A stretch of DNA of 64,000 bases, from NCBI GenBank assembly GCA_017442155.1, contig JAFSAU010000038.1, positions 57,685 through 121,684 on the forward strand. The letters run 5' to 3'. Positions 1-64,000 of this stretch are shown here, piece after piece (positions within the stretch are counted from its first letter, which is position 1; each line of letters starts with the position of its first letter). The DNA comes from Clostridia bacterium (GTDB lineage: Bacteria > Bacillota > Clostridia > UMGS1883 > UMGS1540). The translations under genes were made by a program, and so were the position numbers. Below the pieces are notes generated by a model. It was not told where the DNA came from and did not search any database. It saw only the letters and a program-made list of their open reading frames with translations.

Positions 1-979
1 CGAAAACGGTGTTCTTTCTGTAACAGTTGACCTTGCCGACAAAGTAAACAACCTGGAAGAAACCATCACTATCGACGCATCAGTTACGAATTATGTAGCT
101 AAATCTGCAACAGTAGCAGTTATCGCTCCCACAAAAGCAGCAGCTGATGACGCTACAGTTTCCAGCGCATATACCGATACTATTGATGGCGGAACTGGCA
201 CTTCAGACGCAGAAGCAGCTGATACGGATACTACAGATGGTAGTGCTGAATGGAAGACCATGTACGGTCAGGCAGTTGTAACTCTGCCCACACCTGATTC
301 TGGTCTCACATATAGCTGGGCTATCGTGGCAGATGCTGATTCCACTGGTGCAAGCGTAGAAACGATTGCTGACAACGCAACATCTGTTGTACTCGACAGA
401 CCGGATTATGTTGCTCCTGCATCTGTAACAGAGTCTACACCTAAGGCTTACAATTACACACTTACACTTACTGTAACAGCCGCTGGCTACAAGGAAGCAA
501 CCAAAACATTCCCTGTATCCGCAAGCCGCGTAGGTATGAAGGGTGCAACTGTTACTATTACACCGAACTTCACTGGTCCTACAAGTGCTGCGATCGCCGC
601 TTCTGCGACATACACACTGACCCCTGTAGCCGGTGGAACACCTGTTGTTATTACTTACGACGGAACTGGCTTTACAGCTAATGCGGTTGCTCTTGGTGAC
701 TACACTCTGACGATAGCCCGCCCGGGTTATGTTACAAAAACCATCGAAGTAACTGTTGGCGCCGGTGGCATCGAAAACCTCACATTGCCGGAAATGGTTG
801 CTGGTGATGCTACTGGCGACGGTGCTATCGACATAAACGACTTCTTTGCATGGACTGACGCGTTTGGTGCTACAACTGGTGGGGACACCTACTCCAACGC
901 TGTTGACTTTAATGCTGACGGAGCAATTGATATTAATGACTTCTTTATGTGGACCGATAGTTTCGGATATACATCTTAA
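1..979 (+). CDS. C-terminal part of a large secreted protein ending in an X-module + dockerin (type II-like); 5' end outside the window
   Basis: Frame open from position 2 (ENGVLSVTVDLADK...) into the 260..979 ORF; Thr/Ala/Val-rich beta-sandwich sequence; YTLTIARPGYVTKTI followed by two Ca-loop repeats GDATGDGAIDINDF and DFNADGAIDINDF, the layout of scaffoldin X-dockerin dyads. Confidence 0.8.
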   Translation, partial: ENGVLSVTVDLADKVNNLEETITIDASVTNYVAKSATVAVIAPTKAAADDATVSSAYTDTIDGGTGTSDAEAADTDTTDGSAEWKTMYGQAVVTLPTPDSGLTYSWAIVADADSTGASVETIADNATSVVLDRPDYVAPASVTESTPKAYNYTLTLTVTAAGYKEATKTFPVSASRVGMKGATVTITPNFTGPTSAAIAASATYTLTPVAGGTPVVITYDGTGFTANAVALGDYTLTIARPGYVTKTIEVTVGAGGIENLTLPEMVAGDATGDGAIDINDFFAWTDAFGATTGGDTYSNAVDFNADGAIDINDFFMWTDSFGYTS

Positions 980-1007
980 AAAATAGTTTTAGAAAGAGGT
1001 AAACAAA

Positions 1008-3239
1008 ATGAGTAAAAAGATTTTTGCTACGTTACTTGCTTTACTCATGGTGATGACAATGTCTTTTGCTGTGACTGCAGCAGGAGAACCGACCATGACA
1101 GCTAAAGTAGGAAGCGTATACGAGGATGATTCTTTCACAATTGATTTTACTGTTTCTGGCGTAACGCAGAGTCAGGGTGCTCAGATTACAATTACGTACG
1201 ACCCTGCTGTGATTGCAGTAGCACCTATTGAAGGCGGATCCCCGACAGCGGCACAGACCTATTGTGAAAACACATTGCAGGCAGACCTTTGTGCAATGGT
1301 AAATATGGCAACTGCGACATCTGGTAGCTTGAGTTTAGCTATTGGTGCTATGTCTGCTGTTAATATTGTTGATCCGACACTCTTTAAAGTTCGTTTCACA
1401 GCTTTGGAACAGGGTGATATGGATTTTGCCTACACAATTACTGGTTTCCGTTCTGAAGCTGGCGATGTTAAGGACACTATGGTAAAAGAAACAGAAGGTG
1501 CCTTTGCTGTTCTTGCAATGCCCAATAAGCCCAGCATCACCGCTGCTTCTATTGGTGGCACACTTAGAGCTGAGCAAAAGGCTGAAGCGAGCTACACTTG
1601 GAACAATGGTAACACCGGTGAAGGTGCTATTACAACAGATGGCGACGCATCCGTGATAAACTGGACTGTAGACGGTGAAGCTGTTACAAAGCTTGAAACA
1701 GACGGTCGCCTTGAACTGACTCTGAAAGATGAGTGGGTTGGCAAGAAGCTTGCTTATACCGTTCGTCCTACTGCTGCCAGAGGAACTGAAGAGAAGCCTC
1801 TGAACAACACTGCAGATGCAGATGTTGTAGTTGCAGCATCTGATGCTACAATTATTAAAGCGGCAAGTACCTACACATTAACTGCTGATGTAGTGGCAGA
1901 TTTTGAAGATGAGATTATCGCAACTGTACCTGTGAATGTAGCTGTAACCTTGGATGACACTTATCCGGAAGCTGCTATCACAGATACGACTGAGATTTCT
2001 TGGTATATTCTGCCTGCAGTAGCAGAAGGTGAAGAAGACTATACTGTAGAGACCGCTAAAGCAGCTTCTCTGGAAGGCATTACACCTGTTACCGGTGCAT
2101 CCGCAACATTCCTGGTTGAAAACAGAGACCAGTGGGTTGTTGTAGTTGTTGCTCCTAAGGCTACTATCGCTGGTGAAGATTTTACAGCTGCAGAAGTTAA
2201 GCTCGCTGCAAAAATCTCCGGCGAACCCCCGGTAATCGATGCAAGCGGCATTGACACAGAAGTGAAGCTGACTGTTGGCAGAACTCTGAAGACTGACGCT
2301 GTTGTAATCGATGCTAAGATGCCCGAAGGTGCTGAAGGCACACAGGAAGCAGCTACCACATATGCATGGTACGCACTGGATGTAAACACAGCTATTGATT
2401 CTATCACAGAAGAAACCGAAAAAGTTGGCGAAGCTGACAAGCTGAAGCTGACCAGCGACATGAAGGACAAGAAGATTGTTCTCCTTATCGACTACACCAA
2501 CGAACTGGGCATCCCTGCTGAAACTGCAGTAGTTTCTTACGCAGGCGTTGTTCAGAAGGCTTCCGGCAGTGCAACACAGGGCGGTACCTCTCTGGTAACC
2601 GGCGGCACAACCACTCCGGGAACCACCGAACCTGGCACAGACAAACCCGTTGACGAAAAGGATCCTGCAGATCCCGCCGGCACAGCAAACGATAAGGGTG
2701 CTTCCGCTTTCACAGATGTTGACAAGGAAGTTTACGCTTGGGGTTACGACTACCTCGACAAGCTGGCAAAAGCCGGTGTTGTTAAGGGTATGACCGATAC
2801 CACCTATGCTCCTGAAGCAGAAACAACTTATGCACAGTTCACCGCTCTGGTAGTTCGCGTTCTCGGCCTCACCGCTGAAGATGCTGCTACAGAAAAGGTT
2901 GCTGCTGACCACTGGTCTTATGCAGAAGTTGCAGTTGCTGATAAGCTGGGCATTCTGGCTGACGTTGCTTTCGATGCTGAAAAGGCAATTACCCGTGAAG
3001 ACATGGCTGCAATTGCTCATAAGGCACTCGTTGCAAAAGAAGTTAAGCTTGCTGAAGGCGATGCAGTAGAGTTCTCCGATGCTTCCGCAATCAGCGAATA
3101 CGCTGCTGCAAGCATTGAAGCTCTGGCTAAGGCCGGCATCCTCAACGGCATGGGTGATGGCACCTTCGCTCCGAAGGGCACAACCACCAGAATGCAGACC
3201 GCTAAGGTTATCGGTATGATCTTCGACCTCGTTGGTTAA
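1008..3239 (+). CDS. Cell-surface anchoring protein: signal peptide, cohesin-like domain, Ig-like domains, Thr/Pro/Gly linker, three SLH domains
   Basis: Signal peptide MSKKIF...AVTA; cohesin-like segment (GAQITITYDPAVI...LFKVRFTAL); SLH motifs FTDV..W, GVVKG..D..YAP, ITREDMA, FSD..I, GILNG.GDGTFAP..TTR; RBS GAAAGAGG. Confidence 0.8.
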   Translation: MSKKIFATLLALLMVMTMSFAVTAAGEPTMTAKVGSVYEDDSFTIDFTVSGVTQSQGAQITITYDPAVIAVAPIEGGSPTAAQTYCENTLQADLCAMVNMATATSGSLSLAIGAMSAVNIVDPTLFKVRFTALEQGDMDFAYTITGFRSEAGDVKDTMVKETEGAFAVLAMPNKPSITAASIGGTLRAEQKAEASYTWNNGNTGEGAITTDGDASVINWTVDGEAVTKLETDGRLELTLKDEWVGKKLAYTVRPTAARGTEEKPLNNTADADVVVAASDATIIKAASTYTLTADVVADFEDEIIATVPVNVAVTLDDTYPEAAITDTTEISWYILPAVAEGEEDYTVETAKAASLEGITPVTGASATFLVENRDQWVVVVVAPKATIAGEDFTAAEVKLAAKISGEPPVIDASGIDTEVKLTVGRTLKTDAVVIDAKMPEGAEGTQEAATTYAWYALDVNTAIDSITEETEKVGEADKLKLTSDMKDKKIVLLIDYTNELGIPAETAVVSYAGVVQKASGSATQGGTSLVTGGTTTPGTTEPGTDKPVDEKDPADPAGTANDKGASAFTDVDKEVYAWGYDYLDKLAKAGVVKGMTDTTYAPEAETTYAQFTALVVRVLGLTAEDAATEKVAADHWSYAEVAVADKLGILADVAFDAEKAITREDMAAIAHKALVAKEVKLAEGDAVEFSDASAISEYAAASIEALAKAGILNGMGDGTFAPKGTTTRMQTAKVIGMIFDLVG

Positions 3240-3257
3240 TCGACACCTTATAAATCC

Positions 3258-3288
3258 AAACGGCACCCCTTGTGGGTGCCGTTTTTTT
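3258..3288 (+). terminator. Rho-independent terminator
   Basis: AAACGGCACCC-CTTGT-GGGTGCCGTTT stem followed by a T run. Confidence 0.85.
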
Positions 3289-3352
3289 GTATAACGAAAA
3301 CCACGCGATAGTCGAAAATGAGTAAAGCAGCAGAAGATTTATACTGAGCAAA

Positions 3353-3492
3353 GCCTCCCCTTGTGTAAAGGGAGGTGGGTTTGCGCAGCAAACTCGGAGG
3401 GATTGTAATAGTTAAAATAAAATAATGATAAAAATAGAGAAACAATCCCTCAGTCTCACTGCGATCGACAGCTCCCTTTACACAAGGGAGCC
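3353..3492. repeat. REP/REPIN-like inverted doublet
   Basis: CCCTTGTGTAAAGGGAG (3358-3374) is the exact reverse complement of 3472-3488; GAGGGATTGT (3397-3406) pairs with 3442-3451; AT-rich spacer between units. Confidence 0.7.
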
Positions 3493-3734
3493 TGTTTTTC
3501 TTCTGAAACTTCAAAAATAAGTCGACTATAACAACCGCTTTTGCCTTGCATTATAGTATTATACAACATTCGACATTCTTTTGCTTGAAGTTTTTGATAA
3601 TGCGGTAGATTTCCAGAGTGCCCCCTGATTTTTTCGTGCCTTGCCGGAATGTGACCCGGGTTTTCAAAATCTATCTCCGCATGTTCCGGAGAGGTCTTTT
3701 TGTAGGAGAAATAGAAAAATTTAAGGAAAAAGTG

Positions 3735-3763
3735 TTGACAAAATACTATTTCGGCTGTATAAT
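3735..3763 (+). promoter_or_regulatory. Consensus sigma-A promoter of the putative antitoxin RNA
   Basis: TTGACA-17 bp-TATAAT, with no ORF before the downstream terminator. Confidence 0.85.
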
Positions 3764-3769
3764 GAATAT

Positions 3770-3858
3770 AGAAAAGGCAAGACCAAGCGGTTATGCCAAG
3801 ATGGTTTTATCAGAGGATAGCCCCAATCATTAGCAGGGTGGGGGCTATCTTACTTTTT
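3770..3858 (+). ncRNA. Putative antisense antitoxin sRNA (~90 nt)
   Basis: Runs from a perfect promoter to hairpin GATAGCCCC...GGGGCTATC + TTACTTTTT; antisense to the stop codon and 3' UTR of the small minus-strand ORF. Confidence 0.65.
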
Positions 3859-3919
3859 CAGTAAAAACTATTAGGAACACAGTGACCAAGAACAAGGTTC
3901 TGAGTATGTATTTCATCAT
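3845..3919 (-). CDS. Putative type I toxin, 24-aa membrane peptide MMKYILRTLFLVTVFLIVFTEKVR
   Basis: Hand-translated; strong SD GAAGGGGGGTGA; one hydrophobic helix and a charged C-terminus; own promoter; convergent sRNA. Confidence 0.7.
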   Translation of the reverse strand: MMKYILRTLFLVTVFLIVFTEKVR

Positions 3920-3985
3920 AGCGTCACCCCCCTTCGGGTGTGACATAACCGCCCAAGCCTGACGCTTTTTGTCTTGCCTTATACT

Positions 3986-4014
3986 ATTATACACCTTTCG
4001 ACATTCTTTTGCAA
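3986..4014 (-). promoter_or_regulatory. Sigma-A promoter of the small peptide gene, with a Spo0A box in the spacer
   Basis: Minus strand TTGCAA-17 bp-TATAAT; TGTCGAA at 3997-4003. Confidence 0.7.
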
Positions 4015-4127
4015 GCAGTTTTTGAAAATGCGGTAGATTTTCAGAGAGAACCCTAATTTTTGCGAGGTGCGCTCATGAGCATCTCCGATGTAATGCAAAG
4101 GAATTTTGATTTTTCACATAAAAACAC

Positions 4128-4156
4128 TTGAATCCTTTTACAATATGTTGTATAAT
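4128..4156 (+). promoter_or_regulatory. Sigma-A promoter of nifS-nifU
   Basis: TTGAAT-17 bp-TATAAT. Confidence 0.6.
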
Positions 4157-4180
4157 GGTATATTGGAAAGGAATGATAGT

Positions 4181-5350
4181 ATGATTTATTTTGACAACGC
4201 AGCCACCACGGCAGTGACGCCTGCCGTCCGGGATGCGATGCTTCCATATTTTACCGAGTACTTCGGAAATCCTTCCTCCATTTTTTATTCGCTTGGCGCA
4301 GAAGCCCGGAAGGGCATGGAGGAAGCCCGTGCCACAGTGGCAGAAATTTTAGGGTGCAGTCCCAGGGAAATTTTTTTTACCGCCTCCGGCAGTGAGGCAG
4401 ATAACTGGGCGATTCGGGGTGCGGCCTTAAAAAGCGGAAAAAAACATATCATTACATCAGCGATTGAACACCATGCTGTGATTCACACCTGCGAATTTCT
4501 GGAAAAGCAGGGCTGGCGTGTAACGTACCTGCCTGTCGATGCGGACGGGCTTGTTTCACCGGCAGACCTGGAGGCGGCCATCTGCGACGATACGGCCCTC
4601 GTTTCCATTATGTATGCCAACAACGAAATCGGCACAATCCAGCCTATCCGGGAGCTTTGCGAAATTGCACATAAAAAAGGCGTTCTCTTTCATACGGACG
4701 CTGTGCAGGCTGTGGGAACTGTGCCGGTGAACGTAGCCGACCTCTGTGTGGATATGCTCAGTCTGTCTGCACATAAATTCCACGGACCGAAGGGAATCGG
4801 TGCGCTGTATATCAAAAAGGGTGTCCGCATTGAGCGGCTGATTCACGGTGGTGCCCAGGAAAGGGGAATGCGCGCCGGAACGGAAAATACGGCTTATATT
4901 GCCGGACTTGCAAAGGCACTTTCCGATGCCACGGAAAAAATGGAAGAAAAATCGGAATATGTCAGAAAATTACGGGACAAGCTGACAGCGGGCGTACTGG
5001 CCGCCGTGCCCCATGCCCGTCTCAACGGACATGCAGAGAAAAGACTGCCGGGGAATGCAAACTTTTCCTTCCGGTTTATTGAAGGAGAGGGGCTCCTTCT
5101 GCATCTGGCACTGGCCGGATTTGCCGTTTCCAGCGGCTCGGCCTGTGCATCGGCCTCGCTGGACCCGTCCCATGTGCTCCTGGCGATTGGTCTGCCCCAT
5201 GAGATTGCCCACGGGTCGCTCCGGGTCAGCCTGTCGGCCGACAATACAGAGGAAGAGGTGGACGCATTTCTGGCCGTACTGCCGCCGATTGTGGAACGGC
5301 TTCGCCAGATGTCGCCGCTTTACGAGGAATTTTTAAAGGGGGAAAATTAA
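4181..5350 (+). CDS. nifS: Cysteine desulfurase (NifS/IscS)
   Basis: IYFDNAATT, GNPSS, HTDAVQ, PLP lysine SAHKFHGPKG, catalytic SSGSAC; start moved to ATG 4181 after GAAAGGAA. Confidence 0.95.
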   Translation: MIYFDNAATTAVTPAVRDAMLPYFTEYFGNPSSIFYSLGAEARKGMEEARATVAEILGCSPREIFFTASGSEADNWAIRGAALKSGKKHIITSAIEHHAVIHTCEFLEKQGWRVTYLPVDADGLVSPADLEAAICDDTALVSIMYANNEIGTIQPIRELCEIAHKKGVLFHTDAVQAVGTVPVNVADLCVDMLSLSAHKFHGPKGIGALYIKKGVRIERLIHGGAQERGMRAGTENTAYIAGLAKALSDATEKMEEKSEYVRKLRDKLTAGVLAAVPHARLNGHAEKRLPGNANFSFRFIEGEGLLLHLALAGFAVSSGSACASASLDPSHVLLAIGLPHEIAHGSLRVSLSADNTEEEVDAFLAVLPPIVERLRQMSPLYEEFLKGEN

Positions 5351-5788
5351 ATGTATACAGAAAAAGTAATGGACCATTTTCAGAATCCGCGGAATGTGGG
5401 CGAAATTGAAGATGCCAATGCCGTAGGCACAGTAGGCAACGCTAAGTGCGGCGACATCATGAAAATTTATATGAAGATTGACGAAAACCAGGTAATTTCC
5501 GATATCAAATTTAAAACCTTCGGCTGTGGCGCGGCCATTGCCACCAGCAGTATGGCGACGGAGCTTGTCAAGGGCAAAACCGTGGAGGAGGCTCTGCAGA
5601 TTACAAACCGTGCGGTTGTGGAGGCACTGGAGGGTCTGCCGCCGGAAAAACTGCACTGCTCAGTGCTTGCCGAGGAAGCGATTCATGCCGCCATTGAGGA
5701 CTATTGTAAGCGTACAGGCCTTAGCTTTGAAGGCTGTAAGAAGTGCGACGGGTGCTGCGGCAGCTGTCACGGGCACGAGGAGGAATAG
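5351..5788 (+). CDS. nifU: Fe-S cluster scaffold (clostridial NifU/IscU)
   Basis: YTEKVMDHF.NPRN, CGD, FGCGAAIA, KLHCS; Cys/His-rich C-terminal tail. Confidence 0.93.
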   Translation: MYTEKVMDHFQNPRNVGEIEDANAVGTVGNAKCGDIMKIYMKIDENQVISDIKFKTFGCGAAIATSSMATELVKGKTVEEALQITNRAVVEALEGLPPEKLHCSVLAEEAIHAAIEDYCKRTGLSFEGCKKCDGCCGSCHGHEEE

Positions 5789-5790
5789 AA

Positions 5791-6141
5791 ATGGATGGTC
5801 TGGAGATTCTGGAGTATACCGGCCCTGACTACCGCCCGGTACTGGATTTTGGCGCGTGGCGCGTGGCGTACCTGAACTTTTCCGACCGTTTTGACCCCGA
5901 AAAGGCGGACACGCTGGAGCGGCATATGGAAACGGATGAGGTTTTCGTTCTTCTGGAAGGGGAGGCCACGCTTCTGATTGGCGAAACCGGTGCACCCTGC
6001 CCGATGGAAAAATTTAAGACCTACAATGTAAAAAAGGGTACCTGGCATGGGATTCTCGCCAGCCGCGACGCGCATGTTCTCATTGTGGAAAATGCGGATA
6101 CGGGGGATGAGAATACTGAGTTTATGCCGTATATAAAATAA
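5791..6141 (+). CDS. Cupin-fold protein (ureidoglycolate lyase-like)
   Basis: ERH.ETDEVFVLLEG and YNVKKGTWH metal-ligand pattern; RBS GAGGAGG. Confidence 0.6.
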   Translation: MDGLEILEYTGPDYRPVLDFGAWRVAYLNFSDRFDPEKADTLERHMETDEVFVLLEGEATLLIGETGAPCPMEKFKTYNVKKGTWHGILASRDAHVLIVENADTGDENTEFMPYIK

Positions 6142-6152
6142 TATGTAAACGG

Positions 6153-6187
6153 AAACTGCTTCACACTGTGCGTGAGGCAGTTTTTTT
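6153..6187. terminator. Terminator between convergent genes
   Basis: AAACTGCTTCAC...GTGAGGCAGTTTTTT. Confidence 0.7.
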
Positions 6188-8447
6188 ACGGCCAAAGTGT
6201 TTCGATTTTGCGGCGTCCATCCGGGAAAATACGGATTCGCACAGTGCCCTGCGTATCGGTACGATAAACGGGGATTTCTCGGGATGCAAGGGCAGTCAGA
6301 ACAGAATCGGCCGGATAACCATGTTGATTTTCAATGCAGGAAATAACGGCGGCACCGGGGCTTACGGCATCCCAGAATTCCGGAAGACCGGATGTGTCTG
6401 CTCCGTGGTGCGGGACCTTTACAATATCGCAGTCGATATCCGCGCCTCGGTACACAAGCCGTCGTTCCCCGTTTTTATCAATATTCCCGGTGAAAAGCAC
6501 ACGGCCGCCCGGCGCGTCCAGCCGGTAGACAAGACCGTTATTTTCTTCGTTGCCGTTCGCTACGCTGAAGGCAGAAACGGTGAGTGCGGAAAGGGAAACC
6601 GTATCGCCGTCGCCGAGATAGCGGACCCGGGTTTGGGTTTCCAGCGCATATGCGGCAAGGGACGGGGCTGTTTTTTTATCAGGCACGGCCGGAAGATACA
6701 GCCGGTCGATACAGTTGTTTTCCATAAGGGTCAGAAAACCGGCGGCGTGGTCGGTGTGGTAATGGGTCAGAAATGCGGCGTCAATTTTGGAGATACCTTC
6801 CTGCCGGAGATAGGGGAGGACGGTGGTATTGCCACCGCTGTCAAACAGCATGGTACGGCCCTCCAGCTGTACCAGTGCACAATCACCGTTGCCTACGCTC
6901 AAAAACGTGACAAGGGCCGACTTCCGGTCCCGGAGAACACTCGCCGCTTCGACGGTAAAAAGAGCCAGCACAAGGCAGAAAATCCACCCGGCACGGCGAA
7001 GCCACTTTTCCGTAAGTGCGTACAGACCTATGAGGGCGGCCAGACAGCCGCAAAGAGCAGCCGGACCGGGCTGGCGCAGGCCCACAGTGGCAAAGGGGAG
7101 ACGGGCAAAAAGTGCCGCGACCCATAAAATATAGCGCAGCGCAAGGTCGAGACAGAAAAAGAGGGCATCGGAAAAATAGGGGATACCGGCGGTGACGGCG
7201 GCCAGAAAGCCGGCGATCATCAGGAAGGAAAGAAGGGGGCAGACAAGGAGATTCGCCAGAACGCCCACGAGGGATACAAAGCCGAAATGGTATGCACCCA
7301 GCGGTGCAAACCCCACAAAGGCGGAGAGGGAGACGGCGATGCCGGCACGCAGAAAGCCGGGCAGAAAAGAAAGATAAGCGGAAAATTTACTGAAGAACAG
7401 CAGAATTCCCAGTGTAGAAGCGCAGGAAAGCTGAAAGCCGATGTCAAATAGCATTCCGGGATTTATAATGCAGAGCGAGAACGCCGCAAAGGCGAGGGCA
7501 GTAAGACTGTCGCTGTCCCGCCGGAAAAAGCCGGCAAGAAAGACAAGGGAGAGCATCAGTGCCGCCCGGAGCACCGAGGCAGAGGCCCCTGTGAACAGCA
7601 CGAAAAACCAGATAAACAGCAAATAGCAGAGGATGGAAAAAAGACGGCGACGAATTTTTAAAAGGCCAAAGAGTGCCATGACGGCACCGACAATAATTTG
7701 CAGGTGGAGTCCCGAAACGGCCACCACGTGGGAAAGCCCGGCTTTTTGCAGATTTTCGCTGGTTTCGGCGTAGAGCAGGCTTTTGTCCCCGGTCAGAAGT
7801 GCACGGAGAAAGCCCTCGGATGCTTCGCTGAGCCGGCCGGAAATTGCAGCCTGGATGTGGGTGCGAAGGGCATAGGCCGCATCACCGGGGCGGAGGAGAG
7901 AAAAATTGTGGCCCGTCACGGTCAGCTGCCCGTCCTCCGGGTAGAGAAAGGCGTAAATATCTTTGCCCATGCAGTAGTGCCGGTAGTCCGTTTCACCGAA
8001 ATTACGGGGTTTCTCCGGCACAGAGGCGATGGCAGTGAGGGAGACAGTGTCACCGTAGGAAAATGCATTTTCGCTCTCCGGGTACACATACACGTCAACA
8101 GCTTCATAAGAGAAAGCTTCCCCCTGTACACTGCCCTTGACCAATAGCCGCAGCCGGTCTGTTTCCCGGATGTCCGTAATCCGGCCCCGGACAGTGATCT
8201 CCTGACCGCTGATGGCCGTGATTTTGGCATTGTACCGGGTGAAATGAAGAGAAAAACAGAAAAAGCCGATGACCATGCCTGCCATGGCCATCAGCAAAAC
8301 CTTTCGGAAGCCATATTTGTGAAGGAACAAGCCGCCCATAAGGAACGCGGTGACAGCTATCGCCGCCGGGAGATAATATTTGGCCGCCGCCAGCCCGATG
8401 CCGGCTAAAAAAGCGGCAGTAAACCAGAAAAAATAGCGATTTTTCAT
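6186..8447 (-). CDS. comEC: DNA uptake channel ComEC/Rec2
   Basis: OB domain (PRNFGETDY), competence domain HVVAVSGLH / SVLRA / GFQLS, beta-lactamase domain THYHTDH and KVPHHG. Confidence 0.92.
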   Translation of the reverse strand: MKNRYFFWFTAAFLAGIGLAAAKYYLPAAIAVTAFLMGGLFLHKYGFRKVLLMAMAGMVIGFFCFSLHFTRYNAKITAISGQEITVRGRITDIRETDRLRLLVKGSVQGEAFSYEAVDVYVYPESENAFSYGDTVSLTAIASVPEKPRNFGETDYRHYCMGKDIYAFLYPEDGQLTVTGHNFSLLRPGDAAYALRTHIQAAISGRLSEASEGFLRALLTGDKSLLYAETSENLQKAGLSHVVAVSGLHLQIIVGAVMALFGLLKIRRRLFSILCYLLFIWFFVLFTGASASVLRAALMLSLVFLAGFFRRDSDSLTALAFAAFSLCIINPGMLFDIGFQLSCASTLGILLFFSKFSAYLSFLPGFLRAGIAVSLSAFVGFAPLGAYHFGFVSLVGVLANLLVCPLLSFLMIAGFLAAVTAGIPYFSDALFFCLDLALRYILWVAALFARLPFATVGLRQPGPAALCGCLAALIGLYALTEKWLRRAGWIFCLVLALFTVEAASVLRDRKSALVTFLSVGNGDCALVQLEGRTMLFDSGGNTTVLPYLRQEGISKIDAAFLTHYHTDHAAGFLTLMENNCIDRLYLPAVPDKKTAPSLAAYALETQTRVRYLGDGDTVSLSALTVSAFSVANGNEENNGLVYRLDAPGGRVLFTGNIDKNGERRLVYRGADIDCDIVKVPHHGADTSGLPEFWDAVSPGAAVISCIENQHGYPADSVLTALASREIPVYRTDTQGTVRIRIFPDGRRKIETLWP

Positions 8448-9295
8448 TGGATTTCCAGATAGGCCTTTAATTCCCCCAGCCGCCGCTCCGCTGTGCGCCT
8501 TCCCTCCAGGTAGACTTTGTGCAGTTTTTCCGGGTCCTTCTCCATATGCCCCACATCCAGCGACTCGGCGGGACGAAAGACAAAGGCCGCGCCTTTTTCC
8601 TCCTGCCTGCGGATGTATTGCACCGTTTCGTTATACATAGCCGGGCGTCCGGAGAGAGCCTCGGTGAGACCGGGAAAACGGCGGACAAAATGCCGGAGAA
8701 GCCGGGTGGAGCGATGCGCCGGCTTGCGGTAGCTGTCAGGCTGTGTCAATACAACCACATTTTTGTCATATCCAATTCCCTCGAAAAACCGGAGGGGAAT
8801 AGAATCAGCCAGTGCACCGTCCAGGAAAAAGCGTCCGTCAATTTTTACGGGTCTTGACACGAAGGGCATGGAAGCGGAGGCGCGGAGCCACAAAAGGTCC
8901 TCTCCGTTGCCCCGGTCGATGCGGCGGTACACAGCTTTCCCGGTTTCGGCGTCCGTGCAGACAGCATAGAAAACTACGGGATTTTCCCGGTATGTTTTTA
9001 TATCAAAGATATCCAGCGTTTCAGGTAATTCCCGGTAACAAAAATCGGCACCGTACAAATTACCGGTCCGAAGGAGAGACCGGATACTGCAATACCGCTT
9101 ATCCTGGCAGTATTTCATGTTATAGCGGACAACCCGGCCGATTTGCTTTGATTTGTAGTTGCAACCGAAAACAGCACCGGCCGAAACGCCCACGATGCCG
9201 TCATATACGATGCCGTTTTCCATCATGACATCCAGAATACCCGCTGTAAATAAGCCGCGCATGGCACCGCCTTCCAAGATAAGACCCTTTCGCAT
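8444..9295 (-). CDS. Patatin-like phospholipase
   Basis: EGGAMRG, GVSAG nucleophile, DGA motif, ASASMP. Confidence 0.9.
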   Translation of the reverse strand: MRKGLILEGGAMRGLFTAGILDVMMENGIVYDGIVGVSAGAVFGCNYKSKQIGRVVRYNMKYCQDKRYCSIRSLLRTGNLYGADFCYRELPETLDIFDIKTYRENPVVFYAVCTDAETGKAVYRRIDRGNGEDLLWLRASASMPFVSRPVKIDGRFFLDGALADSIPLRFFEGIGYDKNVVVLTQPDSYRKPAHRSTRLLRHFVRRFPGLTEALSGRPAMYNETVQYIRRQEEKGAAFVFRPAESLDVGHMEKDPEKLHKVYLEGRRTAERRLGELKAYLEIQ

Positions 9296-9376
9296 GTCGG
9301 TTCCTCCTTTTTTCTTATCAGTATAGCATAAAAGCGTTAGTTTGTCACCAGTTTTTAGAAAAAATTATTTTAGGGA

Positions 9377-9405
9377 TTGCAAAATGCGGAAAGTTATGGC
9401 ATAAT
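9377..9405 (+). promoter_or_regulatory. Sigma-A promoter of the NSS transporter
   Basis: TTGCAA-17 bp-(TGG)CATAAT. Confidence 0.55.
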
Positions 9406-9507
9406 AGTGTAAGGGTTTTAGTGCAGTAAGACTTGAACCCGATATGGTTTAAAAACATAAATTTATCATAATACTGCACTACCCCGTGATTTTTTGGAGG
9501 TTTTATA

Positions 9508-10860
9508 ATGAGCAACGAAAGAAGTAGTTTTACCGGTAAAATCGGATTTGTTCTGGCAGCTGCAGGTTCGGCAGTGGGGTTGGGGAATATCTGGCGTTTC
9601 CCCTATTTGGCGGCAAAATACGGCGGCGGGATATTTCTTTTTGTATATCTGATTTTATCTGTTACCTTTGGCTTTGCTTTGATGGTGACGGAAATTGCAA
9701 TCGGACGAAAGACGGGTCTGAGTGCGATTGGTGCTTACAAAAAGCTGAACAGTAAATTTTCATTTATCGGCTGGCTCGGGGCTTTGATTCCCATGATTAT
9801 TCTGCCGTATTATTCCGTCATCGGTGGCTGGGTCACAAAATATCTGTTTACGTTTATTGCAGGACCCGAGGCGGCGATGACGGGCGGAATGACGTTTTTC
9901 GGCAATTTTATTGCCCAGCCTGCAGAACCGCTTGCGTGGTTTCTGATTTTTCTTGGCATTACGGCAGCCGTTGTATTTCTGGGTGTGGAAAAGGGCGTTG
10001 AAAAAGTCAGCAAAATCATGATGCCCATTCTCATATTCCTGTCCGGTGTCATTGCTGTTTATTCCATGTGTCTGCCGGGTGCATGGGAGGGCGTCCTCTA
10101 TTACATAACTCCTGATTTTTCAAAATTTTCTATCCGGCTTGTTCTGGGGGCGATGGGACAACTGTTTTACTCCATGTCCCTTGCTATGGGAATTATGATT
10201 ACATACGGTTCATATATGAAAAAGGATGTAAATATTGAAAGCTCTGTTCATCAGATAGAAATTTTCGATACCGGCATTGCATTTTTAGCCGGTCTTATGA
10301 TTGTGCCGGCCACATATGTGTTTTCGGGCGGCGGTAATATTGATAAAGGCCCCGGCCTCATGTTCGGCACCCTTCCCCAGGTGTTTGAAGGGATGTTCGG
10401 GGGGCAGTTTATCGGGGCACTCTTTTTCCTGCTTGTCCTTTTTGCGGCACTGACCTCCTCCATTTCTCTGATGGAAACGGTGGTATCCATTGTGCAGGAT
10501 AAACTGCACTGGAAGCGTTCGACAAGCTGCCTGGTCGTTTTCCTCGGTGCACTTCTTTTGGGTGTGCCCTCTTCGCTCGGTAACGGACTCTGGAGCAGTG
10601 TGAAGCTTCTGGGCATGGACATTCTTTCCTTCTTTGACTTTCTTTCCAACAGTGTAATGATGCCGACGGTGGCACTGATGACCTGCGTTTTTGTCGGCTA
10701 TGTGCTAAAGCCTAAGGCTTTGATTGAGGAAGTGGAGCTTTCGTCCCGTTTCCGCGGCAAAAAGCTTTTTACCGTTATTGTAAAATATATTGCACCCATT
10801 TTTATTCTTCTGATTCTGGTTTCTTCTGTACTGGATGCACTGAAGATTGTTACCATCTGA
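9508..10860 (+). CDS. Sodium-dependent transporter, NSS/SNF family (probable amino acid symporter)
   Basis: GSAVGLGNIWRFPY, GGGIFL, QLFYSMS, GPGL.F, AALTSSISL. Confidence 0.93.
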   Translation: MSNERSSFTGKIGFVLAAAGSAVGLGNIWRFPYLAAKYGGGIFLFVYLILSVTFGFALMVTEIAIGRKTGLSAIGAYKKLNSKFSFIGWLGALIPMIILPYYSVIGGWVTKYLFTFIAGPEAAMTGGMTFFGNFIAQPAEPLAWFLIFLGITAAVVFLGVEKGVEKVSKIMMPILIFLSGVIAVYSMCLPGAWEGVLYYITPDFSKFSIRLVLGAMGQLFYSMSLAMGIMITYGSYMKKDVNIESSVHQIEIFDTGIAFLAGLMIVPATYVFSGGGNIDKGPGLMFGTLPQVFEGMFGGQFIGALFFLLVLFAALTSSISLMETVVSIVQDKLHWKRSTSCLVVFLGALLLGVPSSLGNGLWSSVKLLGMDILSFFDFLSNSVMMPTVALMTCVFVGYVLKPKALIEEVELSSRFRGKKLFTVIVKYIAPIFILLILVSSVLDALKIVTI

Positions 10861-10866
10861 AAAGTA

Positions 10867-10905
10867 AGCCGTAATAAGTTTTTTGATTTATTACGGCTTT
10901 TCGTG
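10867..10905 (+). terminator. Rho-independent terminator
   Basis: AAGCCGTAATAA...TTATTACGGCTT + TT. Confidence 0.7.
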
Positions 10906-10914
10906 CTTTTTTGC

Positions 10915-10943
10915 TTGCAAAAAAAGAAGAAAAATGATATAAT
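10915..10943 (+). promoter_or_regulatory. Sigma-A promoter of the LicD-like gene
   Basis: TTGCAA-17 bp-(TGA)TATAAT. Confidence 0.7.
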
Positions 10944-10973
10944 ATATCGAATGGACAAAAGGAGGAAGAAGCA

Positions 10974-11708
10974 ATGCAGTGTGCAGTAAGCGATGTGCAG
11001 AACATACAGCTCGGAATTTTAAAAACATGCCGTGATATTTGTCAGCGGTATGGTCTTACGTATTTTCTGTTCGGAGATACACTACGCGGTGCAGTGCGCG
11101 GCGGCAAATTTCTGTCTGGAAGTACCGAGGCGGCATTGTTGATGCCGTCGGGGGATTTGAAAAACTTCTGTGCTTATTTTGCCAGAGAAGCACCCGAGGG
11201 GCTGTTTTTATCCTGCGTAGAGACGGAAAAGGAGTATCCGTATCTTACTGTCCGTGTCCGCAAGGATAATACGGTGGGGGAGGCAGAGCGGTTGCTTGGG
11301 CTTTCCGGCCATCACGGCATTTCGGTTTCCTTGTACCCCTATTACCCCATGGAGGTGGGGCGGCTGGCAAGACCCTGCACAAAGGCATATGTGTGGCTGG
11401 CAGAACGGCTTTTGGGGGCATCGCTTGTATCGTGCCTTGAGAAGCCGGTATTACTGGATACGATATTTGCTAAAATTCCGATAGAAAAGCGTCTGGCGTG
11501 GGCAGGAAAAGCTGTGCGGAAGCTGGAAAAAGGAAGTAAAAAGAGTATGCAGGTTTGTGTTCCGCTGGGCGGTGCTGTCTTTTTCTGGCGGGAAGCACTC
11601 GGCGAGGAAGAAACGTTTGTGGCTACGCTTTCCGGAGAGGAATTCCGGGTGCCGGACCGCAAAGAAGTGTTTTTGAACATGGCCGTGCCGGAGGGGAAAA
11701 GCGGCTGA
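10974..11708 (+). CDS. LicD-family-like protein with degenerate catalytic motifs
   Basis: Q..QL.IL....DIC..YGL.YFL.G.TL.GAVR.G.F matches the LicD N-terminus, but the usual WDDDID reads GSTEAA. Confidence 0.65.
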   Translation: MQCAVSDVQNIQLGILKTCRDICQRYGLTYFLFGDTLRGAVRGGKFLSGSTEAALLMPSGDLKNFCAYFAREAPEGLFLSCVETEKEYPYLTVRVRKDNTVGEAERLLGLSGHHGISVSLYPYYPMEVGRLARPCTKAYVWLAERLLGASLVSCLEKPVLLDTIFAKIPIEKRLAWAGKAVRKLEKGSKKSMQVCVPLGGAVFFWREALGEEETFVATLSGEEFRVPDRKEVFLNMAVPEGKSG

Positions 11709-11868
11709 CGGGAGAAATGCTATGGAAAACAGTTGCCGGGGAAGAGAAAAAGAATAAAAAACCTACCGGAAAGCAGTAGGAATTTCTACAAAAAAAGACA
11801 GACTTTTGCAAGATTTTTTGGCATTATGTCATTTTTGAAAATTTTTTGTTTTTTCTTGCAAAAAAGAC

Positions 11869-11897
11869 TTGATAAATTTTTAACAATGTGATATAAA
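11869..11897 (+). promoter_or_regulatory. Sigma-A promoter overlapped by a Rex operator
   Basis: TTGATAA-ATTT-TTAACAA (11869-11886) has one mismatch to the clostridial Rex palindrome TTGTTAA-N4-TTAACAA; -35 TTGATA, 17 bp, extended -10 TGaTATAAA. Confidence 0.7.
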
Positions 11898-11958
11898 TTA
11901 TATAGACCATAAAAGAAATAAAAAAGGCGAAAGCCAAGAAAAAGAAAGGGCGAAGGGT

Positions 11959-12906
11959 ATGAGCAAAATTACCATTATCGGTGCCGGCAGCGTCGGCTCC
12001 ACAATCGCGTACACGCTTTCTACGGAAAGCCTGGCCACAGAAATTGTGATGATTGACATCGACAAGAAAAAGGCCGGCGGAGAGGTTATGGATATTATGC
12101 AGGGCACCAGCTTCCGGGATGCCATTTCCATCACCAGCGGCGACTATGAGGACGCCAAGGGCTCTGATATTGTTATTATTACGTCGGGTGTTGCAAGAAA
12201 ACCGGGTCAGACGCGAATAGACCTGGCACAGACCAACGTAAATATTATCAAAGACATTGCACCGAAGATTGCAAAGGTGGCACCGGATGCGCTGTATATT
12301 ATTGTAAGTAACCCGGTGGATATTATCACCTATGTATTTATGAAGAAATCGGGCCTGCCGGAAAGACAGATTCTGGGCTCCGGTACACTGCTGGACACTT
12401 CCCGTCTGCGTCATGCACTTTCTGAGCATTTCGGCGTAGCACAGAAGAGCATTCATGCTTATATCTTCGGTGAGCACGGTGATACCTCGTTTGTACCCTG
12501 GTCCTGCGCCCGTATTTCTGCGGTAGGCGTGGAAGAATATACAAAGCTTGCAAGAGCATGCGGTGACAATCTCCCGCCCATGGACACAGAGATGATTGAA
12601 GAGCGTGTCCGCAGATCCGGCGGTATGATTATTGAGGGCAAGGGTGCTACCTTCTATGCCGTAGCCATGAGTGTATGCCGTCTGTGCAGCATCCTGGTTG
12701 CGCCGAAAACTTCTATTGTAACGGTTTCCACCATGATGCATGGCGAATACGACCTGGAGGATGTATGTCTCAGCACACTGACACGCATCGGTCCCGGCGG
12801 GGTAATCGGTAAGCTGCCCATTCCGCTCAATGAAGAGGAATATGCAAAGCTGCATAAGAGTGCAAATGCACTGAAGGACGTAATCAATCAGTTAGACCTT
12901 GCATAA
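11959..12906 (+). CDS. mdh: LDH/MDH-family dehydrogenase, probably malate dehydrogenase
   Basis: GAGSVG, NPVD, LDTSR, GEHGD; specificity loop GVARKPG has Arg (MDH) rather than Gln (LDH); heads an operon with fumarase and fumarate reductase. Confidence 0.75.
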   Translation: MSKITIIGAGSVGSTIAYTLSTESLATEIVMIDIDKKKAGGEVMDIMQGTSFRDAISITSGDYEDAKGSDIVIITSGVARKPGQTRIDLAQTNVNIIKDIAPKIAKVAPDALYIIVSNPVDIITYVFMKKSGLPERQILGSGTLLDTSRLRHALSEHFGVAQKSIHAYIFGEHGDTSFVPWSCARISAVGVEEYTKLARACGDNLPPMDTEMIEERVRRSGGMIIEGKGATFYAVAMSVCRLCSILVAPKTSIVTVSTMMHGEYDLEDVCLSTLTRIGPGGVIGKLPIPLNEEEYAKLHKSANALKDVINQLDLA

Positions 12907-12924
12907 ATTAAGGGGGCGAAAATA

Positions 12925-13713
12925 ATGAATTATAGCTATTACCCGGGTTGCACACTGCGCACGAAGGCAAAGGCGTTGGATGTCTATGCCAGACGGTCGG
13001 CAGAAGCACTGGGCTTTACGCTTGAAGAAATAGAGGACTGGCAGTGCTGCGGCGGTGTCTACCCTATGGGTAGTGACGAAATTGCCACAAAGCTTTCCTC
13101 TGTACGTGCACTTTGTGCCGCCAGGGAGAAGGGGCAGCCGGTGGTGACACTCTGTTCGGCTTGTCACCATGTTTTAAAGCGTGTAAACGACGATATGAAA
13201 AACGTTCCGAAAATCCGGGACGCGGCGAATGCTTATATGGGGGAAGAAGTACCCTATACAGGCGAAACTGAGGTGCTTCATTTCCTGGAGGTGCTTCGGG
13301 ATAAGGTGGGCTTTGATACGCTTGCCGGGAAAGTGAAAAACCCGTTGACGGGCAGAAAGATAGGAGCCTATTATGGTTGTCTCCTGCTCCGGCCCGGTCA
13401 GGTGATGGGCTTTGATGACCCGGAAAACCCGAAAATAATTGAGGACTTTATCCGGGCAATCGGTGCTGAGCCCGTAACCTATGGTATGCGGAACGAATGC
13501 TGCGGCGGCTATATTTCCCTCCGGGAGGGTGAGACAGCAAAGAAAATGAGTGACAGCATTATGGAAAATGCCGCGGACCAGGGCGCAGAAATGCTGGTGA
13601 CGGCATGTCCGCTCTGTATGTATAACTTAAATAAGAGTGAAAAATTACCGGTATATTACTTTACCGAGCTTCTGGCAGAAGCCCTCGGTGTAAAGGAGGC
13701 GGCAGAGGCATGA
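12925..13713 (+). CDS. hdrB: Heterodisulfide reductase subunit B-like
   Basis: Two CCG domains: YYPGC..CCGG..CSAC and YYGC..CCGG..CPLC. Confidence 0.9.
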   Translation: MNYSYYPGCTLRTKAKALDVYARRSAEALGFTLEEIEDWQCCGGVYPMGSDEIATKLSSVRALCAAREKGQPVVTLCSACHHVLKRVNDDMKNVPKIRDAANAYMGEEVPYTGETEVLHFLEVLRDKVGFDTLAGKVKNPLTGRKIGAYYGCLLLRPGQVMGFDDPENPKIIEDFIRAIGAEPVTYGMRNECCGGYISLREGETAKKMSDSIMENAADQGAEMLVTACPLCMYNLNKSEKLPVYYFTELLAEALGVKEAAEA

Positions 13714-14096
13714 AAAAGAATCAGACAGAACTGATACGTGAAATCAGCGGGGTCAATCCCTTAAAGTGCATGAAGTGCGGCAAGTGTTCTGCTTCCTGCC
13801 CGTCATATGACGAAATGGATATTAAACCCCATCAGTTTGTTTCGTATGTACTGCGTGACGATATAGAGGCACTGGCAAATTCCAAGTCTCTCTGGAAATG
13901 TCTTTCCTGCTTTGCGTGTGTGGAACGCTGTCCCAGAAATGTGGAGCCTGCAAAGCTTATCGATGCGGCCCGTCAGCTGGTAATCCGCCAGCGGGGAACG
14001 GAGGAAGGGCTTTCTCCGGACGAAATTCCGGCCCTTCTCGACGAAGATATGCCCCAGCAGCTTTTAGTCAGTGCATTCAGAAGATACAGGAGGTGA
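13710..14096 (+). CDS. hdrC: Heterodisulfide reductase subunit C-like
   Basis: CMKCGKCSASCP and CLSCFACVERCP; ATGA overlap with hdrB. Confidence 0.9.
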   Translation: MKKNQTELIREISGVNPLKCMKCGKCSASCPSYDEMDIKPHQFVSYVLRDDIEALANSKSLWKCLSCFACVERCPRNVEPAKLIDAARQLVIRQRGTEEGLSPDEIPALLDEDMPQQLLVSAFRRYRR

Positions 14097-14102
14097 TGAA
14101 AG

Positions 14103-16090
14103 GTGCAGAAAATCGGTGTATTTGTCTGTCATTGCGGCAGTAACATTGCGGCAACCGTAGATGTAAAACGAGTTGTGGAAGAAGTGAAGAAGGAGCAGGG
14201 CGTTGTACACGCAGAGGATTATCCCTATATGTGCTCCGAAGCCGGTCAGGCCCTGATTGCCGCGGCGATTAAAGAGAAAAATTTGGGCGGTATCGTGGTA
14301 TGCTCCTGTTCGCCCCGTATGCATGAAGCCACCTTCCGTAAGGCGGCAGAGCGTGCAGGTCTCAACCCTTATATGGTGGAGATTGCCAACATCCGCGAGC
14401 ATTGCTCCTGGATTCATAAGGATATGGAGGAGGCCACGGAAAAGGCGGTCATTCTGGCCCGTGCGGCCATTGCAAAGGTGCATCTTAACGCGCACCTGTA
14501 TCCCGGAGAGAGTGCCGTTACCAAACGTGCTCTCGTCATCGGCGGCGGTATCGCCGGGATTCAGACGGCACTGGATATTGCCGACGCCGGCTATGAAGTT
14601 GATATTGTAGAAAAAACGCCCAGCATCGGCGGCAGAATGAGTCAGCTTGACAAAACCTTCCCGACGCTGGACTGTTCGGCCTGTATTCTTACCCCCAAAA
14701 TGGTGGAAGCGGCCGCCCATGAAAATATCAATATCTTTACCTACAGTGAGGTGGAGAATGTTTCCGGCTTCGTTGGTGACTTTTCTGTGGACATCCGCAA
14801 GAAAGCCAGAAGCGTGGATATAAATAAATGTACCGGTTGCGGCCTTTGCCAGGAAAATGTCCTTCCAAGAAATCCCTGAGCGAATTTAACCGCGGCCTTA
14901 ACACGAGAAGTGCAATTTACACGCCTTTTGCCCAGGCTATACCGAATGTGCCTGTCATTGACCGGGAAAGCTGTATCAAGTTTAAAACCGGAAAATGCGG
15001 TCTTTGCGAAAAGGTCTGTCAGGCAGGGGCTATCGACTATACACAGCAGGATGAGATTATCACCCGCCAGTACGGTGCCATTGTGGTTGCCACCGGCTTT
15101 GATACAATCAAGCTGGACAAATACGGCGAGTATGCCTATAATGAAAGCCCGGATGTTATTACCTCTCTGGAGCTGGAGCGCGTGATGAACGCCGCAGGCC
15201 CCACCAAGGGACATCTGGAACGCCTTTCTGACGGAAAGCACCCGAAGGAAATCGTGTTTATCCAGTGTGTAGGCAGCCGCTGCGATGACCACAGAGGAAA
15301 GCCCTACTGCTCGAAAATCTGTTGTATGTACACGGCGAAACATGCCATGCTCATCCGTGATAAGTACCCGGATGTGAACGTGACTGTCTTTTATATTGAC
15401 GTGCGTACTCCCGGTAAGAATTTTGACGAGTTCTATCGCCGCGCGGTGGAGGAATACGGTGTAAATTATATTAAGGGTCAGGTGGGCAAGGTTGTGCCGC
15501 AGGCCGACGGCAGTCTCCTGGTACAGGGGTCAGACCTTCTCGACGGCAAGCAGATTAAAATGAAAGCGGACATGGTAGTGCTGGCCACGGCCATTGAGCC
15601 GGACCCGTCTGTACGAAAGATTGCTACTATGCTGACTGCCAGCATTGATACAAATAACTTCCTGACGGAAGCCCATCCGAAGCTTCGTCCGGTGGAATCT
15701 CCCACAGCAGGTGTGTTCCTCTCCGGCGTGTGCCAGGGACCGAAGGATATTCCGGAAACCGTTTCCCAGGCGGGGGCGGCGGCCGTGAAGGTCATCGGTT
15801 TGCTTGCAAAGGATAAGCTGACGACCAATCCGTGCACAGCCCGGTCTGATACGCTTCTCTGTAACGGCTGTAGCGTGTGCCAGAATGTATGTCCCTACGG
15901 GGCTATCAGCTATGAAGAAAAAGAAGTCAATGATCACGGCATCCGTGAAACCCGCCGCGTAGCGGTCGTAAACGGTGCTCTGTGTCAGGGCTGCGGTGCC
16001 TGTACCGTTGCCTGCCCGTCGGGTGCTATGGACCTGCAGGGCTTCTCAAACAGACAAATTATTGCGGAGGTGGATGCGATATGTCGGTAG
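14103..16090 (+). CDS. hdrA: Heterodisulfide reductase subunit A, split by a frameshift at ~14857 (assembly error or pseudogene)
   Basis: ORFs 14103..14879 (IGVFVCHCG, CSCSP, GGGIAG, FPTLDC) and 14828..16090 (QCVGSR, CSKICC, GPKDIP, two ferredoxin motifs); one extra A in the run 14854-14857 restores CTGCGLCQEKCP and a 662-aa frame. Confidence 0.9.
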
Positions 16091-16518
16091 CAACAGAATT
16101 TAAACCTAAAATCGTTGCCTTTTGCTGTAACTGGTGCAGCTATGCCGGGGCGGACCTGGCCGGCTCAAGCCGCCTGGCTTACCCGGCGGATGTGAAAATT
16201 ATCCGTGTGCCCTGCTCCTGCAGAGTCAACCCCATGTTTATTCTCCGCGCCTTTGAAAAGGGTGCAGACGGGGTAATCCTCTGTGGCTGTCATCCCGGTG
16301 ACTGCCATTATTCCACGGGCAACTTTTATGCAAGAAGAAGAATGACCCTTCTGTTCTCCCTGCTTGACTATCTGGGCGTAGAGGAAGGCCGTACCCGGGT
16401 GGAATGGGTATCGGCGGCAGAGGGCGTTAAGTTCTCGCAGACGATGAACGAATTTGTTGAAAAAATCCGTTCCCTCGGTGAAAATGTAAGATTGGGGGAT
16501 TTACGATGCAAGAATTAG
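16081..16518 (+). CDS. flxD: MvhD/FlxD [2Fe-2S] subunit
   Basis: FCCNWCSY, RVPCS, GADGV..CGCHPGDCHY, WVSAAEG; RBS GGAGG. Confidence 0.9.
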   Translation: MSVATEFKPKIVAFCCNWCSYAGADLAGSSRLAYPADVKIIRVPCSCRVNPMFILRAFEKGADGVILCGCHPGDCHYSTGNFYARRRMTLLFSLLDYLGVEEGRTRVEWVSAAEGVKFSQTMNEFVEKIRSLGENVRLGDLRCKN

Positions 16519-17480
16519 TAAACCGCGCAAAAGCACTGCTGGCAGACGGTACCGTACAGCGGGTGCTCGGCTGGAAAATGGGCGACCTTGCCTATAATCC
16601 GGAGCCGGCCTTCTTTGAAAACGAGGAAGCCCTGTCTGATTTTGTGTACAACAGCTTTTGCGGTGCAAATCTCAGTAAATATATGATTGAAGCCTCCAAA
16701 AAGGAGGGCAAAACCCTGGTGTTCTTAAAGCCCTGCGACACCTACAGCTTTAACCAGCTTTTAAAGGAACATCGCATTCTGCGCGAAAAGGCTTATATTA
16801 TCGGTGTAGGCTGCACGGGAAAAATCAGCGGCGAAAGGATTAAGGAGGCAGGTATCCGCGGCATTATCGCAGTGGAAGGGGCCGATGCATTTGCGCCCGC
16901 TGAAACCCTGCAGGTAAAGACCCTGTACGGCGACCGCGAAATCGCGTACAAGGATGCTATGCTGGAGCGTTGCCATGTCTGCAAGGGTAAGGAACACAAA
17001 ATCTATGATGAAATTATCGGCGAAAGCCGCGATACGGCAGACAGCGACCGGATGGAAAAGGTGCGCGAGATAGAAGCAATGTCTCCCGAAGAAAAGTTTG
17101 CCTTCTTCCAGAATGAGCTGTCCCGGTGCATCCGCTGTAATGCCTGCCGGAACGTATGCCCTGCCTGCAGTTGCCGCAAGTGCGTGTTCGACAGCACAAA
17201 GTTCGACAGTGCCCAGAAGGCAAATGTGGATTCTTTTGAGGAAAAGATGTTCCATGTTATCCGTGCTTTCCATGTGGCGGGCAGATGTACTGACTGCGGT
17301 GAGTGCAGTCGCGTGTGTCCCCAGAACATTCCGCTCCACCTCTTTAACCGGAAGCTGATTTCTGATATAAACGAATTTTATGGTGAATACCAGGCCGGTG
17401 AGGACGATACAACAGTCGGACCGCTGACAGCATTCACCACGGACGATATCGAGCCTTCTGACGCTCGGGAAAGGGGCTAA
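16506..17480 (+). CDS. flxC: FlxC-like iron-sulfur subunit
   Basis: KPCD, CIRCNACRNVCPACSC, AGRCTDCGECSRVCP; position after flxD. Confidence 0.75.
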   Translation: MQELVNRAKALLADGTVQRVLGWKMGDLAYNPEPAFFENEEALSDFVYNSFCGANLSKYMIEASKKEGKTLVFLKPCDTYSFNQLLKEHRILREKAYIIGVGCTGKISGERIKEAGIRGIIAVEGADAFAPAETLQVKTLYGDREIAYKDAMLERCHVCKGKEHKIYDEIIGESRDTADSDRMEKVREIEAMSPEEKFAFFQNELSRCIRCNACRNVCPACSCRKCVFDSTKFDSAQKANVDSFEEKMFHVIRAFHVAGRCTDCGECSRVCPQNIPLHLFNRKLISDINEFYGEYQAGEDDTTVGPLTAFTTDDIEPSDARERG

Positions 17481-17483
17481 GGC

Positions 17484-18512
17484 ATGAAAAAGATAGAAAA
17501 AGTAAATCTCCCTGCCCTCTTTGCGGCAATTTCGGAGGAAGCCAGCCTCGTTCTGCCGGTGAAAAACGGCGGCATGACAAACTTCGCCCTCTGGAGCGAG
17601 GATGCAGACGTGGACCTGGAAACGCTGAAAACCGTAAAATCTGCCAAAGACGCCTTTTTTCCGCAGAGTGAAACGCTGTACAGCGTCCACCGGGAAGAGG
17701 GAAAGCTGAAAATCACACGGGGCGAGCTGATGGACGAGGATTTCGTATTGTTCGGTGTCCGCGCCTGTGATGCCCGCGGCTTTGAAGTCCTGGACAAGGT
17801 TTTCCTGTCCGACCCCGTGGATTCCTTCTATAAAGCAAGACGGGAACACGGCACCGTGGTGGCCTTGGCCTGCCATGCGCCGGAGGAAAGCTGCTTCTGC
17901 ACCACCTTCGGCATTGACAGCGCAGAGCCGGGCGCAGACGTGGATACCTGGATGGTTGGCGAGGCCCTGTACTGGAAAGCCAATACCGAAAAGGGTGAAG
18001 CACTCACAAACCGTCTTTCTGCACTTTTGTCTGATGCAGACGAAAAAGCAGTGGAAGAGGAAAAAGCAAATATCCGCGGCATTATGGAAAAGCTTCCTTA
18101 TGCCTCTCTTACCACAGAGGGCTGGGGCGGCGATGCACAGAAAGAAAAATTCGAGTCTCCTCTCTGGGAAGAGCTGTATAAGCCGTGCCTTGCCTGCGGT
18201 ACCTGTACCTTCGTGTGTCCCACCTGCCAGTGCTACGATATTAAGGACTATAGCACCGGCGAAGGCGTGCAGCGGTATCGCTGCTGGGATTCCTGCATGT
18301 ATTCTGATTTTACCATGATGGCCCATGGCAACAACCGCACCAGCCAGATGCAGCGGTATCGGCAGCGGTTTATGCATAAGCTGGTATACTATCCCGCAAA
18401 TTACGGCGGCACATTCTCCTGCGTAGGCTGTGGCCGATGCGTGGAAAAATGCCCGACGGGACTGAATATAGTGAAGGTTATGAAGGCCTTTGCGGAAAAG
18501 GAGGGCAAGTAA
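17484..18512 (+). CDS. flxB: FlxB/AsrA-like iron-sulfur subunit
   Basis: GVRACD, CFC, CLACGTCTFVCPTCQC, RCWDSC, CVGCGRCVEKCP. Confidence 0.8.
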   Translation: MKKIEKVNLPALFAAISEEASLVLPVKNGGMTNFALWSEDADVDLETLKTVKSAKDAFFPQSETLYSVHREEGKLKITRGELMDEDFVLFGVRACDARGFEVLDKVFLSDPVDSFYKARREHGTVVALACHAPEESCFCTTFGIDSAEPGADVDTWMVGEALYWKANTEKGEALTNRLSALLSDADEKAVEEEKANIRGIMEKLPYASLTTEGWGGDAQKEKFESPLWEELYKPCLACGTCTFVCPTCQCYDIKDYSTGEGVQRYRCWDSCMYSDFTMMAHGNNRTSQMQRYRQRFMHKLVYYPANYGGTFSCVGCGRCVEKCPTGLNIVKVMKAFAEKEGK

Positions 18513-18513
18513 A

Positions 18514-19368
18514 ATGTGTGAATGTAACTGCCATGAAAATTATGTAGAAGACACCCTGATTCCTAAGGTGGGCGTCATTACCGACATCCGTCAGGAAACA
18601 CCGGATGTCAAAACCTTCCGTGTCAATGCGCCGGAGGGCGGCAAGCTTTTTGAACATATGCCCGGACAGTGCGCCATGCTTTGTGCACCCGGCGTCAGCG
18701 AGGCGATGTTCTCTATCACGTCCTCTCCTACGAATAAGGAGTTTCAGGAGTTCAGCATTAAAAAGTGCGGCGAGCTTACTGACTATCTCCACAGCCTGTC
18801 TGTGGGCGATGAGATTACTGTACGCGGTCCCTATGGAAACAATTTCCCGGTGGAAACAGAACTGAAGGGAAAAAATCTTCTGTTCATCGCCGGCGGTATC
18901 GGTCTTGCACCGCTCCGCTCCGTAATCAACTATGTACTGGACAACCGCGGGAATTACGGCACTGTGGACATTCTCTACGGTTCCAGAAGTGCGGATGACC
19001 TGGTACAGCTGAAGGAAATCCGGGAGGTCTGGGAAAAGGCAGAGGGTGTGAATGTATATCTCACCATCGACCGGGAACAGGAAGGCTGGGACGGCCATGT
19101 GGGCTTCGTACCGGCGTATCTCAAAGAGCTGAATTTTGCTACGGATAAGACAGCACTCATCTGCGGTCCCCCGATTATGATTAAATTCGTACTTGCGGCA
19201 CTGACGGAAATGGGATTTTCCAAAGAGCAGGTGTACACCACACTGGAACTTCGCATGAAGTGCGGCGTCGGTAAGTGCGGCAGATGTAACATCGGTTCCA
19301 AATATGTCTGCAAGGACGGTCCGGTGTTCCGCTGTGATGAAATAGATGAAATGCCAAACGAGTATTAA
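18514..19368 (+). CDS. flxA: FlxA/AsrB-like FAD/NAD(H)-binding [2Fe-2S] subunit
   Basis: PGQ, RGPYGN, AGGIGLAP, CGPPIM, MKCGVGKCGRC..C.DGPV. Confidence 0.85.
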   Translation: MCECNCHENYVEDTLIPKVGVITDIRQETPDVKTFRVNAPEGGKLFEHMPGQCAMLCAPGVSEAMFSITSSPTNKEFQEFSIKKCGELTDYLHSLSVGDEITVRGPYGNNFPVETELKGKNLLFIAGGIGLAPLRSVINYVLDNRGNYGTVDILYGSRSADDLVQLKEIREVWEKAEGVNVYLTIDREQEGWDGHVGFVPAYLKELNFATDKTALICGPPIMIKFVLAALTEMGFSKEQVYTTLELRMKCGVGKCGRCNIGSKYVCKDGPVFRCDEIDEMPNEY

Positions 19369-19386
19369 GAGAGGAGCGAAAGTACG

Positions 19387-20061
19387 ATGGAGAACATGGT
19401 AAACGTATATTTTTTCGGTAAAAAATACAGCGTCCCCGGCGATCTTACGATTATGACAGCTATGGAATACGCCGGTTATACCCTCAAAAGAGGATGCGGC
19501 TGCCGACATGGCTTCTGCGGGGCCTGTGCGACGATTTACCGCATCAAGGGCAAAAATGAACTGAAAACCTGTCTGGCCTGCCAGACCCAGGTGCAGGAGG
19601 GCATGTATATTGCCAGCATTCCGTTTTTCCCGACGGACAAAAGAACGTATGAAATCAACGAGATTCGTCCTGACCAGCGGGTTATGATGGAGCTGTACCC
19701 CGAAATTTACAGCTGTATCGGCTGTAACGCCTGTACAAAGGCCTGTACACAGAGCCTGAATGTTATGCAGTACATTGCATACGCACAGCGCGGCGAATTT
19801 GAAAAGTGTGCAGAGGAATCCTTCGACTGTGTAAGCTGCGGCTGCTGCAGCGTGCGCTGTCCCGCAGGGATTTCCCATCCGATGGTCGGCCTTCTGGCCC
19901 GCCGTCTTGTGGGTAAATATATTGCCCCGGAAACCGAGCATCTTAAAAACCGGGTGGAGGAAATCAACAAGGGTGCATATGACGAACTTATCGAGCAGGT
20001 TATGCAAAAGCCCATCACGGAAATGCAGGAACTTTACAATACAAGAGAGATTGAGAAATAA
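19387..20061 (+). CDS. Soluble fumarate reductase iron-sulfur subunit (FrdB/SdhB-like)
   Basis: N-terminal [2Fe-2S] CRHGFCGAC..C, then CIGCNACTKAC and CVSCGCCSVRCP; precedes the flavoprotein. Confidence 0.75.
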   Translation: MENMVNVYFFGKKYSVPGDLTIMTAMEYAGYTLKRGCGCRHGFCGACATIYRIKGKNELKTCLACQTQVQEGMYIASIPFFPTDKRTYEINEIRPDQRVMMELYPEIYSCIGCNACTKACTQSLNVMQYIAYAQRGEFEKCAEESFDCVSCGCCSVRCPAGISHPMVGLLARRLVGKYIAPETEHLKNRVEEINKGAYDELIEQVMQKPITEMQELYNTREIEK

Positions 20062-20076
20062 GGAGGGAGAAAGGTT

Positions 20077-21675
20077 ATGTTTACAGCAGAAATGCTTGAA
20101 TCTATCAAAAAGGTAGAAGCGACCCGTGCGGAACGTATGAGCAAGGAGCCGAGAAGAATGACGGCAGACGAAAAGGAAGCCCTTCTCAAAGCCTATCATC
20201 CCGACTACCGTGAGGACGGCTTTGCAACCATTAAAGTGGGTCCCAACAAGGGGCAGAAAGCACCCCTGGAGCTGGGACAGCTGCTCCATTCCAACAGCCG
20301 AATTCTGAATGAAAATATTGACCTTACAAAGGTTGACTATGACGTGGATGTGCTTGTCATCGGCGGCGGCGGTGCAGGTTCCTCAGCAGCGATTGAAGCC
20401 CATGAAGCGGGCGCAAACGTCATGATTGTCACAAAGCTTCGTATCGGTGATGCCAACACCATGATGGCAGAGGGCGGTATCCAGGCGGCAGACAAGGAGA
20501 ACGATTCTCCCGTACAGCATTACCTGGATGCGTTCGGCGGCGGCCACTTTGCCGCACGTCCCGAGCTTCTGCGCCGTCTTGTTATGGAAGCCCCGGATGC
20601 AATCCGCTGGCTGAATGACCTCGGCGTTATGTTCGATAAGGACGAGGACGGCAGAATGGTTACCACCCATGGCGGCGGCACCTCCAGAAAGAGAATGCAC
20701 GCCTGTAAGGACTATTCCGGTGCAGAAATCATGCGTACACTTCGTGATGAAGTGATTAACCGCGGCATTCCTGTAGTAGAATTTACTTCTGCTGTTGAAC
20801 TTATCAAAGATGATAAGGGTCAGGTTGCCGGTGCAGTCCTGATGAATATGGAAACGGAGGATTACCTCGTAGCCCGTGCCAAAACCGTTATTATCGCAAC
20901 GGGCGGCGCAGGCAGACTCCACTATCAGAATTTCCCGACCTCCAATCACTACGGCGCAACCGCTGACGGTCTTGTACTCGGTTACCGCGCAGGCGCACCG
21001 CTCCTCTATCAGGATACGATTCAGTACCATCCCACGGGCGTTGCGTACCCGTCCCAGATTTTCGGCGCACTCGTTACGGAAAAGGTTCGTTCTCTCGGTG
21101 CAATGCTGGTTAATAAAGACGGTGAAGCGTATGCCCATCCGCTGGAAACCCGTGACGTTTCCGCATCTGCGATTATTCGCGAATGTGCAAACGGCAAGGG
21201 CGTAGAAACACCACTCGGCAGCGGCGTATGGCTCGACACCCCCATGATTGAAATCATTGGCGGCGAAGGCACCATTGAAAAGCGTATCCCCGCAATGCTC
21301 CGTATGTACATGAACTACGGCATTGATATGCGTAAGGTTCCGATTCTGGTATATCCCACATTGCATTACCAGAACGGCGGTCTTGAAATCGGTGGCGAGG
21401 GTTATACAAAGGCAATCCCGAACCTTTTAGTAGCCGGCGAAGCCGTTGGCGGTATCCACGGCAGAAACCGTCTGATGGGGAACTCCCTTCTCGATATCAT
21501 CGTATTCGGCAGAAATGCAGGTAAGGCCGCATCTGCCCGTGCAAAGGAAGTTACGCTTGGCAATATGAATCTTGACCATGTAAAGGCATATGCAGAAGAA
21601 CTTAAGGCAGCGGACGCCGAATTTGATGGTGTATCGCCCTTGCTTCTCCCCAAGTATGCCCGTCACGAAAGATAA
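20077..21675 (+). CDS. Fumarate reductase flavoprotein (FrdA/TfrA-like, soluble)
   Basis: GGGGAG, AEGG, ATGG.G, QYHPTG, TEKVR, ETRD, HYQNGG, HGRNRLMGNSL catalytic set. Confidence 0.85.
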   Translation: MFTAEMLESIKKVEATRAERMSKEPRRMTADEKEALLKAYHPDYREDGFATIKVGPNKGQKAPLELGQLLHSNSRILNENIDLTKVDYDVDVLVIGGGGAGSSAAIEAHEAGANVMIVTKLRIGDANTMMAEGGIQAADKENDSPVQHYLDAFGGGHFAARPELLRRLVMEAPDAIRWLNDLGVMFDKDEDGRMVTTHGGGTSRKRMHACKDYSGAEIMRTLRDEVINRGIPVVEFTSAVELIKDDKGQVAGAVLMNMETEDYLVARAKTVIIATGGAGRLHYQNFPTSNHYGATADGLVLGYRAGAPLLYQDTIQYHPTGVAYPSQIFGALVTEKVRSLGAMLVNKDGEAYAHPLETRDVSASAIIRECANGKGVETPLGSGVWLDTPMIEIIGGEGTIEKRIPAMLRMYMNYGIDMRKVPILVYPTLHYQNGGLEIGGEGYTKAIPNLLVAGEAVGGIHGRNRLMGNSLLDIIVFGRNAGKAASARAKEVTLGNMNLDHVKAYAEELKAADAEFDGVSPLLLPKYARHER

Positions 21676-21762
21676 AATAGTAAAAAACTGTAGGGCGAAA
21701 GTGCTGAAAATGCGCTTTCGCCCGAAGGTGTGTAAAAGTGTAGTGAAAGGAAAGAATAGAAA

Positions 21763-23028
21763 ATGGAATTGTTTGGCGGCGTAATCCCCGTAACCGGGAT
21801 TACCTTTCTGATGTTCTGTGTGTTTGCAGTTTTGTTCGTGGGCTATGCCCTTGGCCGCATTACGATAAAGGGCGTATCCCTTGGTGATGCAGGCGTGTTT
21901 GTCATTGCGCTTCTCTTTGGCGCACTCTTCTTTGCACCGCTGGAAAGCCAGCTGGTGATAAAGGGAGAGAGCGAAGCGGTGCATTTTGTGGAAAAAGCAC
22001 TGGAAATTATTGAAACTTTAGGGCTTATCCTCTTTGTTACCTCTGTTGGTTTTATTGCCGGACCGAAATTTTTCGGCAATATGAAAAAGAACTTTAAGTC
22101 TTATGTGCTTTTAGGTCTTGTGGTTATTCTGGCAGGCGGCCTTTCTGCCATTACCTGTATTTACATGGGCAGAGGGATTGGCTTTGGCTCTTCCATTGAA
22201 ACCTCTGAAGGTTTTACGGCTATGATTGTCGGACTTCTTTCCGGCTCGCTTACCTCCACACCCGCTTTTTCTGCGGCGAAGGCTACGGTGGCAGCGGAAT
22301 ATACCAGCCTTGTTTCTGTAGGGCACGGTATTGCGTACATATTCGGCGTTATCGGCGTTGTTCTGTTTGTACAGCTGATTCCGAAGCTTACACGCGCAGA
22401 TATGGCGGCAGAACGCGCAAAACTCACAAGCGCAAATGAAGGGCAAACGAAGAAGAAAACCGTAGGAAAGCTTCTCTCTCTGGACGGTCATGGTTTTGCG
22501 GCATTTTGCCTTGCAGCAGTGCTGGGTATGATTATCGGCAAAATTAAAATTCCCCTTTCCGGTGCAGGTCTTAGCGGCACATGCTTCTCCCTGACCACAA
22601 CAGGCGGCTGTCTGCTTACGTCTCTGCTTTTAGGTCACTTCGGCAGAATCGGCAAGCTTAACATGATGCCCGAGCAGTCCACTTTGAAGCTGTTCCGTGA
22701 GCTGGGTCTTGTTCTGTTCCTCGTAGGCGCAGGTATCCCCGGCGGTGCTGACTTTGTTGCAAACTTTGACCCGATGTACTTTGTATATGGTATGATTATG
22801 ACGATTATTCCTATGGTTATCGGCTTCCTGTTTGCAAAATATGTGCTGAAATTAAGCCTTCTCAATAATCTTGGTTCCATTACGGGCGGTATGACAAGTA
22901 CACCGGCCTTAGGAACGCTTATCAATACTGCAGGCACGGAGGATGTTGCTGCCGCATACGCCGCGACGTATCCCATTGCCCTCATTGCAGTTGTACTGGT
23001 TTCCCAGTTCCTGATTATCTTATTCTAA
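21763..23028 (+). CDS. AAE (AspT/YidE/YbjL) family transporter, candidate succinate exporter
   Basis: Duplicated membrane domains with GSLTSTPA and GGMTSTPALG, LGL.LF, YAATYP; no central TrkA-C domains. Confidence 0.8.
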   Translation: MELFGGVIPVTGITFLMFCVFAVLFVGYALGRITIKGVSLGDAGVFVIALLFGALFFAPLESQLVIKGESEAVHFVEKALEIIETLGLILFVTSVGFIAGPKFFGNMKKNFKSYVLLGLVVILAGGLSAITCIYMGRGIGFGSSIETSEGFTAMIVGLLSGSLTSTPAFSAAKATVAAEYTSLVSVGHGIAYIFGVIGVVLFVQLIPKLTRADMAAERAKLTSANEGQTKKKTVGKLLSLDGHGFAAFCLAAVLGMIIGKIKIPLSGAGLSGTCFSLTTTGGCLLTSLLLGHFGRIGKLNMMPEQSTLKLFRELGLVLFLVGAGIPGGADFVANFDPMYFVYGMIMTIIPMVIGFLFAKYVLKLSLLNNLGSITGGMTSTPALGTLINTAGTEDVAAAYAATYPIALIAVVLVSQFLIILF

Positions 23029-23040
23029 AGGAGTAAAACA

Positions 23041-23883
23041 ATGCGTGAAATTAATGTAAGTCTTGTGACGGACACAGTGGAAAAGCTGTGCATAGATGCA
23101 AACAACCACTTGCCGGAGGACGTGAAGTGCGCAATCAAAAACTGCCGTGCCTGTGAGGACGGCGAGATTGCACAAGGCGTGCTCGACAATATAATCGAAA
23201 ATTTCGAGATTGCAGACAATGAGAACGTACCGATTTGCCAGGATACGGGTATGGCCTGTGTATTCCTTGAAATCGGACAGGATGTACACTTTGTGGGCGG
23301 CGATTTGACTGATGCTGTCAACGAAGGTGTTCGTCGCGGCTACGATAAAGGATACTTACGTAAATCCGTCGTGGCTGACCCCGTGCGCCGCGGTAACACC
23401 GGCGACAACACCCCGGCGATGATTTATACGGAAATCGTACCGGGCGAAAATGTAAAAATTACTGTAGGCCCGAAGGGCTTCGGCAGTGAAAACATGAGCC
23501 GCATCTGCATGTTCAAGCCGTCCCACGGCATTGAAGGCATTAAGAACTTCATTCTGGAAACCGTGGAAATTGCAGGCCCCAATCCCTGCCCGCCCATGGT
23601 TGTGGGCGTCGGCATCGGCGGCACCTTTGATAAGGCGGCACTCCTTGCCAAAAAGGCACTGATGCGTCCTATCGATTCTGAAAACCCCGACCCCTATTAT
23701 GCAGACCTCGAAAAGGAAATGCTGGAGAAAATCAACGAGCTTGGCATCGGTCCCCAGGGCTTTGGCGGCAAAACGACTGCCATCGGTCTGAATATCGAAA
23801 CCATGCCTACCCATATTGCCGGTATGCCCTGTGCAATTAACATTAACTGCCACGTAACAAGACATAAGTCGGAGGTACTGTAA
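23041..23883 (+). CDS. fumA: Class I fumarate hydratase, alpha subunit
   Basis: PICQDTG, GYLRKS, KGFGSEN, GPNPCPP, CH..RH. Confidence 0.9.
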   Translation: MREINVSLVTDTVEKLCIDANNHLPEDVKCAIKNCRACEDGEIAQGVLDNIIENFEIADNENVPICQDTGMACVFLEIGQDVHFVGGDLTDAVNEGVRRGYDKGYLRKSVVADPVRRGNTGDNTPAMIYTEIVPGENVKITVGPKGFGSENMSRICMFKPSHGIEGIKNFILETVEIAGPNPCPPMVVGVGIGGTFDKAALLAKKALMRPIDSENPDPYYADLEKEMLEKINELGIGPQGFGGKTTAIGLNIETMPTHIAGMPCAININCHVTRHKSEVL

Positions 23884-23984
23884 AACGCATGGCGTTTTAC
23901 AGGGCAGACAAAAAGAACGAAAAAACCATCTGCATGACAGATGGGGTTTGAATATTTTTCTTTTCAAGAAAGGAAGTGGATGAA

Positions 23985-24542
23985 ATGGCTAAGAAGATTA
24001 CATTACCTTTAACAGAAAAACTGGCGAAAACCTTAAAAGCAGGGGATGAAGTACTTCTTACAGGTACAATTTATACATCCCGTGACGCAGGGCACAAGAG
24101 AATGTGCGAAACGCTAGCGAGGGGAGAGGAACTGCCCTTTGACCCGAAGGATGCAACCATTTATTATGTAGGTCCTACCCCTGCAAAGCCGGGGCAGGTC
24201 ATCGGCTCTGCCGGCCCTACCACCAGCGGTCGTATGGATGCCTACGCACCGACCATGATGAGCGTGGGAGCACGCGGAATGATTGGTAAAGGCGCACGTC
24301 TCCCCGAGGTAATTGATGCTATGAAAAAGTACAGCGGTGTTTACTTCGGTGCCATTGGCGGTGCCGGTGCGCTTCTTGCAAAATGTATTAAAAGTGCGGA
24401 GCTTATCGCCTACGAGGATTTGGGGGCAGAAGCACTCCGTAAACTGTATGTGGAGGATATGCCGCTGGTGGTCATTATCGACAGCGAAGGAAACAACCTC
24501 TACGAAAAAGGCAGAGAAGCGTATCTTGCTGGGCGAAAATAA
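23985..24542 (+). CDS. fumB: Class I fumarate hydratase, beta subunit
   Basis: RDAGHKR, YYVGP, GPTTSGRMD, IGKG, DLGAEA. Confidence 0.9.
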   Translation: MAKKITLPLTEKLAKTLKAGDEVLLTGTIYTSRDAGHKRMCETLARGEELPFDPKDATIYYVGPTPAKPGQVIGSAGPTTSGRMDAYAPTMMSVGARGMIGKGARLPEVIDAMKKYSGVYFGAIGGAGALLAKCIKSAELIAYEDLGAEALRKLYVEDMPLVVIIDSEGNNLYEKGREAYLAGRK

Positions 24543-24583
24543 TAAAAATTTCAAAAAAAAATTAACATTTTTTTGCAAAAGTA

Positions 24584-24612
24584 TTGAAATTGTGCCAAAA
24601 TAGTGGTAGAAT
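24584..24612 (+). promoter_or_regulatory. Sigma-A promoter of hup
   Basis: TTGAAA-17 bp-(TGG)TAGAAT. Confidence 0.6.
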
Positions 24613-24645
24613 AGACATAAGTTAAGGTTTGGAAGGAGTGAAAAC

Positions 24646-24918
24646 ATGAATAAGGCAGAACTCATCGCGGCAATCGCTGCAAATGCAGAGATTTCCAAAA
24701 AGGATGCGGACAAGGCCCTGGCAGCAGCTCTTGACACGATTACAGGCGTGCTGAAGGATGGAGGAAAGGTGCAGCTTATCGGCTTTGGTACTTTTGAGAC
24801 ACGGCAGCGTGCAGCCCGTAAGGGTAAGAATCCGCAGACAGGCGCAGAAGTTATGATTCCTGCAGCAAGCGTTCCGGTATTTAAGGCCGGTAAAGCTCTG
24901 AAGGAAACCGTAAAATAA
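24646..24918 (+). CDS. hup: DNA-binding protein HU
   Basis: [32 protein letters not shown]. Confidence 0.97.
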
Positions 24919-24924
24919 GAAATG

Positions 24925-24976
24925 CACAGAAAAGAGACTGCAGAGGGCTTATTTCCTTGGCAGTTTCTTTTTGTGT
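24925..24976 (+). terminator. Terminator after hup
   Basis: AAAAGAGACTGC...GCAGTTTCTTTT. Confidence 0.65.
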
Positions 24977-25130
24977 AAAACCGACTCCGAGATAAAAGTT
25001 TTTTCGGAACGCATTTTGAACAAAACGACCGTATGTTTGCTTTGTTTATTGTATATTTTTAACACTGTACAAGGTTGCAGTTTTATGTTACAATATAGAT
25101 GTTTGAATCGTAGAAAAGGGAAGTGAAACT

Positions 25131-25979
25131 ATGTACAAAATTGTACGGAAGCGGGCACTGAACCCCACTGTAACCCAGATGGAAATTGACGCGCCGCGTG
25201 TGGCGGCAAAGGCGAAGCCCGGCCAGTTCATTATTTTGCGTGTGGACGTGGACGGGGAGCGGATTCCGCTGACGGTGGCGGGAACGAATCCGGCAGAAGG
25301 AACAGTAAAGATTATTTTTCAGACGGTGGGCGGCACCACGGCGCGCTTGCAGCAGAAAAACGAGGGAGAATATATTGAAGACTTCGTAGGGCCTCTGGGC
25401 CGGCCTACCCATACGGAAGGCATTAAAAAGGTATGCGTTGTGGGTGGCGGTGTTGGCTGCGCCATTGCCATGCCGGTGGCGGAGGAATTTCACCGCCTTG
25501 GAGCAGAGGTCACCAGCATTATCGGCTTCCGGGATAAGGACCTTTTGATTTTGGAAGAGGAATTTAAAGCCTGCTCCGACCGGCTGATTGTTATGACAGA
25601 TGATGGCTCCTACGGAAGGCACGGCAATGTGACAGTGCCGCTTGGAGAAATGCTGGAGGCGGGTGAGACATTTGATATGATTATCACCATTGGTCCGCTT
25701 ATTATGATGAAGTTTGTGACGCTTGCGGCAAAGCCCTATGGTGTGCCGGTTACCGCGTCTATGAATCCGATTATGATTGACGGCACGGGCATGTGCGGCG
25801 GCTGCCGTCTCACCTTAAATCAGGATGGAAAAAAGGTGACTAAATTTGCCTGTGTGGATGGCCCGGAATTCAATGCCTATGAAATTGACTTTGATGAGGC
25901 GATGTCCCGCGGTAGAATGTATACTGATTTTGAGCGGCACGCCTATGAGGAAGCCTGCAATTTGTTTAAGAAAGCATAA
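25131..25979 (+). CDS. nfnA: NADH-dependent reduced ferredoxin:NADP+ oxidoreductase, small subunit
   Basis: KPGQFIILR, GERIPLT, GPLG.P, MIDGTGMCGGCR, ACVDGPEF. Confidence 0.92.
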   Translation: MYKIVRKRALNPTVTQMEIDAPRVAAKAKPGQFIILRVDVDGERIPLTVAGTNPAEGTVKIIFQTVGGTTARLQQKNEGEYIEDFVGPLGRPTHTEGIKKVCVVGGGVGCAIAMPVAEEFHRLGAEVTSIIGFRDKDLLILEEEFKACSDRLIVMTDDGSYGRHGNVTVPLGEMLEAGETFDMIITIGPLIMMKFVTLAAKPYGVPVTASMNPIMIDGTGMCGGCRLTLNQDGKKVTKFACVDGPEFNAYEIDFDEAMSRGRMYTDFERHAYEEACNLFKKA

Positions 25980-25993
25980 GGGAGGGAACGAAA

Positions 25994-27403
25994 GTGGCTA
26001 TCAATCCGAAAAAGCAGGAAATGCCGACCCAGGCACCGGAAACGCGGGCCCGGAATTTTGACGAGGTGGCCCTCGGATATACGGCAGAGATGGCCGTGGG
26101 TGAAGCGGAGCGCTGTCTTGCCTGCAAAAACCAGCCCTGTGTGGCAGGATGTCCTGTAAATATTCATATTCCTGATTTTATTACCTGTATTAAAAACGGT
26201 GATTTTGAAGGGGCGTACCGGGAGATTACAAAATCCTCTTCTCTGCCTGCCGTCTGCGGCCGTGTGTGCCCCCAGGAAACCCAGTGCGAAAGCAAGTGTA
26301 CGCTGGGCATAAAGTTTGAGCCGGTGGGTATCGGACGGCTGGAGCGGTTCGTAGCAGACTGGCATAATGAAAATGTAAAGGAAGCCCCTTCGGCTCCTGC
26401 GTCCAACGGGCATAAGGTGGCAATTGTCGGCTCCGGACCTTCCGGTCTGACCTGCGCCGGTGACCTGGCGAAGAAGGGCTATGACGTGACAGTGTATGAA
26501 GCGTTTCATACCGCCGGTGGCGTACTGGTGTACGGGATTCCGGAGTTCCGTCTGCCGAAGGCCATTGTGGCAAAGGAAGTAGATACGCTCAAGGCTCTCG
26601 GTGTAAAGATAGAACCCAATGTGGTTATCGGAAAAACGCTTACGGTAGATGAACTTTTTGAAATGGGCTTTGAAGCCGTCTTTATCGGCTCCGGGGCAGG
26701 ACTTCCCAGCTTTATGGGTATCCCCGGAGAAGCACTTAAGGGCGTATATTCCGCAAATGAATATCTGACAAGAAGCAATCTGATGAAGGCCTATCGGCCC
26801 GACAGCACCACCCCCATTATGAAGGGAGGACGTGTGGCGGTTGTCGGCGGCGGCAACGTGGCGATGGACGCGGCCCGCACGGCCCTTCGTCTCGGCGCAG
26901 AGAAGGTGTACATTGTGTACCGCCGTTCCATGGAAGAGCTTCCGGCAAGGCGGGAGGAAGTGGAACACGCGATGGAGGAAGGAATTGACTTCCGTCTTCT
27001 GAATAATCCTGTGGAAATTCTGGGCTATCAGAATCCGGATGACCCGCGGGACCCGAGAAACGGGTTTGTAACCGGTATGCGCTGCATAAAGATGGAGCTG
27101 GGCGAGCCGGACGAACGCGGCAGAAGAAGGCCCGTACCTGTGGAAGGCTCTGAATTTGAACTGGAAGTAGATACGGTGGTTATGTCCATTGGTACATCCC
27201 CGAACCCCCTGATTAAGGACACTACGGAAGGACTCAAGGTCAATGCCCGGGGCGGTATTGTGGTTAACGAGGACGGACTGACCTCCCGCCAGGGTGTGTA
27301 TGCCGGCGGCGACGCGGTAACAGGTGCCGCAACGGTAATTTCTGCCATGGGAGCCGGAAAGACGGCGGCAGCGGCGATTGACAAGTACCTTTCAAAGAAG
27401 TAA
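25994..27403 (+). CDS. nfnB: Nfn large subunit (GltD-like)
   Basis: RCLAC..CVAGCP, CGRVCPQETQCE, GSGPSG, YGIPEFRLP, GGGNVAMD, YRRS; follows nfnA, no gltB nearby. Confidence 0.92.
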   Translation: MAINPKKQEMPTQAPETRARNFDEVALGYTAEMAVGEAERCLACKNQPCVAGCPVNIHIPDFITCIKNGDFEGAYREITKSSSLPAVCGRVCPQETQCESKCTLGIKFEPVGIGRLERFVADWHNENVKEAPSAPASNGHKVAIVGSGPSGLTCAGDLAKKGYDVTVYEAFHTAGGVLVYGIPEFRLPKAIVAKEVDTLKALGVKIEPNVVIGKTLTVDELFEMGFEAVFIGSGAGLPSFMGIPGEALKGVYSANEYLTRSNLMKAYRPDSTTPIMKGGRVAVVGGGNVAMDAARTALRLGAEKVYIVYRRSMEELPARREEVEHAMEEGIDFRLLNNPVEILGYQNPDDPRDPRNGFVTGMRCIKMELGEPDERGRRRPVPVEGSEFELEVDTVVMSIGTSPNPLIKDTTEGLKVNARGGIVVNEDGLTSRQGVYAGGDAVTGAATVISAMGAGKTAAAAIDKYLSKK

Positions 27404-27422
27404 TAAATAAGGAGAGAAAAGC

Positions 27423-27908
27423 ATGAACGAACAGTTTGATTTTTCGGTTGTGGACAAAATTCTGGAAGTGCACGAAAAGCAGGAACAGGCTATTATTGCG
27501 ATTTTGCAGGAAATTCAGGAGCACTACCACTATCTGCCGAGAGAAATCTTCCCCTACCTGGCCGAGGAGCTGGGGATGAGCGAGGCTCGCATTTTCAGTG
27601 TTGCCACGTTCTATGAGAACTTTTCCCTGGAGCCGAAGGGCAAGTATGTGATTAAAATTTGCGACGGTACGGCTTGCCACGTTCGCAAATCCATTCCGAT
27701 TCTGGAGCGGCTCCGCAGTGAGCTGGGACTCAGCGAGAAAAAGAAAACAACGGATGATCTGAATTTTACCGTGGAAACGGTATCCTGCCTCGGTGCCTGC
27801 GGTCTGGCACCTGTACTTACGGTGAATGATGTAGTACATTCTGCCATGACACCGGATAAGGCTTCCGAACTTTTAAAATCCCTGAAGGAGGAAATCGCCA
27901 ATGCTTAA
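27423..27908 (+). CDS. hydC: [FeFe]-hydrogenase NuoE-like subunit
   Basis: VATFY, CDGTACH, CLGACGLAP. Confidence 0.9.
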   Translation: MNEQFDFSVVDKILEVHEKQEQAIIAILQEIQEHYHYLPREIFPYLAEELGMSEARIFSVATFYENFSLEPKGKYVIKICDGTACHVRKSIPILERLRSELGLSEKKKTTDDLNFTVETVSCLGACGLAPVLTVNDVVHSAMTPDKASELLKSLKEEIANA

Positions 27909-29775
27909 AAACAGAGAAGAACTGATTGCTCTGCGCGAGGAAGCGAAAAAATCCTACGAGCTGCAGACGGAAAAAATCATCGTCTGCGCAGGAACGGGCT
28001 GTGTGGCCGGCGGTTCTCTGAAAATTTATGACAGACTGAAGGAGTTGGCAGAAGCTAAAGGCGTGCCGGTGGCCGTAGAGCTGGAGGTTGATCCCCATGA
28101 TGAGACAATTGGTCTTAAAAAGAGCGGTTGTCACGGCTTCTGCGAAATGGGGCCGCTGCTTCGCATTGACCCCCAGGGCTGGCTGTACACAAAGGTAAAG
28201 CTGGAGGATTGTGAAGAAATCGTAGAGAAAACGGTTCTTCGCGGTGAAGCAATCGAACGCCTTGCCTGCAAAAAGGACGGCGTGGCCTATGGTAAGCAGG
28301 AGGAAATCCCCTTTTACAAGCAGCAGACCCGTGTGGTGCTGGAACACTGCGGCAAAATTGATGCCGATTCGATTCGCGAATATATTGCTCTCGGTGGCTA
28401 CGAGGCCTTTGAGAAAGCACTTTTTGATATGACAGCGGACGATATTGTGTCCGAAATCAGCAAATCCAACCTCCGCGGCAGAGGCGGCGGCGGCTTCCCT
28501 GCCGGCAGAAAATGGGAGCAGGTAAAACGCCAGAAGGAACCCCAGAAGTATGTGGTATGTAACGGCGACGAGGGTGACCCCGGTGCATTTATGGACCGCA
28601 GCATTATGGAGGGTGACCCCCACAGAATGCTGGAGGGTATGATGATTGCCGGCGTGGCCTGCGGTGCCAGTGAGGGGTACATTTATGTCCGTGCCGAATA
28701 TCCGCTGGCTGTAGAGAGACTTCGCACGGCAATTGCCCAGGCAGAGGAACTTGGCCTTCTCGGTGACCATATTCTGGGTACTGACTTTTCGTTCAGAATG
28801 CACATCAGCCGCGGCGCAGGAGCGTTTGTCTGCGGTGAGGGCAGTGCATTGACCGCATCCATCGAAGGTAAGCGCGGCTTCCCCCGTGTTAAACCGCCCA
28901 GAACAGTAGAACACGGTCTTTTTGACAAACCGACGGTGCTCAATAACGTGGAAACGTATGCAAATGTGGCGCAGATTATCAGCCGCGGCGCGGACTGGTA
29001 TCTGGGCATAGGCACAGATACCAGCCCCGGCACCAAGGCGTTTGCTCTCACCGGAAATATTGCCAACACCGGTCTGATTGAGGTACCTATGGGAACCACA
29101 CTCCGGGAAATTATTTTCGATATCGGCGGCGGCATGCGTGATGGCAGAGAGTTTAAGGCTGTACAGATTGGCGGCCCCTCCGGTGCCTGTCTTACGAAGG
29201 AGCATCTGGATCTGCCTCTTGACTTTGATACGCTGAAGAAGGTGGGTGCCATGATTGGCTCCGGCGGTCTGGTGGTTATGGACGACAGCACCTGCATGGT
29301 GGAGGTTGCCCGCTTCTTTATGAACTTTACACAGAACGAATCCTGCGGTAAGTGCGTACCCTGCCGCGAAGGAACAAAGCGGATGCTGGGGATTCTGGAA
29401 AGAATCGTTGCAGGAGAGGGACAGGACGGCGACATCGAGCTGCTTCTGGAGCTTGCCGAAACGATTTCTGCCACGGCTCTCTGTGGCCTTGGCAAGAGTG
29501 CTCCGTCTCCGGTTGTCAGCACCATCAAGAACTTCCGCGAGGAATACGAAGCGCATATTTACGAAAAACGCTGTCCGGCAGGGGCTTGCCAGAAGCTGAA
29601 GCAGATTATGATTGACCCGGCCCTCTGTAAAGGTTGCTCCAAGTGCGCCCGTCAGTGTCCCGTAAACGCTATTTCGGGTAAGATCAAGGAGCCATTTACC
29701 ATCGACCTTTCCAAGTGTATCCGTTGCGGAAGCTGTATTGACGCCTGCGCATTCAAGGCGATTAAGGAGGCATAA
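27901..29775 (+). CDS. hydB: [FeFe]-hydrogenase NuoF-like flavin subunit
   Basis: RGRGGGGFP, DEGDPGAFMDR, GAFVCGE, GGPSG, ESCGKC.PCR, C-terminal 2x[4Fe-4S]. Confidence 0.92.
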   Translation: MLKNREELIALREEAKKSYELQTEKIIVCAGTGCVAGGSLKIYDRLKELAEAKGVPVAVELEVDPHDETIGLKKSGCHGFCEMGPLLRIDPQGWLYTKVKLEDCEEIVEKTVLRGEAIERLACKKDGVAYGKQEEIPFYKQQTRVVLEHCGKIDADSIREYIALGGYEAFEKALFDMTADDIVSEISKSNLRGRGGGGFPAGRKWEQVKRQKEPQKYVVCNGDEGDPGAFMDRSIMEGDPHRMLEGMMIAGVACGASEGYIYVRAEYPLAVERLRTAIAQAEELGLLGDHILGTDFSFRMHISRGAGAFVCGEGSALTASIEGKRGFPRVKPPRTVEHGLFDKPTVLNNVETYANVAQIISRGADWYLGIGTDTSPGTKAFALTGNIANTGLIEVPMGTTLREIIFDIGGGMRDGREFKAVQIGGPSGACLTKEHLDLPLDFDTLKKVGAMIGSGGLVVMDDSTCMVEVARFFMNFTQNESCGKCVPCREGTKRMLGILERIVAGEGQDGDIELLLELAETISATALCGLGKSAPSPVVSTIKNFREEYEAHIYEKRCPAGACQKLKQIMIDPALCKGCSKCARQCPVNAISGKIKEPFTIDLSKCIRCGSCIDACAFKAIKEA

Positions 29776-29778
29776 GAA

Positions 29779-31467
29779 ATGACAAGTAAAAAGTATGTAA
29801 CCATAGACGGCATTCCCGTAGAAATCAACGGGGAGAAAAATCTGCTTGAGCTTATCAATAAAACCGGCGTAAAAATGCCGACCTTCTGTTACCATTCTGA
29901 GCTTTCCGTATACGGTGCCTGCCGTATGTGTATGGTGGAAAATGAGAGAGGCGGCCTGGATGCTGCCTGCTCCACACCACCCCGTGACGGTATGGTGATT
30001 AAGACGAATACGGAACGTCTCAGAAGATACAGGAAGAATATTCTGGAGCTGCTTTTAGCAAACCATTGCCGGGACTGTACTACCTGTGAAAACAACAGCA
30101 AATGTAAACTGCAGGACCTGGCCATGCGCTTTAATATTGAAGGCGTTCGTTTCCCGAACACGGCTAAATCTACAGTGAATGACGATACGTCCTCGGTCTG
30201 CATCACCCGAGACAACGGTAAGTGCATTCTTTGCGGTGACTGTGTACGGATGTGTAACGAAATTCAGAACGTGGGTGCGATTGATTTTGCGTACCGCGGC
30301 TCTAACATGATTATCAGCACAGCCTTTGGCAAGCCGCTGGCAGAAAGTCCCTGCGTGGGTTGCGGCCAGTGCGTGGCAGTGTGTCCGACCGGTGCCATCG
30401 TAGTAAAGAATAACATTTCGCCTGTCTGGAACGCTATCAGCAATCCGGAAATCAAGACCACCGTTCAGGTGGCACCTGCTGTGCGCGTAGCCCTCGGTAA
30501 GGAACTGGGCGTGAAAGACGGCGAGGACGTGATGGGTAAGATTGTGGCGGCACTCCATCGCATGGGCTTTGATGAAATTTATGACACTTCCCTCGGTGCA
30601 GACCTGACGGTGCTGGAGGAAAGTGAGGAATTCCTGGGACGGCTGGAGCAGAATGAAAATATTCCGCTGATCACATCCTGCTGTCCGGGCTGGATTCAGT
30701 ATTGTGAAAAGAAGCATCCGGAGCTTCTGCCGAATATTTCTACCTGCCGCTCTCCCATGCAGATGATGGCAGCCATTTTAAAGGACCAGGCAAAGGCGGC
30801 ATCCCGGAAGATGTTCCATGTGGCGGTTATGCCCTGTACGGCCAAAAAGTTTGAAGCGGCCAGAGATGAATTCAAGATGGACGGCGAGCCGAATGTGGAT
30901 GCGGTAATTACAACGCAGGAACTGATTTCCATGATTAAGGAAGCCGGCATTATGTTTGACACGTTGGAGCCGGAGGCAGTGGATATGCCCTTTGGCACTA
31001 TTTCCGGTGCGGGCATTATCTTTGGCGTTACCGGCGGTGTAACGGAGGCTGTACTTCGTCGTGTGGCGGCCAATAAGTCCCGTTCCGACCTTATGCTCGT
31101 GACAAACTGCGGCCAGAGAGGCATGGAAGGCATTAAGGAATTTAAGCTCCGGTATGGCGAACGGGAACTGCATATCGTGGTTGTCAGCGGTTTGAATAAC
31201 GCCGAAGAGGTTATCCGCCGGATTCACAGCGGTGAGAAAATTGATTTTGTAGAGGTGATGGCCTGCCCCGGCGGCTGTATCAATGGCGGCGGTCAGCCCT
31301 TCGCAATGGCACCGGAGAAGGAAGCAAGAAGCGCGGGCCTCTATAAGTCGGACAGGTTGCAGAGTATCCGTCGTTCAGAAGAAAATCCGATTATGACTTC
31401 ACTGTACAGAGACATTATCCGGGGAAAGGTACATGAACTTCTGCACGTGGACTACACAAAAAAGTAG
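29779..31467 (+). CDS. hydA: [FeFe]-hydrogenase catalytic subunit (group A3 type)
   Basis: H-cluster motifs TSCCPGW, MPCTAKKFE, EVMACPGGCINGGG; N-terminal [2Fe-2S], His-ligated and 2x[4Fe-4S] clusters. Confidence 0.95.
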   Translation: MTSKKYVTIDGIPVEINGEKNLLELINKTGVKMPTFCYHSELSVYGACRMCMVENERGGLDAACSTPPRDGMVIKTNTERLRRYRKNILELLLANHCRDCTTCENNSKCKLQDLAMRFNIEGVRFPNTAKSTVNDDTSSVCITRDNGKCILCGDCVRMCNEIQNVGAIDFAYRGSNMIISTAFGKPLAESPCVGCGQCVAVCPTGAIVVKNNISPVWNAISNPEIKTTVQVAPAVRVALGKELGVKDGEDVMGKIVAALHRMGFDEIYDTSLGADLTVLEESEEFLGRLEQNENIPLITSCCPGWIQYCEKKHPELLPNISTCRSPMQMMAAILKDQAKAASRKMFHVAVMPCTAKKFEAARDEFKMDGEPNVDAVITTQELISMIKEAGIMFDTLEPEAVDMPFGTISGAGIIFGVTGGVTEAVLRRVAANKSRSDLMLVTNCGQRGMEGIKEFKLRYGERELHIVVVSGLNNAEEVIRRIHSGEKIDFVEVMACPGGCINGGGQPFAMAPEKEARSAGLYKSDRLQSIRRSEENPIMTSLYRDIIRGKVHELLHVDYTKK

Positions 31468-31479
31468 GAGGGAAACGGT

Positions 31480-31734
31480 ATGATTGAACTGAATGTCTGT
31501 ATCGGCAGTGCCTGTCACATTCACGGTTCCCATAACGTGGTAGCCACGTTTCAGCATCTGATTGAAAAGTACGGCCTGCATGATAAAGTAACGCTGAAGG
31601 GTGCCTTCTGCATGAAGGAATGCTCTGCAGCCGGCGTGGCGGTAAGCTTCGCCGGAAAGACACAGCGAATTCACCCGGAGGAAGCCAGAATGTTCTTTAA
31701 GGAACAGATTCTGCCTCTCGCAGAAAAAGAATAG
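31480..31734 (+). CDS. Small thioredoxin-like [2Fe-2S] protein (HfsA-like)
   Basis: VCIGSACH..GS...AFCMKEC..GV; RBS AGGAGG. Confidence 0.75.
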   Translation: MIELNVCIGSACHIHGSHNVVATFQHLIEKYGLHDKVTLKGAFCMKECSAAGVAVSFAGKTQRIHPEEARMFFKEQILPLAEKE

Positions 31735-31747
31735 TAAAATAAGACCA

Positions 31748-31786
31748 GGGGTGTAGTAAAATGAAATGGATTTCACTACACCCTTT
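31748..31786 (+). terminator. Probable terminator of the nfn-hyd unit
   Basis: GGGTGTAGT...ACTACACCC + TTT. Confidence 0.55.
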
Positions 31787-31937
31787 GCATTTCCAATACC
31801 CTAAATTGGTTTAAAAAGAATTTAAAACGAATTTTAGAAGAAACAGGTGGGAAAGCGGTGCTTTTTGCGGAAAAGTCCGCATTTTTCTTGACTTATGGTT
31901 ATTTCGTGTGCTATACTAAAAAAAGGTGAGGTGTGCT

Positions 31938-33473
31938 ATGAAACATAGAATTTTATTGAAAGTAAGCTGTATTTTAATTTGTATCGTTTTGCTTTTATCG
32001 GGGGCTTCGGCCTTCGCGGCAGAAACGGAAACGCTATTGCCGGCGTATACGGGCCTTTTCCCGCCTTCTTCGTCCGGCCGTGTATCGCTTATGTCGATTT
32101 CGGACAAGGAGGACATTAAAGCAGATATAAAAGCGGCGCTGGAGGCAAGAAGCCCGGAGGTGGATTTACGGGAGTATTCCATTCCGGTGGATGATGTACT
32201 GGAACTGTACGCTTTGTTTTACGATGTTTTGTACGAAAATCCGGGGCTTTTTTATGTAAAAACCCAGGTCGAGGGGATGGGCAACGGGACATCGGTTGTA
32301 AGCTTGGTTTTTTCTGGATCGTATGCCTATACGGATGCTGCGACGATAAGCCGGAAGCGGGAGCAGATTGATGCAGAAGTGGATGCAATTCTGGCGACCA
32401 TTGACCCGGCCATGTCCGATGCGGAAAAGGCACTGGCAGTGCATGACTGGTTTGTGTTGCGGTATGCATATAATGTACCGGCATCCCAGACAAACGAATT
32501 GTCCGCGGCACACCGGATTGACGGCCTGTTCATTGATAAAACCGCTGTGTGCCAGGGGTACGCCCTGGGATATACTTATGTTCTGCAGAAGCTGGGAATC
32601 GATGCGATTTTTGTGCCCGGCAACGCAAACCACCATGCCTGGAATATGGTGAGAATCGGTGGGGCCTGGTATCACGTGGACGTGACGCATGATGACCCGC
32701 TCATCGGCGGGGAAGATAGGTTTGGGTATGTCTCTCATAAAAATTTCCTGCGGGGTGATGCGGGGATTACGGAGACAGGGCACTATCTGTGGGAAAGCCC
32801 GTACACCGCTTCGACAGACTTTACCAATATGTTCTGGGAGGATATCACATCCGGCCTCTTTTATTTGGACGGCAAGTGGTACTATAAGGATGTAACAAAT
32901 ACAGTTTCCCGTATAGTTTCCCGTGGCTTTATGGATACGGCGGCGGAAACACTGCTGACGGTGGATGACAGGTGGTTTGTTTCCGGGGGTAGCTATTATG
33001 CGGGACTGTTTGGAATCGGAATCTATGAGGGACGCCTGTACTATAACGCACCCCGTACAATCCGGAGCATCGACCCCTCTACCGGAGAAACGAGTGTGCA
33101 TGCACCTTCCGGCCTGGGGGATGCCTCTGTGTGCGATATGCTGATTTTCGGCGATACGTTGTATATGTCCGTTGCCGGTGACGGGGAGGAAGAAAGAGAA
33201 ATAAGAACGGAGGCCTTGCCGTTTGATTTGTCACTGCTTAGGACGGATTCGGGTTTTACCGTACATTTTCCGTTAGATGTCACACAAGCCGGGATTTGCT
33301 TTGTTGCCTGGTATGAAGGGGAGGAAATGGTCGGTATGCGTGCAGTGGATTTTGCGGCGGGAACAGCTTTTGTCACCGTGGAAGCCGATGCGGCAGACTG
33401 CACGGATGCGCGCGCCTATGTGTGGAGCGCGGGGGTAGCACCGCTTTGCAAATCCGCGGTACTGCACAAGTAG
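31938..33473 (+). CDS. Secreted transglutaminase-like (papain-fold) protein
   Basis: Signal peptide ending SAFA; VHDW, triad VCQGYA / HAWN / VDVT; upstream TTGACT-18-TATACT. Confidence 0.85.
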   Translation: MKHRILLKVSCILICIVLLLSGASAFAAETETLLPAYTGLFPPSSSGRVSLMSISDKEDIKADIKAALEARSPEVDLREYSIPVDDVLELYALFYDVLYENPGLFYVKTQVEGMGNGTSVVSLVFSGSYAYTDAATISRKREQIDAEVDAILATIDPAMSDAEKALAVHDWFVLRYAYNVPASQTNELSAAHRIDGLFIDKTAVCQGYALGYTYVLQKLGIDAIFVPGNANHHAWNMVRIGGAWYHVDVTHDDPLIGGEDRFGYVSHKNFLRGDAGITETGHYLWESPYTASTDFTNMFWEDITSGLFYLDGKWYYKDVTNTVSRIVSRGFMDTAAETLLTVDDRWFVSGGSYYAGLFGIGIYEGRLYYNAPRTIRSIDPSTGETSVHAPSGLGDASVCDMLIFGDTLYMSVAGDGEEEREIRTEALPFDLSLLRTDSGFTVHFPLDVTQAGICFVAWYEGEEMVGMRAVDFAAGTAFVTVEADAADCTDARAYVWSAGVAPLCKSAVLHK

Positions 33474-33500
33474 CCGTGTATTTACGGAAAGGAGAAAACA

Positions 33501-34076
33501 ATGGACAAAAGAGAAGAATTTTTGCAAATTTATAAGGAAAATATTACCCGGGAAGGTGCGGACAAGCTTTTGGACTATCTTCAATCCCCAGCCAGCGATT
33601 TCTTTGAAGCCCCTGCCAGCACCCGCTTTCACGGGGCATATGCCGGAGGTCTTGTGGAGCACAGCGTGAATGTGTACCACTGCCTGAAGGCGTATCTGGA
33701 CAGGGAACGGGTGAAGGAAACGTACGGCCTTTCCGTCGCCGGGGAAAGCGTTGCAATCGCCGCCCTTCTGCATGACCTTTGCAAGGTGAACTGCTATAAG
33801 CCGGGCACGCGGAATGTGAAGGAAAACGGGGTATGGAAAACAGTACCCACGTTTGAATACAGTGATGACCTGCCCTACGGGCATGGCGAAAAATCCGTCT
33901 ATATTATCACGGGCTTTATGCGTCTCAGCCGCGAGGAGGCCTTTGCCATTCGGTATCATATGGGCTTTGCCGGCACAGAGGAAGCCCGGAATGTGGGCGA
34001 GGCATTCCAGCGGTTCCCGCTGGCGTTTGCACTTTCTACGGCAGATATGGAAGCTACATATTTTCTGGAAGGGTAA
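33501..34076 (+). CDS. HD-domain phosphohydrolase (YhaM-like HD domain alone)
   Basis: APAS..HG...GGL.EHS, LLHDLCK, GHGEKS, RYHMG, AD. Confidence 0.85.
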   Translation: MDKREEFLQIYKENITREGADKLLDYLQSPASDFFEAPASTRFHGAYAGGLVEHSVNVYHCLKAYLDRERVKETYGLSVAGESVAIAALLHDLCKVNCYKPGTRNVKENGVWKTVPTFEYSDDLPYGHGEKSVYIITGFMRLSREEAFAIRYHMGFAGTEEARNVGEAFQRFPLAFALSTADMEATYFLEG

Positions 34077-34080
34077 AAGC

Positions 34081-34632
34081 ATGGAAGAATTGTATGCAAA
34101 AATAGAGAGGCTTCTGCGTGAAAGCGAGGAGCCGGTCTGTATTTCCATTGAGGGCGGTGCCGGCAGCGGCAAAACCACCCTGGCCGCGGCACTGCAAAAG
34201 AAATTTGGCGGCAATGTGTACCATATGGACGATTTTTTTCTGCCGCCACAGCTCCGGACGCCGGAGCGGCTGGCTGAGCCCGGCGGAAATGTGGATTATG
34301 ACCGGTTTTACGGCGAGGTGGTGGAGGGAATTTTCTCTGACGAGCCTTTTACATACGGCGTAATGGACTGTAAGGAGGGCCGCATTACCCGCTGGCAGGA
34401 TGTTCATCCGGCAGACCTGCATATTGTGGAGGGCGTGTACAGCGCACATCCCTATTATGAAGAAATTTATGACCTGCGGGTTTTTATAGAGGTGGATAAG
34501 GAAACCCAGCGGGCGCGTATTCTGGCCCGTAGCCCCGAAAAAGCCGACCGGTTTTTCGATGAATGGATTCCGATGGAGGACCGCTATTTTGAAGCTTTTT
34601 CGGTAAAGGAAAAGAGTGACATTATTTTATAA
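34081..34632 (+). CDS. Uridine kinase-like P-loop kinase
   Basis: EGGAGSGKTT, HMDDFF, IVEGVYS. Confidence 0.8.
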   Translation: MEELYAKIERLLRESEEPVCISIEGGAGSGKTTLAAALQKKFGGNVYHMDDFFLPPQLRTPERLAEPGGNVDYDRFYGEVVEGIFSDEPFTYGVMDCKEGRITRWQDVHPADLHIVEGVYSAHPYYEEIYDLRVFIEVDKETQRARILARSPEKADRFFDEWIPMEDRYFEAFSVKEKSDIIL

Positions 34633-34711
34633 TATAGGAAATTGCGTCAGCAATTGCTTGTAATATATGCATGAAGCCTTGAGGGTCAAATGTTTTTGAG
34701 AAGGGCAAAAT

Positions 34712-34755
34712 GGACACGCGCATTTGCGAGGATGCAAACGTGCGTGTTTTTTATT
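34712..34755 (+). terminator. Rho-independent terminator
   Basis: GACACGCGC.TTTGC/GCAAA.GTGCGTGTT + T run. Confidence 0.65.
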
Positions 34756-34850
34756 TCCCTATTTCCGACAAGGTTCCGGGGTGACATCTTCTTGCATTCG
34801 TGCAAATTTTATCATATTTTCAAAATTTTTCCATTTTTTTGAAAAAAGTA

Positions 34851-34879
34851 TTGATTTTGTTGTCAAAATATGGTATTAT
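34851..34879 (+). promoter_or_regulatory. Sigma-A promoter of the structured RNA / abrB-like gene
   Basis: TTGATT-17 bp-(TGG)TATTAT. Confidence 0.6.
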
Positions 34880-34885
34880 AGTATT

Positions 34886-35066
34886 GTCACATCTATATGG
34901 ACGTGTTTCGGCGCGTTCTTCATAAAAAGAAGTAGCGGGCGCTTTGGCAAAAGCGTGCGCCTTGGTTTCTTTCGCTACTTCTTTGTGAAAATATAGGTGT
35001 GACGACCTTACAACCAGGGATGCTACGTTTTTCGGTGTGTCTCTGAAAATGGGGCACACTTTTTTA
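34886..35066 (+). ncRNA. Unidentified structured leader or sRNA ending in an intrinsic terminator
   Basis: 13-bp closing stem 34886-34898/34991-35003, UUCG hairpin 34899-34918, 12-bp stem 34926-34937/34973-34984, terminator 35035-35065. Confidence 0.6.
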
Positions 35067-35093
35067 TTTACCAAAACGAAAGGAAGCGAGAGG

Positions 35094-35333
35094 ATGCAGG
35101 ATTTAGGTGTAATCCGAAAAATGGACAAACTGGGACGGGTGGTTGTTCCCGCCCACATCCGGAAGGAGATGAAATGGGGACAAAACACACTGCTCGAATT
35201 TTTTGCTGAGGGAGGTTGCGTTTTCCTGCAAACAAATGTAAAATCCTGCGTGTTCTGCGGTGAAAAGAACAATGTGCAGTTTTTAAGGAACAAACCTATT
35301 TGCAAAGATTGTATTGACCGATTGAAAAAATAA
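35094..35333 (+). CDS. AbrB-family transition-state regulator with C-terminal Zn ribbon
   Basis: GVIRKMDKLGRVVVP..IR; CVFC-x14-CKDC. Confidence 0.88.
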   Translation: MQDLGVIRKMDKLGRVVVPAHIRKEMKWGQNTLLEFFAEGGCVFLQTNVKSCVFCGEKNNVQFLRNKPICKDCIDRLKK

Positions 35334-35390
35334 TATGGAAAAAAGAACGGGAGATGCCGCTAATGCGACACCTCCCGATTTCGTTTTGTA

Positions 35391-37370
35391 TCATTTTTTA
35401 GCCGGATTTTCCCATAGCGGCACAGTTTCGAGATGCACTGCATCCCCCTGCACTGTCAGGCGGATGCCGCACATGGCAAGGCTATCCGAAAACAAGGTTT
35501 TGGCAGAAATATCGGCAGTCTGTGCGACGGTAATATACCGGACACCGTTTTTTTCGGACATATCCGTTTTGGAGCCGGGGATTACCACAAAAACGTCTGT
35601 GCCCCGGCCGTGGAGCGTTTCGGTAATCACCCGTTCAAAAAGCTCTGCCTCGGCCTGGTCTGTAAAAGCGGAAAGCGGGTCGGAGAGAAGGAAAAATACA
35701 TTTTTTGCTTCTGCTTCCTCGCAGATTTCCAGAATATATTGCCACTGGTCAGCATTCTGTGCCCGGATGCCCTTCTCTGCATCCACTGTCACAAACAAGC
35801 TGTCCTCAGCTTCTGTGGTCGAAAACCGGCTGACGGGGATGGACGTTTCGCTTTCATACCGTCCAAACGTAAACACCAGTTCTCCGGCTTTCGCCAATGC
35901 CTCCAACCTTGCCGCCGCCAGAATATCCAGACAGTTTTTTTGCTTTGCCTTTCCCGGCAGAAGCAGAATGCTCACGCCCGTCTCCGGCTTTTCCTCCGCA
36001 TAGTCTGCAGGGCGGGCCAGCACTTGGATTTCCAGCTCTCCCGTCACGTTTTCGCAATTTGCCGTCACACGGCACAGCCCTGTGTGGTCGGGATAGAAAA
36101 TGTTGCCGGTAAAGGTGCCGTCCGGGGAAGAAAAGGTGATTTCGCGGTCGGCGATGTAAACGGGGTTATGATATTCATCGTAGGCTTCCAGATACAGATG
36201 CGCGCCCTCTCCTTCTGTCACAGCCTCGCCGGCTATGCCGACTTCAAGCGAAGAAAGCGTTCCGGCCCGGCCCGTAAACCGCACCCCGAGAGCCGTAGAA
36301 ACGGCGCGGAGAGATCCTTCTGACGGAAGGTTTGCAACCTGCAATTCTCCGCTGGCACCGTCACGGGCTACCATGGTGGTGCTGCCGCCGCCGTCAAGAT
36401 TGATGGCCGTGTACGCGCCAACAGAAAGCATATAATCGGCAAGGGACGTCTGGGTCATCCCGGCAAGAGCCGTCTGTCGTCCGTCCACCGTGACAAGATA
36501 CAGGGTGTTTCCGTCCTTACTTATTCCTGCCGCTGTGCGTGGATGCGTGCCGGAAACGGTATTTGTAAATGCAGCCCGTTTCCCGTCCTTTACCAGCAGT
36601 GTCCCGCCGCCGATGGCGGTACGGATTTCGCTGAAATCCGGCGTCAGCCGGTAGGAAAGCGTAATTTCGTCTCCGGGCTGAAAATTATCCACAAGATAGG
36701 TGCTTGTGTGGGTGGAGGTGGCCAGTACAAAGCCGTTTTCAGGCACTTCCACACCATCCATGTCCTGCCGGATTTCCTGCACAATGCCATCCGCGGCTAC
36801 AAGCTCCGAAATACCGTCGCGACTGCCCGGTGTGGTCCCGCCCCAGGCAGAGGTGTACAAAACCATGGACTCCATGGAATGATATTTATTGATATGGATG
36901 ATTTCCGCTTCATACCCTTCGGGGCAGGTGACAATCAGCTCCATGTCTACATAATCGGCAAACACATTCCCCTCCGTGTCCTCCATAAGAGCGGCCAGAC
37001 CCGTATCGTGTGCGGGGGAGGATATCACCTCGCCGTCGGCTACTGTAAAGCCGAGGGGCGTGCCTTCCCAGTTAAAAAAGTCCCCGTTCACAGCCGCGAC
37101 GGTATTGGCCGCCTTTGCCATGGTAAGTACACTGCTGTTATGCTGAATCCCCCGGCTGTCATACAGGGCTTCCAGCTTCAGATTTTCATTTGTCAGGTCA
37201 ATTTCCAGAATGTTGACCCGCATCCATCCGTCAGAGGAAAAACGCACATCCTTTGTAAGCGTTACACCTTCTGTAAGTATCGTATCTGTTTTTTCTGCCC
37301 ATAGTTCCTTGGCACTCGCCGGCATCAGAAGCAAACCCGCCGCAAAGAGGGACAGAAGTTTTTTCTTCAT
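35391..37370 (-). CDS. Secreted phosphodiester glycosidase (NAGPA/DUF2233 family)
   Basis: Signal peptide; AAVNGDFF, HPRTAAG, VDGR, AINLDGGGST; RBS AGGAGG. Confidence 0.85.
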   Translation of the reverse strand: MKKKLLSLFAAGLLLMPASAKELWAEKTDTILTEGVTLTKDVRFSSDGWMRVNILEIDLTNENLKLEALYDSRGIQHNSSVLTMAKAANTVAAVNGDFFNWEGTPLGFTVADGEVISSPAHDTGLAALMEDTEGNVFADYVDMELIVTCPEGYEAEIIHINKYHSMESMVLYTSAWGGTTPGSRDGISELVAADGIVQEIRQDMDGVEVPENGFVLATSTHTSTYLVDNFQPGDEITLSYRLTPDFSEIRTAIGGGTLLVKDGKRAAFTNTVSGTHPRTAAGISKDGNTLYLVTVDGRQTALAGMTQTSLADYMLSVGAYTAINLDGGGSTTMVARDGASGELQVANLPSEGSLRAVSTALGVRFTGRAGTLSSLEVGIAGEAVTEGEGAHLYLEAYDEYHNPVYIADREITFSSPDGTFTGNIFYPDHTGLCRVTANCENVTGELEIQVLARPADYAEEKPETGVSILLLPGKAKQKNCLDILAAARLEALAKAGELVFTFGRYESETSIPVSRFSTTEAEDSLFVTVDAEKGIRAQNADQWQYILEICEEAEAKNVFFLLSDPLSAFTDQAEAELFERVITETLHGRGTDVFVVIPGSKTDMSEKNGVRYITVAQTADISAKTLFSDSLAMCGIRLTVQGDAVHLETVPLWENPAKK

Positions 37371-37556
37371 TTTTTGCATATCCTCCTGTTGTTTTCTGCC
37401 GCAAAAACCGCGGCAAATATAGTATAGCACATTTTGGCGAAAGATAAAAGAGGAAAAGGGGAGTTTGCAAAAATTGTTACAGTTTTTTCATTTTTTCCGG
37501 TCGAAAATCAAGAATTTTGTAAACCATCATTTTGGCTATAAAACCGCATTTTTGAG

Positions 37557-37652
37557 TTATCCACATATTCCGAATAAAACGGGTGAATCGTATGTGGAAA
37601 ATGTGGATAACTTGTTGGATAACTTAAAAAAACGTGCTTTTTCTGTGGATAA
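37557..37652. promoter_or_regulatory. DnaA-box cluster
   Basis: TTATCCACA 37557; TGTGGAAAA 37593; TGTGGATAA 37602; degenerate GTTGGATAA 37614; TGTGGATAA 37644. Confidence 0.8.
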
Positions 37653-37762
37653 CTTTCAGAGAATAACTTTGCAGAACATTTCTTATTTTGGACGATGGTT
37701 TACATAATTCCTTTGCAATTTTTAAAATAAGGTCAATACGACAAAAGTAGTGTTTTTTCGCG

Positions 37763-37790
37763 AAAGGATTTTAAAAAGCGGCCGCGAATA
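37763..37790 (+). promoter_or_regulatory. Sigma-H-type promoter of the spoIIA operon
   Basis: AAAGGATTT...GAATA with AGGA-17 bp-GAAT spacing; spoIIA is sigma-H dependent in Bacillus and Clostridium. Confidence 0.65.
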
Positions 37791-37836
37791 AGACGTTTAA
37801 ATGGAAAAATATTCCAAAGTCAAAGGAGGACAAACT

Positions 37837-38172
37837 ATGGAACTGATATGCAAAACTACAGGCCGTGCACTTTTGGCAGAGATGCGGGGTGAGCTGGACC
37901 ATCATAACGCCGCGCATGTGCGGGAGGAGCTGGAAAGCCGGTTTGCTGCGGCCGGGATGCGTAACCTGATTTTTGACCTGTCGGGGCTGCGGTTTATGGA
38001 TAGCTCGGGCCTTGGTATTCTGATTGGCCGGTATAAAACGGTGACGGCCCTCGGCGGACAGGTGCGGATTGCCGCACCCAGCGAGCAGGCGGACAAGCTT
38101 CTGCGCCTTGCGGGCATCCATAAAATTATTCCGATGTATGAGAATCTGCAGGACGCCATGACCGGACTGTAA
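37837..38172 (+). CDS. spoIIAA: Anti-anti-sigma F factor
   Basis: GELDHH, FMDSSGLG phosphorylation site, GRYK; RBS AAAGGAGG. Confidence 0.93.
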   Translation: MELICKTTGRALLAEMRGELDHHNAAHVREELESRFAAAGMRNLIFDLSGLRFMDSSGLGILIGRYKTVTALGGQVRIAAPSEQADKLLRLAGIHKIIPMYENLQDAMTGL

Positions 38173-38184
38173 GGAGGGGAAAAA

Positions 38185-38604
38185 GTGGAAAACAAAGTAA
38201 AAATTATTTTGGACGCCCGTTCGGTAAACGAAGGGTTTGCACGGGTGGCGGCGGCTGCGTTTGCTGCCGCTCTGGACCCCACTGTGGAGGAGCTGGCCGA
38301 TATTAAAACCGCCGTCAGTGAGGCAGTAACAAACGCAATTATTCATGGCTATGAAGGAAAAAGCGGCCGGGTGTGTATGGAAATGACGGCGAACGGGAAT
38401 CTGCTCACCGTCTCCGTTACGGACAGGGGACGGGGAATCGCGGACATCAAGCAGGCCATGTGTCCGCTCTACACCTCCAAGCCGCATCTGGAACGGAGCG
38501 GCATGGGATTTACGGTGATGGAAAGCTTTATGGACAGCTTAGCTGTTTCCTCCCGGCCGGGCGAAGGAACCCGGGTGGTGATGACCAAGCGGATTCATGG
38601 GTAA
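38185..38604 (+). CDS. spoIIAB: Anti-sigma F factor / kinase
   Basis: NE.FAR, DIKTAVSEAVTNAIIHGY, ERSGMGFTVME. Confidence 0.95.
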   Translation: MENKVKIILDARSVNEGFARVAAAAFAAALDPTVEELADIKTAVSEAVTNAIIHGYEGKSGRVCMEMTANGNLLTVSVTDRGRGIADIKQAMCPLYTSKPHLERSGMGFTVMESFMDSLAVSSRPGEGTRVVMTKRIHG

Positions 38605-39322
38605 CGGTACATACGCGGCCATCCGGGCTGCCCAGAGCGGAGACAGTGCCGCAATGGAAAAACTGACGAAGGAAAACATACCGCTGATTCGGAGTATCGC
38701 CGGACGCTTCCGGGGGCGGGGAACGGAGGACGAGGACCTCTTTCAGCTGGGTGCCATTGGCTTTATCAAGGCCGTCCGTGGCTTTGATACAAAGCGGGGG
38801 CTGGCACTGTCCACCTATGCTGTACCTATGATCATGGGCGAAATCCGGCGGCATCTTCGCGACAGCGGAATGATTCGGGTCAGCCGGAGCACAAAGGAGC
38901 TGGCCGCCCGTGCCGCGCAGGTTGCCCGGACGCTTTCCATGCAGACGGGAAGAGAGGTACCGCTGTCGGCAGTGGCAGCCGAAATCGGCGTTACGCCCGA
39001 AGAGGTGGCGGCGGCTATGGAGGCGGTGCAGATGCCGGATTCCCTCGAACGGCCCATCGGAGACGGGGAGGGCCGACTGTCCGATATTCTGGAAGGGAAG
39101 GAGGATATTGCCGAAAAGGCCGCGGACCGGGTGACAATAGAGCGGCTTCTGCATACCGGAAACATGCAGGAAAAAAATGTAATTCTCTGCCGGTATTTCC
39201 GGGATAAGACCCAGAGCGAAACGGCACGGATGCTGGGTCTGAGCCAGGTGCAGGTTTCACGGATTGAAAAAAGGGCCATCGCCCGGCTGCGCGGTCTTTT
39301 GAAGCCCGGCGCGGCCGACTGA
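38597..39322 (+). CDS. sigF: Forespore sigma factor F
   Basis: EDLFQLG.IG.IKA, STYAVPMI.GEIRR.LRD.G.IRVSRS, DKTQSE.A..LG.SQVQVSR.EK; third gene of spoIIA. Confidence 0.9.
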   Translation: MGNGTYAAIRAAQSGDSAAMEKLTKENIPLIRSIAGRFRGRGTEDEDLFQLGAIGFIKAVRGFDTKRGLALSTYAVPMIMGEIRRHLRDSGMIRVSRSTKELAARAAQVARTLSMQTGREVPLSAVAAEIGVTPEEVAAAMEAVQMPDSLERPIGDGEGRLSDILEGKEDIAEKAADRVTIERLLHTGNMQEKNVILCRYFRDKTQSETARMLGLSQVQVSRIEKRAIARLRGLLKPGAAD

Positions 39323-39341
39323 CAAAAATTTGAAAAAAGAC

Positions 39342-39370
39342 TTGACTTTTTACAGCGTTTTGTGTATACT
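39342..39370 (+). promoter_or_regulatory. Sigma-A promoter
   Basis: TTGACT-17 bp-TATACT. Confidence 0.7.
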
Positions 39371-39408
39371 TATCTTGTTGCAAAAAAGCAACAACGAAAG
39401 GAGGCTGT

Positions 39409-39606
39409 ATGTCGGAACAGAAAAAATGCATACTTTGCAGAGAAGAGGAATGTCTTTCCACTCTCGGACAATTCTGCCTTTGCACGGACTGCCGGAAGCA
39501 AGTTTTGCAGGATGCACTTGTTTTTGCAAAACGGAACACGACCAGGGGCACGCTGTATCATGCGGCATTTGAAGCCCTATCGGCCGAATATGAAAAGGAG
39601 GCATGA
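39409..39606 (+). CDS. Small Zn-ribbon protein (CxxC-x14-CxxC)
   Basis: Strong RBS GAAAGGAGG; 65 aa; stop adjacent to the next RBS/start. Confidence 0.65.
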   Translation: MSEQKKCILCREEECLSTLGQFCLCTDCRKQVLQDALVFAKRNTTRGTLYHAAFEALSAEYEKEA

Positions 39607-39607
39607 G

Positions 39608-40168
39608 ATGCGTCAAAATGATGTAACAGAGAAAAAATTGACTTTAAAAAATGAATTGCAGGAAATGATTAACCGGGGCATCTCCCGCGCGGTACAGGCC
39701 GGCGCGCAAAGCGCACGGCAGAAAGAAACGCGCGGCTGTCGGGAAAGAGTGGAACGGCTACTGTATGCGAGGAGCGGGCTGGAAATCCTGATTACCTCGC
39801 TGGAGGAGGAGCTGGCACTTTATAGGGACGATGTGCCGCCCTCCACCATGGCCTACGAAAAAACAGGGAATAAGGTAGTGCATCTCCTGCCCTCCGGCGA
39901 AGCCCTCGGCATGACCCAGGGCCGGGAGGGAATGGAGGCACTTCTGGCACGGAACCGCCTTGCAGTAAAAAGAATAGACAGGGCAGTTGCCACCCTTTCG
40001 GATGACCCCTATTTTGATATTTTGCCGCTGAAATATACGGAAGGATTGCCGGAAGAGGAAATCGCTGAACGGCTGTGCTGCGACCCTTCCACCATCCGCC
40101 GGAATAAAAATCGCCTTCTGGAAAGGCTTGCTATTATATTCTTTGGAATCGATGCATTGGGAGTGTAA
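39608..40168 (+). CDS. Phage-type regulator with C-terminal sigma70-region-4-like HTH (ArpU/RinA-like)
   Basis: RBS AAGGAGG; ERLLY; IDRAV..L..DPY..I..LKY.EG...EEIAE.L.CD.STIRRNKNRL. Confidence 0.7.
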   Translation: MRQNDVTEKKLTLKNELQEMINRGISRAVQAGAQSARQKETRGCRERVERLLYARSGLEILITSLEEELALYRDDVPPSTMAYEKTGNKVVHLLPSGEALGMTQGREGMEALLARNRLAVKRIDRAVATLSDDPYFDILPLKYTEGLPEEEIAERLCCDPSTIRRNKNRLLERLAIIFFGIDALGV

Positions 40169-40171
40169 AAT

Positions 40172-40412
40172 AAGCTGGATGTCGGCAAGGAAGATTAGGT
40201 TTTGAAGTCAGATTTCACCTTATACTGCATCAAAAATCTCCGAAATACGAAAGTATTCCGAAAATTTTGTTCTTTGTCTAAGCTGAAATCTGATTTTCAA
40301 AACTGCGCAGCACCTTAGAAACAGAAATTTCAGATGGATAATAAGGCAAAAACACGCAGATATCCTGAAATTACCTGTTTTAAGGCAATTCTTCCTTAAC
40401 GACATCCAGCTT
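40172..40412. repeat. ~240-bp cloverleaf element with terminal inverted repeats (MITE-like or structured RNA)
   Basis: 21/23-bp terminal IR (40172-40194/40390-40412) enclosing two long arms (40199-40303; 40313-40385). Confidence 0.7.
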
Positions 40413-40440
40413 TGTTTACGCTCCCTTTTTTTCGATGATT

Positions 40441-40626
40441 TTATTTTCCTTTATTGATTTTCTCAAGAATTTTCTGAAAGTTCGCCTCCATTTCTTCGGG
40501 AGACAGCTCCGGCACCGTAATGTTTTCTATTCCCCGCATTTCCTCTTCTAATAGCTCTTCTTCAGCAACTTTTGCGATATATTTCAGTAACAATTCTTCT
40601 GCCAAGGGTAAATTTTCTTCTTTCAC
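40441..40626 (-). CDS. Small acidic hypothetical protein (61 aa)
   Basis: RBS AAGGAG before GTG; Glu-rich helical sequence. Confidence 0.5.
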   Translation of the reverse strand: MKEENLPLAEELLLKYIAKVAEEELLEEEMRGIENITVPELSPEEMEANFQKILEKINKGK

Positions 40627-40783
40627 AATATTTATCTCCTTTCTTATGCAAAAACTTCGTATGAATATTTTGTACATCGTTCTTTATTATATATGAAACA
40701 ATCATTAAAGTCAATGAAAATCAATGAAATATTTAGATGTTTTTGCACACGCTATATAGTACAATTAGATATAGGTGATATAA

Positions 40784-41095
40784 ATGGAATTGAAAGAGTT
40801 TAGTGCCAGGCTTTCTCAATTACGTCTTAACAAAGGTGTCTCTGCAAGAGATATGAGTTTGTCTATTGGCCAGAGTCAAAGCTATATTAATAACATAGAG
40901 AACGGTGTGGCGTTTCCGTCCATGACAGTATTTTTCTATATCTGTGAATATCTGAATATCACGCCTGCGGAGTTTTTTGATACCGCGTCGGCGAATCCCA
41001 CAAAGGAAAAAGAGCTTTTGTCGGAATTGAAGGGACTGCGGACGGAAGACATGGATGCATTGATTGCACTGGCAAAATCTCTGAAGAAAAAATAG
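40784..41095 (+). CDS. XRE-family HTH regulator
   Basis: RL..LR..KGVSARDMSL.IGQS..YIN.IENG...PS. Confidence 0.88.
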   Translation: MELKEFSARLSQLRLNKGVSARDMSLSIGQSQSYINNIENGVAFPSMTVFFYICEYLNITPAEFFDTASANPTKEKELLSELKGLRTEDMDALIALAKSLKKK

Positions 41096-41105
41096 AATGA
41101 AAATG

Positions 41106-41150
41106 ATATGCACCCCCAACAGCATCTGACTTTTAGGGGTGCATATTTTT
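41106..41150 (+). terminator. Terminator-like hairpin (resembles abutted IS3-type ends)
   Basis: ATATGCACCCC...GGGGTGCATAT + TTTT. Confidence 0.6.
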
Positions 41151-41191
41151 GTATTCTCAATCATGAGCCACGAAAATCGTTTGAGACTATC

Positions 41192-42019
41192 TCAAACGAT
41201 TTTCGATGCAGTTCGGTATTGTTTTGGGGTTATACCGTTGCAGGCTTTAAATACGGAATAAAAACGATTCACACTGCTATATCCTACGGCTGTTGCAATC
41301 TCTTCAATGGTCTTATCTGTATCGGTAAGCAACGTTTTTGCTTTATGCATTCTTAAACGTAAGATTCGCTCACGAAATGTCTGGCCGTAGAGACTTGCAA
41401 TGATTCTTTGTGTCTGTTGGACACTCAGATGAAGCAAATCTGACAGTTCGGTTATTTTGGGTTTCTGATTATATTCAGACTGAAAATACTGCTCAATCAT
41501 ATATATTCTGTAATGATTGTTCTCCAGGGTGGCGGTATTTTTTGTACTCATATTCTCCGGCAGGGAAATTTCAGTAAACATTGCGGCAATTTCATGCAAG
41601 CAGGCAACAATAAGCTCTTTTTTATATGTATAATTGCTGTAATAATATTCCGGAATTCTCTCGAAAGCACCGGAAGCGGGAAAGTTTTGAAAGACCCGTA
41701 TGTTCTGTTCTGCCGCAAACGTATCATTTTTCCAGAAAGATAGAAATATACAATACGCATCGGCATCGGCAGAAAGGGAATGAACGGTGCCTTCCGCAAT
41801 CAGAAGCACATCGCCTGCTGTGATTTTTTGCGTATCTTTTTCACATACGATTTCTATAGAGCCCTTCAAGCAATATATTATTTCATTGAATTTATGGGAA
41901 TGATTTTCAGAATGATATGGACTCTTGCGTCCAAACCCTTTATCCGCAAAGAAAATGAATTCTGTATCTGCTACCGAAACGTGGAATTCGTCATATAAAG
42001 GATTGAACTTTTTTTCCAT
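41192..42019 (-). CDS. AraC-family regulator with cupin sensor domain
   Basis: HSH.F.EI..H cupin; C-terminal AK.LL......IEEIA..VGY.....F...FK...GITP..YR. Confidence 0.9.
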   Translation of the reverse strand: MEKKFNPLYDEFHVSVADTEFIFFADKGFGRKSPYHSENHSHKFNEIIYCLKGSIEIVCEKDTQKITAGDVLLIAEGTVHSLSADADAYCIFLSFWKNDTFAAEQNIRVFQNFPASGAFERIPEYYYSNYTYKKELIVACLHEIAAMFTEISLPENMSTKNTATLENNHYRIYMIEQYFQSEYNQKPKITELSDLLHLSVQQTQRIIASLYGQTFRERILRLRMHKAKTLLTDTDKTIEEIATAVGYSSVNRFYSVFKACNGITPKQYRTASKIV

Positions 42020-42175
42020 CGGAGACACCTTCTTTCGTATAGCATTATAGCAGATTAAGAACAAAGAAGCAAGAAGAAACTATCGATATACAACATTGTT
42101 CCTGCAAAAATGGTATGTTAGAAGATTGATTCTGCATCGTATGTATGATAAAATGTAAAAAAAGGGGGCGGAAAC

Positions 42176-43690
42176 ATGATAAAGATAGGCACAAGGAGAG
42201 AAGTTTTTTTCGATACGTATCTCATAAATACAGATAAGAGCACGGCGGATATTGTACTGCACAAACCGATTCCCGAGGAAACCGTACTGTCCTTTGACGA
42301 GGAGTGGGAGGGGAATTCCAGTTATGTGCATTTCTTTGAGGATGACGGCATTTACAGGATGTATTATATTGCATGGAACAGAAATAAATTCTTTTCAGAA
42401 GCATCCGGCGAAGAGGATAAAAAACTCCGTTGCTGTTATGCAGAAAGTAAGGACGGGCTGAATTGGATAAAGCCTGATCTCGGAATATATGCGTTCTACG
42501 GCAGCAAAAATAACAACATTGTCTTTATGGCAGATTGGCTTGATAATTTTTATGTTTTTCGTGATGATAACCCTGCTTGTCCAAAGGAACAAAAATACAA
42601 GGGGATTGCAAGAAAGAAAGGAACACTTGTTGCCTATACGAGTATGGATGGAATTCATTTTGATAATGAACTGGTTATTACCGATATGGGCGCTTTCGAT
42701 ACGTTAAATATAGTATTGTGGGATGATGCGGCAAAGGTCTATCGAGGATATATAAGAAGTTTTCACGATATTCCGATTGAAGGCGGCGGTGATTATATCG
42801 ACTACGTAAATGCTTCTAAAGATAAAAACCTCAGAGTGATTCCGGGCACGGATGCGGATGAAGCGCACAAGCATGGCGCGGGGGTTGTGAATTTGGGGAA
42901 ACGTGATATTCGTTACATAGAATCTGAAGATTTTGTCACCTGGACAGAGCCAAAACGCCTTGACTTTGGGGACAGCGAGGACATTCCTCTTTACACAAAC
43001 CAGATTTCTCAATATGAACGTGCACCGCATATGTTTGTAGGGTTCCCCACAAGGTATAAAGAGAGATTTGAATGGACGAAAAGCTTTGAAGCCCTTTGCG
43101 GCAAGGATAAACGGCTTTATACTTTGGAAAATATTTCAAGACGGCATGGCCTTGCACTTACAGATTGTGTGTTTATGTGTTCGAGAGACGGTTTTCATTT
43201 CACCCGCTATGATGAAGCCTTCTTCGCGGCAGGACCGGAATATGGTCACAACTGGGTTTATGGCGATGGCTATCCGGCAAAAGGGTTTCTTACAACCAAA
43301 TCAAAGTTTGACGGTGCGGATAACGAGCTTTCCATGTTGAATCGGGAGTATACAAGCACCTGCGAAAAGTTGAGACGCTACACGCTGAGAATGGATGGCT
43401 TTGCCTCTGTTCACGCAGGAGCAACAGAAAAGGTTCTTGTAACCAAACCGTTTTCTTTTGAAGGGGATATACTTTTTGCAAATCTGTCTACGTCGGCTTG
43501 CGGTTATCTGTATTTTACAATAGAGGACAAGGACGGAAATGCGGTATCAAGCTGTGAAATGTTCGGAGACAGCACGGATAAGCGGATTGGTTTTACAAGC
43601 AGTTTGTCCGCCTTTGCAGGAAAAGAAGTGGTTATGACAGTTAGAATGCGCGAGGCAGACCTTTACTCGATTCGCTTTGCAAAGGAGTAA
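42176..43690 (+). CDS. Cytoplasmic beta-propeller protein, glycoside hydrolase-like
   Basis: Repeated S.DG..W/F motifs (ESKDGLNW, SMDGIHF, ESEDFVTW, SRDGFHF), YRMYY, AFDTLN; no signal peptide. Confidence 0.6.
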   Translation: MIKIGTRREVFFDTYLINTDKSTADIVLHKPIPEETVLSFDEEWEGNSSYVHFFEDDGIYRMYYIAWNRNKFFSEASGEEDKKLRCCYAESKDGLNWIKPDLGIYAFYGSKNNNIVFMADWLDNFYVFRDDNPACPKEQKYKGIARKKGTLVAYTSMDGIHFDNELVITDMGAFDTLNIVLWDDAAKVYRGYIRSFHDIPIEGGGDYIDYVNASKDKNLRVIPGTDADEAHKHGAGVVNLGKRDIRYIESEDFVTWTEPKRLDFGDSEDIPLYTNQISQYERAPHMFVGFPTRYKERFEWTKSFEALCGKDKRLYTLENISRRHGLALTDCVFMCSRDGFHFTRYDEAFFAAGPEYGHNWVYGDGYPAKGFLTTKSKFDGADNELSMLNREYTSTCEKLRRYTLRMDGFASVHAGATEKVLVTKPFSFEGDILFANLSTSACGYLYFTIEDKDGNAVSSCEMFGDSTDKRIGFTSSLSAFAGKEVVMTVRMREADLYSIRFAKE

Positions 43691-43696
43691 AACAGT

Positions 43697-44356
43697 ATGG
43701 ATACTAAAACGGTAAAAAAGGTAATTTTTTATGTAACTTTTTTGGCCATTGTTATCACCGGAATTATTTTTAAACAACCCTTTATACGAATGCTGCCTCT
43801 GCTTATATCCTTGTTCATTATGCTTTTTCAGGCTGAGGCAAGCCGTTATTCGTATATCGCAGGAGGGCTGAATTCGCTTTTGTATGCCTATGTTTATTTT
43901 CGTCTGGGACTGTATGCAACTGGCGCAAGTGCATTGTTTTTCTCCTTTCCCATTCAAATCCTGACTTTTCTGAACTGGAATAAACATGCATACGAAAAGT
44001 CAACACGGTTTAAGCATTTGTCCGGCAAGGCCGGAGTGGGAATCGGGACGGGATTCGTCCTTGCATGGCTCGCTGTGTTCACTGTGCTGAAGCATACAGG
44101 CTCTGCATATGCAGTTCTGGATAATACAGCATCGTTACTTGGGGTAACAGTCTCCGTTCTTACAATGATGGCATATGTTGAATATCCCTATTTATGGTTT
44201 GTGTCATCGCTGATAAATATGATACTGAATATTCAGGTGGTATTAAACGACCCGTGCCATATACCATATGTAATCTATGCGGTTTACTGTACATGGTGCG
44301 TAGTGCTTGCGTTTATACATGTCCGCAAGCTTTATGCAGAACAACAAAAAGCATAG
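43697..44356 (+). CDS. PnuC/Pnu-family transporter
   Basis: Multi-TM pattern G.LN..LY.Y....GLYA, W, LD......GV...L......E...LW. Confidence 0.75.
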   Translation: MDTKTVKKVIFYVTFLAIVITGIIFKQPFIRMLPLLISLFIMLFQAEASRYSYIAGGLNSLLYAYVYFRLGLYATGASALFFSFPIQILTFLNWNKHAYEKSTRFKHLSGKAGVGIGTGFVLAWLAVFTVLKHTGSAYAVLDNTASLLGVTVSVLTMMAYVEYPYLWFVSSLINMILNIQVVLNDPCHIPYVIYAVYCTWCVVLAFIHVRKLYAEQQKA

Positions 44357-44435
44357 ACCCGATGTCCGGACCGCAGAGAACCGCCATGCATACTATAATT
44401 TTCATGCTTGCATTCCATTCTCCCTTGCGTACATA

Positions 44436-44492
44436 AAAAGAGGGCAGGCCTCAATTTTGCGAATAATCACGCATTGAGACTGCCCCTTTTTG
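44436..44492. terminator. Bidirectional terminator
   Basis: AAAAGAGGGCAG..CTCAAT...ATTGAG.CTGCCCTTTTT. Confidence 0.65.
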
Positions 44493-44506
44493 TTGTGCGC
44501 AAAAAC

Positions 44507-44704
44507 TTATTTCATGCCGTTTTCATAAGACTGAATCATCTTCTTGACCATCTGTCCGCCAACAGAACCGGCCTGCTTGCTTGTCAGGTCGCCGTTGTAA
44601 CCTTCCTTGAGGTTTACGCCAACTTCGTTTGCAGCTTCCATCTTGAACTTGTCAAGTGCTGCACGTGCTTCGGGTACCAGGTTTCTCTTATTACTGTTTG
44701 CCAT
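44507..44704 (-). CDS. Alpha/beta-type small acid-soluble spore protein
   Basis: LVPEA..ALD.FK.E.A.EVGV, NGDLTS.QAGSVGG.MVK. Confidence 0.95.
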   Translation of the reverse strand: MANSNKRNLVPEARAALDKFKMEAANEVGVNLKEGYNGDLTSKQAGSVGGQMVKKMIQSYENGMK

Positions 44705-44753
44705 TTTAATCTACTCCTTTAAAATAAAAACTATAATTTGTCGGTGCAGTAGT

Positions 44754-44782
44754 TAGTGTGAGCATTTCATTATTTTATATGC
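44754..44782 (-). promoter_or_regulatory. Sigma-G-type promoter of the SASP gene
   Basis: GCATA-17 bp-CACACTA on the minus strand. Confidence 0.65.
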
Positions 44783-44882
44783 AGGGAATTTTTTGTATTT
44801 GGAGCAAAAAAATCTTGAAGAAAAACGGAAAATGTGATATTATTGAAAGAAAGAGATAAAAACACGAAAGCAGGAAGAGTGA

Positions 44883-47474
44883 ATGCAGAAAATCACACCG
44901 ATGATGCAGCAATATTTTGAGATTAAGGAGCAATACAGAGATGCGATTTTATTTTTCCGTCTCGGCGATTTTTATGAAATGTTCTATGAAGATGCGGAGG
45001 TTGCATCGAGAGAACTGGAAATTACGCTGACGGGGAAAAGTTGCGGCGCGGAGGAAAAGGCTCCTATGTGCGGCGTCCCGTTTCATTCGGCCGACGGCTA
45101 TATCGCCCGTCTTGTATCCAGGGGCTATAAAGTGGCCATCTGTGAGCAGGTGGAGGACCCGAAAGCGGCCAAGGGCATCGTCCGGCGGGACGTGGTGCGG
45201 ATTATCACACCCGGCACAACGCTCGATGAAAGTATTGTTACTGCAAGAGGCGAAAATTATATCTGCAGTGTATATAAAAACGGGGATGAGAGCGGCGTGA
45301 CCTTCTGCGAGGCTTCCACGGGGCAGATGCAGTGCACCGCCTTTGCCGATGATGCGACGGGAATGCTTCTTTCTGAAGAAATCGTCCGGATGCATCCTGC
45401 GGAAATCATTTATAATCTGGAGGCAGGCGAGTGCGAACGGGTACGCACGGCGGCAGAAATCTGTCAAAGTTATACGGTTTTATATAATGATGCTTTTTTT
45501 GACCCTGCCTATGCCGCGGCCGCGGTGGAGGAGCAGTTTGGCCACCGGAAGGAAGCTCTGCCCCCTGCCGCCATGCAGTCCACCGGAGCACTGCTTTCGT
45601 ATTTTGCCCAGACCCAGAAGGTAAAGCCCCTTCATATTACAGACATTACCGTGTATACCACCGCTCAATTTATGGAAATGGACATGGCGGCACTGAACAA
45701 TCTGGAGCTTTGCCGGAATATGCGGGACAGGGAAAAGAAGCATTCCCTCTACTGGGTGCTGGATGCCAGCCGTACTACCATGGGCAGCCGTACCGTGCGG
45801 GCCTGGCTGATGCGGCCGCTGATAAACTGCGCCCAGATTATGGCCCGGCACACGGCGGTGGAAGAGTTTGTAAAAAATCCCGCGCTGACCGACCGGGTAC
45901 GGGAGCTTTTCGGCGGCGTGTCCGATATGGAGCGGGTGACGGGGCGTGTGGTTATGGGCACGGCCAACCCGCGGGACCTGATTAAACTCCAGACCTCACT
46001 TGCCGTGATTCCCGAAATCAAGGCGGCACTGTCGGGAGCCAAAGCACTGCTTCTTCGGGAACAGGAGGAGAAGATGGATGCGCTTCCTGCCCTTTGTAGT
46101 CTGATTTCCCGGGCGATTGTGGACGAGCCGCCCATGACGGTACGCGAAGGCGGTATTATACGGGAGGGCTTTTCCGAAGCACTGGATGAACTGCGGCGGG
46201 CGAAAACCGACGGCGCAGGTATTATTGCAAAAATCGAAGCGGAGGAAAAAGAACGTACCGATATTAAAAATCTGCGGATTCGTTTTAATAAGGTTTTCGG
46301 TTATTATATTGAGGTTTCCAAATCTAATTTAGATAAGGTTCCGGCAGACTATATCCGTAAGCAGACTACGGTAAACGGCGAGCGGTATATCACGGAACAG
46401 CTCAAAGAGGTTGAAAGCGTTATCCTGGGGGCTTCCGAAAAGATTGTGGCTCTGGAATACCAGCTGTTTCAGGATATCCGGGACAGAATTGCGGCTGTGG
46501 CGGAGGCCTTGCAACGGACGGCCCACGCCATAGGTACGGCAGATGCGCTGGCGGCCCTCGGCGATGTTGCTATGCGAAATCGCTACGTCCGTCCGGAAAT
46601 AGATACCTCTGAAGCACTGGAAATCCGCGGTGGCCGTCATCCGGTGGTGGAAACCGTTTTGAAGGACGGCCTGTTTGTGCCGAACGATACCCGGCTGGAC
46701 ACGGATAAAAACCGTCTGGCCATCATCACCGGTCCCAATATGGCCGGTAAATCCACTTACATGCGGCAGATTGCCCTGATTGCGGTCATGGCCCAGATGG
46801 GAAGCTTTGTGCCGGCGGAATACTGCCGGTTGGGCATTATTGATAAGGTGTTTACGCGCATTGGCGCATCGGATGACCTTTCCACCGGCCGCAGTACCTT
46901 TATGGTGGAAATGAGCGAGGTGTCGGACATCCTGCGCCATGCCACGAAGAAAAGCCTTCTGGTGCTGGATGAAATCGGACGCGGCACCAGTACCTATGAC
47001 GGGCTGTCTATTGCCTGGTCCGTGCTGGAGCATTGCGTGACGAAAATCGGAGCCAAAACCTTATTTGCTACCCACTACCATGAGCTTACAAAGCTGGAAG
47101 ACAAGATGGAGGGGGTTATTAACTATAATATAGCCGCCAGAAAACGGGGGGATGACATTATATTTCTTCGGAAAATTGTGCCCGGGGGAACGGATGACAG
47201 CTACGGCATTGAGGTGGCACGGCTTGCCGGCGTGCCGGAAACGGTTACAAAGCGGGCCAAGCAAATCCTCCGTGAAATAGAGGAAGGCGGCGAGGGGGTG
47301 CAGATTCGCGGCAAATCCAAAAAGGAACCGGAAAGCACGGGACAGATTGGCTTTGCAGCACTGGCGGGAAGCGAGCTTCTGGACGAGCTCCGCGCCATTG
47401 ACGCCGAAACCCTGTCACCCATTGAGGCACTCAATACATTATACAAGCTAACGAAGAAAGCAAAGGAGATATAA
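44883..47474 (+). CDS. mutS: DNA mismatch repair protein MutS
   Basis: TPMMQQY, GDFYE, TGPNMAGKST, STFMVEM, DEIGRGTST, FATHYHEL, SYGIEVA. Confidence 0.98.
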   Translation: MQKITPMMQQYFEIKEQYRDAILFFRLGDFYEMFYEDAEVASRELEITLTGKSCGAEEKAPMCGVPFHSADGYIARLVSRGYKVAICEQVEDPKAAKGIVRRDVVRIITPGTTLDESIVTARGENYICSVYKNGDESGVTFCEASTGQMQCTAFADDATGMLLSEEIVRMHPAEIIYNLEAGECERVRTAAEICQSYTVLYNDAFFDPAYAAAAVEEQFGHRKEALPPAAMQSTGALLSYFAQTQKVKPLHITDITVYTTAQFMEMDMAALNNLELCRNMRDREKKHSLYWVLDASRTTMGSRTVRAWLMRPLINCAQIMARHTAVEEFVKNPALTDRVRELFGGVSDMERVTGRVVMGTANPRDLIKLQTSLAVIPEIKAALSGAKALLLREQEEKMDALPALCSLISRAIVDEPPMTVREGGIIREGFSEALDELRRAKTDGAGIIAKIEAEEKERTDIKNLRIRFNKVFGYYIEVSKSNLDKVPADYIRKQTTVNGERYITEQLKEVESVILGASEKIVALEYQLFQDIRDRIAAVAEALQRTAHAIGTADALAALGDVAMRNRYVRPEIDTSEALEIRGGRHPVVETVLKDGLFVPNDTRLDTDKNRLAIITGPNMAGKSTYMRQIALIAVMAQMGSFVPAEYCRLGIIDKVFTRIGASDDLSTGRSTFMVEMSEVSDILRHATKKSLLVLDEIGRGTSTYDGLSIAWSVLEHCVTKIGAKTLFATHYHELTKLEDKMEGVINYNIAARKRGDDIIFLRKIVPGGTDDSYGIEVARLAGVPETVTKRAKQILREIEEGGEGVQIRGKSKKEPESTGQIGFAALAGSELLDELRAIDAETLSPIEALNTLYKLTKKAKEI

Positions 47475-47475
47475 A

Positions 47476-47943
47476 ATGAACCTTCGTCAAGTTACCTTCG
47501 GAGCCATTATCGCGGCTGTTTATGCAGCACTCACATTGGTGCTGTCCCCCATCAGCATGGGCGCGGTGCAATGCCGTATTTCGGAGGCACTGACAATCTT
47601 GCCGCTGTTTACGCCGGTGGCAATTCCCGGCCTGTTTATCGGATGCCTGATAGCTAATGTTTTTCTCGGCTCCGTCTACGATATTGTTTTCGGGTCACTT
47701 ACAACGCTTTTAGCCGCATTTCTGACTTGGAAGTGCCGGAAAAATAAGTATATTGCAATGCTGTTTCCGGTGGTTCTCAATGCCGTTATCGTGGGAGGAT
47801 ACATCGGGTTGTTTCTGGATAATTCCATGGCCGTGTGGCTGTGTATGGCAATGGTGGGCCTTGGACAGGCGGTGGCCTGCTACGGGCTGGGTCTGCCGCT
47901 GTATAAAATTTTAAAAAAATTGTTTAGAAAGGAAGAGTTGTAA
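47476..47943 (+). CDS. queT: QueT-family (queuosine precursor) transporter
   Basis: AIIAAVY..LT, Q.RISEAL..LP, GC.IAN, D..FGS..T. Confidence 0.8.
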   Translation: MNLRQVTFGAIIAAVYAALTLVLSPISMGAVQCRISEALTILPLFTPVAIPGLFIGCLIANVFLGSVYDIVFGSLTTLLAAFLTWKCRKNKYIAMLFPVVLNAVIVGGYIGLFLDNSMAVWLCMAMVGLGQAVACYGLGLPLYKILKKLFRKEEL

Positions 47944-49043
47944 TGAGAATTGAGGAGATAGACAAGAATTTTGCCGCTGCTGCCTTCACCCGGCAGGATG
48001 TGAAGTTCTATGATGTGCGCAAGGAACCGTTCCGGATTTACGGATTATATAATCCGGTAGAAGAGCCGGTATTCCGTAGGATGCCGGGGGAGGTGGCCGA
48101 TGCGGTAAGCCCCCGCGTTTCCGGGCTGTCTCTGCATACGGCCGGCGGCCGTGTCCGCTTTAAAACCAATTCCCCCTTTATCGCTATCCGGGCAGAAATG
48201 CCGGAGCTTTTCCCCATGAGCCATATGCCCCGGACAGGGCAGGCGGGCTTTGCCGTCTATTTTAATAAAAACGGACAAAGCACCTATTACCGGACGTTCA
48301 AGCCGGACTCTTTGCGTCTTATGGAGGGCAAGGGCATTACGGGCATCGTGGAGTTTGTAGATATTCCCGAGGAGGATATGCGGGACGTAACCGTGTATTT
48401 TCCGCTGTACGGCATGGTGGACAGCTTGTATATTGGTCTCCAGGAGGATGCCGAGGTGCTTCCAGGCGATACATACAAAAGGGAAAAGCCGGTGGTCTTT
48501 TACGGCTCGTCCATCACCCAGGGCGGCTGTGCCTCCCATCCGGGCAACTGCTATCAGGGCTTTCTCTCACGCCGTTTTGATTTTGACTATGTAAATCTCG
48601 GCTTTTCCGGCAATGCTAAGGCTGAGGATGCCATGATTGACTATATCTGCGGGCTGGATATGTCCATGTTTGTGTATGACTATGACCATAATGCCCCGAG
48701 TCTCGAGCATCTCCGAAATACCCACGATAAAATGTTCCGTGCCATACGTGCGGCCCACCCGGATATGCCGGTTATTTTCATGAGTGCACCGAACTTCGAT
48801 ACCAATCGGGACCACTGGACACCCCGCCGGGCTTTGATTTTTGAAAACTACGCCCGCGCGGCTGCGGAAGGCGACAAGAATGTGTATTATGTGGACGGTG
48901 AACGTCTTTTCGGCGGAGACTGCCGGGACGGCTGCACCGTGGACGGCTGTCATCCTAACGACCTGGGCTTCTACCGCATGGCAGATGCTGTGGGTGCCAC
49001 AATGGAAATTATCTATAGCCGGGAAGGCTGTAAATACGAGTAA
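47943..49043 (+). CDS. SGNH/GDSL esterase with N-terminal beta-sandwich domain
   Basis: FYGSSITQG, NLGFSG, DYDHN, DGCHP. Confidence 0.88.
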   Translation: MRIEEIDKNFAAAAFTRQDVKFYDVRKEPFRIYGLYNPVEEPVFRRMPGEVADAVSPRVSGLSLHTAGGRVRFKTNSPFIAIRAEMPELFPMSHMPRTGQAGFAVYFNKNGQSTYYRTFKPDSLRLMEGKGITGIVEFVDIPEEDMRDVTVYFPLYGMVDSLYIGLQEDAEVLPGDTYKREKPVVFYGSSITQGGCASHPGNCYQGFLSRRFDFDYVNLGFSGNAKAEDAMIDYICGLDMSMFVYDYDHNAPSLEHLRNTHDKMFRAIRAAHPDMPVIFMSAPNFDTNRDHWTPRRALIFENYARAAAEGDKNVYYVDGERLFGGDCRDGCTVDGCHPNDLGFYRMADAVGATMEIIYSREGCKYE

Positions 49044-49055
49044 GGAGAAATAAAA

Positions 49056-49313
49056 ATGCCGGAACAAATGAAAGGACTCGCGATTGTTGTTTTGATTTTT
49101 CTGGGCTTTCCAGTCTATTTCCTGCCGGCGTATCTGGCGGCAAAACGGGAGCATCCGAAAAGAAAAAAGATTCTTCTGTGGAATCTGCTGACTGCCTGGA
49201 CGGGCATCGGCTGGGTGGTGCTGATTTTCATGGCCGCAAAAAACAGTGGTACGGAAACAATACTGGAGCAGATGGAAGCGTCACGGCCGGAGGAAGATGA
49301 GAGACCGCAGTGA
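49056..49313 (+). CDS. Superinfection immunity family membrane protein (T4 Imm-like)
   Basis: YFLP..LA..R.H.....I...NL...WT.IGW. Confidence 0.8.
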   Translation: MPEQMKGLAIVVLIFLGFPVYFLPAYLAAKREHPKRKKILLWNLLTAWTGIGWVVLIFMAAKNSGTETILEQMEASRPEEDERPQ

Positions 49314-49392
49314 TATTTGGAAAAAAGTTTGCTTTTGGGAAAGAAATATGGTATACTGATATTAATAAAAAACGAATTTGGAGGCAATGCAT

Positions 49393-51075
49393 ATGAAGGC
49401 AAGTGAAAGACCCTTATATGAGGTCGAAAAAATCCGTGACATAAAGGAAATGCTGAATAAAAGTGTGGAAAAATTTGGCCCCAAGGCGGCTTTTCTTTCC
49501 AAGGTGAACGGAAAGTACGAACCTATCAGCTACAATCAGTTCGGTGCGGACGTAAACGCAATGGGAACGGCCCTTTTGCACAGGGGCTACGGCGGCAAGC
49601 GCATCATCGTTATCGGTGAAAACCGTTACGAATGGGATGTTACATATATGGCCGTGCTTTGTGGCGTCGGTATCGTTGTCCCTATGGACAAGGAGCTGCC
49701 GGAGAAGGAAGCGTTGCAGATGATAGAAACGGCGGAAGCGGATGCGGTTATGTATGCGCCAAAAAATGAAAAGACGATTATGAATGCCCCCGGGGTGGAA
49801 AAATTCAGCATGGAAACCGATTTCCCCGCTCTTTTAGAGGAAGGCCGGAAGTTATTGGAAGCGGGAGACCGCAGCTATCTGGATATTGAAATTGACCCGG
49901 AAGAAATGCGGATTCTGCTCTTTACGTCGGGTACTACTTCTTCCGCAAAGGCGGTTATGCTCAATCACCGGAATATTGCGGAGAACCTTATGGGCATGTG
50001 CGCCATGACCTATATCGGACCGGACGATGTTTTTCTGTCCGTTTTGCCGATTCATCATACCTATGAGTGCACCTGTGGCTTTATCTGCCAGATTTACCGC
50101 GGTACCACCGTGGCGTACAGCGACGGTCTGAGGTATATCACGAAAAACCTGGCTGAATGCAAGGCAACCATGATGCTGGGTGTTCCGCTCCTTGTGGAAA
50201 CCATGTATAACCAGGTGTGGAAAAAGGCGGAAAAGAGCGGTCGGGCCAAAAAGCTCCGGCTTGGTATCAAAATCAGCCGTGCCCTCCTGAAGATAGGTAT
50301 TGACAAGAGACGGGAGCTGTTTAAAGACATTCATGAGGCACTGGGCGGCAAGCTGCGGATGCTGGTTGTGGGTGCCGCGGCGATGGACCCGGTGGTGGCA
50401 GAGGGACTGCGTGATTTCGGCATTGAAGTGATTCAGGGCTATGGCCTGACGGAATGTGCGCCTATTGCGGCCCTCAATCGGGATTGTAATTACCGGGATG
50501 CGGCGGCGGGTCTGCCTCTGCCCGGTGTGGACATTCAGATTGATGACCCGGATGAAAACGGCATCGGCGAAATTCTGATTCGCGGCAAGAATGTAATGAT
50601 GGGCTACTACAATAACCCTGCGGCTACAGCCGAAGTCCTGCGGGACGGCTGGTTCTGCTCCGGGGACTATGGCTATATAGATAAAGACGGCTTTGTGTAT
50701 ATCACGGGCCGGAAAAAGAACGTAATTGTCACGAAAAACGGCAAGAACATTTTCCCGGAGGAAATTGAAACCTACTTAAACCGCGCCCCCATCGTGGCAG
50801 AATCTATGGTTTACGGCATAGATACACCCGACGGCGATATCGAGGTGGCCGTGCAGGTCCTGCCCGATTTGGAAGAAGCTAAAAAGCTTCTCGGCGAATC
50901 GTACACGAAGGAACAGCTGCAGAAAGCGGTGGAAGCAGCAGTGCTGGACGTAAACCATAGCCTGCAGGGCTATAAGCGCGTCGGGAAAGTCTTTGTCCGC
51001 GAGGAAGAATTTGAAAAGACAACCACGAAGAAAATCAAACGTCACGTCGAAATCGCAAAGATGAAAAATCAATAA
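49393..51075 (+). CDS. Long-chain fatty acid-CoA ligase
   Basis: FTSGTT...K, LPIHH.YE, QGYGLTE, SGD.G, GRKKNVI, IFPEEIE; upstream TTGCTT-17-TATACT. Confidence 0.9.
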   Translation: MKASERPLYEVEKIRDIKEMLNKSVEKFGPKAAFLSKVNGKYEPISYNQFGADVNAMGTALLHRGYGGKRIIVIGENRYEWDVTYMAVLCGVGIVVPMDKELPEKEALQMIETAEADAVMYAPKNEKTIMNAPGVEKFSMETDFPALLEEGRKLLEAGDRSYLDIEIDPEEMRILLFTSGTTSSAKAVMLNHRNIAENLMGMCAMTYIGPDDVFLSVLPIHHTYECTCGFICQIYRGTTVAYSDGLRYITKNLAECKATMMLGVPLLVETMYNQVWKKAEKSGRAKKLRLGIKISRALLKIGIDKRRELFKDIHEALGGKLRMLVVGAAAMDPVVAEGLRDFGIEVIQGYGLTECAPIAALNRDCNYRDAAAGLPLPGVDIQIDDPDENGIGEILIRGKNVMMGYYNNPAATAEVLRDGWFCSGDYGYIDKDGFVYITGRKKNVIVTKNGKNIFPEEIETYLNRAPIVAESMVYGIDTPDGDIEVAVQVLPDLEEAKKLLGESYTKEQLQKAVEAAVLDVNHSLQGYKRVGKVFVREEEFEKTTTKKIKRHVEIAKMKNQ

Positions 51076-51091
51076 AACTAACACCAAAACC

Positions 51092-51122
51092 GGCAGGGAA
51101 ACCTCGTGTTTCCCTGCTTTTT
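51092..51122 (+). terminator. Rho-independent terminator
   Basis: GCAGGGAAAC-CTCGT-GTTTCCCTGC + TTTTT. Confidence 0.85.
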
Positions 51123-51127
51123 CCATG

Positions 51128-51167
51128 TTCGACAGTATTTGACAAAAAGCGGTTTTTGTGGTAAAAT
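51128..51167 (+). promoter_or_regulatory. Sigma-A promoter with tandem Spo0A-box-like sites
   Basis: TTGACA-17 bp-(TGG)TAAAAT; TTCGACA at 51128 and TTTGACA at 51138. Confidence 0.65.
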
Positions 51168-51189
51168 AAATATAAGGAGGGCACGAGGC

Positions 51190-51906
51190 ATGAAAATAGC
51201 GATATGTGACGACAACAAAGTGATTTTAGACGGGCTTACGGCCGGTATCCGGGACCTGGACCCGGAGAAGAACGAAATCCAATGCTTTTCGAGCGGGGAT
51301 ATGCTGCTTCGAGCCTATAAAGCCGGAAAGGTCGGGTTTGACGTGATTTTTCTGGATATCGAAATGGAAGGCATGGACGGCATAGAAACCGCAAATGCAA
51401 TCCGAAGCCTGGACAGACATGTGCTGATTGTTTTTGTAACAAGCCACGAGCGACATGCGCGTAGATGCTTTGAATGCAGACCGTTCCGATTTTTGCTAAA
51501 GCCGGTTTCGGAGGCAGATTTGCAGAAGGTGTACGGAGAAATCAGCCGCTGCCTTGCGGAGGAACGAAAAACCTTTGTATTCACGGAGAATAAGCAGCAC
51601 ATCCGGCTTTTCTGCGAGGATATTCTTTTCTTTGAAAGCCGGGGACACTGGATTGTTTTACATAAAAAAGACGGTCAGACCCATAAAATTCAGAAAAATA
51701 TGAAGGAACTGATGGAAAGCGTGGATAAAAGCCACTTTTGCCGTGTACACCGGGCTTTTGTGGTCAATCTAAATGCAGTGTATACGGTTGGAAACACAGA
51801 GCTTTCGTTGCATCAATCCGAAAAAACGATACCACTTGGCCGGACATATAAAAAAGAGTTTATGGACTTTTTCACGGCATTTAAAGAAAGGAAGTATTTA
51901 TTATGA
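51190..51906 (+). CDS. LytTR-family response regulator
   Basis: IAICDD, FLDIEM..MDG, FVTS, LLKP, F.RVHRAF.VN. Confidence 0.93.
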   Translation: MKIAICDDNKVILDGLTAGIRDLDPEKNEIQCFSSGDMLLRAYKAGKVGFDVIFLDIEMEGMDGIETANAIRSLDRHVLIVFVTSHERHARRCFECRPFRFLLKPVSEADLQKVYGEISRCLAEERKTFVFTENKQHIRLFCEDILFFESRGHWIVLHKKDGQTHKIQKNMKELMESVDKSHFCRVHRAFVVNLNAVYTVGNTELSLHQSEKTIPLGRTYKKEFMDFFTAFKERKYLL

Positions 51907-53195
51907 CAATGGGAACAATCGTCAATCTTTTAAGCGGAGTTGTGGAAGCCATTATTACGCTTATGCTTATAAAGGTGTATACAGAAAAGCCACGGCCGTT
52001 TTACGCCTATGTGCTGGGGGCGCTGGTGCTGGCCGGGATTACGATGTTGAGCAATTATTTTTTCAACATCGGATATTTGAATTTATTTATTTTGATTTTG
52101 ATGGTTTTCAGCGTGTCGGCTGTTTTTACGAAAAGTGTCAAACAAGGAATACAAATCGGGGCCATTACGATGGCGGTTTTTCTTACAACGGAATTTGTTG
52201 TGCTATCCCTGATGTCTCTCCTGACGGGCATAACCGTGGAAGATGCGACAAACATAGAAAACGCTCGCATTACGGGAACGATTCTTTCTAAGCTTTTGGC
52301 GTATGTGATAATGAAGGTGATTTGTACAAGGCACAGATCCAGCCGGGACGTGGCGTTGAAGGCATCCTATTGGATATTATTTTTTGTTATTTTTATGATT
52401 TCTACCATGTCCATTTATGTGCTGTATATTCTGCAGTATTACAGTGTCGCACCGAAGTTCTATAATACCTTGGCGAACTGGTGCTCCTTAGGGCTTTCCT
52501 TCGCAACGTTTTTCTACCTGTACTTGTACGAAAAAATTGTACGGCAGGCTGCAGAGGAGAAAAAGCAGGAGATATTGCGGCAGCAGGTACGTGCACAGGC
52601 AAAGCATATGGACGAAATACTGATGGCGCAGACCGAAGTGAAAAAATTACGGCACGACTTGAAAAATCACAATATATCCATTAAAGCGTATCTGGAGCAG
52701 AATGACTGTGCGGGAGCACTCGCATACCTTGAAGGAATACAGGAAAATTCAGCTTTTCATGAAAAATTTTTTGACACAGGAAATATAACGCTGGATGCCA
52801 TACTGAATACCAAAAGGCAGATTGCACAAAGCAGAGGAATAGATCTTTCAGTTTTGCTGCAAATTCCGGAAAATCTATTTTTGGATCCGATTGATATCTG
52901 CGTTTTATTCGGAAATGCGCTGGATAATGCAATTGAGGCCTGCGAGCGGATGCAAAGCGGGCATAAGTGGGTGAAGTTGTCGGCAACCTATGAAAAAGGT
53001 ACGCTGTACTGTAAAATCAGTAACTCTGCGGAGAAGACAGAGGGCGGTTTTTTGCAGACGGCGAAGAAAGGAAACGGGAAACACGGATTTGGTATCGGCA
53101 ATATGGAAGCCACGCTTGTAAAATATGACAGCGTACATACCTTTGAACAAACGGATGAAGAGTTTTCATTTTTTTTCCAAATTACGGAGAGATGA
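51903..53195 (+). CDS. AgrC/VirS-like GHKL sensor histidine kinase
   Basis: ~6 TM helices; RHDLKNH, TGN..LD.IL, GNALDNAIEA, HGFGIGN; ATGA overlap. Confidence 0.92.
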   Translation: MTMGTIVNLLSGVVEAIITLMLIKVYTEKPRPFYAYVLGALVLAGITMLSNYFFNIGYLNLFILILMVFSVSAVFTKSVKQGIQIGAITMAVFLTTEFVVLSLMSLLTGITVEDATNIENARITGTILSKLLAYVIMKVICTRHRSSRDVALKASYWILFFVIFMISTMSIYVLYILQYYSVAPKFYNTLANWCSLGLSFATFFYLYLYEKIVRQAAEEKKQEILRQQVRAQAKHMDEILMAQTEVKKLRHDLKNHNISIKAYLEQNDCAGALAYLEGIQENSAFHEKFFDTGNITLDAILNTKRQIAQSRGIDLSVLLQIPENLFLDPIDICVLFGNALDNAIEACERMQSGHKWVKLSATYEKGTLYCKISNSAEKTEGGFLQTAKKGNGKHGFGIGNMEATLVKYDSVHTFEQTDEEFSFFFQITER

Positions 53196-53263
53196 AAGAA
53201 ACCGCGATTTTTCAAGAGCTCGGAGGCACTTTTTGGATGCTTTCCGGGCTTTTTTGTTTGCAT

Positions 53264-53327
53264 TTTGTGCTGTGCAGAACGTCGTTTGTGCATATGCACC
53301 CATAAAAGGAGCGATTTATGCTATACT
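53264..53327 (+). promoter_or_regulatory. Putative LytTR-activated promoter
   Basis: TTTGTGC repeated at 53264 and 53285 (21-bp period) upstream of a poor -35 and an extended -10 TGcTATACT. Confidence 0.55.
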
Positions 53328-53358
53328 GTACATACAAAAAGAAAGGAGCGATAAAACA

Positions 53359-54384
53359 ATGAAAAACAAATGTAAAAAATGGTTGGCACTGGGGGTGAGT
53401 CTGGCAATGCTATTGCCGGCCGTCGTATCTGCGAAAGGAAAGACAACTTCCGCAGAATATTATGACGATGCGGATTATTTATTGATTGACATGCAGAGCA
53501 CTGCGGTAACAAGGGACATTGAAAAAAACGAAATTATCTTCCAAAACAGCGATACAGAAGATACGAGCATTTACATCATAGACGAGAAAACACTTCTGCC
53601 TGAAGATGCGGCCACAGCATCGGTGTACATCGAAGGGTTTGTATCGGGGAGCTACCCCTGGATTCAATTTTTTGTGCCGATAAGCAAATATTATGAATAT
53701 AGTAAAAAACAAAATGAGGAAATCCGGATTCCGGCAATATTTGTTTTTTCCGCAGAAATATATAAATACGGCGGTGATGACAGAGACCCGATAGAAGAGG
53801 AATTCAGCTTCCTTGAGATTTTCGGTATCATAGAAGGAAACGAATCCGGCAAGGTAAATCTGGATATTCCGGTCAGCCGGGCGGATATGGCGCAGATTGT
53901 TCTTAATATGCTGAATCTGAAAAATACACCGGCCTTCGGTATGCAGCCGGGGGAAACCTTTACAGATGTACCAGAGGAGCATCCGGCCTTTAACGCCGCG
54001 CATCTGGCCATGCAGATGGGGCACGTTTCGGGCTACGGGGATGGTACCTTCCGGCCGGAAGTGCATATAACAAATGAACAGGCCGTAAAGATGCTGGTTT
54101 CCATGCTGGGTTATGCACCGCGGGCAGGGGAACGGGGCGGCTATCCGGACGGGTACTGGAGCGTGGCGGAGGAAATCGGTCTTCTGGAGAATACAACGCT
54201 GGAAAGAACGGCAGAGGCCACCCAGGGACAGATTGCGCGGCTTCTGATGAACGCTGTGTACCTGCCGGTGATGGAACAGACGGTCTACAGTAATAACCCC
54301 GTCTATACCGTGATGGACGGCGTGGACGGAGCGCTTATGCGGTTTTTTGATAAATATCTGAGTCAGCCGCATCTGGAACGATAA
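53359..54384 (+). CDS. Secreted SLH-domain protein
   Basis: Signal peptide; GIIEG..VSRADMA, FTDVP..HP, GYGDGTFRPE..IT..QA.KML, GYPDGY; RBS GAAAGGAG. Confidence 0.88.
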   Translation: MKNKCKKWLALGVSLAMLLPAVVSAKGKTTSAEYYDDADYLLIDMQSTAVTRDIEKNEIIFQNSDTEDTSIYIIDEKTLLPEDAATASVYIEGFVSGSYPWIQFFVPISKYYEYSKKQNEEIRIPAIFVFSAEIYKYGGDDRDPIEEEFSFLEIFGIIEGNESGKVNLDIPVSRADMAQIVLNMLNLKNTPAFGMQPGETFTDVPEEHPAFNAAHLAMQMGHVSGYGDGTFRPEVHITNEQAVKMLVSMLGYAPRAGERGGYPDGYWSVAEEIGLLENTTLERTAEATQGQIARLLMNAVYLPVMEQTVYSNNPVYTVMDGVDGALMRFFDKYLSQPHLER

Positions 54385-54417
54385 TATTACAGTTCGGATA
54401 AAGAAAGGAGAGCGCAA

Positions 54418-55716
54418 ATGAACAAGAGAAAACCCCTGTTTTTATGTGTTGCGGTGCTGTTGGTTACAGTACTTTTGTTCAGCCAGGCGGCACAGGCGTT
54501 ATCGGTTTCGATGACGGAGGAAGAAAAGCAGATGTTTGCGACAAGAGCGGAATTCAGCCATGCACTGGCAGAGCTTTTGCGGGAAAAGGGCGTATGGGGA
54601 ACGGAAAAGGAAAGCGACGGGTTTTCGGATATTTCGCCGGAGCAAGCATACTATGCTGATATTTTACTGCTGGAAGAAATTGGCGTTGTAAACGGAGACG
54701 GAAACGGGAAATTCCGCCCGAATGACCTTATTACGTATCAGGAAGCAGTTGCAATGCTGGGAAGAAGCTTTCGCGGAGATGAATGGATTGTCCGGAATTT
54801 TGGTCCCTATCCAAACGGCTATACGATTTTTGCCATGCAGGAGGGTCTCACACAGGGAGTTGCCATGCAAATGAATATGCCTGTTATGCGCGGGAACATG
54901 GAGGCACTTCTGAAAAATACGGGGGAGAAAATCAAGGTTTACTCGGATTTAGTGCAAAAGCTGGGCTGTGATGACTATACGGGACAGCTATACATAGACT
55001 ATTACCCGAAGCACTGGCAGGGGTATTCCCAAAAGCCCATCGATTCATCGACGGGATATTTTCACATTGTGCCGGAAAAAGTGCTGTATTCCTACGACAA
55101 CGAAACCTGGCATGTGGCCTACGAGGCGATAGACGGGAAAACGGTTTTCTACGGCTTGCCGGAATATGTGGAAGCGGCCCGGTACAACTGGGCATACAAG
55201 GCCTTTGAGAGCGTACCGTACCACCCGGAAGCAATGTACCATTCCTATGATTACAAAACCTGGTATCCGGGGCCGGCAACCCAGAGGAAATACGAAGACC
55301 TTGCGGTTACGGAGGAAAGCTTTCCTTTTGGCATACAAGGGACAAGCCTTTTTACGGATACTGCATCGGGGCTGTATTTTTCGTTTCTCCCATATGAGGC
55401 GGCGTATTATATGTCCAAAACCTACGGGATAGAAATGGTCGAGACGAAAAGCAATATAATCTGGGCTTCAAAGGATCAGGTGAACTGGATTGGAATCACG
55501 CTTCCGGAAGAAGTGTATTACTATAAAAGTTTTACGGTTAGAAGCGATATACAAGGGATTCGGCTTGACTGTGCGGTGGATTTCACGGAGGACGAACGAC
55601 AATATCTGGATGCGGTAGAAAAGCAGGCAGAGGAAGCAGGCGGTGGATATGATCGGCCGCAATATAAATATGAAAACTACATAATTCCCTTTGACGACAT
55701 TCTGAAACTACTGTAA
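54418..55716 (+). CDS. Secreted SLH-domain protein, paralog A
   Basis: Signal peptide; ATRAEF, FSDI, GVVNGDG.G.FRP...ITYQEA; Tyr-rich C-terminal region with S.D...W repeats. Confidence 0.85.
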   Translation: MNKRKPLFLCVAVLLVTVLLFSQAAQALSVSMTEEEKQMFATRAEFSHALAELLREKGVWGTEKESDGFSDISPEQAYYADILLLEEIGVVNGDGNGKFRPNDLITYQEAVAMLGRSFRGDEWIVRNFGPYPNGYTIFAMQEGLTQGVAMQMNMPVMRGNMEALLKNTGEKIKVYSDLVQKLGCDDYTGQLYIDYYPKHWQGYSQKPIDSSTGYFHIVPEKVLYSYDNETWHVAYEAIDGKTVFYGLPEYVEAARYNWAYKAFESVPYHPEAMYHSYDYKTWYPGPATQRKYEDLAVTEESFPFGIQGTSLFTDTASGLYFSFLPYEAAYYMSKTYGIEMVETKSNIIWASKDQVNWIGITLPEEVYYYKSFTVRSDIQGIRLDCAVDFTEDERQYLDAVEKQAEEAGGGYDRPQYKYENYIIPFDDILKLL

Positions 55717-55743
55717 TAAAAAAGCAGAGGTCTGCCGCAGGAA

Positions 55744-55768
55744 AGGGCGGGGAAACCCGCCCGTTTTT
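55744..55768 (+). terminator. Rho-independent terminator
   Basis: GGGCGGG-GAAA-CCCGCCC + GTTTTT. Confidence 0.8.
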
Positions 55769-55830
55769 AACAGAAAGCAATTGCAAAGCGACAAATTTTA
55801 TGATATAATAAACTAAAAAGGGGGAAGAAA

Positions 55831-57462
55831 ATGAAAAAGACTTTTTCGTGCCTGGTTGTGGTATTATCAATATTTTTACCCATGATAGCAAAAGCAGCCA
55901 ACGATGCTGAAAGCTGGGACTTTCAGTATGAATACGAAAAAAATCAGTATATTTATATTCATGCAGAAGAAACAAAACGAGAAAACGGCTTCACTTATTA
56001 TGTGTTAGACGAGGAAAAGAAGACAGCATGTTTGGTTCAGGTGGATGAAACCGCTGTAACAGACGAAGGAACACTGGTGATCCCCGGAGAAATTGCCGGG
56101 TATACCATTGAGGGGCTTTGTAACTGTGTCATTTATGAAAAAGCAAAAACGATTGATTTATCTTTCACGTCCATAAAACGGTTGCCAACATTTTGCTTTA
56201 ATGGTGACATGTTCCTGGAAAAATGTATTTTGCCGTCAACGATTAAGGAACTGGGCCATGCCAGCCTTTCAGCAACCTCTATAAAAGAAATTGAACTTCC
56301 GGAGGGGCTTGAGCGTATTGATGACTGTGCACTCGCTTCTACTCCTATCAGGGAAATCACGTTTCCGTCAACCCTTCGTGAAATAGGATATCATGCCTTT
56401 GGTTACTGCCATTTCCTCGAAAAAATTGTTTTTTTACCGGGAGAACTACAGCGGATAGAAGCGGTCGCGCCCGTCTCGGGCGACTATTCGTTTTGGACGA
56501 GAAGCTTAAAAGAACTAACACTTCCGGCAAATATTACGTATATAGGAGATGAAGAATTCCAGGATTTTGTTGTATATAAAGGACTTTATGAGGTTTTGGG
56601 CTATCCTGAAGGGCTGGTTGTTTATGGAGAACCTGGCTCGTATGCAGAAAGCTGGGCGAACGAAAAAGGACTGCTTTTTTCGACAAAAACAAAGGTCATG
56701 CTGGAAGGACAGGAGATTGTTTTTGCAGACCAGCAGCCGATTATCAAAGCAGGACGAACGCTGGTACCTGCCCGGTCTGTTTTTGAAGATATGGGTGCTG
56801 TAGTTTCCTGGGATGGGGAGACGCAGACGGTGACGGTGGAAAAGGATGAAATAAGTGTACAGATTCCTATCGGGAGCAATGTTCTTCTGAAAAACGGCGA
56901 AGAGAAAAAACTTGAAGTACCGGCAGAAATTATAAACGGAAGAACAATGCTGCCCCTTCGGGCAATTTCGGAAGTGCTGAACTGTTATGTGGCGTGGGTA
57001 CAAGTGCAAAATACTGTCCACATTTACGGGAAGAGTGTATCAGAGAAACGAAATGAGATTCTGGCAGAGCGATTCCAGGAGAATAGGTATACGGTGCATG
57101 ATGTGTATGAAACAGACTACGGTACAGTGATACAATGTACCCTGCTGGGCGTACCGTACAGAACAGGATATGAAATTTTCCTTTTGGATGCAGAAGGAAA
57201 CTATACACGGCTCGATAGTGCCGTCCTGAAAGATGGGATGAATATACATCCGCGGGCGGAGTATATCGCTATTTGGGAAGACGGTAAAACAATGACCTAT
57301 TCTGTCACGTGTAAAGACAGAGCGGTGAAAAGAACAATAGATCCGGAAACGAGAAAAGAAACAATTGAAATTGTGTACTATGAACCGGGCGTCTACTATT
57401 ACAGTGTCAATCTGGAAACTGGCGAAAATACACTGACGGATTTTATACCAAAAGAAGGATGA
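55831..57462 (+). CDS. Secreted BspA-type leucine-rich repeat protein with copper amine oxidase N-terminal (stalk) domain
   Basis: LPSTIKEL, LPEGLERI, FPSTLREIG..AF repeats; QP.I..GRTLVP.R.VFE..G..V.WD and GRTMLPLRAISE. Confidence 0.88.
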   Translation: MKKTFSCLVVVLSIFLPMIAKAANDAESWDFQYEYEKNQYIYIHAEETKRENGFTYYVLDEEKKTACLVQVDETAVTDEGTLVIPGEIAGYTIEGLCNCVIYEKAKTIDLSFTSIKRLPTFCFNGDMFLEKCILPSTIKELGHASLSATSIKEIELPEGLERIDDCALASTPIREITFPSTLREIGYHAFGYCHFLEKIVFLPGELQRIEAVAPVSGDYSFWTRSLKELTLPANITYIGDEEFQDFVVYKGLYEVLGYPEGLVVYGEPGSYAESWANEKGLLFSTKTKVMLEGQEIVFADQQPIIKAGRTLVPARSVFEDMGAVVSWDGETQTVTVEKDEISVQIPIGSNVLLKNGEEKKLEVPAEIINGRTMLPLRAISEVLNCYVAWVQVQNTVHIYGKSVSEKRNEILAERFQENRYTVHDVYETDYGTVIQCTLLGVPYRTGYEIFLLDAEGNYTRLDSAVLKDGMNIHPRAEYIAIWEDGKTMTYSVTCKDRAVKRTIDPETRKETIEIVYYEPGVYYYSVNLETGENTLTDFIPKEG

Positions 57463-57527
57463 TGGACTGCTTGTTTTTGGGAAGTGTTTGCAGTGATTCT
57501 TGATATGAATAAGGAGGTCATACTAAA

Positions 57528-58832
57528 ATGAAAAAGCGAAAAATTTTGTTATCACTCAGTACAATCCTTTTGAGCACAGTGCTTATGCTGGGTCAGGCGG
57601 CACAGGCGTTATCGGTTTCGATGACGGAGGAAGAAAAGCAGATGTTTGCGACAAGAGCGGAATTCAGCCATGCACTGGCAGAGCTTTTGCGGGATAAGGG
57701 CGTATGGGGAACGGAAAAGGAAAGCGACGGCTTTTCGGATATTTCGCCGGAGCAAGCATACTATGCTGATATTTTACTGCTGGAGGAAATTGGCGTTGTA
57801 AACGGAGACGGAAACGGGAATTTCCGTCCGGATGACCTTATTACGTATCAGGAAGCAGTTGCAATGCTGGGAAGAAGCTTTCGCGGAGATGAATGGATTG
57901 TCCGAAACTTTGGTGCCTATCCGGACGGGTATACGATTTTTGCCATGCAGGAGGGTCTCACACAGGGGGTTGCCATGCAAATGAATATGCCCGTTATGCG
58001 CGGGAACATGGAGGCACTTCTGAGAAATACGGGGGAGAAAATTAAGGTTTACCCGGATTTAGTGCAAAAGCTGGGCTGTGATACATATACGGGGCATGTA
58101 TATATTGATTATTATCCGAAGCATTGGCAGGGGTATTCCAAAAAGCCCATCGATTCATCGACGGGATATTTTCACATTGTGCCGGAAAAAGTGCTGTATT
58201 CCTACGACAACGAAACCTGGCATGTGCTGAGTGAGACCATAGACGGGAAAACGGTTTGCTATGGTTTGCCCGACTACATTGAAGCCGCCCGGTTTGACTG
58301 GGCGTATGAGGTTTTCCAGAGCGTGCCGATACCGTATGATCCGGAAAAACTGTATTATTCTTATGATTTTAAAACGTGGCATAAAGGAAGCCTGCCGACG
58401 GGAAAGGTAAAAACCCCGGTGCTTTTGGAGCAAAGCTTTCCTTTCGGCATAGAGGGAGCCGCACTTTTCGAGGATGAAGAGACGGGACTGTATTTTTCTT
58501 TTCGTCCGTACGAGAAAGAATATTATATATCAAAGACATACGGCGTAGAACTGGTGGAATCAAAGAGTAATGTTGTCTGGGCTTCCAAGGATCAGGTGAA
58601 CTGGGTCGGAATCCGTATTCCGGAAGAAGCGCATTATTATAAAATATTTTCGGTCAGAAGCAATATTCAGGCTCTGTTTCTGAGCTGTGCCGTGGATTTT
58701 ACAGAGGAGGAACAGCAATATTTAGATGGCCTGGAGAAAGAGGCGGCAGAGAAGAAGCTCGGATATGACCGCCCGCAGTATAAATATGAAAAATACATAA
58801 TTCCCTTTGACGACATTCTGAAGCTGCTGTAA
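57528..58832 (+). CDS. Secreted SLH-domain protein, paralog B
   Basis: Collinear paralog of 54418..55716; RBS AAGGAGG. Confidence 0.85.
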   Translation: MKKRKILLSLSTILLSTVLMLGQAAQALSVSMTEEEKQMFATRAEFSHALAELLRDKGVWGTEKESDGFSDISPEQAYYADILLLEEIGVVNGDGNGNFRPDDLITYQEAVAMLGRSFRGDEWIVRNFGAYPDGYTIFAMQEGLTQGVAMQMNMPVMRGNMEALLRNTGEKIKVYPDLVQKLGCDTYTGHVYIDYYPKHWQGYSKKPIDSSTGYFHIVPEKVLYSYDNETWHVLSETIDGKTVCYGLPDYIEAARFDWAYEVFQSVPIPYDPEKLYYSYDFKTWHKGSLPTGKVKTPVLLEQSFPFGIEGAALFEDEETGLYFSFRPYEKEYYISKTYGVELVESKSNVVWASKDQVNWVGIRIPEEAHYYKIFSVRSNIQALFLSCAVDFTEEEQQYLDGLEKEAAEKKLGYDRPQYKYEKYIIPFDDILKLL

Positions 58833-58840
58833 TAAAAAGC

Positions 58841-58894
58841 AGAGGTCTGCCGCAGGCTGATTTTCAAAAGTTGTGCCTGTGGCAGTCTTTTTTT
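58841..58894 (+). terminator. Rho-independent terminator
   Basis: CTGCCGCAGGC...GCCTGTGGCAG + TCTTTTTTT. Confidence 0.7.
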
Positions 58895-58981
58895 ATGGTT
58901 TAAAATAAATTAACAATATAAAACTGGACAAACTGCGGAAAGTATGGTAAAATAGTAGAAAGCTTGGAAGGAGCTGGGAAA

Positions 58982-59530
58982 GTGGGAAGAACAATCGGAG
59001 AATACAGAGACATTGCGGCAAAGCTTCTGCGAGGGATTTTGCGGCGCGGGCGGTTTGCGTCCTGCGGGAAAACCCTGCGCATGGGAAGCGGCGTTGTTAT
59101 ACTGAAAAAGAACGGTGAAATCCGTCTGGGGGACCGGGTGGTATTGCACAAAAACTGCAAACTCAGTGCCTGGGGGACAGACGGTCCGGCGAAAATTACC
59201 GTCGGCAACCGTACCTATATCGGCGACAGAACGGAAATTCATGCCGGACAAAGCGTGACCATTGGCGACGGATGCGACATTTCCTGGGACTGCTGTATTA
59301 TGGACCGGGACTATCATAAGCTCGGCACCGAACGTGAGGTATTCCGGCCGGTGACTATCGGAAACCACGTCTGGATTGGATGTAAGGCCACCATTCTGAA
59401 AGGCGTTACGGTGGGTGACGGTGCGGTGATTGCCGCCGGAAGCGTGGTAACCCGTGACGTGCCGCCCCGCACGCTGGTGGGCGGAAATCCGGCCCGCGTA
59501 CTTAAAGAAGAGGTGGAATGGAAGGAATGA
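58982..59530 (+). CDS. Left-handed beta-helix O-acyltransferase
   Basis: Hexapeptide repeats; [35 protein letters not shown]. Confidence 0.88.
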
Positions 59531-61041
59531 AGAAAAAGAATCTGTTCGGCGCCATTGGGTACGTAACAGTCATTATGATTTTTTCGCGGCTTCTGGCCCT
59601 TGTCAGTACCCAGGTATATATGTCCTTTTACGGGGCATCGGACCTGTATCTGAATATTTATTCCTATGCCATCAGCATACCGAACATTATCTTCACCTGC
59701 TTCGGCACGGCACTCTCCACGGTGGTGATTCCCATTTATACCGGGTATATTGCCACAGAAAAACGGGAGAAGGCGAAGTCCTTTGCCGATACGCTCATTA
59801 CCGTAACCACGGTGTTTACGGCACTTCTGGTGCTGGTAGGAATAGCCCTTTCGCCCATTTTGCCCCGGTTCACTTCCCTCGGGGATTATGGCTTTGCCGT
59901 CAGGGCACTGATGATTATGATGCCGGCCATGCTGTTTTATGGCCTTAACTATATTTTCCAGGGAATGCTCCAGTCCCACGGCAAATACGGCTGGCCCGCT
60001 TTTGTCAGCGTGCCCAGCAGTCTGGTCGTGATTCTGTACGTTATATTTCTGGGCGATACCTATGGGGTTTCCGGTCTTCTGGTGGCCACACTCATCGGTC
60101 TCAGCCTGCAGGCATTTATCCTTGTGCCGCCCCTTGTGCGGACAGGCTATCGCTATAAGGCATCCTTTGACCTTAAAAACCCGGATATGCGGGTGGCACT
60201 CCGCATGACATTGCCGGTGCTTCTCGGTGTTTCGGCGTACCAGATGAATATGTTTTACAACACAACGATGATTGCGAATTTCCCCGGCATGGTCACCCTG
60301 CTGACCTTTGTGCAGAATATAACGCTTTATCTCGTTTTGGCATTTGCCTATTCCATCACGGCGGTGATTTATCCGCGGCTGACAGCGTATGCCGCGGTGG
60401 ACGATATGGATTCCTACAAGGAAACACTGCGGAAAATTTTAAACAGTGTGATTCTTCTTTTGGTGCCGGTCACCTTTGGCTTTATTGCCGTCCGGCAGGA
60501 GCTTTTGCAGCTTATCAGCCAGTGGGGCAAGGTGACAAGCAGTGATATTGACGCGGCCGCCGGGCTTTTGTGCATGTATTCGATTGGTATTTTAGGTATC
60601 GGCATGAAGGAAATCCTGGATCGGGCCTTTTATGCACTGAAAAAGACGTTTCTGCCGGCTGTGAATGGCTTTGTTATTATGGCGGTAAATATTGTTCTCA
60701 GCCAGATTCTGATGCGGAAAATGGGTGCAAACGGTATTCCGCTGGCCTACTCCGTCGCATCCCTCACCGGCACGGCTGTGCTTCTCTTTGCCCTGCGCCG
60801 GAAAATCGGTCCTTACGGGAAGGGGATTGGGACAACCTTTATAAAAAGCATATTCGCGGCGGCCGTAATGTTCGTTTGTGTGCTGTTTTTAAACCGGGTG
60901 CTGGGGAATGCCCTGCCCGGCAACACACTGCTGTTCCGGCTGGTGCGCCTTGGGGTGCCCTGTATGGCGGGCGTTCTCATTTACGGCATTCTGGCTCTCA
61001 TTTTGGGTCTTTTGCCGAAACGCGGAGGTAAAACTGCATGA
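59527..61041 (+). CDS. MurJ/MviN-family flippase
   Basis: SRLL, A..IPN, V.IP.Y, TVIYP.L, RAFYA; about 14 TM helices. Confidence 0.85.
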
Positions 61042-61568
61042 AAAAAATAATCCGTACCATTTGTTATTTCTTTTATTACTGCTTTGCACGGCATCTGCCC
61101 TGCACGGGTCTGCCCTATAGTCTCGGGGCCGGGCATATCCGCCACTTTTTTGCAAAGGGAATGCTGGATAAATGCGGAAAAAATGTAAATATTGAGCATG
61201 GGGCATTTTTTGCCTCCGGCAAAGAAATTTCCATCGGCAATAATTCCGGGCTCGGCATCGGATGCCGTGTGGCGGGACCGCTGGAGATTGGGGACGACGT
61301 GATGATGGCTCCCAATGTAACCATTGTAACGCAAAACCATGAAACCTCGGATTTGAGCCGCCCGATGCGTTTGCAGACGGCGCCCAAACATAAAGTAACC
61401 ATTGGAAATGACGTATGGATTGGTGCCAATGTCATCATTCTGCCGGGCATCACCATCGGAAACGGCTGTATTATTGCCGGCGGTGCGGTGGTGACGAAGG
61501 ATGTGCCGGACTACGCGGTGGTCGGGGGCAATCCTGCCCGGATTCTGAAAAACAGAAAGGACGGATAA
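61038..61568 (+). CDS. Left-handed beta-helix O-acetyltransferase
   Basis: IG.NSG.G, IGDDVMM.P, IGNDVWIG, ILPG.TIG, GGNPAR. Confidence 0.88.
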   Translation: MKKIIRTICYFFYYCFARHLPCTGLPYSLGAGHIRHFFAKGMLDKCGKNVNIEHGAFFASGKEISIGNNSGLGIGCRVAGPLEIGDDVMMAPNVTIVTQNHETSDLSRPMRLQTAPKHKVTIGNDVWIGANVIILPGITIGNGCIIAGGAVVTKDVPDYAVVGGNPARILKNRKDG

Positions 61569-61569
61569 A

Positions 61570-62679
61570 ATGCGCGTACTGTATCTCATTAACCACGCCG
61601 GAAAGGCCGGCACGGAAAAATATGTGTACAACCTGGTAAAGGCGTACCGGGAGGAAAAGGCGGAATGCTTTTTCGCTTATAACGAGCCGGGGCCGCTTCT
61701 TACGCAGATGCAGGAATTAGGCATACCCACCTGCCGGGTGGAAATGCGCTCTCCCTTCGACAGACGGGCCGCGAAAAAGCTGGCACTTTTATGCCGGAGA
61801 TATAAAATTGATATCATTCACACCCAGTACCCGCGGGAAAACTACATTGCGGTGCTTTCTAAGCGGTACCGGCCGGAAACCAAGGTGATTTACACCTGTC
61901 ATCTGACACTGAAAACCGGTCCCTTATGGAAGCTGACCAACAAAATGATTACAAAGAGGGACGATGCTATCATCTCCGTTTGTAATAACGGCAAGGAGCT
62001 GCTCATCGGAAACGGTGTGCCGGAGGATAAAATCCGCGTTATTTTCAACGGTCTCTGGCCGGAGGAAGCCACAAGAGCGGCAGAATCCACCATCCGGCAG
62101 GAGCTGGGACTGGGGGAGGATACCTTTGTGGCGGTCACCCTTGCCCGGTATCATATTGCAAAGGGACTTCCCTATCTGGTGGATTCCATTGCAAAGGTAA
62201 GTCCGGATTTGCCCTTCGTGTGCCTGATTGCAGGAGACGGGGAGCTGTATGACGAGGTACGTGCACAGATTGCAGAAAAGGGTCTGGAGAACAGAGTGCT
62301 GCAGCTGGGCTTCCGCAAGGATGCGGACAACCTTCTGGCCGGTGCGGATGTGTTTATTAACTCTGCCAAATGCTATGAGGCACTCAGCTTTGCTATTTTA
62401 GAGGCACTGGGAGCGGGGCTTCCGGTCATTGCCACTAACATCGGCGGGAACGGCGACATTGTGAACGAAGAAAACGACTGCGGCATCTTAGTGGAATACG
62501 GCGACACAGACGCGATGGCGAAGGCCATCGAAACCCTGGCGGCTGACCGTGCCCTCTGTGCCCGGTATGGTGAGAACGGGCAGAAGGCAGTAAAAAATGT
62601 GTTTAATCTGGAAATCATTCTGGATAAAATATATGCAGTATATGAAGAAGTGCTGGATGGCACGGAGAAAGGACGGTAA
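61570..62679 (+). CDS. GT4 glycosyltransferase
   Basis: GTEK, IIHT, IFNG, KG, LGFR.D, EALSFAILEAL..GLPVIAT..GG. Confidence 0.92.
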   Translation: MRVLYLINHAGKAGTEKYVYNLVKAYREEKAECFFAYNEPGPLLTQMQELGIPTCRVEMRSPFDRRAAKKLALLCRRYKIDIIHTQYPRENYIAVLSKRYRPETKVIYTCHLTLKTGPLWKLTNKMITKRDDAIISVCNNGKELLIGNGVPEDKIRVIFNGLWPEEATRAAESTIRQELGLGEDTFVAVTLARYHIAKGLPYLVDSIAKVSPDLPFVCLIAGDGELYDEVRAQIAEKGLENRVLQLGFRKDADNLLAGADVFINSAKCYEALSFAILEALGAGLPVIATNIGGNGDIVNEENDCGILVEYGDTDAMAKAIETLAADRALCARYGENGQKAVKNVFNLEIILDKIYAVYEEVLDGTEKGR

Positions 62680-62682
62680 AAC

Positions 62683-63234
62683 ATGATTGACAAAAACGGA
62701 AAGGTATTCGGAAAAATTAACATTATTGACCTTCTGGTCCTCCTTATTTTAGTGGTGGCCATCGCGGTGGTGGGTGTGAAATTCATGAAACCCGGCGGCA
62801 CAGAGCTGCAGACATTGGAAATGGAGTTTTACACGGAAGAGGTAAATGACTGGGTGGCTGAGAAAATCCATCCCGGGGATGCACTGTACGACGGCACGTA
62901 TGACCTGGAGCTGGGAACGGTTATAGAAGCCGTGCAGGCGGAGCCGATGACCTGGGGTCTCACGCAGGAGGGGCAGTATGTGCTGGCCCCCCGTGAAGGA
63001 TACTGCTCTCTGACAGTTATTGGAGAGGTACAGGGTGTAAAGACAGCGAACGGTGCGGAAATCGACGGAAACAAGTACGGTGTCGGACATTCCATGGTGC
63101 TGTATGCCGGTGATGCCAAAATGTATCTGCGCGTGAGTGACATCCGCGTCAAGGGAGAGACGGAAGAGAAGGTCCCGTCCGGTGCAGAACTGCCGGAGGG
63201 AGCCATCAGAGAAGAGGAAGCCGTCACGGAGTAA
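62683..63234 (+). CDS. DUF4330-family membrane-anchored protein
   Basis: ID.NGK.FGKINIIDL followed by a TM helix. Confidence 0.8.
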   Translation: MIDKNGKVFGKINIIDLLVLLILVVAIAVVGVKFMKPGGTELQTLEMEFYTEEVNDWVAEKIHPGDALYDGTYDLELGTVIEAVQAEPMTWGLTQEGQYVLAPREGYCSLTVIGEVQGVKTANGAEIDGNKYGVGHSMVLYAGDAKMYLRVSDIRVKGETEEKVPSGAELPEGAIREEEAVTE

Positions 63235-63249
63235 CGGAAAGGATATACA

Positions 63250-64000
63250 ATGCAAAACAGTGTTTTCTGCAGATTTTTTCTGTGGTTATATCACGCGGCC
63301 GGACAAAGTGCGGTCATCCGGGCGATAGAAGTGGCTGTGGGTGCCGTGGGCAGGGCTTTGCGCGGCAGTATTTTCGGCCGCATCCTTTGCCGGGAAACAA
63401 GTATAGACAGCTATACCGGCACTTCGGTACTGTACCGGGGCATGGGTGTCGTCCGCGAGGGGATTACCGGGTTTTTCACCCGGATGTACGGAAAGCTTCG
63501 CTCTGTCAATTCAGGAAGTCTGAACATGCGACTGTATGAAAAGACGCTTGGCGGCTCATTCCTGTTTCATCTGGAATCCCTGCTGGCGGTGTTTGTACTG
63601 CTGATTTTCATACTTCCCCATAAAATGTGGAATAATTTGTACGCCACAGCGCTGACTGCACTTCTGACGGTGGTGTATTTCCTGTGCATCATCAGCGGCC
63701 GGAAGGATATGGAGGAAAGACCGAAGGGGGGACTCTGGTTTCCGCTTCTGTTCTTTATGTTTGCGGTCGTCTTAGGCACTATAGGAAGCCCGACACCGGG
63801 GGACAGCATACGGGTGCTGGCTTTCTTTGTAACGGCATTCCTCCTTTGTGTGGTCGTGCGGGGGACGCTTTCGTCTTATGCGAAAATTGACTTTTTTCTC
63901 CGCGGAATTGTGCTGGCCCTGCTCCTGACAGGGGCATATGCGGCGGTACAGCGGGTAATGGGCGTGGCGGCCGATGCATCACTGACGGATTTGGAGCTGA
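63250..64000 (+). CDS. O-antigen ligase/polymerase-family membrane protein (3' truncated by window)
   Basis: Hand-translated open frame from ATG 63250 (MQNSVFCRFF...PHKMWNNLY...YAAVQRVMGV); multiple TM helices; context after DUF4330 and GT4. Confidence 0.7.
   Translation, partial: MQNSVFCRFFLWLYHAAGQSAVIRAIEVAVGAVGRALRGSIFGRILCRETSIDSYTGTSVLYRGMGVVREGITGFFTRMYGKLRSVNSGSLNMRLYEKTLGGSFLFHLESLLAVFVLLIFILPHKMWNNLYATALTALLTVVYFLCIISGRKDMEERPKGGLWFPLLFFMFAVVLGTIGSPTPGDSIRVLAFFVTAFLLCVVVRGTLSSYAKIDFFLRGIVLALLLTGAYAAVQRVMGVAADASLTDLEL

Follow-up and report, generated by a model that had tools for sequence, protein, structure and literature searches.

Gene content of the operon

We analyzed a stretch of 64,000 nucleotides from a Clostridia bacterium (the window), in which 13 genes lie on the + strand at positions 11959-24542. 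Matches to Pfam and NCBIfam models identified them as mdh, hdrB-C-A, flxD-C-B-A, frdB-A, an AAE-family transporter gene, and fumA-B (Table 1), with intergenic spacing that ranged from a 4-base overlap to 92 bases. No RNA run was found to contain this locus, and the genes are treated here as a predicted operon. This gene content, established directly, bears out the sequence-only reading of the same DNA, which had listed 13 co-oriented, tightly spaced genes: all were found where it had placed them, and their domain matches fit its labels. Gene identities and pathway logic also hold for the route that it had traced from oxaloacetate via malate and fumarate to succinate and export, as does its fumarate reductase without a membrane anchor, the anchor gene being absent from the operon. 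The AAE transporter is a candidate succinate exporter or C4-dicarboxylate exchanger. The likely true start of flxD is the ATG at 16081, which is preceded by a GGAGGTGG ribosome-binding site and overlaps the hdrA stop, and that of flxA is the ATG at 18514, preceded by an AGGAGGG ribosome-binding site.

Table 1. Genes of the operon, with window coordinates and main features of their products.
Gene	Coordinates	Strand	Features
mdh	11959..12906	+	315 aa; Ldh_1_N + Ldh_1_C; Arg in substrate-specificity loop (VARKPGQTR)
hdrB	12925..13713	+	262 aa; two CCG domains; all 10 Cys of both non-cubane [4Fe-4S] motifs
hdrC	13710..14096	+	128 aa; 2x[4Fe-4S] ferredoxin-like subunit; Fer4_8 and HdrC models
hdrA	14103..16090	+	FAD/Fe-S subunit, of the type presumed bifurcating in methanogen HdrABC; window sequence short of one A at 14854-14857
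flxD	16081..16518	+	MvhD-like [2Fe-2S] subunit; FlpD domain, E 1.6e-54
flxC	16506..17480	+	324 aa Fe-S protein; C-terminal dicluster domain, Fer4_8 + Fer4_9 at residues 204-275; colinear in relatives
flxB	17484..18512	+	342 aa Fe-S protein, AsrA / sulfhydrogenase beta subunit-like; Fer4_22; ShyB, HydB, and AsrA models match below cut-offs
flxA	18514..19368	+	FAD- and NAD(P)H-binding subunit with 2Fe-2S site; FAD_binding_6, NAD_binding_1, DHODB_Fe-S_bind
frdB-like small subunit	19387..20061	+	224 aa; Fer2_4 + Fer4_7; one 2Fe-2S motif, two complete four-Cys [4Fe-4S] motifs
frdA-like flavoprotein	20077..21675	+	532 aa; FAD_binding_2 from residue 91
AAE-family transporter	21763..23028	+	421 aa; two Asp-Al_Ex domains; YidE/YbjL duplication domain
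fumA, class I Fe-S fumarate hydratase alpha subunit	23041..23883	+	Fumerase, E 2e-119; NF004885 above cut-off
fumB, class I Fe-S fumarate hydratase beta subunit	23976..24542	+	Fumerase_C; NF005310 above cut-off

In the window, hdrA reads as two open reading frames, 14103-14879 and 14828-16090, with a -1 frame change in the run of four A at 14854-14857, and the two pieces cover positions 1-251 and 253-640 of the HdrA2 profile. An extra A after position 14853 was present in the Logan contigs of 4/4 runs (three studies; one possibly the source sample). Both halves were adjacent in 12/12 relatives first examined, and a single unbroken frame was seen in L022 and L023, the two checked by coordinates. 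Given the extra A and the unbroken frame, hdrA is a complete gene, and the frameshift arose as an error in assembly. Residues 3-660 of the intact orthologue (L022:3335-5320) aligned to residues 5-649 of 5odc_A, the solved HdrA of methanogen HdrABC, with an E value of 1e-200; we take HdrABC to be a bifurcating enzyme.

The mdh product passed the NCBIfam cut-off for L-lactate dehydrogenase (331.5 vs 303.55) and barely that of a malate dehydrogenase subfamily (283.5 vs 283), and its nearest solved relatives were all lactate dehydrogenases. These have Gln at the substrate-loop position where the mdh product has Arg, a residue that we assume to confer oxaloacetate specificity and that was found in 44/44 operon-linked homologues covering the loop. 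We thus regard the protein as a predicted malate dehydrogenase of the LDH clade; of the earlier label "MDH-type", the role is kept on account of the loop Arg, while the clade is that of L-LDH by NCBIfam score and nearest structures.

Cofactor sites and conservation of the core

The cofactor motifs could be read directly from the sequences. In HdrB, the 10 cluster Cys were invariant (33 sequences), and its profile matched solved HdrB over the full length (E 1e-43 to 1e-39); the eight cluster Cys of HdrC and those of FrdB were likewise invariant. FrdB, earlier named as the Fe-S subunit of fumarate reductase, is a divergent protein with one 2Fe-2S and two [4Fe-4S] motifs, and its match to solved SdhB/FrdB-type chains is weak to marginal. 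Its second four-Cys motif falls at the site where complex II presumably carries a 3Fe-4S cluster. The model of the fused TfrB was matched piecewise, with FrdB (residues 12-80) on positions 19-87, HdrC on 120-219, and HdrB on 265-485, at scores of 33-43 against a cut-off of 385. Screening of 24 longer relatives turned up no protein in which FrdB and HdrB are fused.

FrdA, the product of the single FrdA-like gene found in the genome, reached the cut-off of no NCBIfam equivalog, the top model being TfrA, a thiol:fumarate reductase (336 vs 718). Its alignment to E. coli SdhA stopped at about residue 460 of 588. The counterparts of E. coli SdhA H242, T254, E255, R286, H354, and R399, which we take to be the catalytic set for fumarate and succinate, were invariant in 13 sequences. 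Asn127 replaces His45 of E. coli SdhA, presumably the covalent FAD ligand, and Asn was present in 13/13 aligned FrdA. Members of this family with non-covalent FAD are known for fumarate reduction only, which argues against the reverse direction, in which succinate would be oxidized to fumarate by confurcation and its electrons, with those of reduced ferredoxin, would pass to NADH, as in a syntrophic succinate or propionate oxidizer. Hdr-type bifurcating enzymes are presumably reversible in principle, and all the operon enzymes are reversible on paper. However, methylmalonyl-CoA mutase was not found in this genome, which is 92% complete, so that absences here mean "not found", and the operon is carried by gut fermenters that have GTP-type PEP carboxykinase; we regard this direction as highly improbable. 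The N terminus of FrdA is extended by about 88 residues, and this conserved extension was considered as an Hdr-specific dock and rejected, since it occurs in Hdr-less forms too.

Synteny was observed directly in 92 related loci, 25 of which are cut by contig ends and were left out of the colinearity count. In the other 67, where at least 7.4 kb of sequence precedes frdA, the nine-gene core hdrBCA-flxDCBA-frdBA was colinear without exception (67/67), an arrangement far beyond chance. The carriers are gut Oscillospirales and Lachnospiraceae, cultured Blautia and Fusicatenibacter among them, and this design is common in gut bacteria. Across the 92 loci, fumA accompanied the core in 75, fumB in 71, an AAE homologue in 49, and mdh in 45, and a complete HdrA with both ferredoxin domains was retained at 80-94% identity. 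In 20 more distant loci (49-63% identity), FrdAB adjoined HdrBC alone in 2/20, and an Hdr gene was absent from the fetched stretch in 10/20; one genome with such an Hdr-less locus (99% complete) had no HdrA anywhere. Hence, FrdB can draw electrons from other donors, and the tie of FrdAB to Hdr is not obligatory.

Distant FrdAB relatives (49-57% identity) adjoin genes for PrpD-family proteins, AtuA, aconitase, or cytochrome b561, and their substrates may be other acids. This neighborhood, with the FrdA scores below all equivalog cut-offs, would suit an enzyme that reduces another enoate, or an Flx-Hdr module and a FrdAB that are mere neighbors and not one complex. Against both stand the frequency of fumA and mdh at the closer loci, the invariant dicarboxylate catalytic residues of FrdA, and the unbroken Hdr-Flx linkage within the close subfamily, and we consider either possibility very unlikely.

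Proposed electron route and its alternatives

A gene for a UbiA-family prenyltransferase was found in 0/9 genomes of the genus, in a search whose control was positive in 14/14 reference genomes, so the earlier description of the pathway as quinone-free withstood the check for quinone genes. This status is shown for this genus only, because UbiA-family genes are present in about 28/43 FrdA-positive genomes of the phylum sample (a hand count from two lists). RnfD was likewise found in 0/9 genomes, and no NiFe/Ech hydrogenase was found in the genus. A gene for GTP-type PEP carboxykinase shares the contig with the operon, and the operon is closely followed downstream by hydCBA ([FeFe] hydrogenase, HydABC-type set) and nfnAB.

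From these data and homology we infer complex formation, bifurcation, stoichiometry, and direction as follows. Oxaloacetate, probably from PEP carboxykinase, would be converted by Mdh to malate, by FumAB to fumarate, and by FrdAB to succinate, which the AAE transporter would take out of the cell. FlxA would oxidize NADH and pass electrons via FlxB, FlxC, and the MvhD-like FlxD to HdrA, whose FAD would split each pair. The low-potential electron would leave through the HdrA ferredoxin domains to ferredoxin, and the high-potential one would travel through HdrC, the non-cubane clusters of HdrB, and the three clusters of FrdB to the non-covalent FAD of FrdA and on to fumarate. HdrB would thus serve as electron relay and dock, with no free thiol or disulfide carrier, as its counterpart does within the fused TfrB of methanogens. 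The best reading, to which we give about an even chance, is therefore a cytoplasmic, quinone-independent reaction, 2 NADH + fumarate + Fd(ox) -> 2 NAD+ + succinate + Fd(red), in which electrons would pass straight from HdrB to FrdB and reduced ferredoxin would go to H2 release and not to Rnf. As the genus lacks detectable Rnf and NiFe/Ech enzymes, reduced ferredoxin would most likely be consumed by [FeFe] hydrogenases. The reaction energy is estimated from textbook potentials at about -40 kJ/mol. If true, more NADH could be cleared as H2 for each fumarate reduced, and an ion pump would not be driven.

The Hdr/Flx module probably bifurcates, judging by its homology. FrdAB relatives function without any Hdr, and a genus without Rnf and Ech could not convert reduced ferredoxin into an ion gradient; both points would fit a plain soluble NADH:fumarate reductase that sends no electrons to ferredoxin, or one in which ferredoxin is a second donor. 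Nine genes are superfluous for a simple NADH:fumarate reductase, however, HdrA is retained complete across the 92 closer loci, and ferredoxin-consuming HydABC-type and Nfn genes adjoin the operon; we find this explanation unlikely.

In another alternative, HdrABC-FlxABCD would bifurcate NADH electrons to ferredoxin and a soluble disulfide, either a small molecule or a protein, and FrdAB would oxidize the resulting thiol as TfrAB does. Both CCG motifs, the site of disulfide cleavage in known Hdr, are complete in HdrB, TfrA is the top model of FrdA, and the Desulfovibrio Flx-Hdr model employs DsrC; a DsrC-like carrier is also permitted by the Endoriftia model (PMC11636981). This route needs a second thiol-oxidizing site on the Frd side, but a CCG domain is absent from both FrdA and FrdB, and their TfrA and TfrB scores fall far under the cut-offs. 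DsrC, earlier noted as missing from the window, was found 0 times in the whole genome. No CCG protein besides the operon HdrB was found there either, which leaves no protein to re-oxidize a free thiol, and the genome thus favors direct Hdr-Frd wiring over the thiol route, which we hold to be quite unlikely.

Relation to known systems

Coupling of Flx-Hdr to fumarate reduction has been in print as a proposal since 2019-2020; a literature search for biochemical or genetic tests of an Hdr/Flx-linked fumarate reductase found none, only proposals. The sequence-only reading had pointed to a flx-hdr-frd linkage proposed for Pseudoclostridium thermosuccinogenes and had judged the module probably not wholly new, and this precedent is real. 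PMC7282089 (Koendjbiharie et al.) describes a "succinate operon" (CDQ83_RS03315-03365) with fumarate hydratase, a seven-gene Flx-Hdr, a two-gene fumarate reductase, and a putative transporter, co-regulated and up about 4-fold under CO2 limitation, and cites a 2019 preprint that proposed ferredoxin-coupled fumarate reduction. Going by the published description, the two operons share the parts list, an anchor-less fumarate reductase, and the proposed reaction of NADH with fumarate and ferredoxin, and GTP-dependent PEP carboxykinase supplies oxaloacetate there and probably here. The window operon differs in including mdh, a two-subunit fumarase at the far end, and a recognizable AAE transporter, and its host is an uncultured mesophilic gut Oscillospirales in which neither Rnf nor Ech was found, whereas P. 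thermosuccinogenes has both.

In the tubeworm symbiont Ca. Endoriftia, a Gammaproteobacterium, PMC11636981 places Hdr-Flx with tfrAB and korABCD in a gene cluster of the reverse TCA cycle; that system is autotrophic, has extra Kor subunits, and is a model without enzyme assays.

Desulfovibrio vulgaris FlxABCD-HdrABC shares all seven protein types (NAD(P)H/FAD, two Fe-S, MvhD-like, HdrA, HdrB, and HdrC); hdrBCA-flxDCBA, the gene order here, mirrors that in the published name. Its high-potential acceptor was reportedly proposed by Ramos et al. in 2015 to be the DsrC disulfide, whereas here DsrC was not found and FrdAB lies in the same operon.

The membrane-bound E. coli FrdABCD and SdhABCD and Wolinella FrdCAB have a flavoprotein that is homologous to FrdA and shares its catalytic His, Arg, Thr, and Glu, but here the anchor gene and genus-wide UbiA-family genes were not found, and the FAD is predicted to be non-covalent. 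Methanogen TfrAB (NF004900, NF004898) is likewise soluble and anchor-less, its Fe-S subunit being joined to an HdrB-like CCG module; TfrB is one fused protein fed by CoM-SH and CoB-SH, whereas its parts here are separate genes whose products would be fed by HdrA/Flx.

Operon layout and predicted subunits

Domain matches from Pfam and NCBIfam placed all the genes of the operon on the plus strand, with neighbouring genes overlapping by at most 4 bases or separated by at most 92, and this bore out the sequence-only reading, which had described 13 co-oriented, tightly spaced genes and a fumarate reductase with no membrane-anchor gene; the latter held for both the genes and the domains of the operon. 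The probable starts of flxD and flxA were taken from the DNA, and a ribosome-binding site lies ahead of both. An Rfam search of the whole window gave no match, and a promoter and terminator scan of positions 10800-30700 gave counts that were not above shuffles (22 vs 18.0 ± 3.9; 28 vs 22.4 ± 4.8) and no usable operon boundaries. The AT-rich stretch upstream of mdh holds an imperfect inverted repeat (CTTTTGCAAGA ... TCTTGCAAAAAAG) and a promoter-like site, TTGATA-17-TATAAA, absent from the list of the scan, and it may be the site of a regulator. The three very long antisense ORFs resemble shadow ORFs of the genes on the opposite strand.

Features of the window and of homologous loci (positions refer to the window unless a locus or contig is named)
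Feature	Position	Strand	Content
ORF just upstream of operon	10974-11708	+	244 aa; no Pfam or NCBIfam match; no homologue in any related locus
Inverted repeat and promoter-like site	11800-11900		Upstream of mdh
Operon	11959-24542	+	13 genes
mdh		+	First gene of operon; Ldh/Mdh-family dehydrogenase
hdrB, hdrC, hdrA		+	HdrB with two CCG domains
A4 run in hdrA	14854-14857	+	-1 frame shift
flxD, flxC, flxB, flxA	flxD ATG 16081; flxA ATG 18514	+	MvhD-like; two Fe-S proteins; FAD/NAD(P)H/2Fe-2S protein
frdB, frdA		+	Small 2Fe-2S + dicluster protein; FAD_binding_2 flavoprotein
AAE transporter		+	Two Asp-Al_Ex domains
fumA, fumB		+	Both subunits of class I Fe-S fumarase
Antisense ORF	16761-18377	-	538 aa, opposite flxC-flxB
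Antisense ORF	18478-20289	-	603 aa, opposite flxA-frdB
nfnA, nfnB, NuoE-like, NuoF-like, hydA	25131-31467	+	Directly downstream of operon
Antisense ORF	27817-29895	-	692 aa, opposite NuoF-like gene; no NCBIfam match
hdrA orthologue, distant genome	G427:C64:17720-19696		Full length, one in-frame TGA
Four-gene block	L118:6616-10182		FrdA, FrdB, HdrB, HdrC
Four-gene block	L120:9182-12751		FrdA, FrdB, HdrB, HdrC
Dicluster-cytochrome b561 protein	L127:8153-9142		After FrdAB homologues
Dicluster-cytochrome b561 protein	L129:8127-9113		After FrdAB homologues

The first enzyme falls within the L-LDH clade, and its best 60 solved relatives are all LDHs. Its substrate loop reads VARKPGQTR, as against AAQKPGETR or VPQKPGETR in solved LDHs, with Arg replacing Gln, and every operon-linked homologue whose sequence spans the loop (44 of 44) has this Arg. 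A change of Gln102 to Arg, in LDH numbering, is the rule for oxaloacetate/malate specificity, and because of the loop Arg the enzyme is assigned, on its sequence, as an LDH-like malate dehydrogenase with Arg at the discriminating position.

HdrB aligns over its full length to solved HdrB, and the ten Cys of its two non-cubane cluster motifs are complete and invariant in 33 sequences; HdrC has two [4Fe-4S] motifs with 8 invariant Cys. FrdB contains a single 2Fe-2S motif together with two four-Cys motifs, both complete, and shows hardly any likeness to solved SdhB-type chains. When FrdA was aligned with E. coli SdhA, Asn127 was found at the position of His45, the residue that binds FAD covalently, and it also stands opposite the His of M. 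smegmatis Sdh2; all 13 FrdA sequences compared carry this Asn, in contrast to the covalent-FAD His of quinol:fumarate reductase/complex II. In this enzyme family, non-covalent FAD goes with fumarate reduction, not succinate oxidation. The counterparts of SdhA H242, T254, E255, R286, H354, and R399, which have catalytic roles, are kept and invariant in 13 sequences, and the alignment ends near SdhA residue 460 of 588.

In the window, hdrA appears as two ORFs, with the frame change within a Cys-rich cluster motif. Logan contigs from 4 of 4 runs (three studies; one possibly the source sample) carry an extra A behind position 14853, and in one 8-kb contig the missing A was the sole difference from the window. 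Since independent contigs read A5 and not A4, the frameshift is an assembly error, and the genome record contains at least one error of this homopolymer kind. A programmed frameshift or a selenocysteine in hdrA was ruled out, as the frame changes in the A4 run and independent contigs have A5. For two relatives (L022 and L023) the coordinates were checked, and both halves of hdrA lie in a single frame there. The two pieces together span positions 1-640 of the HdrA2 profile, and residues 3-660 of an orthologue with 92-94% identity align to residues 5-649 of 5odc_A, a solved methanogen HdrA (E 1e-200). HdrA of methanogen HdrABC is bifurcating, and because the contigs restore the frame and the orthologue matches 5odc_A end to end, hdrA is intact and of this type. 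Separately, the in-frame TGA of the hdrA orthologue in the distant genome G427 (59% identity) may encode selenocysteine.

Spread of the gene set and contexts of FrdAB

When one genome of each species was scanned with a pattern, at least 599 stretches matched and 595 of these were confirmed, so that at least 595 species-representative genomes gave a match. The best 80 of these at least 599 matches belong to gut Clostridia (Faecousia, Oscillospiraceae, Acutalibacteraceae, and Lachnospiraceae), and the isolates among them include Blautia faecis, B. schinkii, Fusicatenibacter faecihominis, Sporofaciens musculi, Porcincola intestinalis, and Ohessyouella blattaphilus. These 80 and 12 loci from relatives were examined, and the nine-gene core hdrB-hdrC-hdrA-flxD-flxC-flxB-flxA-frdB-frdA was colinear in 67 of the 67 loci whose sequence extends 7.4 kb or more upstream of frdA, the remaining 25 of the 92 being interrupted by contig ends. 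The accessory genes were less constant: of the 92 loci, 75 have fumA and 71 fumB, whilst 49 have the AAE gene and 45 have mdh. Of 400 other genomes sampled evenly across the phylum, 43 encode a full-length FrdA homologue (E 1e-150 or better).

Gene neighbourhoods were also compared at 20 loci whose FrdA is more distant (49-71% identity). The full Hdr and Flx set was present in six (L113, L114, L132, L119, L121, L126), rearranged in three; two had several HdrA-like genes and MvhD without FlxA/B (L117, L125); only HdrB and HdrC adjoined FrdAB in another two (L118, L120); and the fetched stretch of the other ten contained no Hdr gene, with short flanks in two (L115, L116, L122, L123, L124, L127, L128, L129, L130, L131). 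None of the seven distant loci with FrdA identity of 57% or less had Hdr. The neighbours at Hdr-less loci included a Fer4 and cytochrome b561 protein, accompanied by genes for PrpD/PrpF or aconitase, a FMN_bind and Fer4 protein with succinyl-CoA synthetase, and pyruvate carboxylase. Both genomes with HdrBC-only neighbours encode a full HdrA elsewhere, and a genome-wide search of one Hdr-less genome (99% complete) found no HdrA. Because the distant loci show full, partial, or no Hdr together with other redox neighbours, FrdAB is, judging from gene neighbourhoods, a portable soluble module that would accept electrons from different donors. The invariable link to Hdr-Flx is limited to the close FrdAB subfamily that includes the one in the window. 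The N-terminal extension of FrdA, which is conserved, about 88 residues long, and Cys-free, was ruled out as an Hdr-specific dock, because it is present in all FrdAB contexts, Hdr-less relatives included.

Two variants among these loci were also observed. The four-gene blocks of L118 and L120 resemble a 'split TfrAB', with no HdrA or Flx nearby. In L127 and L129, the gene after the FrdAB homologues (53-54% identity) encodes a protein that combines a dicluster 4Fe-4S domain with a membrane domain of the cytochrome b561 kind, and it adjoins PrpD/PrpF, aconitase, and citrate-synthase-like genes; this may be a variant linked to the membrane, with perhaps a different acid as substrate.

Precedents and likeness to named systems

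The window's HdrA has the FAD and the full Fe-S/ferredoxin domain set, HdrB has two CCG motifs and HdrC two [4Fe-4S] motifs, and, by domain content and colinearity, FlxA (FAD, NAD(P)H, 2Fe-2S), FlxB and FlxC (Fe-S), and FlxD (MvhD-like) are encoded beside hdrABC, as in the FlxABCD-HdrABC type. In that type, NADH is proposed to reduce ferredoxin together with a disulfide, that of DsrC, as the high-potential acceptor.

The sequence-only reading had named a flx-hdr-frd precedent in Pseudoclostridium thermosuccinogenes and supposed that the module was probably not wholly new. The precedent is real: as described in PMC7282089, the 'succinate operon' of this organism comprises a fumarate hydratase, seven Flx-Hdr genes, two anchor-less Frd genes, and a transporter, a parts list that matches the window's operon, and it is induced about 4-fold under CO2 limitation. 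Following what was 'proposed previously', the paper assumes that Flx-Hdr links fumarate reductase to ferredoxin reduction; Ramos et al. 2015 and a preprint of 2019 (Koendjbiharie and van Kranenburg) are among its references. A similar Flx-Hdr/fumarate reductase model for a tubeworm symbiont appears in PMC11636981, and silencing is confined to malic enzyme in PMC9044749. In the literature searched, with subscription journals and the preprint's server outside its scope, we found neither a purification or assay of a Flx-Hdr-linked fumarate reductase nor the phrase 'bifurcating fumarate reductase'. The operon, which the sequence-only reading described well, is a real, further case of a type already proposed in print and very widespread.

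Candidate ferredoxin users in the genome and the proposed route to fumarate

The genome, a 2.43-Mb assembly of 51 contigs (92% complete), was detected in metagenomes of animal gut and faeces. The initial reading had noted no DsrC in the window, and the search extended to the genome found none; NiFe hydrogenase, ATP-type PEPCK, and methylmalonyl-CoA mutase were not found in this genome either. A GTP-type PEPCK lies on the same contig as the operon, and a PYC/OadA-type carboxylase domain and four [FeFe] hydrogenase genes are present. The check for quinone genes suggested at the outset gave UbiA-family prenyltransferases in 0 of 9 genomes of the genus (control, 14 of 14), and RnfD was also in none of the nine, the window's own genome included in both counts; FrdA was found in all nine. 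Complex II has a membrane anchor and a quinone pool, whereas the operon here lacks an anchor gene and no UbiA-family gene was found in the genus. As a quinone marker across the phylum, UbiA was dropped as too generic, being present in 283 of the 401 sampled genomes.

The operon and the downstream nfn/hyd genes form a 20-kb row of soluble redox modules, in which hydA, the last gene of the row and one of the four [FeFe] hydrogenase genes, encodes an enzyme of the HydABC type with 2Fe-2S and NADH-G domains. This adjacency is rare, as nfnA and the NuoF-like gene occurred in 2 of the 92 loci (best 80 of at least 599 matches and 12 loci from relatives).

In the proposed route, which is the most parsimonious, NADH would be oxidised at FlxA, and electrons would pass through FlxB, FlxC, and FlxD to the flavin of HdrA, where each pair would be split, one electron going to ferredoxin and the other through HdrC, HdrB, FrdB, and FrdA to fumarate. 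Per fumarate reduced, two NADH electrons would be raised to the ferredoxin level and, with a third NADH, could leave as H2 via the HydABC-type hydrogenase, for a net 3 NADH + fumarate -> succinate + 2 H2. Such a balance would make the system a redox valve and not an energy-conserving pump, and, with no Rnf or Ech, reduced ferredoxin would be usable by soluble enzymes only. We infer complex formation, bifurcation, the stoichiometry, and the valve role from sequence.

The Hdr and Frd halves could alternatively be joined by a free thiol shuttle, but the Frd half would then need a CCG site of its own to oxidise the thiol, and the genome encodes no CCG protein besides the operon's HdrB. The operon's FrdA is likewise the only FrdA-like gene in the genome. 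Moreover, FrdB, HdrC, and HdrB match successive segments of TfrB, a single fused protein in the thiol:fumarate reductase (TfrAB) of methanogens, whereas in the window the FrdB-like part and the CCG domains are separate genes; each matched one segment of NF004898 (TfrB), far under its cut-off of 385, and FrdA scored 336.4 bits against the TfrA model NF004900, with a cut-off of 718. The minimal partner beside FrdAB is HdrBC, in two distant loci (L118, L120). We thus favour direct wiring of HdrB to FrdB over the shuttle. No FrdB-HdrB or FrdB-HdrC fusion was found among 24 longer FrdB relatives (P0005-P0028) from public protein sets; these were FlxA-FrdB read-throughs, apparent FrdB-FrdA fusions, and fragments that had internal deletions or began with foreign N-termini, with differing junctions and mostly in single-member clusters from metagenome assemblies, and most are probably gene-calling or assembly artefacts. 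Because flxA, frdB, and frdA are adjacent, fusions between their products do not discriminate between the models.

A more far-reaching reading, which we put forward tentatively and consider somewhat likelier to fail than to hold, is that HdrABC-FlxABCD-FrdAB forms one nine-subunit soluble machine in which the non-cubane clusters of HdrB serve purely as a wire onto FrdB and never meet a disulfide, acting as a redox valve with no ion-gradient role in a gut genus without quinone, Rnf, or Ech. If true, it would be the first Hdr with a carbon-carbon double bond as its high-potential substrate. If the proposed reaction occurs, succinate formation would be coupled to ferredoxin reduction in many gut Clostridia, models of fermentation in gut and rumen would have to assume other balances of ATP, H2, and redox, and a carbon substrate would join the short list of high-potential acceptors in Hdr-type bifurcation. 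The genus lacks Rnf, Ech, and UbiA-family genes, leaving fewer possible uses of reduced ferredoxin.

Beyond the earlier proposals, the window contributes the correction of hdrA, an Mdh of the Arg type, a FrdA with Asn in place of His, the absence of UbiA-family genes, Rnf, and Ech throughout the genus, and the single-CCG argument for direct wiring. The practical gain is modest, a six-year-old hypothesis being made directly testable in tractable isolates, with B. faecis, B. schinkii, F. faecihominis, S. musculi, and P. intestinalis as cultured carriers.
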